A stretch of 64,000 nt of DNA from Paragordius varius (Eukaryota; Animalia; Nematomorpha): NCBI GenBank assembly GCA_964247055.1, contig OZ176050.1, positions 8,060,001 through 8,124,000 of the forward strand, given 5' to 3'. This document shows positions 1-64,000 of this stretch, piece after piece. The first letter of the stretch is position 1, and each line of letters starts with the position of its first letter. Under the pieces are notes generated by a model. The model was not told where the DNA came from, searched no databases, and saw only the letters and a list, made by a program, of their open reading frames with translations. Both the position numbers and the translations under genes were made by a program.

Positions 1-2489
1 TGTTTTCAATTTTAAACACGAAGTTTTTCTTTAAAACTAATACTTTTGTTTAACGTTTTTTTGGATTAAATAAAATTTAAAACTTTGTTTTATTATTCTG
101 CACAAATCTAAAAACATTTAGAAAAATTAAATATTACGACTTGATCTTTTTGACTATTACTAATGGTGAAAATGCGACAATTATTTTATAAACATCAAAT
201 TGATAAATTAATAGACAATCATAAATATACCTGATATTCGAATTTTAGTTTTTTGACTAGTTTAAGTGCGTTTCATAATTTACTGAAAAACCACAATTCA
301 AAGTATGGATGAAAATATAAAAAAATTGGTGTACATTTATATATCCTTATTTTTTTAAGAAAGGCAATAAAAAATAATTTATCTTTTAAAACAATGGAAT
401 AAACAACAAAAAAAGAATTTATATATTTTTTTCATTTAAAACAATACTTTTGTTTAACAAATCAATAAAACCAACAAATGTTGCGTAATTATGGTTGTAT
501 AAAATCTTTAAACTATAACTGATTTTTGTTATCAATTTGTTTGGAGAATATAAATAAGAAAAATATGGAATTGGCTTGTGTATTCCATATCAGACAATCA
601 ATAAAGGTCAAAACTTTTTGTTTTAAACCAGTGGTACTAAAGGGCCGATTACATGTCTCAAGGACCGTGCACCATAAAACACCGACTTATAAAAGTTTGA
701 CTTAAATTTTTTTAATCAACAAGAATTGGCGCCTAAATCTGCAATCAGTATTACACCCATTTTAATCGATAATATTGTTTATAAATGAAAACAAATTACC
801 TCAAATTTATATGTGAAAAAATACATATTTAAAACCGCTAAAAAGCAAATGAATTTCTACATTCATTGATTAAGAAAGATAAATTATCTTAGTCCAGAAT
901 CGTAAAGTAACACATTGCATTAAATATATTTTTATGAGGACAACAAAAGATCCAGAAATTGTGGCTATTTTGCAACTAGCTATAAAATCTAATGTAACAA
1001 GATCGCATCTAAGAATTAAAATCCCATAAATTTTTGCACTTCTGTTGAACTTTGGAATCAAAAGCCGTTATTTAAAAGAATTGAAAGGTATAAATTAAAT
1101 TAAATTTTTATTTACCCTTACTTATATTCTGTTTACTTCAAATTGAAATATATCTCCCCTGAAGATAATATTAAACCATAAACAGTATTTATGTGAAAAA
1201 GAATATAAAGATAGTGTATTCTTATCGCCGCCCTTAGCGTCAAGATTCCGTTCTTTAATTTTAATATGTCTTTATATACATGTAATCAAAAATTAAATTA
1301 TATTTTCAACGCCCATCAAATAACTGGTGCAATAATAAAAATATTAAACAAACAAAAGCTCTATATAAAATCTCCGAGTTAAATAAATTTTACACATAAT
1401 CTGAAAACAATCAATCGCAATTCAACAGGTAGCATAATAATGTGAAATATGATATGATCAGATAAATAGAAAGTTTAAAAGTTCCTCGAAATCTTTACCA
1501 TCTTTGATTGAGCAGCTCAGTCGATTTTTTTCATTTTCCGCTTATGGTGACTTTTTAGCTTATAAGATATAAATAGCCCAAATATGGTTGCTCTTTAATA
1601 TATCATTCCAAGGTATTATTAACAAATAATATAAATAAATTTATGTGTTTCTTTATTTATTTCAAACAGAAGTTTATTTTTTGAATAGCACACATTTTTT
1701 AAATGAATATAAAATTAAATTTAAATAATTTCAATATGACCTTCATTAATGAAATATTATTAAGATTGAATTTTTTAAATAACCTAAATTAGACCTTAGT
1801 TTGTAACCGGAAGCAATACCCGTTAATCAAGTTCAAACATTATAAACATTAGTACACAACAAGATTTATTTAGACATTATCTAATAATATGATTTGAATA
1901 TTTTAGCCAAAATTTGAGCTTGGCCTGTGTACAGCATGATTGCCATATAAAATATTGTCATATGTTATCCGGTTAAATTTTAAATGGTTGTTTCAAAGTC
2001 ACGGCCATTTATAATCGATTAGACCTAAAAGCATGGGCACATAATTATTTTTAAGGCAGGTTTAAATATATATAAGGGTGAAGTTAGATACTTTCTAAAG
2101 GTAGCATTATGTGGCATTTAGTAAAATTTCTTTTTTGAATAACTACGGCTTGTTTCGTTTACTATAAAATAATGTATAAAACGCCCGATTAACACACCCT
2201 TCGCTTACATACATAAAAGTATGGGGGTGATAAAACCCACATAAAACATTCAGTTTGAAAAATACGATTGATTAAAACAATGGGTGTTAACAAAAAAAAC
2301 TCTATATAAAAGGAATCGCCATTGCTTCGTAGTAATTGTAAACTTGAATCTTCACAACACCATTATATTAAATAAAATTGGAAAATGAACGATGTAACTT
2401 TTTAAGCCCCAAAATTGTATTTGTATATATATAACGCTTAGGGTTTTTTAAAGCCATTTGAATATTTATAGCTTGAAAGAGTTTTACAT

Positions 2490-3051
2490 ATGATTGATTT
2501 ACCAAAAAATTTAACTGATCTAACCAAATCAGGAGTATGGACAGTTTCATCATCGATGTCAGGTAAAAATGTATTTAATTTTAGTCAACGATATTAATAA
2601 TATGCTGGACGATAATTTAGATACATATTGGCAATCTTGTGGACCGCAGCCCCATATAATAGATGTGGCTTTCCCTCAACGCTGTAAAATAACCAAAGTT
2701 TGTCTCTACACAGACTATAAAATTGATGAAAGTTACACACCAAATAGGTTGGATAACACCTAATAATAATCTAGATTTAAAATTAAATATGGAACAAATG
2801 TAACTGATTTGGAAACGTGTTTTTATAATGAATTTTTAGAACCAAGTGGGTGGATTGTAATGAATTGCAAACCTCTTTCCAGACTACACACAAATTTAAA
2901 TTATATCAACGCCTTTCATTTACAAATAATAATTTTATCTAATCATATGAACGGAAGAGATACTCATTTGCGGCAAATAAAAATTTATGGTCTACCGATA
3001 GTTGATAACACAAAAAAATCATTTTTAGACGTAATAAAATATATAAAATGA
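2490..3051 (+). CDS. ANAPC10: Anaphase-promoting complex subunit 10 (DOC1 domain), 3 exons
   Basis: Exons 2490-2562, 2585-2747, 2775-3051; GT-AG introns of 22 nt (2563-2584) and 27 nt (2748-2774). The spliced protein has GVWTVSS, LDDNLDTYWQS, DYKIDESYTP, EPSGW and NHMNGRDTHLRQIKIY, matching APC10 motifs. Confidence 0.93.
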
Positions 3052-3063
3052 TAATTAAATTTA

Positions 3064-3960
3064 TTATGTAAACAAAGCTTGTTTATCGTTGGATCTGATC
3101 AAATAATCCATTCTCTTAACAATTTCTTCGTCCGATAATTGCAACTGCATATTTTATAAATAAAAATACTTTTTTAAGGTCAGACCAGTCAGGAAAAGTA
3201 AACAAAATTTTGAAGCTCTTAATAGCAGGAATATCCAGATAGAAATTTTCACTATATGATAGTAACAACATGCAAGGTTTATGAAAGACTTGGCAACGCG
3301 TCATAACTAAAAATTAGATTGAAATACTTGATGCCGCTAATCCTGATACAATGCTTGGTTGTTCTAAAGTTAAAATTTTTGAATCTTTAAGAGAATAAGA
3401 ATCCGTAGTAAGAGTGCGCATTACAGGCCATTCAACATTAGATGTATTATATTTTAATTGACTAGCATGCATATGCATAATTATTCCTATTTTACTATTA
3501 GAAGAATCAATATTTAATAAATTAAACAGCTAGAGATTTATACATCAACAAACCTTAGTTGTAAGAGGACAAAGAATATTGGAATCAATGTTTTCTGGTA
3601 CATGAATTATATAACAATTGGCAGATGTATAAATTTTAATGACAAGTTTCACCTAAGTTGTAATTATAATTTACTTTTACTGAATTTTTAAGATATTCAA
3701 AATTAACAGTTGTTAAGTGTTCTTTTTCTATAAAGAGGTTGGTAAAGGCTAAATGTTAAAATATGTTTTACCAATAGCGTTTGAATCTAAAGCGAATAAA
3801 AAACGGTTAAACTTTAGGTTAGTTAGTGCATTCGAATCTGTATTCACGAATCTAAAAATTATTATAAAAGATACTCATATTCGTCATCATCAGATTCATC
3901 TTCAAACTCATCTACAGCTCTCGAAGCTGGGAACCGTATATCGCCCCAATTAAATGTCAT
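3064..3960 (-). CDS. PSMG1: Proteasome assembly chaperone 1 (PAC1), 7 exons, 250 aa; missed by the ORF track
   Basis: Exons 3960-3875, 3851-3772, 3748-3681, 3652-3554, 3529-3328, 3306-3170, 3144-3064; six GT-AG introns of 23, 23, 28, 24, 21 and 25 nt, all phases compatible. N-terminus MTFNWGDIRFPASRAVDEFEDE and C-terminal LEQPSIVSGLAASIMTRCQV...KQALFT resemble PSMG1 (LEQPNIVHDLPAAVLSYCQV...QSNIYT). Confidence 0.85.
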
Positions 3961-4146
3961 ATTGTTACTTTTTTGGCAGAATTTTTTGATATAAACCAGT
4001 TACACTCACCAAAAAATAAAGGGCAAAAAAATACTTTTCTTGTCTCAAGAGGCGTAAACCAAATACCTATATATAACAAGCTATTTGACACTTTTCTCCA
4101 AATAAGTATAACGAAATAAATAATTCAGGGCCATCAAATACTTTAA

Positions 4147-4721
4147 CACTTCGATTCAAATTGAGGTATCTAAATACCCCAGACTAAATTTAAATTAATA
4201 TTTTTAATAAACTACTGAAGGAAACGGCACCAATTTAAATTTATGCTTCTATCCTAGTAAAATTAATATAAATATACCAAAATATTTTAATAAAATATGG
4301 TTTTAAAAAAAAGTTCCATGTCAAACTAATTCGACGCCATTATTTTACAAAATTTTTGCAAAATACGTCTTCATTAATTTTAAGGGTAAAATTTAAGCCT
4401 ATTTTTTATTTAAATTACATCTAACATTTATAGAAATAGGAAAACGGTTTATTTTATATTATTTTTTTATTATACTATTTCACAAATGTCACGTTAACGA
4501 AATTTTTGCCTTTCGGATTAGCCTAAAATAGGTAATTTCAAGTATTTTTGAATAATTTTTTTTTATATATTTCGGTTTAAATATGTTATATAAGTGCAAA
4601 ATTTTGCCATGGTTTCGTTTCATTCCATACATTTTAAAGTATTTGATTTTACACAGGCCTGGGGTAGCCAACTACCCCAATTTAAATCGAAGGACTAAAA
4701 TGAGTGTGTTGTATCCAAGTG
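4147..4721 (+). mobile_element. piggyBac-like MITE, copy 1 (575 bp)
   Basis: Flanked by TTAA on both sides; ends CACTT...AAGTG; inner inverted repeat CTTCGATTCAAATTGAGGTA / TACCCCAATTTAAATCGAAG. Confidence 0.75.
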
Positions 4722-5396
4722 TTAAGCCGCATGCCTGTGATTTGATTATTATTCATAAAAGGCCACAAAATGCATTTTTGGTTATATTTTAGAAAAATAT
4801 TTGTATGATGTACCCGAAAAGGCATTGAAATGTTAAAGTTTATATTTAAATATCAAACCTAATTTTCTTAACAATATAAATTGCCCCGAAATTGCGGAAA
4901 AATTTGAGGTATTTTTTTTCAAAAATAACATTAAAAATATATGTTTTGGAAACGCCAACCCCGTAAATCCAGAGAATACATGTTTGTAAATTTAAACCAA
5001 TATCATAGGTATTTTAACATAGTTCAAAATCAATCGAATGCCCAAGGAAAGATTAATAACAATACTTCACCACCTTTCCACTTTTTTGTACTAGTTTACA
5101 TTTTAGGTGTTTTATGTCCCAGATCTCAATTATAATTAACTACAGTTTTGAATGTTATTTTAGCTAAAATTTAATTAACAAATATGTTTCTCATGTATTA
5201 GATAAAATGGCTTATATTTTTTACAGTTTTGTGACTAGAGTCTAAAATTGGGATAGGTTTATAATACGATTGAAACAAACAGCTGATAAAAATATATCAA
5301 GTTTTTTCTGGTAAAATGTAGTCTAAAAGATATGGTAAATATTTACATTTCCTAACCATAGTATAGATATTTTTGCTTGTTGCATTAGCGATTTAA

Positions 5397-5794
5397 CACT
5401 TCGATTCAAATTTAGGTATCTAAATACCCCAGACTATATTTAAGTTGATATTTTAAAAAAATCTACTGAACGAAACGGTCCGAATCTAAATTTGTGTTTC
5501 TATCCTAATAAAACTATATAAATAAACCGAAATATCTAAATAAAACAGAAGTTTCTTGTCAAACTACTTGGACGCCATTTTTATTTTACATCATTTTTGC
5601 AAAATACGTGCTTATTTGATTCTAAGCCAATTAAATTTACTTTTATTAAAATCAGATTTAACATGAATATAAACAAAAAAGTGTTTTTTTTGTAATATTT
5701 TTATATTTAGCATTTGCATACATGTCATGTTGTCAATGGGTATCCAACTACCCAATTTGGATCGAAGGACTGATGAATGTGTGATATCCAAGTG
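5397..5794 (+). mobile_element. piggyBac-like MITE, copy 2 (internally deleted, 398 bp)
   Basis: TTAA-CACTTCGATTCAAAT start and ATCCAAGTG-TTAA end; collinear with copy 1. Confidence 0.75.
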
Positions 5795-6874
5795 TTAAAA
5801 AATTAACAAAAATGGCACCAAAAAAGTTTAAGATGACGATTTTTTACCCTTTTAATTTTTTTTAAAAAAATGTATAATGCGCTTAAAGGCTAATGAAACC
5901 ATATTTTTAAATTATAAATCGCTGTGGGATATAAAACCCAAAACGTAATGGACTGTTAAAAGGCATATTACACAGGATTCACAAAAAATTTTCTGATGAA
6001 ATATAACTAAATATATGATCATCATATGCTTTTGGTTTTAGCCATTACGAGTGATATAAGGAAGATATTACTACGTTTGTTTGAGGTAATTGCTCCATAT
6101 CTGAAAATGGCAAAACTTAGCAAATTATGAAACATTTGTTTTGAAAGCTATATGCATCATTTTGATTCTAAATGTATCAAAAACCAGTAAAAAGCAACAC
6201 ATTATTATAATTTAATTAAGGGTGTTGAAAGTGTCAAATTTTTGGACTTGTCCAAAATGACCAAGTTTTCTTAAACTAAACGCAAAAATGCCGATATTGC
6301 GCGATATATTGTGCTAAATTTGGATAAAGTTTTTTCCGAAAAAATGGATATCTTTTAAATTGTAGCTAAATTATGGGGAATCCTGTTTTATGGTTATTTA
6401 GAAGCATGGTGGAAACGGTAAATAACACTTTAACATCACAACGACCAAAATAAATATAATAATTAAATATATGTTTTCTGATAGATAACTGTCTCAGGAT
6501 TCTCACGGTGATTTAGGTTTTGAACCTTATGAGTGATATTATATATTAGAATAAAATATGGAAGATATTTAGCTTTCACTAAAAAATATTTATCTAGCAT
6601 AACATGCACATTAAAATTCTCTTAAAATATATATTTTTATAGATAAATGTATCAGAATTCTTGCTTTTGGACCTTACGAGTGATGCTATATGTAAAAAAT
6701 GGTATTTGCGCACACTTTGCTATTTAATTTTTCTGGTGAAAGCTAAATGCTTCCTTCCAAAAATATCAATATCATAAACTATATATAAAGAGCAAAATTT
6801 ATAAAATTTTAGATGTCGGCTCCAAAAGTTTCAAACAATAGGCTTGTTTTCTTAAAGATTTCGCGATAAGAATA

Positions 6875-7096
6875 TATACCATTTACAGTTCAAATTTACC
6901 CTTAAACAATTATGTTTTCGAACTATAACTCATTATTAATATGAAATATATCTTTATGGCATAGTTTATTATTTTTTCAGTAACATTTTAATTTTAAACA
7001 AAATTTTATTTTTAAAAATATATTGAAATATAGGTATTTTTAATTTTAAAAAACACATAATTTATTTAAGGGTGAATTTGAATTGTAAATGGTATA
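6875..7096. mobile_element. Hairpin MITE with ~45-bp terminal inverted repeats
   Basis: TATACCATTTACAGTTCAAATTTACCCTTAAAC... versus ...TTTAAGGGTGAATTTGAATTGTAAATGGTATA. Confidence 0.6.
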
Positions 7097-9598
7097 TTAA
7101 TAAGTTGTAGATTAAGACCCAAAAAAGCATTTTGAAAATGCATTTGCTTGATGATTTAACAGAAATTTGTTAAAGCGATTAGTATTTTGAAGCAGTGGAA
7201 ACGTTATGAAATAATTTAGTTTTTTACTCGTAAGGCTTTAAACCAAAAACAATATGAGACTCTTGATATGTCAGGGCTTCGAACCGGATCAAAAAAGTGG
7301 AACCGAAACCAAGCTGGTTCCTTAGGTTCCAGCTGACCCTTGAATAAAATGGCGACAATTAAAATGGTGTTAAAACACTTTAATGCATTATAAATATTTC
7401 AAAACACCAATGATGCTGAACATCATAATACTCTTGGAAATAAGGAATTTTTGAAATTTTAAAACTGGAAAATGTACATACATTGCAATTTTCTCTAGTT
7501 CTTGCCAATTGGATAGATTTATTAAGAAAAATTGTTTAGGAAATATTAATTTTATTAAATTTTGTGGGCATATTTTTATAATTTAATTTCCAAATTTTTT
7601 GCGGTCCGCACCTAAATCGGAGGGGCGCGTGTTGACCACCCCACTTATAGAAATTCTGTTTATATAGTGATATTTTTAATTTTCCGGTATAGATATCAAA
7701 ATTAAGATTCAGATATAACACATATCTAAGCATTAGTTTTACATAACCTACATATAATCGGTATAATTCTTGTAGCTAAAAATTTAGAATATAAAAATTA
7801 TATGACTTTAAGGGTTCACCTAACTCAAAATCCAATTCTCATTGACCCAGGAGCAAAGATATTCAAAGGCACCCATTATAAATTAAATCTAGATAAAAAA
7901 ACACTTTTCTACATAATTTGATATCGCTTAAAATTTGTTTTAGCATGGCTTGCAAAAAAACTAGTTCAAAGTCCATAAAATTCTGAAATTCTGGCAGCTC
8001 ATATGAAAAATTATTTAACAAATTTTTTTGTTGTTCTAAAAAATATTTTTTTAATAAATACGCCAAGCATGTTATCTAAAATCAATTTTTATGCTCTAAA
8101 TTGCGATGTTTAAATATCAAAGTTATCATAAAATGATTAAAACTTTTTAAAATAAAACAGCATCATAATAATATTTTTATGTAATATATTTTCTCCGATT
8201 TTTTGATTCCTGGTTATCATAAATAAAATAACTGCAAATAGAATTTTTGAAATGATATTATGCATGTGAAAGTTACAAATTAAATTTATAAAGACAAAAC
8301 ATAAAAACTCAGATAAATATTTTTCAAAAGAGGAGAATATCGTGTCTTAAACTAATTTGCAAAATAGGGAATAGAGATCATTATGAAACTCAAATATAAA
8401 AGTGGGAATCAAGATGCGAAAAAGCATGGTTGTTTTTAATAAAATATTTGTCTTTTAATTTTTAGGCTTTGTCTGTATAAACACAATTTTTGCTGTATAT
8501 TTTGACACCTGTTAAAATGGGCAGCCGAGATAATTCTTTGATTTATGCAAAATTATTACATCAATATTTTGTCTAAAACGAATTATTAAACTTTGTTAAA
8601 ACGTATTTAAAGGTAAAGATATAAAACATATTTTGGAGTTTAAATTAAGAATTGGTGTTAAAAACGCACAATGAAATTACATGTAAAATATTTTAAGCGC
8701 TAAAAAGGGATTGAACTGTTTTTGTAGAATCGGAAGGACCACTATTCCCAAACTCATTATAAAATGTCCAAAAACGGTTCAATCTTTATGCCTTTTATAT
8801 GTTTGTGTTTTGTGTGTAATTTTTTATATCAAAATATTGGATTATCTAGAAATTAAAAAAATGGAACCAAAATCATTTACAAAAACAATGGAACCCAAAC
8901 GATTCTATCTGCATCCGCTTTTTATAATAAAATATGTAAAATTGCAAGAGAAAAGGATAGATTTAACATCGAAAACCAAAAAAGTTTCGAAAACAGCTAA
9001 TTTTAATTTTTGGGAAATATCCATCTTATAAACATGTAAAATCAATATAAAATACAATTGCACTATGTAATTTATCTTTTAATGATGATTAATGTTATTA
9101 AAAAGATTTATTATAATTTTAAAATAACATTGTCGTTTTGATTTTAATTTAGTTTGAACGCCAGAATACACCGCCTGCTTTTAAAATTAACCATAAAAGT
9201 CGCGTAAAATGTTTTTCTAATTCAAAATAAATACCAGATTAATTTAAAAGGCTATTGCAAATTTATTAAATTTAATATAATACTTTTCTTCAAGATTTTA
9301 TGCAAACAAAAAAAATAAATACTCAGAAATAAATTCAAACACTCAATATTTAAACATTTGAAATATAATGTTTTTTGTTTAAATGGCAATTAAATCTTGA
9401 AATCTTCGCATTGTCAGGCATGCTTATTTTTTATTTAATCTTTAGTATTCATCAAATATGCAAGGAGACCTTAGTCCCAAATCACCACATATAGTGATTC
9501 ATAATGAACCCAATGATATCGGAAAAAGGTAATTATCATTTTATAATAATCAATGGCATGATATATAAATAAAACAGAATAAATGATTACGTTATAGA

Positions 9599-10169
9599 TT
9601 ACTCAGCAGGTATAAAATTATAATAATAATTTATGGTAAATTCTGTCATACAATGTTGGGTACATTCAGTGAGATTTTCATCTGAAACCTTACACGGTGA
9701 ACCGGAATAACTTTTAAATGAATCTATAACAGCTTCCGGGGGTACTACAGTGTTATCTTCTATGCGTGAACATTCTTTTATCACTGCTTTGCGAGCTGTA
9801 ACTATAAATCAATTTTTTACCTATAACACAATTTTTGCCAATATAAACATATGGGCCAATTTGAGCAGCGTTTATAATAGAATTTTCTCCAATAAATACA
9901 TTATTTCCAATGTAAAGTGGAAAAAATGCCACACCTTTCTCATATTTTTTGAATGGAGGTCTTAACACGACACCTTTTGATATTATTGAATATTCTCCGA
10001 TGCGAATCGCAGACAAATCACCTCGTAACATGGAATCATTTTCAATGATCACTTTTCCTAGTAAAACAATATTTTTCACTCCAGATAATATAGATTTTCG
10101 ACTAACCTTATTACCAGATTGTGTAATAATAAAGTCGCTTGGTTGATAAAATTTAAAATTCAAATCCAT
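9599..10169 (-). CDS. DCTN5: Dynactin subunit 5 (p25), 2 exons
   Basis: Exons 10169-9821 and 9795-9599; 25-nt intron at 9796-9820 (alternative acceptor gives 19 nt). Motifs SGNKVSRKS, LRGDL, RPPFKK, GVAFFPL, NAAQIG and EDNTVVPPE. Confidence 0.93.
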
Positions 10170-11268
10170 AAATTTTACATATTCAGTAATACATATGATA
10201 TAACTTATTTAAAAAATTTTAAAACTCAAGCGGCTTCTAAAAATTATATAGTTAGCTAAAAATCTATTGAGACATTAAAGTAAAGTTTCATGTTATTAAA
10301 ATAATTTATAATTTTGCAACACAATCTTTTAGTTATGAGTGTCTAGGATGATCTGTGATACTCATCAAAAAATTTAAAGGACAGTAAAAAATATTTATCT
10401 TGCACAAGAGCGGTTTATTATTTAATGCCGATAAAGCTTTTATATCATACTACTTCTAGATATTTATGTTTGAAATGAAAACATGAAAATATAAGTAATT
10501 TGGAGCCAGAAAAAAGCATATTCAGGGCCGCATGCAGCTTGTGATCCCGGTTTTTGGTACGACTAGTCTAGGTCATTTTATTGATTCGGTTCCTTTTATT
10601 CAAGATAAATGGCTATCCAAAGGAAATTCTTCAAGAAAACTTATAATTATTTTGACCTTAATCGTAAATAACTATATACCAACTCCGAAAGATTCTTATT
10701 TTGTTTTTTATAATATTTAACTATTGGTGGTTAGATAATTTTTAATTTGATGTTATGAGACACCAAATTACAATAAGTTTATTATAATTTAAAAGGATAA
10801 ATTTCAAACTTAAAAACTCCTTGGAACAGCTGTTTGATTTCAAATCAGCTTTCAATAAAATGATAATTTATAATGTAAAAATTTATTTATATTAGCCAAA
10901 CCTCCCACATAAAAAACAGTATAAAGCTCGGGGCGAAACGCTATTCAACATCCAACCGTTCTTAATAGGTAGTAAGGGAGTGTTAAAGCATATATGCTAT
11001 TTTTGAAAAAATAAATATGTATGTATAATTTAAATTTTTTACTCAATCGCCGTTTTGCTTGTATTTAGGGCAGTACCAAATAGATTACTGATTTAGAAAA
11101 ATAAAACGTATTTTGCCTTTCAAATATATTTTATAATAATATATATTAACAACTATATAATGAAGCCAAATAATAAATAATTTATAGATAGCCTAATGGC
11201 CGTCAAATATTTTGTTTTAATTTTGATTAATCGCATAGGATGATACATTTTATAATGACTCGTAAGCA

Positions 11269-11300
<32 letters not shown>

Positions 11301-13069
11301 GCATCCAAAATCATGATACCCTACTTATAATGTATTTTATCTGGATTTTTCTCTGAATATGAGCATTCTGTATAATATTATCTTAATTAAGTTTTTAAAG
11401 AGATCATTCTTAGGACAACTATCGTTGTAATTAAAAAAATTTGGACAATACTTCTGCATATTATTTACAAACGTTTTTTTATATAACCAGTTTTCCTTTG
11501 AAATGATGCTATATTTGGTTTGAAACTCGATGGATGCGTCAAATAAATTAAAATTTAAGAACAGCTTTGATCCGTTGAATTTCAAGCAGATTAAATATTT
11601 AAAGGCCCACATAATCCAACCTTTATCGTATATAAAAATTATGATTTGTTTGAAAATTAGGCTAAATAATTTTTTACAATATAATGCAATTTTTATGGAA
11701 ATATTTTTTTGATACTAAATATTTTCTAAAAACTTTAATTAAAACCCCAACCTGTCTGTTAGCTATATTGGTATAAAATGCGAAAATGTCGTATTCTTTA
11801 ACACCCTATACCAATTTTATAACTAACTATAGGGTGAAAAAAATTAAAAAATACTTTACTGTTGGCATCTTATTTATATATTTGGGCAATTATGTAGCTA
11901 TTTTCTTAGGAAATTATGATTCTAATAAGTAAAATACAAATTAAGATGAAATAGATTAATATATTAAATTATCAATAGTTATTGTTTTGGAGGTTAGTCA
12001 ATTTTATTTTAGGAAAATCATTAAAAAAATATTTATTTTTCACAAAATTCGAATTAGTTTAATTTTTTGACATAATAATGAAATAATATATTTTTACACC
12101 TAGCTAACCATTTTAATTATCACTATTGTTAAATTCACCTATGAAAAATAATTTATATTAAGAATTTGTTTATTTTAATTATTGGTGACTTTGGTAACAA
12201 ACCATATTTTATATTCTAATCAAGTGTTATGAGGGCATTAAACATAAACACTGAAGGTGAAATTGCCATTACAAGACATCAAACAAATGAAAACGGCCTA
12301 TATTTTATGGCATTAATAGCTAAAAAATAGGAACTCTACCACAAAAGCTTAGATCATGATAATAAGCGATTTTTCTTCGGGTGACTAATCTAGATGTTCA
12401 AGAAGTACAACTATAACTGATAAAAGAGGAATACATTAAATAGGTAAACCTCAAAATTATATATATTAAATACAATTCACTGGTCAAGTTTAGGTTCTGA
12501 TAAGAATACTATTTCACAGACTCATATATAGTACCTTAAACACTCAAATAGCAAATATAATGAATATGTGCAGATAAGAGAAGCAGTAACTAAAGCTAAA
12601 TTTATTGATCAAACTAAATTTCACAAAGGGAATGTTAAGTAAGCAATTTGTTGAAAGTATAATTATTAATTAAGAATAAAATTCGAAAAACGATGGAATG
12701 TTTGTGGTATTTTGAAGTATGTAGGCAAAATCCAATAAATTATTTAAATATATATAAATGTATATATTATTTCTACATTAATTAATGTCTAAAATTAGAT
12801 TAAGTTAAGTTAGTTCAATTTGGGTTATCACCGGTTAATATTCATCATACTTTTCTAATTATGTTAGGAATGTAGTAAGTAAATTAGTACAAGTTATAAA
12901 TATGATAATTTTGAAATCAATCAATAAAAAGTAAATATAATTAATAATAAGCAATTTAACCAAAATATGTAATGTCATAATTATTTGCAATATATAGAAA
13001 CAATGATAACTGGGATAAATGAATGGGGTGCTAAATAATGGTCCAATGGTAAAAAGAACATGGACTCTC

Positions 13070-16000
13070 TTAATGAGTAATGGTACGTTGGGTATGCGAT
13101 GCTTTTTCCTACAATACAATTAAATAGATTTATACATAAATATATTTAGTTTTTCTAAAGTTAATGTCAAAAGTTGTTACCATTATTTCAAACCCAACCC
13201 AATTTTTAGTTTTATATTATTTTTATTTAGAATCATATTTGGCCAAAATAACTGAATTTGTTTAAAAAGCCTGACGGGAAAATATATCAATTAAGCCAAC
13301 CATCTTATACTTAATAAAAGAGCTTAAACGATATGTTATTAAAATTGTTTAAAATTTAAAAAACCTCTCCATTTTGGTTAAGCAAAGTGGTGGTAACATT
13401 ACTACCAGTACCCCATGATCGGCGTTCGTGGAATTCCAAATTGTCAGGCTTCCCGTCGTAATAACCAGAAGCATAAATCTAAAGATTAAATATTACATTG
13501 AAATAATCATAAGATTATAAAAATTTATTAATTAGAAATCAATTTTAAAGAGTACATACTCTAATAGTTTTCGTAGGCTTAATGGTAAATTTAGGGAAGG
13601 TGAAAACAACCGAATCTCTATTATCAATGTTTCTACGTATTTGCCATCCATCCAAAACTTGGTCCTATATTTTTGGAAAAATAGATTTTTGAAATTATCA
13701 ATCGTAAAATAACAAGCTATAAATAATATAAATTATATTATATTGAAATAAAGGTTGAAAAATCTAAAATTTTAACTAAGTTAATTTTTCAAAATTTTTA
13801 AACCTTAAGTTTGCTTGTATTTTCCAAGGCAATAAATTGACCCTCAGGGTCTACTTCGGCAATGGTGAGGGGTCCTTTTGAAGTTCGTTGATAGGTGGTT
13901 TTGCTTGAAGATTCTCCTGGGAGGGCTTTGCTAAAATCGCCGCCACCAATGTAATCTCGGGTGCCGATCTGGCTAATGGCTTTACGCACGTGTTTGATCG
14001 ATTCAGGGGATAAGTTCAATCTTAAAAAAATTATATAATTAATCAATTTTGATGAATACACTCTGAAATAATTAAATGTCTATGGAAAATACAATTTTTT
14101 AAAAAAAAGTGCGATAAAAGTCTTTATGAGGACATATTAAATAATACACCAACCTATTTTCTTCACCCTCCAATAAACGACGGTAAGCTGCAATCTCAAG
14201 ATCCAAACGCAATTTGGTGTCCATAAGTTCACGCAATTCAAACAGTTGAGCTGCAATCTTCTCTTGCAATTCTTGCATTTCGAAATCGCGTTGAGCCAAT
14301 TGAGCTTCAAAGTCTGAATTTTCATTGGCTATGGCCCGTTCAAGTTCCATTATACGCTTCTCAAGAGCAGCATTGGCATTGCGCAATTCCACAATCTCGG
14401 TGCTAATTTCGGAGACACGGGATCTGGCTCTTTTGGCATCATCTTTTGCCGATTGCTCCTCAACGTTTTTCTTTTGGGTAATTTCCATAAATTCTTGGAT
14501 CTAGATGTGCCAAAAGAATGTTATGTAATGAATTAATTTTCGAATAATTGATATATATGCGATATTTTAAAATGAATAAAAGTTTATTTTTTTGCAAATT
14601 ATTTAATGAGATATAAATAAATTTAGTTTTTCAATAAACCTTGGCTTTATACCATCCCTCATTATCAGGGTACATCATTTTCGAAATGTTTTCATACTCA
14701 GTGCGGATATCCTTGATGGCCAAAGAAAGTTCGTTTTGGAAGATGCGTCTGAAATCACCGGAATCGTCACGACGTATGCCTTCCATCAATTCTTTTAGAG
14801 TCTAAAATTAAAATCAATCAAATAAATATAAATTAAAATATTTTTATATAAAACATAAAATATGATTGGTTTAGCAATAAACACTAGCCGTGTAACGGGT
14901 TCTTAAGAAGTTATGCATGGAAATGGATTTAGGGAATACACTTTATTTTTTATTATAAGTGTTTTCCAAAAAAATTTTCATAGTATTCTTTACTTAACGG
15001 TTAATTTTTAAATTTTAAGAGACCACCACAAATTAACCAATAAAATGAAAATGAAAAAGCTTACAGCAGAGTGCAATTGTTGTTGGAAATCTAAGTCCTC
15101 TTGCAAACTTTGCAATTTGTTCTCCAAATCAACGCGAATCAAGAGCTCATCCTCATTGTTAATCTTAGCGTTGGCCAATTCGTCCAACAAGCGTTCCAAT
15201 TCCCGTTTATAGCGATCAATATCATCGTTGGCTTGATCCAATTTCTTTTGCAGGTTGGCTAATTCACCATCCTTTTCAGACAACAACACTTCAAGTCTCA
15301 ACAATTTGTCGCGTTCGTTGTGATGGAGACGGGAAATTTCATCGTATCTATTATTATTATAGGCAAAAAAATTTAAAATATTTACAAGTTTTTACTAGTC
15401 TAAATACTCTCTAAAAATTGACACTAAAGTTAACTGTCTAAAAATATATTTATCTATATATAATGTAGATAACTTGTTATCACAACACAGGTTCAATTTT
15501 ATCAATTTAAATTATATGTTTAATATCTAGTTTTATTTTTAGATACATGAAACGATTTCGAAATTTCGCAAAACCAGATGATTAACGTCTAAAATTTGGT
15601 TATACAACTTTATATTAAATACTTTTAAAGCAATTATATAATTATATTTATATTTTATGTAAAAAACTTAGATATTTTTATATATATATATATATATATT
15701 TTCTGAGTAGCTTCAGGCCGAATATAAAAGATATAGTATAATACCTACCAAAAATTTACGTGTTATTAAAATTTGGCTAGCTCTGTAAAGGTAAATGTAC
15801 CTTTATAAAATTTTATTTAATGTATTTTTACATCCAAAAAACGTTAAATGTGATAGTATTCATTTCATGTAAAACAAAAAAATTATAAGCAGTTACCTGT
15901 TTGTTGCATATATAAATGAGCCTTTTTGAATTTCTTCGAAAATGAGTAATAACGAATGAATTGAAATGATGAAAATTAAAAAAAAATATAGTAAAATATA

Positions 16001-19000
16001 TTTTAGAAGCGATTTAACAAAATATATAAAGATTTAAAATATTAAGCAAACATCTTCTCCAATCGCCCCCTCCTGGGCCCCTGATAAATGCAAAATTAAA
16101 ATAATTTGCGCAGAAGAGTTATATAATTATTTTCTTATTCTTATAAATAAAAAAAGTTTTTTCCTTTGCAATAGACAATTTATTTTTTCATATATATGGT
16201 AACATGGAAGCATTTTTTCATATAGCAATCAAGGCCTTAACCTATTCAACTACTTATTTTTCTCTGGCTTTTTTTCAATCAAAATTTTTACCTTTTCTTT
16301 CTTTATAATAATAATAACGCATAAAATTGCATGACAATGCAATAATTTTTTTTCAAACTAATGAGAATTATACATGAGCACAGCATAGGTAATCAAAACC
16401 TGGAATCACATATATGTATGTAAATGGGACAATTATGTTTTAAAGGCAAAAATATAAACAACTACAATACTATATAGGTAGAATTTTCCTTGTGATCAGT
16501 TAGCATTAAAAAAATTGTTTATGAAATCACAGTAATTTCTGAACAAAGGGGGATTGAATTTCACAAGCTCTCAATAAAAATGTTACGTAATTACTTAATT
16601 ATTATATATGTTTGATTTTATAATATTTTTTCACACCATACCTATATTAAAAGAGGGAGATTGCATATATTTTTAATATAAAATTTTATAGGTAAAAAAT
16701 GGTGTTTTAATTATATTATTATATAGGTAATGTGACCTATTTTTAATGCATCAAACAATTAAAGCACATAAAAAGAATTTTTTGTAAGGCTAACAATTTC
16801 ATACATGTCTGAGATAAAATTTAAGAAAATCTCAATTTTAGCGGGTAAAAATTAAATTAATTGTTTTTTAAGTATTTCGATTGATTAAATCAACTAAACC
16901 ATATATATTGGCAACATCGATATTGTATTTATTAAATCATTATTACCTATCTTATATTAATATTACTATGATTAAACACAATATTATGTATGATTAATCA
17001 TAGATTTGGAGCAAACACCTATTTATAATTTTGCGCAAATAATTTTTTATTCTTATTTTCCTCTTATTATACGTTACTAAATAAAATTTATTCGATTCTA
17101 CCTTATATATATATATATAAAATTGCAAATAAAAAGCATATCTGTCCTTGCCAAAATCGCTTGTATATTTGATTCGTTTTATTTTCGCGATAAAAAATTA
17201 TTTTTGCAAATAACAAATTTTATTTTGGCAATATTGATTGACAGAAAAAAAAAGGTTGGGAAAATTTAGCTTACACGAGAAGAATATTTGAGTTATTAGG
17301 ATTAGGAAATCGTATATGACCACAGTCGTTAATATCATAAAATAAAATCGATATTGTGTAGTTACTTTGTAAAAATGGCTAGCTGCCAACTGTAAAAATT
17401 AATTTTTTATACTGTGCGTAGCAGTAAAAATTTGTCGTTTTCTATACTAGTTTATTGTCCAATTAGTATGCGTGTTTTAAAAACTTTTTTATTATTCTAT
17501 TATTCATTTATCGTAAATTTTGATGAAAAAGGTCATTTTTGTTATGGAGACTGGTTAGAGAGGACATTTTAACATTCAAACAAAAAAAAATAAACGTTAA
17601 ATAACAAAATTACGATTTTGGACACGAGATAATCCAAGGTTATAAAAAAAGAAATTTGACTATTATATTAAAACTAACTGTTTTCAAAGCAATTTAAATC
17701 ATTATTTATTATTTTTTATTTCTTAAATATATATAATGAACATAGTTACAAATATTTTGGTTTAATATTGATGGTAAATAAAACAAAGGAAATGGCCTTG
17801 AATATGCATATATGTGCATGATTTATTATTGATAAAATTAAAAAGATAAATTTACCAATAAATGAGGCACTAATAATTTGCCGTCGCAAATATTAATACC
17901 AAAAAATCTACACTATTTTAATTTTTATAAATTATGGTCACAAAAAGTAAAAAATCTATATTTAGTTATTGGTGTATGTCTCGACAAAAAACATAATTGT
18001 TTGCTTAGGTGGTTTGGAGTTATCTTTGCCAAATAGTCTGTTATTTTTAATTGAGAAAAAATCTTATAGGGTTAAATTGATAGGTCAACATTATTACAAA
18101 TCTTAAATTAAACTGTTAATATAGGTAATTTAAAAAATTTAATTCAAACGAAAATTAACATTAAAATAAATTAATAGAATTAGGAAAATAAAACCATATA
18201 AGTCTTACTTTGTACGATATTCATCAATGTCATCCTCCAAACGATTGCAACGGACTTCGAGGCGGGCCTTATCCCTTGAGGTATCATCCAGCTCACGTCT
18301 AGCGTCACGCAATTCACTTTCAAATTGGGCCCGGACCGAACTCACAATGCGAATGAGTTCATTCTTGATGGCAACAATTTCTTCAATAAGTTCACTGTGT
18401 TGCTTTTCAAGTCTACGGACACGTTCAATGTAAGAAGCGAATCGTTCATTCAAATCTTGCAATTCCTTCTTTTCCTTTTCACGGTAAGCTATGGTGGCTT
18501 TGGGACTAGCGGCAAAACTTGCATCGCCAAAACCGGCAGATCCACCTCCTATTCCCGAAGCATAACTGGAAGAACCATAGGAAGCTCCTCCGCCCCCACC
18601 TCCTCCGGCCGTTCGGGTCGTAGTGATCGTTTTCTTAATTATGGTCGAACTTGACATGGGTGAGCCTTTTTCTTCGCTGTTACTACTGTTTATGTTATGA
18701 GCGTAATAATCTACTAGAGGTTTGTCTCCTTCAACAGTGAGTGGTGCAACACTTTTAGCTACAAACGGTGGGGATGAAACTATCGGTGATTTTTTGTTCG
18801 AGTCCTCTTTCTCTGAGGTGTTATTGTTATTATTACTGTGACTAGAGGATGAAACAGAACCGCTTAAACGTTTCTTGATTTGTTGCAAAAATGAGGGCGA
18901 AGATGTGTCTTTTTCGCGTTCAGTCAAATAGGCAGAAGTAGATTTTTGTTCAGAGGGTGGAGTTGATGATTGATGTGTTTCGGCAGATAAATTTTCGTCG

Positions 19001-19781
19001 TTGTTTAAATTATTGTTATTGGCAAAAGCAGTTGTAGTAGTGTAAACGGGAGAAGAAAGATCGTTTATTAATGTAACGTCTCTCCTTTCACCTGTATTTA
19101 TACCATTTCCATTATTTTTGTTTTTGTTGTTTTTTTCGTTATTATTTATATTATTTTCTATATTTGCCTCCTTTTTCGTATTTTGTATTACTTTTTCATC
19201 CTCCTCCTTATTATATTTCTTTGTTTGTTGTTTACTTTCGTGTTCGCTATTTGCGTTAAGGAGTGTAACACTTTGTTTTGTCGCAATCATAGTACCATCC
19301 GCGACAGTGTCACCCCCCAAACGTTTCTTATCGGTTTCTCCGCTGCCTTCCTTTTGAAATAAATCGCCACCGTTGTTTGTGGATGACATTATTATTGTAT
19401 CTTTGGGATTTGGAAACGATTCTTTTTTATTTTTGTTATTATTATAAGTTTTAGCAGCTTTATTAACACTACTATTATTCAAATGATGATTATTATTTGG
19501 AGTTTGTTGTTCACTTGCTGAAATATTATTGCTAATGTTTGCACTGGGTTGTGTAGTTTTCTTATTTTTGTTAATTTGCCTAAGCGGAGTGGTAACTTTC
19601 CCTTCACTTATTAGTTTATCGACTTTTCCGTTAACTTCTGTTTTTTCGTTACTTAGAAAAGTATTTTTGGATTTGTAGCTGTTTGTGGATTGCTTTAATG
19701 TTTTCTACAAATATGATATAAATATTATAAGGGTGAAATATTTAAGTTATAAGAGATATATATATACTATTAACGTACCAT
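13070..19781 (-). CDS. Cytoplasmic intermediate filament protein of protostome type (long coil 1b, lamin-tail domain, no CaaX), with a ~350-aa extra N-terminal segment
   Basis: Exons 19781-19779 (ATG|GT), 19704-18209, 15347-15065, 14801-14640, 14500-14154, 14020-13804, 13664-13560, 13478-13365, 13108-13070; 921 aa. Motifs EKKELQDLNERFASYIERVR, LDLEIAAYRRLLEGEENR, YQRTSKGPLTIAEVDPEGQFIALENTS, SWGTGSNVTTTLLNQNGEEKASHTQRT. No NLS or CaaX box seen. An internal Met at 18657 would give a typical-size 571-aa form. Confidence 0.9.
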
Positions 19782-21599
19782 TTTGATCGATTTTTAATGA
19801 TGGGTAGGGCAATTATATTTATATCAAATTAGATAAAAATATCTTTTAATTATAGGGCTTAGCTAATTTTAACTAAACAGGTATTACAGAAGATATAGTA
19901 TATTTACAAAAGGAGAAATGTTAAAAAAAGTATTTTTCATCCTTTGCCCATTGTTTTAGGTGTTAACTTAGACTTTGACACCTAAATTTTTATAATTTAT
20001 ATATATTTGTATGTAATTATTCATCAAAACAATATCAAATTGTCGCCAGTAAAATTTTGTGATGCACACAAAAAAATTCTTAGAAATTTGGTTTAAATAA
20101 ATAATTTCTTCTTAAGGCATTTTGGCTATCATTCTGCAATTGTTTTTATTATGTAAAAACGTTTTTTTGTCACATACGATTTCATCGTATATTTTATATA
20201 TTTATCCTTCAAAATACTCTTACTTTCTATTTTGTAGATCATTATTTAATAATACATACTTTTTTGTTATTTAAAAAAATTTATTTGCTGAATATTAAAG
20301 AATAAATTAGCCTTCGAAATAACATTACAAAATAAATATTTTAGCCATCACAAAATTTTTTTATCAAGGTAAAATTAGACTTGTGCGAAAAAGTAAAACT
20401 ATAAAATATTTTTTTAATATCCTTTTTAGACGACGAAATTTAATTATATGCCATAAAAAAACAGGTAGCCAATTTACTTTCACCATTAAACGAAAGCCAT
20501 TTTCATATCATTTTCATGAGTAATGTAATAAAAATTTCTCTTTTATATATATAATTAATATTACGTTTGTTATTAAAAGTATCCCAATTTTTTTTGTAAC
20601 CAATATTATAAATTTTTATAAGGATGTCTGAATTTAACAAATATTCATATTGCATTAAATAACCCTTTTTTGTGCCCTTTTTTGAGTTTTTAGCCGTTTT
20701 TATCCCATCTTGTGTAAAATAAACTCTTGTAACTTTTTTAAATAATATCTGCGACATTCAAACAAATGAAAAGCATTTTTAAAATATTAACTAAAATCGG
20801 AAAGGAGAAAAATGATTTTATAAAACATATGTGATAAATATAATTTTTACCAGACCATAAAACATCATTTTTAGAAGTATTTAATGATTTTAAATATTTA
20901 TTAAAAATTATCAAGTTTTCAGCGTCAAGCTGCTTTCGCTCTTATATTAAATTGGGGCCGGGTTTTTTTGGGCTTACTGATGCTTAGCGATGATAGTTGA
21001 ACAAAATATTCAAATTTGTAATATGACTATTTTTAATACTTTCTTTGTGCGCTCTACCGCATAAAAGTTGAATGTATTAAAATGAAATGTTGCTATCTAT
21101 ATCCTTCTGGCTTTTTGTTAGATAAAATTGTCCAAAAATAAAGACAATTCAATAATAGAAAATAAATAAATTTCCCTTAAGTGATACAAATATAGATTAT
21201 GAATAACACTAGTCGACAAATTTGGACATTTTTGAGCACCACCACTCAAACTTTTAAATTATGACTAATTTCAGTGTTTTAAAACCGAATGTGAAAAATT
21301 TATTGATCCCGCCAATCAGAATTTTGAAATATTATAGGTTTTTTAATTTTTCAAAAACAAGAGAAAATCGAGAGAAAATTAAATATAACTTTATAATAAA
21401 ATGTTATTATATTATAAACTTAATATCATTTATTAAAGCGTTTTAAACTCTATCATTTGAATATAAATATGTCATTTAAATATCAGAGAAAATAAATAGT
21501 ACGGACTTAAACGTCAAAATTTAATCTTTTTCTTTCAAGTGAATTTTTAATACGTATAAAAAAATTTTAAAAAATACTAAAAAGGCATTCTATGGTTTA

Positions 21600-22200
21600 A
21601 ACCTTCGGCTTTCAGATAGGCTATATTTTTTTGTTAGTTTTCGTTCTTTCGAGTACTTATTAGGCTTTTTTTCTTGAGTTGGTTTACAAAAAATCCTTTA
21701 TTTATACCTAGTGGATATGCTTTATTTTTTAAAATTATTAGTTGTTTTGTATTTTTAATTTCAGATGGTTGTTGTGTAACCACTTTTAGTAGAATTTACT
21801 ATTATGGGATTGGACCATTTGTATTTACCTAATCTTTTTATTCAATTTAATTGAAGAATTTATCTAACTTTATTCTGTGAATTGGTTAATTTGACATGTC
21901 AATTTGCCTGGATTTTGCTTGCAAGTCTCTTTCTTATCGGGCTTTACGATTACTTATTGTTATCTTTGCCATATCTGGCATAATTGGATCGCTTGGGGGA
22001 TATGCAGAGCTTGTGCAGCCGCCCGGATCTATCACACTATACATAAGCCCCTTTTAGATTTTTAATACTTTGGCTCTTAGCTTGTTTAGTATCTTATCTA
22101 ATGCCTAGAATTTTGTTATTCATGCATGGAATAATTCTTGTATCGACTTGTTCGTTTGAATATTTAAACATATGTACACGAGGAATGATTGTTATTTTTA
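21600..22200 (-). pseudogene. Possible decayed gag-like retroelement fragment
   Basis: One stop-riddled, K/S-rich frame contains V*CDRSGRLHKLC, a degenerate zinc-knuckle-like word; locally higher GC than the flanks. Confidence 0.25.
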
Positions 22201-24929
22201 AATTAAATACAAATTTAAAAATTAAATTTCGGAAAAATCCTATTGGTGGCCTCAATTTTTTTTTTGTTTTGGCCTTTCCATGCCATTAGGTATCAGAAAA
22301 TGCAAAAATAATGGGGTGGTGCAAAACCTTGTGAGCAGTGTAATCTTTATAAACATCCCTGATTTAGAAATCTAAATTTGGCCCCATTTTTATGGCGTCC
22401 TAGGTCTCCGCTTTATTAGTACTAGTTTTGGCCTACATTATATTTTGTAAAATTTTCTATGATGTTTTAACGGAAGAGGCAAACTCACTTAAATATAGAT
22501 TAAACTGTATGAATGATTTGTAGAAATCACTTGCCCTTTTTAAATGCGGTCAATGGAGCCTAAAAGATAGGAATTATAGTGTTTATAACACTGGACAACA
22601 AATTTTAACTTTTTTTAACTGCCATTCTTGTAAATTTAAAATTTATTTCATTAAAGTACATAATTAGTATATCTGAAAAGAAAATTGGTCCTACATGAAA
22701 GAATTTTTTTATATTAGAGTTTATCGATAATTTTTGGCCCCGATTTAACATTAAACTCGAAATTTCATAAATTTAAAGTTTTAGATATGAAGCCATGTAT
22801 TTTATATCATTCGAAAGAGCGCAAAAAACTGCATCTTTTAAATGGTAGTAAGTCAATTAAATCCATCGGATGTAAAAGTTATTTGGATTTAAATGGTCAA
22901 AATTTTCAACCCTTAAATAAGTCAGGAATTTTCACAGACAAACTAATTTTTAAATCATTTAAATTATTTTAATATTATTATTAGGGTTATATTAGTATTT
23001 AATTTAAAAAAAATGTTTGGAAAAGCTTTTGGTTTGCTTTTTTAATAAAAATTATAATTATCATAAATATTTTACCTAGTGGATACTAAAATGCATAGTT
23101 ATAACTGTAAATTTATTACATAATGGCTATAAAAGATCAAAAATACCTTAAACTTTGTTTTTATTTTTAAATTTTCGAAATTATCAGCCTTGTATAGAAA
23201 ATAAATTAATATTGATGAGATGGTAGTTTTTAAAAAACAAAAAACTTAAAAATGGCTGTTTTGAGTAACATAAAAGCAATAAAAAATGTTTTAATCAAAA
23301 AAAACTTTCTTGTGTTATCTTTTTTGGACATTCATCTCCATCTAAACAAAGTTTGAGCTATTTTCATCTATTAGTTTTAAAAATATTATAATTAAAAAAA
23401 ATGCTCTCGCTTCGCGCGTTTGTCGCTCTTTGTGTCCAATATTAACTGTCGATGTAATACATATTAGTATACATTTTATAGAGTTTTTAATACTCTTTCG
23501 AATGATATATTACAAATGGGCATTACTTGTATACTTTCAAAGAAAAACATTTTTTAGTAAAATTTTGATAAAGAGGGCGCATAATCTAAAAAATCAAATT
23601 ATACAAAATTCTTCCAACGAGTTATAATTTTTATTTCAGATTTACTGTTAAAATGATATTAAATATCAAAAAATGCAAAAAACTCGAGTGGAGAAAAAAT
23701 TTGTTGTCTAGTGTAATGCAAATCACACGGTAATGTTTACCGATTCTCAAACTGGACTGTGAGATAAAATTGCAACATTTAGCGCCATATGTCTAAGGTA
23801 CGGACTCTCAAATTTAAAATTTCTCGCCCCTGCACAATTTAAGACCATATACGGTTAAAATATGATAAAATTGTGATCTATTTATTATGTTTAAAAATCA
23901 TGCTATAGCGTCTTAATTAAGAGACCTTAGCTCAAAATTTGGAAAATTCATGACATCTTGCAAACACGAAAATACGCTTAGCTAAAGTATTGATTTTTCA
24001 AATATGATAGATTGTAGGTTGGACATGGAGGATGGAGGATGAAAAATTTTCAACATTTAAATTGCTTCGTTGAAATTTGGATGTAATATGGAATAAAGTT
24101 ACAAACAAATATATTATTAGCATAAAGTTCCCCATTATCACTGATAGGGCATTGTGCTAAAAAATTTATATATATTTAAAACAAGACAACTAGATAATGT
24201 TTGGTAAGTAAATGGTTCAGAAAGCGTGATCGTAGACTTTTCTTCATTTTACGGTCTTATGTTAATGGCAGAATACAATAATGATAGCAAAAAATTTTTT
24301 TAACCCAGATAAAAGCCAACCATAAGCAATCATACAAAGAGTCATGTTAATATTCGCATTTTTTCGCGTCTTACCTGAATGCTAAATATTTTATAAAAAG
24401 GGTTTTAACCATGTATAAAAATTTGTTTTCACCTAATTGACCGGTTTTAAACATCTCCTCGTTATAACAAATATATTAAAAGTCAGTCATTATTATACAA
24501 CGAATGAAAAAATGACCTATAACACTATATTAATTTAGACGGTTTGATGTGATATATAAATGGCCTATCCAAATCACGCAAACGAAGGGGTATTAGATTA
24601 TTGATATTTTACAATGAAAGATATTCCAATTTGAAACAGCGTAGTAAAATAATCCGTACAAATAGCAAATCAGCTTGTAATTAAAATTAACAAAAATACT
24701 GCTTGAAAATTAAATTTGTTCACATTAGATAATGTACATAGTTGCCGAAGTATTATTAATGTTCATAAATATAGATACCGAATAACAAGTTAGTATTTAC
24801 CAAGTGTATTCATAATTTACCCGTTTGAGAGGACGTCAGCGGAAAGTCAGACGATTAATTTTATAGTGACCCATTATATCATCTAATATTAACCTCAAAC
24901 ACCCACAATTTTAGTTCGTCCAAAACTAA

Positions 24930-25730
24930 TGTCTTGCTAATAATCGCGTCATATTTTGTAATTGCGTTACGCAGTGCCATCAGAAAAAAGGATGTCAAGT
25001 TATCGTTTGGAAAAAACATATGGTCAAGAATCCTATCGATCACATGTGAAACTTTGTTTTGGAATATTATGATTACATGTGAAAGAGCGTGCGCATTGGT
25101 AGACCGCACTAATACTAAAGCCATCAAAGAGTTATTGGATGTTCATTCAACTCTAACTCAACGGCAATAGACAGAAGCATCATATGTATAAAAAACAATC
25201 AATAGTCCCAGCAATGGGCGAGGCGAATAAATAAGGTAAATGGGTTGCACACAATTTGAATGATTGTCAAATCAAAAATTGCATGACTAGGGATCCTGCC
25301 TCAACGTAACAAAAAAAATCATTTTTGCATCGAATTGGGACGAGTCATCAGAAATGGCTCAATATCGTGGCTTTCTTCTTCAAATCGGTCCATCAACACC
25401 AATGCCAAATCGCTTAGGCACAAAACCATGTTGTGACTGGTGGTACTAAAGCGGTAAGAACTTTTCCTCGTGAAATTGTTAATACACAACAATATCGCTA
25501 ACAAATACCCAATTAAAACCATGCCTTGATCTAACAACTGTAATAATCCAGAAAACATGGCAAATTGATTTTGTTTGACAATGCTTCGTCTAATGAACAT
25601 ATTGAAAGACATCTTAAAATCGCTTTGGGATATTTTACCGCATTGGCTGAATTCTTCTGACCTGGAGTTATCTGATTAATACGACTTTGCATCAATGGTT
25701 CATACCCTCTTAGAACCGCACATAAATAAT
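24930..25730 (+). pseudogene. Decayed mariner (Tc1/mariner) transposase; boundaries approximate
   Basis: Broken frames give KELLDVHSTLTQRQ, GKWVAHNL, SFLHRIGT..QKW and KLILFDNA, in the order expected for a mariner transposase. Confidence 0.7.
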
Positions 25731-26349
25731 TTTAAAACAATCGGTTTAAAATTACAAGTCGGTTTTAATTTTTGGTTTGTGTTTCAAACAGGTAATTCTG
25801 AAGGCTGATAAATTGTTATTCTATAACTTTCACAACGTTATTAAAAACCGAAAAAGGGAAAAGTAATTTTTCATAATAATACTTTTTGGGTAGGTTCTTA
25901 ATACGAATGCAAATAGAACATTTTAAAAAATATTTTATAATTTAAATTAATTTTGTTCTGTAGACATATATTTTAAAAAGTAAATTTATTTTAAATAATC
26001 ATATCATGGTAAATATTAAGGTAATTATGGTTTGGTATATTTGAAAAACAGTTTTACTAATTAAATGATGGATCTTTTAAAATTTAAAAAATATGTAGTC
26101 CCCCGCCTAAAAACCAATGCAAAAAATAATATTGGAAGTTGATACCAGTATTATGCAAAAAGTATATTCAGATGAAAGGTTAGAATTTAATTCTATATTC
26201 GTGAAATAAGGGACTATAAAATTTTTAAACTTTTAACAACCGTTATGGAGATTTTGTTCCATTGTGTTAAAACTAAAAGTTTTATTGTTCAATGCATCAT
26301 TTTTTATTTTTGTCCAAAAAACTCACATAGGTTTTCAAAATAAAATTAT

Positions 26350-27000
26350 TGATGTTTTATAATAGATATCGTATTGACTGCCTTATCAAAACTTCAAGGT
26401 TATTTCTACTTACGAGATCGAGATGAGAATATACATGTGAAGTTGGTCACAATGATTGGTAAATACAACAAAACAAGACTTGAATTACCTATAACAAAAA
26501 ATTCCCATTTCATTAGATGTTTTCATAAAACTTACTTTTTTGTATAATAAATTTAAGTAATATTATGCAAAGAGATGCCATTTACATGGTTGGAAATCGA
26601 GGGATATCATTCGGCCTTCTATACTGCAAATTTAATACAATAGCGCTTTCCCATAATGTCTGATTACTAGAAATGAAACCAAATACGTGCTATGTCAGAG
26701 GTGTTTCTTTTTTAAACTGATCATCCACATATAAGGAGCAGGGGTAAAACATGAGTTTAAGATATTGCTTGTAAAAACTCAACGTCAGTAGAGGGGAATT
26801 TTAATCTTGACCCAATATTTTAAATAGATCATATTTTGATTGAAATCTGGTATAATACCGTCATCTTATGGCGTTTTGCTTTCCGCCTTTACTTTTCCAA
26901 CCTCTAATTCCGTCAAATTCCACGATTAAATCTCACTTAACTGTGAGTGTTAACCCATGCTCATTATGCGTGACTGATGATTTCACAATAAGGAACTATG
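26350..27000 (-). pseudogene. Possible heavily decayed non-LTR reverse-transcriptase fragment
   Basis: Stop-interrupted frame ELEVGKVKAESKTP*DDGIIPDF resembles the K.PG.DGI..EF motif; an FDKA-like word lies downstream. Confidence 0.3.
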
Positions 27001-27619
27001 AAAAGTGATAAAAGTGGTTCCTATTTAGTTTTAATTTTTAGGCAACCGAATGCAAACTTGGTTACTATTATATCCAATCTGCAATCGGTAGGGCAAACCC
27101 ATCTTGTCTCAATTATGCAAAAACTATAATATTTCTATTATATGATTTTACTTATTTTGATAAATTATATTATAAAATACCTACCTTTGCCTAAGAATTG
27201 TTGGAATATTAATAAATTGTTGCTTTTTATGTCAATAAAATTTATGGGGGGTTTATGATGAATATATTGGTTTAAAAATTATTGATGAGATAAATTTGTT
27301 CTTGTATGTGGTGGAAGAAAAAAGCGATAATATCACAAACAAAACTGGGTTTTAAAGCAGCACCGTTCTAAAAGATCCTATTTATATGTGTGCCTATAAT
27401 TATTGGCTGATATTGTTTTTGTTTAGTCTCTCTCTAAACACATTCCTAAACGTGTGCATACATTCTCCCACACCAATAACTATTGTATATGCGACACATA
27501 GCCTATTTAGTTCTTGCTTTCACAAAATTATTGATTTTATTATCAATAATATGTATGCATGTATACATATATAATAATAAAGGTAATTCTGGTCACGATT
27601 AAAACAAATTTAGCCATTC

Positions 27620-27622
<3 letters not shown>

Positions 27623-27667
<45 letters not shown>
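27623..27667. repeat. (TA)n microsatellite; others at ~43992-44025, ~45617-45646 and ~15678-15698
   Basis: Read directly from the sequence. Confidence 0.95.
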
Positions 27668-27668
<1 letters not shown>

Positions 27669-27928
27669 CATAAGCAATAAAAGGTAAAAAGAAACAACAT
27701 TGGCTTGTTGCGTAATTTGGGCCAAATATATCGATATTACCTGCTTGTAGTTAAAATATATGGAAATCTTAAAAAATTAAAATCTGTTAAATATATCTAC
27801 TATGCATATTAAAATCGTTACATATAGATATGATTAACAAAGTTGCTTCCTACGATTAATGTTGAATTCTAACAAAAAATGTTCGTCATATTGGGGCATA
27901 TTGTTAGAAAAATCTTAAATTCATTTAA

Positions 27929-28506
27929 CAATTGGATATAACACATTCATTTTAGTCCTTTGATTCAAATTGGGGTAGTTAAATACCCCAGGCCTGTTTA
28001 TAATTAAATTTTTTAAAAAATATGGAATTAATCGAAACCATGGCAAAATTTTGCACTTATATAACATTAATAAACCCAAATATATAAAAAAATTTATTCA
28101 AAAATACTTGATATTACTTATTTTAAGCTAAAACCGAAAGGTAAAAATTTAGTCAATTTGACATGCGTGCAATGGTAAAATTGAAAAACAATACAAAATA
28201 AACAGCTTTTTCTATTTCTATCAATGTTAGATGTAATTTAAATCAAAAATTAGCTTTGATTTTACCCTTAAAATCAAATAAAGACGATATTTTGCAAAAT
28301 TTTTGTAAAATAAAAATGGCGGCCAAGTAGTTTGACATGGAGCTTTTTTTTAAAACAAAATTTTATTTAGATATTTTGGCATATTTATATAATATTTATT
28401 AGGATAGAAGCATAAATTTAAATTGGGACCGTTTCCTTCAGTAGGTTTTTAAAAATCCCTACTCAAATTTAGTCTGGGGTATTTGGATGCCCCAATTTGC
28501 AAAGTG
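27929..28506 (-). mobile_element. piggyBac-like MITE, copy 3 (inverted, 578 bp)
   Basis: TTAA on both sides; reverse complement of copy 1 along its length. Confidence 0.75.
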
Positions 28507-30653
28507 TTAATTTGATATATTACTTTAAACCAGATTTAACCAGTATTTATCTTAACATTTTTAGTTCGATTTTTATAGTAAAATGCCATAAGTAACCCTT
28601 ATGAATGTTGGGTAATTTTAAACAAAACCATGTAACATATAATTTATAAATTAAAAAAAATCTAGATAACCTAGAAAGCGAATGATTTCGAATTTCGCCA
28701 AAAAGGATTACGATTGAATTAAAATGCAAGTGCTTATTTTCAAAAAAAATTACTTCACATAAAATTACAAGTTTAGCTTTTATAATGAACGAGGAATTAA
28801 ATTATTTTCATTATTCCACTTAATTAATTTTAGTTTAGATAATATACATTGTAGGCATTGCCGTTGCATATTAATTAATGTTAACTCATACATTGTTTAA
28901 ATATTTTATAGCTATTAAATTTTAATTATCTTCCAATTTTGGTACTAGTATTTGCAACTGCTTTATATAATATAGCCTTTTTTGCAAGATACGTAAAATT
29001 AAAACCTAAATTCTCAAAAATTTGTCATATTAATGAGGATTTTAATTTAATTATTTTATAAAAACAACAAATGTCACTTATGTGATAAATTTAAAATTGT
29101 ATAATGTTTTTGATAAAAGATATCTAATTGGAAGAAAGATAGTATTCAATTTAATATCATTTACCGGGATATAATTTTTAGATTAACCCATTAGTTAACT
29201 AGATTTTATCAAAATAATGATGAGATTATAAAATAATTTGGGTCTAACGCTTTATTATTGGATAAACACAAAAAACTCGATGTGTTAAACAGCTGATAAT
29301 GCCATTTTATTACCGGCTAAAATATCGAAAAGATTCATATATTTACATAAGTCAATTTCAAAATTTCAATAAAAAGTATTTTTGAGGTCCCGATTACCAT
29401 GTCAATAATTATGAATCAATATAAAAAAAATTAACCTTGCCCCCCAAAAAATGTAAAACAATAACAATTTAAAATAAATATATTTAATTGTGGCTCGATA
29501 TTTTTATTATAATTTTGAATATCTCGACAAATTCTCTTTTAAATTTTCGAATTTATCTTTTGAGCTATACAAATCTGCTAAAAACTTATTGCAAACCCTT
29601 ATTAAGTTTAAGCAATGTATAGAATCAGTTATGTATGCACTGTCATTTGATCGCTTATGTGGCGCCTCAAATATTTTTATGAATTTCTATACCATTAAAT
29701 TCTTTAAATTTAGACTTATACTGAGCATAAAATTGACCCAAAAAATGAAAATTGATTCACAAAAAATTCTTTCAGAATATAAAGATTCCGAGATTATCCA
29801 CCAAAGCTTATCCAAGTTCTCTGAAAAAGAAATGCAAACATAACAGTTATTAAAGGTCTTATTTTAACACATTAAATCCATTTTTTGGTTATTTCCTAAC
29901 AAAATATTTTCCTTTGCACGAGACAATAATTTTTTTGTGAAATGCAAAAGCCAAGCTTAGCTCCAAGGACGTTGCTAGAGAGAGACTGTGGAAAAAGGTC
30001 ATTCACTTGGTGGCTAGCCTCTGTGTTTGGGATGAAATGTGTTGTGGATATTAATGAAAAAAATTAATGATGTCTAGCTTTTTAGATACAGCTTTACGTG
30101 TATAATAATCCATATACGATGAAATTTATAGGCCTGTTGTGCTTAACTGCGCTCTTTGAATGCAAAAGATTGTATGTCCATTTAGTAAATTAAGCGCAAT
30201 TTAATCAATATATAATCAATAAATTATAATAGTGAATCGATAAAACAAAGGAAAATAAATCTAAGATGCCAAAAAAATTTGAAATTGTAATGTAAGAAAT
30301 TGATAGGGAAATTATAACATAATCGGCTCAATAAGCTATTTCAAATTTAGTTTTTATAAATTAAGCACGGAGAGCCGATTTCAAATAAATATATATACAT
30401 CAAATAAAACGATGTTTAATGTCAATGAATTACGAACAGCCTTATTTAAAAAACGCTTTGCCCTTTGATCAAAACAAAGTAAACCGTTGTTATGATATCA
30501 TTTTAAATATAGTAAGTATTTTTTTAAGTTTTGCGGATAAATTGTATTACAGCTTAGAAAGTTAAACCTTTACCATAAATTTAAGATCCAATTTTTCTTA
30601 AAAATTATTAAATAAATATTTTCAAAGTTTCTCAATATATTTTTAGAAATAAC

Positions 30654-33600
30654 CTCTTGGTACTGTACATTCTGATGTTCAAACAAAGCTTGCTTATCAG
30701 CGATATTTGCCTTTTGCAATTTAATCATTTTGGTTGGTGAAACTTTTCCACTGTTTACCAGCTTAGGGTTATGAAAGTAATGATATAGGCATGATACATA
30801 GGTAATGATGGACCTTTCGTCCGGTTCAAAATCCATCACATCTAATACCAAAATATATTGAAAATTCAAAATTCAAATTTTTTTACTGTAATAAGGGCTA
30901 ACAGTTATTTATTTAAAAATTAAACAATTAGAACAATTATCACAGGCATAAGTCTTTCTATCAATTTTTAATTATGAATAGGAGTTAATATTTTTTATTT
31001 GTAATTGTTGTAAAATGTTAGATATTTTCCTGTTTACTTAAATTTGTTCATAATTATTACGAGTTCATACCGCCAGAACCTGTTAGATCAGTAATCGGTT
31101 TTCATACAAAACATCTTTACAATAATTATTTTGGAACCAATATCAATAAAATTGAAGTATTAAAAAGTTAAACTAAAAATACGAGTTTCTTTTGGTGCTA
31201 AAGTTAAGCAAAAATGGAATGGTATTATGATATATTTTAGACTTCTGATTTTGAAATTCTAAAAATGTGCAAACGTTATTAGTTACAGCTGAAATTTATA
31301 AATCGGAAAAAACACAAAGTTACCTTCAGGATCTAGTAGCTTATTAATTCCCAAATAAATATCAGCTATTTCAAATGCATCTTTGAGGTTACGCCAAGCA
31401 TCATCAGCTTGATACGATTCATAATCAACCAAATCAGGCCTATTTTTAACATAATAAAGTGAATATACATAGATAGCTTAAATGAGATTTTGTGTCGATA
31501 CTATTTTTTAGTTGTTTGATTTAATAGTGTAGTAAAGCCCTTTCGTCAAGTTGCCCCGATTGTGGGAAATAATACATGGCATAATATCCGAATCCTGACC
31601 CTTTTTTGAGATAAATTGATAATTACGCTATGAATATATTTTTAATTAAATTATATTCTAATAAGGTAAATTAAAGAATGATACCATTTTTGTATTAAAA
31701 TTGTTAAATTTCATTATGTAACATTATAAATGAAAACTATGAGAATTGACTGGAACTGTATTAAAAATTAACCGAAATAAATTTATTTTTAAATGAGCTA
31801 ATAGGTTATTAGGCACTCTAAGTCTCAAAAAGTTCATTATCAAGGAGATACTTATATCGGGTACCCTGTTCATATAAAGTTATGTATTTAATCGCATTTG
31901 TCTCTCTAAAAAATTATCTTAATAAACTATTTTAATATTTAAGCTTGAAATAACAAGAATTACGGTATTAATACAACATTTAGTGCACACATGAAAAATA
32001 TATTACCGCTATAAATTCAATTACTGTCATTTATAAAACATTTACCGCACTATGAATATTTTACGAAATTTACCTGTATGAATGTATCAGCGCTAAAAAT
32101 CCCAATCCATTTCTCCAGCTGTAGGAAAAGTTCGTTATATCAACTCCTTTGTATCTGAACGTGAAAATTTTTTAATGTTTAATTAAGATAATATCAAAGC
32201 CAACATCGAAAACAAATTTAGTAAAGTTATGCTGATTTTGGGGAGGTAGGCTCAAAAACTAATTCAAGTTAGCTGTTCAAAAATTTAAAATTTTTTAAAA
32301 TAAATAAAATAATATTAGTTAAATATATATATATATATATAGTTAGCATTCATGATTATCTATAAAATAGAGTTAAAAAATTTGCTAATTATATCATAGG
32401 GTGATAATAATTATCTAATGGTTAGAATTTTCAATTCCCTAATATTTTGAAATAATATTGTTGGGATAAAAAACTATTTTTCAAAAATATTTAAAACATA
32501 AAAATAAATAGTATACTGATATATATTCAAGTTATAAGATAATATTTACTCCATTTGGTATCGAATAATAGACATTTGTGTTAATTTTATAAAATTAAGT
32601 TGTATAATTCCTAGACTATTATTCTGAAAAGCAATGGAATATTTAAATTCTATCATCATTAAAAACCATACTAATTATTTATTCTATCATTATCTTTAAA
32701 TGTACCTTTTTTGGCTAATTTCATTGATTAACAAATAATTTATTACGAAAAATATTTTTAGATGAATGCTAAAAATTAGTTTCAGGCTATAATTCCTGAA
32801 ACTTCTCTCTCCCTTATTTAGCCAGTGGTTTTCTGTACCCAAAATTGCCAAAAAACTATAAATTATATTAAACCCACAATGATTAAGATGTATTACTTGT
32901 GTGCTTTCAGCCCGCAACCGTTCTGACTTTACTGATTAATATTAATATTCAAATTCAATTCTTCAATTATCTTTTTAATTAAATATATGACAAAAAATAA
33001 AATCCAAATACTAATTACCCAAATGTTTGACGTTGACACCAAATTAATAAGGCATTTTTGGAGAATGCTTTAGCTTCTTGTAACGAATTTTTATCTTTTT
33101 GAAAACCTGACATACTATATCTACGGGATTCTTCCTGAGTCTAATAATATAATACATAATATAAATATAAAAATATATTGATGGACAATCGAATGACATA
33201 TCTTAAATCTATTTTAGCATTATTTCACAATATCTACAATAAATTTTTTAAGGCCCCTATAAAGGAAGTCAGTATAATTAGGGATCCACAAATATCATTT
33301 CAATTTGGCAGCGACGTGTGACAGGGCACAGCTAACATATTTATTAATAATACATATTGAAAATTTGATTAGCATCTTTAACTGATTATTATTTATAAAA
33401 GCGGTGAATTTGTAATAATTGGAAATGTACTATCCAATTTAGGCAATTAAAAAAATATATAATAAAGTACTAAAGTGATTGAAATGTGTTCGATCTGATA
33501 TCGCAAAATTATTGTCCATATAAGTCCCAATATTAAACGGCCATTTCCATCCACGATGTCTTCTGATCCAATGTTTTCCAAATGTACCTAAAAAAAATGT

Positions 33601-35111
33601 TTCCATATTTAACAAAAATAAAAGATATTTTATGAATATACAATTTAATTATTTAATTAATCACTAAATTTTATCCATATAAATATTTATATTATCTTAA
33701 GATAAACTTAAAAATCTACAATCAACTAATTATACATAATCAATTCAATGTTAAATAACTTTGGTATTGATCCCTTTTTAACGTCGTTTCACAAAACAAC
33801 TATGATTATTTTATTTTTATGGCCAACAAAGCCTTTTGCTACTTCCCCATGGTGGCTGGGTTACTTTGGTGAACTAACACCAGAGGCATATTTATATTCT
33901 GCAATACAATATACTTTGCAAGGAGATTTTTTTACAATGGCACTCAAAAGTAAAAACCTTGCCCCAACCTTTTAACCATGTATGCGGAAAATCATGGTAA
34001 AACTTTACTTTTAAAGTTAAAGTAACTATGAATCAATTATTTTTAAGATTAATGATTAAATTAACCCATTTTTCGGTTTTTTAAGCTTTATACAGCACTT
34101 TACAGTTAGAAATATGGCTTATGTGGGATGTATTTTCGTTACTTACGAAAAAAATGTTTAACGCTAAGCTTTTAATGATTTTTGGCATGGCTATGACAGT
34201 TTATGAAACCGTTTTTGTTTAACGATTCCAAAAAAAAGATGATAATTTCCGGTTCCAAAAACGGATTTGGTTTTAATCTTTGCTTTTAATCCTAATTTTG
34301 CTAATTGATAATATAATAAAAGGATTAAAAGCGGATGATTCTTTTATAATTTAATTATATTTACTATGGCCGAATTTATTATTTCACACATTCATCTAAT
34401 AACTCCTACCATCGTTTATAAAATCTACATATAATATTAATGGTATAATTGTATTTATCAAATTTTGTAAAATAAATCTAAGGTCAAAAAAGGTGTACCT
34501 TGTTACTCAAAAATGCTAGACATACATTGACATTTTCGATTTTTTGTACCCGTAATTTTCCAGAATTCGGCTTCCCTAATTCTTCTTCCGACAAGATTTC
34601 AAGCAAATTCCAAAGTAAAATACCATTTTCAAGGTCATGATACAAATCATTTATAGTTAAATCTCTCTATCCGTATTTACAACAAAAAAAACTATAATTA
34701 TATTACTATTTATATATAAAAATTGGTTTCAATTATTAATATCATCATTGTTTTTTTTAATAAAACACCTGTACAATTATTTAAACCAAACATCAAATTA
34801 ACTCGATGGTTTTACAAAAGATGTATTCATTCTTGGTGATTTTTTTCGATTTAAATTAAAAAAATAAGTATCAACAACTTATCGTAATTTAATTTTAATT
34901 ACATATAAAATATAAAATACTTTGCGAAGTTGACTGTTACACCATTTGGTAAATGTTTTTTTCTGTGTATTAGCCATAGCCAACTGCAGATGTTTGAACC
35001 TTTCATCCTGTTCATCTGGTGTTTTTGGGCGTTGTGATAAAAAATCTTTTTTAACGAAATCATCTTCATCAACTAGATTTTCTGTATTTCCAATGCTTTC
35101 CAATTTTGATT
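30654..35111 (-). CDS. Beta/beta-heavy spectrin-like tandem calponin-homology (CH1-CH2) actin-binding domain; first and last exons uncertain
   Basis: Exons 35111-34921, 34666-34499, 33587-33471, 33140-33019, 32154-32074, 31439-31324, 30841-30654, all GT-AG and in phase. Motifs [26 protein letters not shown] (beta-H-like), [61 protein letters not shown]. No spectrin-repeat exons found downstream. Confidence 0.88.
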
Positions 35112-36167
35112 CTATTTTCGTGGCAATAATTATAATAGAAAACAAAATTTAAATGGTTTAAAATTTCTAGTTAATTGATTATATACAAATCATTACAATA
35201 GCTAATATTTAAAGTTTTACAAGATGCTGTTGAAATTTTAGGAAAGATACTGTTTAATTTATCTATAAGCAATAAATTTCTTTATCGAGCAATCTCGGAT
35301 TTTACTTTTTTAATAATGTTAGCCTATTTTAGAGAGGTTGGTCAGAAAATTTGAGTTTGGAGATCTCATCTAAAAATCAAAATTCAATATAAATTTTAGA
35401 TTATGTACCATTATAATGATATTTTTGGAATGAAGTATATATCTTTCGCTAAAATATTATTTAACATAATATGGCTAGGTTTGCGACTTTTTGAATCGGA
35501 GTACCAGAAAAATGAAAATGACTTTTTTATATCACGTAAAGCCTAACCCCATAAATATCCTGACACATACCGGAATATAGATTTTTTTGAGGAGTGTTTG
35601 TGTGCACTGTTTATGATTAATAGATTGTAAGTAAACCACTTATATCAAATTAAGAAATCGTAACTTATCAGGGATAGTTAAAGCTCAAGGCTGGGACAGA
35701 AATACTATAAATGTCCAATGAACTTGAATTAAAAATGAGAACATTGAACACATGGGTAGTTTTTCCTTAGGAATCAGATTATTAATATGAAGAAAATCAA
35801 TAATTTTGTTGTTTAGCCTAAAAACACTGTGTGTATTTTTTTCGGATTTTGGTTGTTGCTTTATGAATAAAAGGTAAAGATGCTATCATAGGGTAAGTTC
35901 AACGATTCTTTTTATATTTAGCTTCTTTAAAAGATTCGGTGAGAATAACTATTCCTAGATATAGTTTTGTTTATTTCAGGTTTTCTGTGGATCGAATCAC
36001 AAATTGTATTGGCACAATAAATCAATCAGAGCGATTTTTAAGCTGATTGGTGATGGGAATCTACAATCAGTAAGCTTTGTGTGGGTAGATTTATGATAAA
36101 TTTTGTGTCAAAAAGCGTTGTTTGGTCCGTTACTAAAATATACGTCAAAGTTTAAAAAATATTATAT

Positions 36168-36389
36168 CAGGGGTTGGAACCCGAGCCCAAATTTGGGAAA
36201 GGTTCCAAAACGGGTTTTAAAATTTTAACTGGTTTCAGTTCTTCAAATTTATTTCGGTTCCAGAACCGATTTTTAAAAATTGGAAGATGTTCCAAAACGG
36301 TTCAAAATGTTCCGGTTCTCATCGTAGAACAACTGTTCCAATCAGATAACCGCAAACAACGGTTCTTGCAGTTCTGGTTCCAAGCCCTG
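36168..36389. mobile_element. MITE with CAGGG ends and internal GAACC/GGTTC repeats; a related ~70-bp relic lies at 7272-7342
   Basis: TIRs CAGGGGTTGGAACC / GGTTCCAAGCCCTG (13 of 14 match); TSD not clear in the AT-repeat flanks. Confidence 0.6.
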
Positions 36390-37100
36390 ATATATTATGT
36401 TCTGAGATTTTATGTAATTATCTAAATTGTTGATAAAAATTGCATAATCGTGGAAAGAATCTAACTCATGTAGCCTTATTGCGAATATATCATCTACGTA
36501 TCTGTACCATACTATAAGCTGAAGCGTGGTTGAATTTTCGTTGCTCGAGATCTTACCATGTCGGTTAGAATCGGTGAAAGGCTAGAACCCATAGGGGTTG
36601 CGCTGTTTGTAATAATTTTTGTTATGCAATAATGTTAAAAGACATATTCTTACTATTTTATCTGGATGTAGTCCTTTTTTCGTTGATTATCAACATTCGA
36701 TCACTTTTGATCTCGAAATTTTGATGAATAGAGATTCAACATCGAAACTTACAAGAGTATTGCTCTAATTTATTTTTTTCTTAACTATTTTGTATGTGGT
36801 GGTTTGTTTGATGTATAAATATTAGACGTTTAAGAAGTTGTTAAAACAAAATATTTGTGGTTGTATTTATATTGTTACATCGGTTAATGGCATCTTTATG
36901 AAGCTTGGGGCACCCTATAATTCGAGGACGTACGGTGAATTTCGCAATACATTATTTCTAACATTGTGCGAGAGGTTGGTCGTTTTACATATTTTTGACA
37001 AATTTAATGATATAGGTGTTGGATTTTTTTGATTGCTGTTTACTCTGTATTATATATGAAATCTTCCATTTTTAAATGTAAAAATTTTTATTTAAAGTAT

Positions 37101-37380
37101 AAATTGAAATTATATAGACAAAACGTAAAAATATAAAGACAAATATTTTTTTCTAAAAGACAACCATACTTTTCGAATCTTAATTTCAATGATAACTCAT
37201 TGTTTTAAATTAAAAAAGTAGGAAATAAAGATGGAAATTAAATTAAAGGCAATTTATGTATTATACGATTGTAATTAAAATATTTTAATAGAATAAATTA
37301 AGGTTTGAAGAAGTATAACTGTTTTTTAGAAAAAAAAATTGTCTTTATATTTTTAAGTTTTGTCCGTATAATTTCAATTT
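37101..37380. repeat. Fold-back element with ~85-bp inverted arms
   Basis: AAATTGAAATTATATAGACAAAACGTAAAAATATAAAGAC... pairs with ...GTCTTTATATTTTTAAGTTTTGTCCGTATAATTTCAATTT. Confidence 0.7.
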
Positions 37381-37987
37381 TTACTGTAATACCAAAAAGC
37401 ATTACTTTATCAGCAAGTTAATCATTATATTTGGGTTGTTGATTGCCCTTTTGAAGGCATCTCAGATCATGTAAAGTTTGGAAGTTAAACTTTGGCTTTT
37501 TAAAATGCTTCATGTTTCCAACCGTTCAACCACGCTTCAGATTAGTAGACAAACAGGTTCACAGACGATATATTTGTAATATGGCCATGTGGGATAGATT
37601 TCCTCCAAGATTATTTAAGTTATGTCAGAAATTTTGATAATAGCATAAAATTCTTAATGAAATATATATAATACTTTAAACTTCCTTGAGAAACAGTTAG
37701 GTAAAGGACTAAACTTCGGCCCAAAATTTATCGTAAACCACACATATTAATATCTAAATGTAGATTTCCATTACCATCCAGCACAAAAGTGTTCTATAAC
37801 ACGGTGCACTTCAAATAAATGTTTATGATTCATATATCATTTGTAAAATTATTATGAATATCGAAATGCTAAATGCGGTATACAAGAAAAAATATTCTAA
37901 TTTTTCTGCTATTAGTCAATAAAATCGCACATTTATCCCACATATGGTCAACTAAAATTAGATACAATAGGGGAAGTCAGGTATACC

Positions 37988-40900
37988 TAAGGTGACCAGA
38001 TTTTTTGAGGGAAAAAGCGGGACAAATCTGGGGGGGTCATTGGGGGTTACAACCAAAAATTTTTATACAAAAAAATTATTGTAATATTTATTTATTTTTA
38101 ACACAAATACATTATAAATATAAAAAGATTTGTACCTTACATGGTGTTTGTAACCTATTCAATAAATTTACATGTGCGCGAACAAAGGATGAAGTGATTG
38201 TAATATTCTAGGAAAAAAGAATAAAGACGAAATCATCACAAAGTGCGCTGGGTGATGCAAGAAGTGGCACAAAAAATATTTTTAACAATTTAGCGAATAA
38301 TCTTAATTAAAACATTATTGGCAGATACACAACGCTATTCAAACAGCTACTGATTTGTTACCCCTGGATGTGGAAAATATAGATGTTAAAATGCTTGGAT
38401 ATTGTAGAACAGTTGGTTAGTTCTTTTGCCAGCGATTGAAATATTTATAAAAATGTGATCTCCTAGAATCCTATTTTTTATCATAGGAAAAATGTCAAAA
38501 TTCCAAGTCAAAAAAGGTTAGAAAATAATTTTATACCATTACCTAATCGCAATATTATAAATCATACAGAAAAACAAGGCTCAATGAATAGCCAGAAAAT
38601 AAAAATGTTTTATACAAACAGAAAAGATTATTTGGAAGACAAGACGGTGCACAATGACACTTTTTTATGAAGTCTCATTATTAAATAAATATATTGAATG
38701 AAAACTTATATTATGGACAACAGAAAAAAATACGTAGGATAGAAATGGTTAAAATAATCATTTCAATAATATTTTAATTGTAGAATTTGCATTATTTTTA
38801 CCAACCACTGCTATTGAACGGTTTTTCCACAGTAAATTAAGTAAGGACACGGAATTAAATTTAAATGTTGAATAAAAGCCATTTTATGTGTTCAAATATA
38901 ATTTGACAAATTATGAAGACTTATACAATATTTTAAGTAATTTTGTTTATTTTTTTACATAAAAACTTTATAAATATAAGAAAATATTTTATTCTTTGGT
39001 ATATTTTTTGTTTGAGTGAATGCGTTTTAGCAGATTGTCATCATTTTTTAAAATATTGTAGAAGTCTTCACAAGAATTTGTCAAATTATATTTGACAGAT
39101 AAAACGGCCTTTAAAGTTTCAACATTTAAATTTGATTTTTCCGATGCCTGATTTACTGTGGAAAAAACGCGCTCAGTAGCAACGTTGGTTCCAGGTAAAG
39201 ATAGTGCGAATTCCACAATTTTTAAAATATTATTGTATGTAATATAGTTGGCTTCAAAATGCTGAAATATTTCCAACCATTTCTTTTCTAATGTTTATTT
39301 TTCTTTTGTCCATAATATAAGTTTTTAATTATTAATATTTCTTTTAACTAATGATATTTCAGAAAAAGGATCATTTTCTCAAAGATTACTTTTTGAGAAT
39401 TTTTGGGAGCAGATATAATCAAATGATTTTTGAATATCGCACCAATTAAATTCTGATTTTAATGTTATCCAATGAAAATGATCAATTTCATTGAATTGCG
39501 TCGTCCAGTCTTCCAAATAATCTTTACAGTTTGTATAAAACATTTTTATATGGTACAGGATATCTTGCCGATTTATTAAGCCTTGTTTTTCTAAATTATT
39601 TATTATATTGCGGATGGTTAATTGTATAAAATTATTTTCTAACCGTTCTTGACATTAGAATTTTAGGTTACTAACTTCATTGGCTACTTCGATTGCCGAA
39701 ATTCTGTCACCTTCTATAAATTTAATAACATTTTGAAAGAGAGAAGCTTGATTATGTAAGAATTCTAACCATATTTTTGAAGAACAATTTTTAAAAAACT
39801 TTTTTAAAGTTGTAGGACATTTGTCCTGTGATAAAAAAAAGATTTTAAAGGATCATACATTTTTAAAATTCTTTCGATAGCTGGCATAAAGCCAACCAAC
39901 GAGTTTTACAATATCCAAGCATTTTTGGATATTGGACTTATGCATTTTCACAGATTTCTTTAAGCGTTTCAACACGTACCGTGTATATATAAAAATAGGA
40001 ATATATTTTAACAACTACATTTTCCACATCTAGGGTAACAAATCAGCAGCTGTTTGAATAGCGTTGTGTATAATATGCGCTGCACACCCAACGCCAATAA
40101 TGTTTTGATTAAGATTATCTGTTAATTTATGAAAAATATTTGTTCCGCTCCTTGCTTTTCCACCAAAGTTCGTATTGGTGTTGTCAGCGCAATATGCGAT
40201 AATTTTGTCTTTTAAATTATTTTTTTCTAGAACATGCATTATTGAAGTAAAAATTATTTCGGAATTTTCACCGGATAGAGAAATTAAATCTAAAATTTTA
40301 ATTTTTACTCCGGCTTCTGAATCAAAATATATTAAAGTGGGAAATAATTTTGTTTCATGGTGATTTGATGCATCAGAGTATAGGGATAAGAAATTAATTT
40401 TCAGCAAATCTTTTTGCATTTCAGAAAATGCATGTGGCGAAAGGACATTGCACACAATGGCTTCAGCCTTTGTACGGGCACATGTAAATTTTTATGAAAT
40501 AACGTGCGAATAACCTGTGAGGTACAGTCCATAGATCTAAAGGAATGATTGTGATAAACGGCGTGAAAAGATAACACACCCTCAGCTAGTGCTAAACTCT
40601 TTTCTTCCTTTCCAAAAGCGGTTTTTCGAAAAAAATCGCTCATTTTGTAAGATGATGCCGCCATATCTAAACATTTTATATTCTGTGTTTCCATATGCTT
40701 TGTAATATCATGCTTGCCGCCATGTGCTAGGGTGAATTCCCCCACGCATATAAGACATTTAACAGATGATTCATTTTTCGTTTTTTTGATAAAAGGAAAA
40801 TCTTTCATTAATTCATCGTTGAATTTACAACCTCTTTTTATGCTCATATTTATAAAATACTATTAGTATAATTAATATTATATTACCTTAATTTTCTGGA

Positions 40901-41245
40901 AAAAACGTGTAAGCTACCGATTTGTGGTATCTTTAATTCTAGAGATTTGTGGTATTAACTTGGCTTTTTGATAATGATGACAGTAGTAGTAGTAGCAGGA
41001 AGCAAAGTTTATAATCATATCATATAAATTTGAAAAAAATAAATATTTTTAATTTAAAAATAAAATTTTTTATTTAAAATTGTATAGAAAGATATTTAAT
41101 GATAATAAATTTAAACGGATAAAAAAAATTTATTTGTATTAAAAAAAAATTTTTTTTATATAATAATCGTGAAAAAGCGGGACATTTTAAAAACGTAGCG
41201 GGACGCGGGACAAAGTGTGAAAAAGCGGGACGTCTGGTCACCTTA
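37988..41245 (-). mobile_element. hAT-superfamily DNA transposon (Blackjack-like ends), non-autonomous/decayed
   Basis: 13-bp TIRs TAAGGTGACCAGA / TCTGGTCACCTTA; 8-bp TSD GGTATACC / AGTATACC (7 of 8 match); subterminal GCGGGAC repeats. Confidence 0.9.
38989..40847 (-). pseudogene. Frameshifted hAT transposase
   Basis: ORF pieces 40847-40401 (BED-like CLIC...HGGKHDITKH), 40455-40030 (SLYSDASNH, YCADNTNTNFG, GCAAHIIHNA) and 39276-38989 (dimerisation motif LSLPGTNVATERVFS), separated by frameshifts and stops. Confidence 0.88.
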
Positions 41246-41731
41246 AGTATACCATAAGGATAATCCTAGTATCGATAAAGATTTTTTACATTTTTCCAGA
41301 AATTCCTAGAAAGATCTAAGGTGGGGATATAAAGAATTTTTGGTCTAACGATAGTCCAGAGAGACTTGTATTTTGTAAAAAAACAATATTTTTATAGGTG
41401 GTAGGTTATCAAGGCTAAATCAAAAAATTATTCCGACCATGATCTCCGAAATTTTAAATAGATTCATACATTTCTCCAAAAATATTTTGCCCTATGTCAC
41501 CTAACGTAGGGCTACGCTTAGTAACCAATTTAAAAATACGACTCTGACCATTAATGGGTTGCATTTTTTAAATAGGGTGGCGCTACTCAAATTAAAAAAA
41601 AAGGTTAAGTTTTGCGCCTTAGTAAACGAAACAAATATCATGTTTTAAATTTGAATTTATGTCCAAATATTTAGCGTTATATTTATATTTTTTTAATAAA
41701 AATGTCCGAAAATTATAATAGAAAAACATAC

Positions 41732-41837
41732 TTGAAAATCCTTCGATTTGATTTTTTTCTTGCTTGACAATAAATACATCCTTTGAAGCTTCATTGATAA
41801 CGGCTGTTTCGCATTGACCTTTATTCATGATTTCTAC
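41732..41837 (-). CDS. Candidate 5' exon of the CH-CH gene (VEIMNKGQCETAVINEASKDVFIVKQEKNQIEGFS)
   Basis: TCCAG| acceptor, |GTATGT donor, open frame with ATG at 41828. Its phase-1 end matches the phase-1 start of the exon at 35111. No homology recognised. Confidence 0.4.
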
Positions 41838-43989
41838 CTGGATATATATAACAATTTATATACTAAAAAACATCTAAATATAATCATTTATTATTTTATT
41901 GCTAACATTAAAATGTCTAGTACAATTAATTAGTAATGAAATAGCGATATGTTATTTAAATTTTGAAATTAAAAAAATGATGTCGTGATCGAAAGGGTTC
42001 GAGTCGAATCACACAACATTTCCATCGTTTCCTTCAGCCCTAGGCTGGCGAGCTTTGAAGCTTCTACTTACTCTAAATACAATTTAGGTCATTATCATGT
42101 AAAAGCATGGAAAATAGAGATATTAACTGAAAATACTGTTTGGACAATTAGGTAAGTAATTAATTGTAAAATAGATTTAAAAATATGAAGCCCAAAAATT
42201 CTTTTAACAAAAATGCGCAATAAAAATTCACATGAATTGTTTTTAAGGCCGATTACACATACAAAGTCATAATCCGTTTCCATGTGAACTCTAGGTGACT
42301 CAATAATAAAGTTTTATGTGTCCTTATAATTTTTATCAAAAATATAAATTATAACTATTGCTGTTATTAAACCTGCAAAAAAATTATTTTTCTAGACAAT
42401 TAAGATGTCAAGATTCCCATTGGTTTTTTTGCTTAATGAGCCTAAAAAGTTATGAAATAAGATATTAGTAATTTCGGGCTTTTTAAAAGAGGCTAAATGT
42501 TTTAAATAAAATTTGTCATTTATATATAGTTGCAAAGTATAAAATATTTGATAATTAATCCTAATATAAACAAATATGGTTACTGATATATCATATGACA
42601 TAATATTTTAGCAGAGTTGGTTTAGCGTTAATTTAGACTTATTTAATATCTGGTTTCTTATATTGGTTAATGGGAGAAGAAAGTAAAAGGTTCCATCCAA
42701 AATTAACAGGAATTTAAATACAGAAACATGCTTTATAAATATAAAATTAACGCAAAGCGTATTTATTGTAAACTTAACCTAATCCACTATTTAAGGCTAT
42801 CTTAAAATAATTTATTGTACATTTTAATTAAAGTAACTTGCGGTTTAACTGCTATGTATGTGAGCAATGTAAAATATGTTAACCTTAAGAAACAAAAATA
42901 AGAAAAAGGAATGACTAACAAGGATATGTTTACAGATATTATTGTTAAAATCAAAGCTTTTACATTATATAAAAAAACTCTACCAATATAGTGTTAAAAT
43001 CATATAGTATAAAAATCAACCCATGACGATTAAGTTATAAGGAAAATTAACCGATTTGCTTTCAATATATTTTTAATATGTAATATTTTAAAAAGATACA
43101 TATGCATACCTCTATGAATTACCCGACTGACGATATTCGTACTATAGATTTATGAATTTAAAAGGCAACAAACAAGAAGCAAATTTAATATGTATTTTTC
43201 GATAGAAATTGCACAATATTATACATTTTTTTAAATAAATGTAATGAGTAATTATGATAATTAGTGGATGAAAAAATATTTAAATTTAATATTTTTTGGT
43301 TCGCATATGTATCATTAAAATATCCAAGAGAATAATATGAATAATTGGTTCTCAAAGACGCTTAACGCAAGAGGTTCAATAACTTTGACAAATTTGATCC
43401 CCGAATTTCAATATTTCATTATTTTTGTGGGTGTAATTTACGATTAATCAAACTATATATTTGTAAACAATTTGTCAAATGAATTGCATGTGGACAGTTA
43501 GAGAAAAGTCAAAATTTAATTAGTGATGACATAAAATTGTTGTCAAATTTGATATCATCGGTTCAAATTTATAGTAATTATTTTTCAAAATATTTACACA
43601 AAAAATATACAATATGTACAACATATATATAATCCTCTTTATATTTGAACATAAATAGTCAAAAGTGTAAGAAGGTATACAAATATTACAACTCATAAAC
43701 AAATTACAGGTAAATAAACGATAAATAATAAAGAAATTTATATTTAGACTTCAAAATATTAATAACTTAAATTAAATATTTAGATGTGTTTATTCCAAAA
43801 TTTTGATTGTTTTAATGATTTGTATGAAACATAAATAAAAAATAAATAAGTATTATTTTGTGGCCTATTTTGAGCGGTTTAAGCTGCTAAAATTTGACTT
43901 AATAGCTTCGTTAAAAAGAGGTTTATTACTTATTTTCTTATTTGCATTCGTTTGTATCGTTTGCTATTTTTATCAACCTTAGATTTAAA

Positions 43990-44027
<38 letters not shown>

Positions 44028-44952
44028 TTTAAAAAATTATTTTGAAATTTTTTTATACACTCACGTAAATTTTGACCTCAAACAAGTGATCCCGGAAACA
44101 CCTTGATTTCTGTATATACATAGCTAAGATTAAATTAACTCAAAATGTGAAAATAAGGTTGGTTATTTTTAAATAAAAGCGCCTGGGATATTTTAAAATT
44201 ATTTTACGTCGTACGTACTCTATCATAAATGCCTTTTCAAACGCTTGTTACATATTCTAGACAAATAACCTTCTGTTATTAAATTTATTTTTTATTTAAT
44301 TTTGTTGAGATGTCTGAATATGTAATATTCGTTGGGTAATAAATTTTTTAATTGATGTTTGTATATATGATAAAAACGCCTTTCCTTATTTATCCTCTTA
44401 GATGATTGTCCATCACAGATTTTAAGAGAGATAAGGCAGTTTAAAAATTTTAATATATATAAAATTTAATATTTTTTATTTCCATATTAAAATTATCATT
44501 TCCAACTATCCTAATTATGCATCCTTCTAATGGCATCTCTAAATAATAATCATTTATTTTTTTAAGCCCAGAAAAGTTATCGCCGTATATTTTCATTTCT
44601 AGTTCAGGTCTCATACATTAATTTTCTCTTTTTTGGATTCCGATGTCCTCAATTATTCTAAGGTCTTGCTTATTAATAAATAATGTTAATCATTGAATAT
44701 GCTTTGAACCTTCCAATAACGTTAATAAAAACTACAAACGTATAACAACACTGTATAAATGTAGAAAACGATCAAACAGTATAAAATTTATTATAAATGG
44801 TCGAAAATGACCATAGAAATACAAATAAATTATAAATAAATAGGAATAAACCGGAAGTGAATAAATATAAAATTACAGTTAAAAATATGAACAGAAATGA
44901 GCGTTTAATTGGATAATAATTTAATTAGCATATAAAAATGGTTTTTATGATT

Positions 44953-44985
<33 letters not shown>

Positions 44986-45034
44986 GTAAAGAAGATATAT
45001 GGGGTGAATATTTTATGCGTTCGACATTTTTTTT

Positions 45035-54036
<9,002 letters not shown>

Positions 54037-54106
54037 ACTGTATTCACATCATACGTTATTATATTTGTTTCACAGACCCATATGATATACCCAATAAAAC
54101 TACTAA

Positions 54107-56764
54107 ATGTTTAGGGAGCTCCTTTCTATTCTTAACGATGCCCATGAAGATTATGGGAAAGTTCCAAAATTTGAAAGTATTCAGGCGTTGTTGGAACAGT
54201 TTTATGAGACTCATCAGAAAACATTTAAATTTGATGAATTAAGATCAATGAATGAACATGACAAGAACAAAATATTCTCATTCATTTTTGAGGTATTAAA
54301 AGAAGAAAAAATGGCTGAATTTGAAATATTACAGGAAGAAAACAAGGAGGAAAAAAATGCCCAAAAGTTCAAACATACAGGATTTTGGGGAATATTTGAT
54401 AAACCGACTAAATCAGAAGCCATTGAAGCAGAAGATGATTCATATCAACATCCAGAATTATTTGCAAATCTTACGGCTTTGAAATTAATTTGTCTCAAAG
54501 TTTTGCGCCTGCTAAGTAGAGATTCCGATATTTATTCAAATAACCAAATACTTAATGAGGAAAATCTCATGATCTTAGTCCGACTGATTAGGACAGACCC
54601 TATCGCATTAGATCGTGTTATCAGGGATGAAAATACTGACCCATCTCCTTGTAAATATAATCAAGCCCAACAAATATTAGCACCAAACACGCAGGTTGAG
54701 ATACCCGATGAAGAAAAACTACAGATATTAGAGGCCCAAAAATGTTTATGTAATTTTGTTTTTCATAATGCAAACGCACGCAATATTGTTGCTTCCAGCT
54801 TAGCTCCACAAATAATTTTAAATCGCAATTCCGAAAGATTTTGGAAGATATCAGAAAACGCTGAATTAGTTTTTTTCGATTTAAGATTACTCTTTTTGCT
54901 TACGGCATTAAGTCCCGAACTAAGATCACGTTTAATGGGTTTTGGCGATGATTCTTTCAAGGATGTAACTATTAATCATTTGGTTTCGATCCTAGTTTTT
55001 TTCTCGAACCAAGTGCTTCAAAACAATACCGATTTGGACAGTGCGAATATTAATGGAGCAAATAGTGATCCCATGTCATTCAGTAATATAAATTTGGATA
55101 TAATAAATGAAACGCTGAAAATTTTATTCAATGTTACAATGGCTTTGAAGAAAAAAATGCACACAAGTCATCAAAATAAAACACAGGAATTATTAGCTAC
55201 CCCAGATCAACCTAAACAGATTTCCACGTTAACGCAAACATGCCGAAAATTAATTGGTGATTTGGCGGCTTCAAATTACCTAACAGGTGATAAACGTTGG
55301 GATTTGGACAGTAATGTCATTAATTTGTTAACAAATGTCCCTTCATCCAATTACATACATTTAATCCCTACTGTTAACAATCCCTCCATAAACGACGAAC
55401 ACATTTTTAAACTAAAATCTCCAAAAACCAATAAAACAACACCTGTTGAAGGATCAGTTCCGAATGGGAAGCATGACTCGATCGATGGAGTTTATGACAT
55501 GACTGTATTGGATGAATTCCTCAAATTTTTGGATTTCAAACTTAAAACACTCTTTTCTGAGAACAAAGAGAATACTCAATCTTCTTCACAAAATTTACCT
55601 ATTAAGACGGATGATAAATATATGAATGTTATAGATTCCGTCGTACCATGCATATTACTTCTCTCAGAAACTGCTAAAACTGTTCGTCCCATTCAATATT
55701 TGAAGCAACGCATCTTACCCAAGCTAACAGAACAAGATGTAAAAGCGTTGCCAGAGCAAGGCCAAAATCTACGAAATAATTTGGTTAAACTTATGACATC
55801 CCCTTACCTACATCTCAAGGAGTTATCGGCCGATCTCCTGTTTACGCTTTGTAAGGAAAATGTCAATAGAATGGTCAAATACACAGGGTATGGTAATGCA
55901 GCGGGTATTTTGGCCAGACTTGGTCTGTTGAGTGGCGGGGGTCAAGGGCCAGGAGCCAACGAATATTCCAGTGATTCATCCTCAGAAAATGATGAAAGTA
56001 TACGATATTTGCGTAAATTTTAACGGTGCATGTTATTTTATAAACTTTCTTTAATAATGTAGCGAATTTTTTTTTACTATTACGTTCGAAAATTTTATTT
56101 GCTCAAATATCGGTAAATTTATATATTTCTTTTTTCTTTTTATTTCTAATTAAATTGCAACGGTAGAATCGTAAATTTGCTCTTGAACAGTACTAACAGA
56201 GTTAACACACGCATTTAGGATTAATGTATTGAAAACAAATGTTATTTTTATGGTACTATAAAAAGTTTATATGAAACAACATATTTACTGTTTATTTCAA
56301 AAAGATTGGTAAGTTATAACTGCTGTTATATTAGACTTGTATTCAAGCCTTAAAACCAATTGGATCTTTTGTAATAACGTTTTATTATATTTTATAAAAT
56401 TGCAATAAACTATTATTTGGTTCTATCGTTAGACAACGGTATAACTCTCTTTTTTACAAATTTACCTTTATATTCCATTGTAAACACAATCAATAAATAT
56501 TCGCGAAATATATCTGATTGATTAGATTACAATGCTTTGAAAAACAACATAAACCCTATCACTGGGAAATGGGAGAGTGATGAGGAATGGAAACGGAAAG
56601 CCAATTTTTTAGCCAATTTGACGGACGAAGAAAAGGAACAGAGAGCCGAAGAAATTGCCAAACTACTTAGGGACCTTAAAAGCACGGGTGTTATACAGCC
56701 CATAGCTATAGGTAAGGATGGTAAACCAATCCCGTTTGATGACATGATTGATCCTATGCATTAA
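54107..56764 (+). CDS. RIC8: Ric-8/synembryn G-alpha chaperone and GEF, 2 exons, ~709 aa
   Basis: Exons 54107-55997 and 56526-56764 (an alternative in-frame donor lies at 56013). Motifs EAQKCLCNFVF, FFDLRLLFLLTAL, LRNNLVKLMT, LLFTLCKENVNRMVKYTGYGNAAGILA, YSSDS, INPITG. Confidence 0.93.
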
Positions 56765-57887
56765 ATCTTTCCGCACTAATTAATTTTTATATTAATACAG
56801 TATGCACATTAATGTTGTTGGTCAATCGGTATTACAGTAGCGTATGATATAAATTTTGTTAAATAAAATTTGATGTTGTAAGATAGAAAAAAATGTAAGT
56901 TTAACCATTTGTTGTTTTTTACCCATACACTACTGTAATACCAATTAGCCAAAAATAATGTAAACCAACCAATGTGCATAGTATATATCACAATCACATT
57001 TTTAAGTTTTATTTTAATTAGAACAGATTTAGGTTGATTTGTTGAGTGAAATTTAATAATATATTTACATACCTTTTTGATAAAGTGATAGTATAAAATA
57101 CTCATTTAAATTCCTTTTGTATTTGTATGGAGGCAACAATAATAACTTTGTACCATATATAAATATTATTGATTTCTCACGTTATTGATTTTCTAGTATA
57201 ATTTTTTAGTACACCGTTTTAAGAATCATGAAATAAAGCAAAATTGAAATTTTACAAAATAATATTATTGTTTCACATCCTATGATAACTTATTACTGTG
57301 CAATATTTTACAATAAATAATTTAATTCATTTGTTATATTTGGAGAGCGTAGTCTTTTTGAGAGAAATTGTCTGGCATTGAAATTTCAATTTTATTTAGT
57401 TCAAATAATATTTTATTAATATTTAACTTTTTTAATATAAAATTTTGATTGCTACTTCAGGATATTGAAAGAAATAATAAATGTGGTTAACATCCTAGAA
57501 ATAAAGTTTTAATCTGAGCCAAATATAATCGCATTTTTGTCGTTGTTGAATAAAATTATAAAAACATAAGAGAAAAACTCGTAAACTAAATTTTATTTGT
57601 TAATAATTAACATTAGGATAATGTTAAACGCAATATTATTGTTAAATTTTTTACAAACGCTCAGAAGGTCCTTTAATGGCTAAAAATCGTTTGGCGTCCA
57701 TTCGAATCTAATAAAATTATTACTACGCGTTAAAAGATTTTAATTTTATTTTAACTATCATATATTTAGATAATTTAAGTAAAAACAGGATCCTGCGAAC
57801 TAAATGGTTAGATGGTAAAACTAGTGCTTTAATTAATATGAAAAGTAATTCTTTATCTTGTTACATACAATCGGGTTGGTTTTAAAC

Positions 57888-58183
57888 CAGGGTATCCAAC
57901 ACGCGGCCCTTCGAGACTTTATGTGGTGCCCGCGAAGAATTTGGAACTCTATAATGTGCAGAAATATGCTTGCAAAATTTTAGTATATATGATCTTTATT
58001 AAACAATTTTTCTTAATACTTTACAATTGGCAAGAACTAAAAAAATTGTTAATTGCGTTTACATTTTACAGTCTTGTGTCTAAAATCTAATTAATTATTA
58101 ATAAATGTCCATATATCTCTGAAATGCGACCCGCCGAATTTTTTAATTTTAAAATGGGGCCCTCGAAGCTATGGACAATCCTG
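57888..58183 (+). mobile_element. hAT-type MITE
   Basis: Imperfect TIRs CAGGGTATCCA / TGGACAATCCTG; 8-bp TSD TTTTAAAC / CTTTAAAC. Confidence 0.7.
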
Positions 58184-59371
58184 CTTTAAACACTAATTTG
58201 TCAGTTACAATTTTCAATGGAATATTTATGCGACTAAAATTTTATGTTGAAACCTTTCTAATTATTATATAATTATAACGTAGAGCCATCTTAAATTATG
58301 GTAAAATTCTACACATGGATGCCATGAGCCTATTCAAATATTGTCCATATGCAAACCCCAACCAGATAAATAGGATTTCGACGTGACAAATTGCTGAATG
58401 AGCAAAGTAAAAGTACAATTTAATGCAGATCAAGATTAATATTTATATAGCTTAACCATGATTACGTTAGCACAACTTAAATGGCATTTGCTCTTGATAT
58501 TAAGCGTTTCAATGACATATATAATTTTTAAAAGGCATTTTTGTTATGACATTTTTGCTTATCTCATGGAATATAGGATTTGGGCTTTAAGACAAATTTG
58601 GGAAGCGCGTGTAGGTTCATTTAATTTCCAAATTGATAATCATTTATAAATGCGCTGAGGTGACCGAACCGTTTTTTTTTAATTGGCCTCTCGATTTCGG
58701 TACAATCCAGTGCAAAATTGAGGTTTATATAAAAATAAGTCCCCAAAATTGTGAGTCAAAAGCACGGTTCCTAAAATCGTGTCTTATTCGATTTTTATAC
58801 TGGATTTTTTTAATTTTTACGAATGTGCTGAAGGTGACTAGGCCGTTATTAAACGAGGCTCTCAGGCCCACCCTGCTGAAAATTGCTCTTTTCGAATTAT
58901 TATTGGCTTTGAGGAGCTTGAAATACAACAGGCCTATTTAAATCTAATAATGAATTTAGTTATTCAAGAATGCGCCGAAGGTGGTTGAGGCATTTTTTAA
59001 TTTGCCTTTCAGTCCAGCCACGTTTGTGTAAAAATATATTATTCCTAAAAAATATTGGCCTTGAAGAATTAACAGAAAAGCTTTAAGCTTATTAGATTTC
59101 AAAAGTGGAAATTTTTTCCGTTTTTAATGTATCCGGGGTTCGCCGTGAGTTTAGCCCCAACCTTATGAAAAATGGGTTTTTTAACAGATATGGGCTTAGA
59201 GGCAATTATTTAGAAAATGTGTAGGGCTATTTAATTTTTATAATGGACTTGTTGGACTTTTTTACAAAGGCGTAGAGATTAACCAATTCATTAGACTCTT
59301 AGCTCAGCCCCTCCCCTCGGAAATATGGGGTTTTAATAAATAATGGATTTAAATTTCAGGAAAACATTTAA

Positions 59372-59829
59372 CCCTATTCAAACTTAATTGTCGCTCCGTG
59401 ACAGATTTTTTTCAAACTAAAATCTTTGAAAAACGATGGGCATAAAAATTGTTAATGGCCAACTTATTTGTCTTGGGAAGATAAAGATTATTGCTCACGG
59501 CTTTTCCGATGTCCAAGGCTCCACTCTCTGTAATATGTGCCTCAAAATAAAAATTTTGTATAAAACACATTTTTAGAGCCTTATTCTCATACTTGTCTTA
59601 CCCTATTAAAACTTAATTGTCGCTCCCTGACAGATTTTTTTCAAACTAAAATCTTTGAAAAACGATGGGCATAAAAATTAGTTAATGGCTAACTTATTTG
59701 TCTTGGGAAGATAAAGATTATTGCTCACGGCTTTTCCGCTGTCCAAGGCTCCACTCTCTGTAATATGTGCCTCAAAATAAAAATTTTGTATAAAACACAT
59801 TTTTAGAGCCTTATTCTCATACTTGTCTT
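59372..59829. repeat. Near-perfect tandem duplication, 2 x 229 bp
   Basis: Units 59372-59600 and 59601-59829 differ at only a handful of positions. Confidence 0.92.
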
Positions 59830-60513
59830 TAATGGATTATATCTTGTCATTTTTATAGCTCTTGGTCCTAGCCTATGTAAAATATCACAAATTTAAATTT
59901 TTGACCTAATTATTTTTATTATCCTAAAATTAAAGCTAATTATTGATTTATCATATCTAACTTTGCTAGTAACAAAAAAATGGTTTACTTTGTGTTATTT
60001 TTAAAGTTAGCTAATGCACACATGTCATGTCGACCAAATTTTTACCTTTGGATATTATTTTAAAATAAGTAATATCAAGTTTTTTTTAATGATTATTTTA
60101 TAGTTCAGTGAATGTTATTTAAGTGCTAACTTGTGCAATGCTATCATATTCCATAAGTTTAGATATATTCTATTATTTTACACATGCCTGCAAAGATCCC
60201 AAATTGAATCGGAGCTGAAATAAATGTGTTGCATCAATTTAAAAAAACTGTTTGATTTCAAATAATTTTTTTTATAAACACAACTTATATTTAAATTTGT
60301 ACACTAATAAAAATTAACGTAATAGAAATATTCGGCATAGCATTTACGAATTATATGGATAAAGTGTTTTTATAGTATCTGAAAGTATTTTTATACCGAC
60401 CGTAAAACTCGGCTCAAAATTTATATATTCTTAACACTGCATTACCTTTTGGGGTAGTTTTATCTCAGAGCCATTTAAAATTTGTTTATCTTAAAAAGTA
60501 ATTAAAGTATAAA

Positions 60514-60941
60514 CACTTTGGTACAACATTCAATACAGTCCTTCGATTCAAATTGGGTAGTTGGATACCACAATGGAATAAATTAAAACTGTCAAAAGTT
60601 TGCAGTTATATAACATTAAAGAACCGAAATATAAAAAAAATATTTATTCCAAAATAGTTACTTAATGAGAGGTAAAACCTAAAGGTAAAGAATCATTAGC
60701 AAACATGACATGTGGGCATAATGTAAAGATAAAGATGATGCAAAATATACCACTTTTTCTGTTTATATCAATATTAATTGTGATTTTAAAAAAGTACTCT
60801 TAATATTGGCCTTAAAATCAAATAAACACGATATTTTGGGATAGAAATATAAATTTAAACTGAAACGTTTCATTCAGTAGTTTTTTAAAAATATACACTT
60901 AAATATTGTCTGGGATATTTACCCCTATTTGAATCGAAGTG
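60514..60941 (-). mobile_element. piggyBac-like MITE, copy 4 (inverted, older; TSD decayed)
   Basis: CACTTTGGTAC...GTCCTTCGATTCAAATTGGGTAG at the left end and TTTGAATCGAAGTG at the right end; flanks TAAA/TTCA. Confidence 0.65.
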
Positions 60942-61765
60942 TTCAGCTGAATTTAAAAATGTTTTCTTTAGTCTTTGAAACACATAATTTTTAATAAAAA
61001 CTGTAAAATTTATAAAAATCCTTTTGCGCCCATTTTTATCTATTTTCTTAAATAGTAATGCAACAGGCAAAGAAATGTATATTATTAATCAAAAATGTTA
61101 ATAAATAACTTGAGAAAGCTCTTAGCCTACATATGACCAAAAAAACTTGATATATTCTGATTATAACATCAGTTGTTTGTTTCAATCGCGTGGAACCCCA
61201 ATTAGTACAAGTCACAAAGCTCATGAGTCAATGTTTGATAATTAAATTAATTAGAATAAATTTTAAAACGGTAGATTATTTACAAAATTAAGCTCTGGGA
61301 TACAAAGCTCCAAAATTAAATTAAGACGAAATAGTGAAAAGGTAATGGTAAGCAAAAAATCTATTTTTTTTCTATGACATTTATATGTCATAATTTAGCA
61401 TTAATTAATTATCGCACAATCTCGGCGTTTTTTTATCTAATTTTATATAATTCGCCCCTGAAGAGGTCAAGAATTTGAGATTTAAATTATTTTTGTAAAT
61501 ATATGGTTTGATAGGTTTTTTTGCAATGAAGCATTTAGCTTTTGCCAAGAAAATAAAATGAGCAGATTTTATTATTTTTTCTATATAGCAGATACCACAA
61601 AGTGGTAAAAACTTTCTTATATCAATATATAACCAAAAAGACCATAATCTTGATAATTTTTCTATATAAGGATAATCTATTTTGCACAATGATAGTAGTA
61701 TAAATTTATATTCTGCGGTTACCAATATAACTCCGCACTTTTTATAGTTAACACAAGCGAGTATC

Positions 61766-63959
<2,194 letters not shown>

Positions 63960-64000
63960 GTTTGATAATACCCAACATCAGATATTGATGATAGTTACAT

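Follow-up and report, generated by a model that had tools for sequence, protein, structure and literature searches.

Does a minus-strand locus of the nematomorph Paragordius varius encode an actin-binding domain and an intermediate filament (IF) subunit as one protein, or do two neighbouring genes lie there side by side? Textbook links between IFs and actin all use a separate cross-linker (plectin, dystonin, VAB-10 or fimbrin). An earlier note on this DNA had nevertheless proposed that exons for tandem calponin-homology (CH) domains are spliced to an IF exon. The analysed window is a stretch of 64,000 nucleotides (contig OZ176050.1, positions 8,060,001 to 8,124,000 of the forward strand), and coordinates refer to the window unless a contig is named. 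In splice motifs the slash marks the exon border.

Exon structure and the CH/IF junction

The CH part consists of seven minus-strand exons (35127-30654) that together encode a complete tandem CH1-CH2 actin-binding domain, and the IF part lies downstream on the same strand (Table 1). AG/GT borders and continuous phase were found in 15 of 15 exons, including the CH/IF junction, where phase 0 meets phase 0 (window 30654/19704; contig C1, 8090654 joined to 8079704). Exon a was located by tblastn with residues 57-129 of the Gordionus fusion protein P0168 (45% identity) and has the donor AAA/GTATTT; its true acceptor is probably at 35112/35111 (phase 1), and intron 1 of the Gordionus gene is likewise of phase 1. 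The start exon or exons upstream of exon a were not found.

Table 1. Features of the CH/IF locus of P. varius in window coordinates; percentages are protein identity to P0168.
Feature	Position	Strand	Content and evidence
CH-part exon a	34921..35127	-	Conserved N-terminal acidic stretch leading into CH1 (11 protein letters not shown)
CH-part exon b	34499..34666	-	Middle of CH1; Pfam CH E=7.6e-6; 68%; phase 0/0
CH-part exon c	33471..33587	-	End of CH1; Pfam CH E=0.0023; 90%; phase 0/0
CH-part exon d	33019..33140	-	CH1-CH2 connector and start of CH2; 48% to residues 225-266; out-phase 2, same in Gordionus
CH-part exon e	32074..32154	-	CH2; 74% to residues 267-293; phase 2/2
CH-part exon f	31324..31439	-	CH2; Pfam CH E=0.03; 67%; out-phase 1, same in Gordionus
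CH-part exon g	30654..30841	-	End of CH2 and ~31 residues; phase-0 donor GAG/GTTATT at its end
Junction interval	19705..30653	-	Proposed 10,949-nt intron of long isoform; upstream region for short isoform
Candidate ATG-only first coding exon, IF-only isoform	19779..19781	-	AAAATG/GTACGT, then 74-nt intron
Large IF exon	18209..19704	-	1,496 nt; ~340-codon Asn/Ser/Lys/Thr-rich linker, Gly/Ser-rich IF head, coil 1A, start of coil 1B
IF exon 2	15065..15347	-	Coil 1B (long, lamin-type); 92%; Pfam Filament
IF exon 3	14640..14801	-	Linker L12 and coil 2 start; donor GTTTAT; 85%
IF exon 4	14154..14500	-	Coil 2 to rod end; donor GTTGGT; Pfam Filament E=3.8e-21; 86%
IF exon 5	13804..14020	-	Tail and start of lamin-tail-type domain; donor GTTTAA; 81%; weak Pfam LTD E=0.068
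IF exon 6	13560..13664	-	Lamin-tail-type domain
IF exon 7	13365..13478	-	Lamin-tail-type domain; donor GTTTTT
IF exon 8	13070..13108	-	Last 12 codons and stop; 75% to C-terminus

The splice sites on which the earlier note had built its proposal are present: the phase-0 donor CAA GAG/GTTATT after base 30654, just past CH2, and the phase-0 acceptor TTGTAG/AAA before base 19704. The interval between them (30653-19705) has the length it had given for the intron. A suspicion that the donor is weak was not borne out, GTT being ordinary in this gene (5 of 14 donors) and in its Gordionus ortholog (5/13). The IF part also has the start of its own that had been claimed, ATG/GTACGT at 19781-19779, 74 nt upstream of the acceptor.

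No recognisable gene had been seen between the two parts, and none emerged here: the larger open reading frames scanned on both strands of the junction interval hold no Pfam domain, and comparison with the Gordionus locus revealed neither conserved DNA nor a conserved open reading frame piece on the minus (gene) strand. The reported lack of spectrin repeats downstream of CH2 was likewise upheld by Pfam and tblastn searches, and neither a spectrin repeat nor a conserved alternative terminal exon follows CH2 in the window or in the Gordionus locus. Without splicing at 30654 the frame runs on for 27 further codons to a stop at 30572-30570, and this read-through tail is unlike that of Gordionus, which is a single codon.

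The large IF exon (19704-18209) is open for 498 codons. As described before, a long low-complexity stretch precedes a normal IF head; it covers about 340 codons, of which residues 1-340 are rich in Asn, Ser, Lys and Thr, residues 341-409 form a Gly/Ser-rich head, and the match to Pfam Filament (E=1.9e-17) begins at residue 410. The frame holding the rod start measures 499 aa here, compared with 132 and 232 aa at the two other IF loci of the genome. Its first in-frame methionine is codon 106. Stops occur in the surrounding DNA at about 7.5% per codon, a rate at which 105 open codons would be expected by chance with a probability of ~3e-4 and 340 open codons with one of ~3e-12; an upstream coding exon is therefore needed to account for the 105 open codons that precede the first methionine.

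The ortholog in Gordionus

Among 1.84 billion representatives, the large IF exon has its best relative in a Gordionus sp. m RMFG-2023 (G. montsenyensis) protein, which aligns with exon residues 169-499 at 59% identity (E=1e-70; next relative 3e-24) and carries both Pfam CH (4e-33) and Filament (3.8e-56) domains. A CH plus Filament architecture in a related species, which the earlier note had proposed to look for, is thus found, annotated, in Gordionus. The ortholog (XP_065313937.1 / CAK9296300.1) goes by the standard name "intermediate filament protein A-like", which conceals the fusion. Its 90% cluster contains a 1111-aa CH1-CH2 plus IF product from the submitters' annotation and, from RefSeq, a 963-aa fused product under two XP accessions; the RefSeq fused model begins inside CH1. 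The submitters also annotated IF-only products of 727 and 720 aa and CH-only products of 379 and 349 aa. Their annotation was built with BRAKER1, BRAKER2 and TSEBRA, with hints from RNA-seq. TSEBRA retains transcripts that have support for the majority of their introns, and the 25.7-kb junction intron may therefore be unsupported itself.

The two genes share the order CH1-CH2, low-complexity linker, IF head, rod and lamin-type tail, and both have a very long phase-0 junction intron. None of the introns resolved at the Gordionus locus (L001) differs in position or phase from its P. varius counterpart. The Gordionus junction intron spans 25,751 nt (OX940784.2:33110479-33136229) and joins phase 0 to phase 0 at the homologous point; its donor AAA/GTATAA aligns with the column of the P. 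varius donor at 30654, and the acceptors are alike in both species (TAG/AAAAC). The species differ in the length of this intron (25.7 kb versus 10.9 kb in P. varius), and the linker is poorly conserved. Possible starts for an IF-only product exist in Gordionus as well, namely ATGCAG/GTAACA 77 nt ahead of the acceptor and, ~730 nt ahead of it, an alternative first exon (MQLGQQ) that is annotated. The CH/IF fusion in P. varius is thus supported by orthology with the Gordionus fused models. Besides the Gordionus ortholog, no other CH plus Filament protein was found, leaving no third species to confirm the fusion, and no paper describing the Gordionus CH domain or any CH-Filament fusion was found.

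Identity of the two modules

The CH exons match Pfam CH exon by exon and are collinear with a full CH1-CH2 (ortholog residues 113-365) without a stop. In the ortholog, Pfam CH is matched in two stretches (E=5.1e-47), and its actin-binding domain aligns with residues 47-282 of the 284 in the F-actin-bound beta-III spectrin domain 6anu (E=1.5e-74). By these comparisons the module is a spectrin-superfamily tandem-CH actin-binding domain of beta-spectrin type and a predicted F-actin binder. Its best structural relatives are the solved beta-spectrin domains, the actin-binding domains of beta-spectrins of many phyla are 50-55% identical to it, and two of its intron positions are common to the genome's own beta-spectrin gene. 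In a tree, the domain groups with nematode beta-heavy spectrins on a long branch (support 90/46), with grouping among conventional beta-spectrins not rejected by an AU test (p=0.197).

In beta-spectrins the actin-binding domain precedes an array of spectrin repeats, 17 in conventional and about 30 in beta-heavy forms. Unlike conventional and beta-heavy forms (e.g., nematode SMA-1 and fly Karst), the CH part lacks spectrin repeats, SH3 and PH domain. No Pfam Spectrin match occurs in the window, and tblastn with three beta-heavy spectrin fragments recovered only the CH exons, at the Gordionus locus as well as in the window. The earlier view of the module as an incomplete spectrin gene does not hold, as the genome's ordinary beta-spectrin lies on another contig (C6). 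Between P. varius and Gordionus the CH exons differ with pN 0.23 against a saturated pS of ~0.87, a pattern indicating that they are under purifying selection and that the module has been kept functional across a deep divergence.

The downstream part belongs to the IF family, with a rod that spans coil 1A through the end of coil 2. Window exons match Pfam Filament (PF00038) at profile positions 1-90 (E=1.9e-17), 60-141 (E=4.3e-5) and 204-313 (E=3.8e-21), and the ortholog covers positions 1-313 in one stretch (E=5.8e-56). The ortholog's rod places 354 residues across the 313-position profile, which corresponds to a long lamin-type coil 1B. Direct matches to the Pfam lamin-tail domain (LTD) are weak (E=0.068 in one window exon, none in P0168); the ortholog's tail nevertheless aligns with those of LTD-bearing IFs, such as P0052 (Pfam LTD E=1.7e-12), at 40-51% identity (E=1e-41 to 1e-26). 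The long coil 1B and the lamin-tail-type domain identify the protein as a lamin/protostome-type IF. It is not a nuclear lamin by its C-terminus, for the last exon ends ...RTITH and a stop without a CaaX box, and no basic nuclear localization signal (NLS) cluster was seen in the exon at 14020-13804; on these two grounds the IF is read as cytoplasmic. Nematode IFA and MUA-6-type IFs likewise combine a long lamin-type coil 1B and an LTD-homologous tail with no CaaX box, and MUA-6-like IFs of nematodes form the Atlas clusters nearest to the IF part, which is to be taken as a lead only. What sets the P. varius IF apart from protostome IFA/MUA-6-type proteins is a predicted, optional actin-binding domain, along with the length of the region before the rod (~410 residues versus ~30-150 in typical relatives).

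One locus or two genes

Taken together, the sequence comparisons suggest that the minus strand of the window from 35.1 to 13.07 kb is likely one complex locus conserved in Nematomorpha, with long and short isoforms, and a fused mRNA is probably made in P. varius. Orthology and the phase-compatible, conserved junction support the CH1-CH2, linker, IF rod and lamin-tail protein that had been envisaged in a single frame. The reservation that the fusion may be only one isoform, beside an IF with its own start, fits the isoform annotation of Gordionus. The fused form could be rare, because a separate start for the IF is plausible and the CH part can end by read-through.

Much of the same evidence could be read as two separate neighbours: an actin-binding protein of ~350-400 aa, closed by the 27 open codons and stop that follow the donor at 30654, and a long-head IF that begins at the ATG mini-exon 74 nt upstream of the acceptor. 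The Gordionus fusions would then be annotation chimeras or functionless rare conjoined transcripts. Gene predictors do sometimes fuse neighbours, IF-only and CH-only products are annotated in Gordionus (727 and 720 aa; 379 and 349 aa), and no transcript was found from any further species. However, predictors rarely span 25.7 kb without spliced evidence, especially with separate start and stop exons on offer, and here two independent pipelines join the parts across that distance. Donor and acceptor are homologous in position and both phase 0 despite saturated synonymous divergence, the C-terminus of a CH-only product is unconserved (27 codons versus 1), and same-strand adjacency has been retained though the rest of the interval is unconserved. 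Two independent genes are thus unlikely. Far less probable still is that the CH exons are the decaying, productless relic of a truncated beta-spectrin-family gene beside a solely functional IF gene; the absence of following spectrin repeats and of a recovered start exon would suit a relic, but seven of seven CH exons are open with intact splice sites, their protein identity to Gordionus is 47-90% at a pN of 0.23 against saturated pS, and intron positions and phases are conserved.

Under the single-locus reading, an upstream promoter would yield a long mRNA that joins the seven CH exons to the large exon, the first coding one of a cytoplasmic IF gene of IFA type, giving a product of at least 1,253 residues with actin-binding domain, disordered linker of ~340 residues, IF head, long-1B rod and lamin-type tail. 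The IF-only product of 921 aa would come from an internal promoter shortly before the large exon, by way of the ATG-only mini-exon. The rod may let the long form co-assemble with the short one, and probably also with a partner IF, so that filaments would bear flexibly tethered F-actin-binding domains and attach to actin directly; the balance between the two promoters would determine how many anchors a filament has. A large N-terminal addition to the IF head might hinder assembly.

In other animals the coupling of F-actin to IFs that is proposed here falls to separate plakins (plectin, BPAG1/dystonin and nematode VAB-10A). They hold F-actin by an N-terminal tandem-CH domain of the spectrin superfamily and make non-covalent contact with IFs by their plakin-repeat or linker domains, and their loci use alternative promoters and first exons to produce isoforms with or without the actin-binding domain. 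Plakins are not filament subunits, whereas in a CH-IF fusion the actin-binding domain would belong to the IF subunit itself. The ortholog is no plakin or spectraplakin by domain content, since Pfam finds only CH and Filament in it, with no plakin domain, spectrin repeat or plectin repeat. The genome's GAR domain is on contig C3, with other CH exons 35 kb upstream of it, which marks a separate spectraplakin candidate.

If the fusion is real, a spectrin-type actin-binding domain built into the IF subunit would represent a new route to cytoskeletal integration. It would also provide a natural experiment on the N-terminal cargo tolerated by an IF head and a clear case of exon capture giving rise to a new architecture in a little-studied phylum. 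Nematomorpha are known for massive gene loss. It is conceivable, if rather doubtful, that in the hairworm lineage the actin-binding head of a beta-heavy-type spectrin survived the loss of the rest of its giant gene by capture into a downstream IFA-type IF gene. Such a self-anchoring IF would be the first filament subunit known to act as its own cross-linker to actin, and would assume some of the functions of plakins and apical beta-heavy spectrin. Since public Gordionus RNA-seq exists and junction coordinates are defined in two species, the fusion is directly testable.

Calponin-homology and intermediate-filament exons

The window (C1:8060001-8124000) is AT-rich, non-human animal DNA (GC 24-36%) within an assembly of 110.6 Mb, and its genes are most closely related to those of the horsehair worm Gordionus montsenyensis (hereafter Gordionus). 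Searches of the window were done exon by exon, and phases were checked arithmetically. The calponin-homology (CH) exons match the Pfam CH profile in pieces, and alignment to the Gordionus fusion protein showed them to follow one another collinearly across an entire CH1-CH2 actin-binding domain. The first acceptor of this part probably lies at 35112/35111 in phase 1, the phase of Gordionus intron 1; no start exon of the CH part was found. Upstream of the CH exons, in the region expected to contain the missing first exon, there are a relic of a hAT transposase dimerisation domain and some sequence containing a YVDD-like motif of reverse transcriptase, for which Pfam gave no reverse-transcriptase match.

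Positions of the features discussed (without prefix, window positions; C1, C3 and C4, contigs of the Paragordius varius genome, C1 holding the window)
Feature	Position	Strand	Details
CH exons (seven)	35127-30654	minus	AG/GT borders, phase continuous
Large intermediate-filament (IF) exon	19704-18209 (1,496 nt)	minus	phase-0 acceptor TTGTAG|AAA, open for 498 codons
Predicted junction	C1:8090654|8079704	minus	...CAGTACCAAGAG|AAAACATTAAAG...
Gordionus junction intron	OX940784.2:33110479-33136229 (25,751 nt)	minus	phase 0, AAA|GTATAA to CTATAG|AAAAAC
Other IF locus	C1:12147395-12153328	plus	
Other IF locus	C4:3703031-3707151	minus	
CH exons and GAR domain	C3:9891014-9926977		CH exons at 9.891 Mb, GAR domain at 9.927 Mb, same strand
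Non-LTR retrotransposon ORF	45863-48793	minus	intact, 977 aa; endonuclease E=7.6e-8, reverse transcriptase E=3.3e-39
hAT relic	38989-39276	minus	dimerisation domain, E=9.2e-5
YVDD-like stretch	36345-36581	minus	
Dynactin subunit 5 (p25) gene	9602-10208	minus	Pfam DCTN5 E=6.9e-45

The earlier note had described a phase-0 donor after CH2 at 30654, a phase-0 acceptor at 19704 opening on low-complexity sequence ahead of the IF head, and an ATG|GT mini-exon belonging to the IF gene itself, each of which is present. The last CH exon ends in the donor GAG|GTTATT. The large IF exon is the next coding sequence on this strand; within it, residues 1-340 are rich in Asn, Ser, Lys and Thr, residues 341-409 form a Gly/Ser-rich head, and the Pfam Filament profile begins at residue 410. 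The first in-frame Met is codon 106; with a local stop frequency of about 7.5% per codon, 105 open codons lacking Met are calculated to arise by chance with a probability of about 3e-4, and the start of this exon must therefore come from an upstream exon. Two upstream elements are candidates for supplying it, the mini-exon (ATG|GTACGT) at a distance of 74 nt from the acceptor and the CH exons at 10,949 nt. The remainder of the gene comprises seven more exons, with a stop at 13070, and the IF exons encode a rod with a long coil 1B, followed by a lamin-type tail that lacks CaaX. The gene for dynactin subunit 5 lies directly downstream.

Only two other IF loci were found in the genome; in both, the open frame spanning the start of the rod is short (132 aa in one, 232 aa in the other), and neither has CH exons close by. 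One of them is presumably a lamin, and the second is a possible assembly partner.

The claim that neither spectrin repeats nor a recognisable gene lies between the two parts was borne out: 19705-30653 yielded no spectrin repeat, no Pfam domain in the larger ORFs scanned on both strands, and no DNA or minus-strand ORF piece conserved with the Gordionus locus by blastn or tblastn. The ordinary beta-spectrin gene of the genome is on contig C6, where a long array of spectrin repeats comes after the CH exons; given this gene and an interval without repeats, the CH module is not a mis-assembled spectrin gene. Another long array, at C1:3.34 Mb, has no CH exons and is probably alpha-spectrin, and a beta-heavy query detected no spectrin body in the genome beyond these two. 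The CH exons and GAR domain on contig C3 suggest a spectraplakin. No plectin repeat was matched in the genome in a search run without a positive control.

The orthologous gene of Gordionus

When the 499-aa IF exon was compared with 1.84 billion representatives, a single match stood out (E=1e-70; next, 3e-24), a 963-aa Gordionus "intermediate filament protein A-like" with both Pfam CH (4e-33) and Filament (3.8e-56) domains. The 90% cluster to which it belongs comprises six products, all from a single Gordionus locus. The 963-aa product appears in RefSeq under two XP accessions, and the submitters' annotation, built with RNA-seq hints through BRAKER1, BRAKER2 and TSEBRA, includes an 1111-aa product with the full CH1-CH2, linker, IF rod and tail. 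The CH plus Filament architecture that the earlier note proposed to look for in related species is thus annotated in these two products. The IF-only products are of 727 aa, with a six-codon alternative first exon, and 720 aa, starting at an internal Met; the CH-only products are of 379 aa, ending one codon past the donor, and 349 aa. The 1111-aa and 727-aa products lack 15 codons kept in the 963-aa and 720-aa products, and the large exon (55158-56102 of the Gordionus locus, L001) therefore includes about 45 nt that can be spliced out in frame as an optional intron.

Exon mapping of L001 showed that all resolved introns match those of the window in position and phase (1, 0, 0, 0, 2, 2, 1, the junction 0, then 2, 0, 0, and 0, 0); one intron was left unresolved. 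The junction donors of the two species share a column of the protein alignment and the acceptors read alike. A candidate mini-exon in Gordionus (ATGCAG|GTAACA), 77 nt upstream of the acceptor, mirrors the ATG mini-exon of the window. Intron 7 of the Gordionus gene contains, at L001 26586-27829, a 39%-identical copy of the non-LTR ORF of the window. A word-index protein search, run with the IF exon (499 aa), the fused Gordionus product (1111 aa) and its CH-only form of 379 aa, gave no third species or assembled transcript over the junction, the best matches being generic IFs (at most 53% identity) and beta-spectrins (at most 55%).

One gene or two

From the sequence and its Gordionus counterpart, a fused CH-IF mRNA is probably produced in P. 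varius. That the two parts are instead separate genes, with a fusion that is artefactual or negligible, is rather unlikely. A stand-alone CH gene would read past 30654 through 27 extra codons to a stop, against a single codon in Gordionus, such that its C-terminus would be unconserved; neither blastn nor tblastn revealed a conserved alternative terminal exon in the 10.9-kb interval. A dead CH module is highly improbable, and a pseudogene or relic reading was rejected, since the frames are open, the splice sites are proper, protein identity to Gordionus is 47-90%, and pN across the CH exons is 0.23, with pS saturated at about 0.87.

The objection that GTTATT is a weak donor fails because GTT donors are frequent in the gene in both species, accounting for 5 of 14 in the window (13365-30654; the others are GTTTAT, GTTGGT, GTTTAA and GTTTTT) and 5 of 13 in Gordionus (L001 13262-60785), at exon borders set by orthology. 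Most eukaryotic introns have a purine at position +3, and the frequent T here makes hairworm splice-site rules look unusual; such donors may mislead gene finders.

Origin, proposed working and related architectures

The CH domain shares 50-55% identity with beta-spectrins from many phyla, and its Gordionus ortholog aligns over their full length with beta-spectrin actin-binding domains of solved structure, including the F-actin-bound beta-III domain 6anu. A maximum-likelihood tree placed it beside nematode SH3-bearing (beta-heavy) spectrins, outside a strongly supported conventional-beta clade, on a long branch with support of only 90/46; an AU test did not reject conventional-beta placement (p=0.197). 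A beta-heavy origin is attractive but unproven.

In the working proposed here, an upstream promoter would yield an IF subunit whose N-terminus carries an F-actin-binding domain, tethered by a disordered segment of about 340 residues, and an internal promoter would yield a plain IF subunit, an arrangement resembling the two promoters of plakin loci. Co-assembly through the rod would produce filaments studded with actin anchors, at a density set by the isoform ratio. The IF portion is similar to IFA/MUA-6-type proteins of nematodes, judging from the RefSeq name and, as a lead only, ESM Atlas clusters. In Caenorhabditis elegans, proteins of this type build epidermal attachment structures that pass muscle force to the cuticle, and the likeness suggests such muscle-attachment structures as a candidate site.

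Among the matches listed for the 499-aa exon and 1111-aa fusion queries, no CH plus Filament protein was seen outside the Gordionus cluster; Pfam domains covered all matches of the 1111-aa query and four of those of the exon among the 1.84 billion representatives. No ESM Atlas cluster of at least 50 members pairs the two domains, and a full-text literature search turned up no account of a protein joining CH and IF parts. The Gordionus sequence is publicly available, labelled only as an IF protein. The architecture is one of known domains without previous description. A further IF protein with an unexpected accessory domain is that of the bdelloid rotifer Adineta vaga (P0015, 790 aa; Filament E=2e-60), in which a C-terminal C2 domain (E=1.1e-21) replaces the lamin-type tail.
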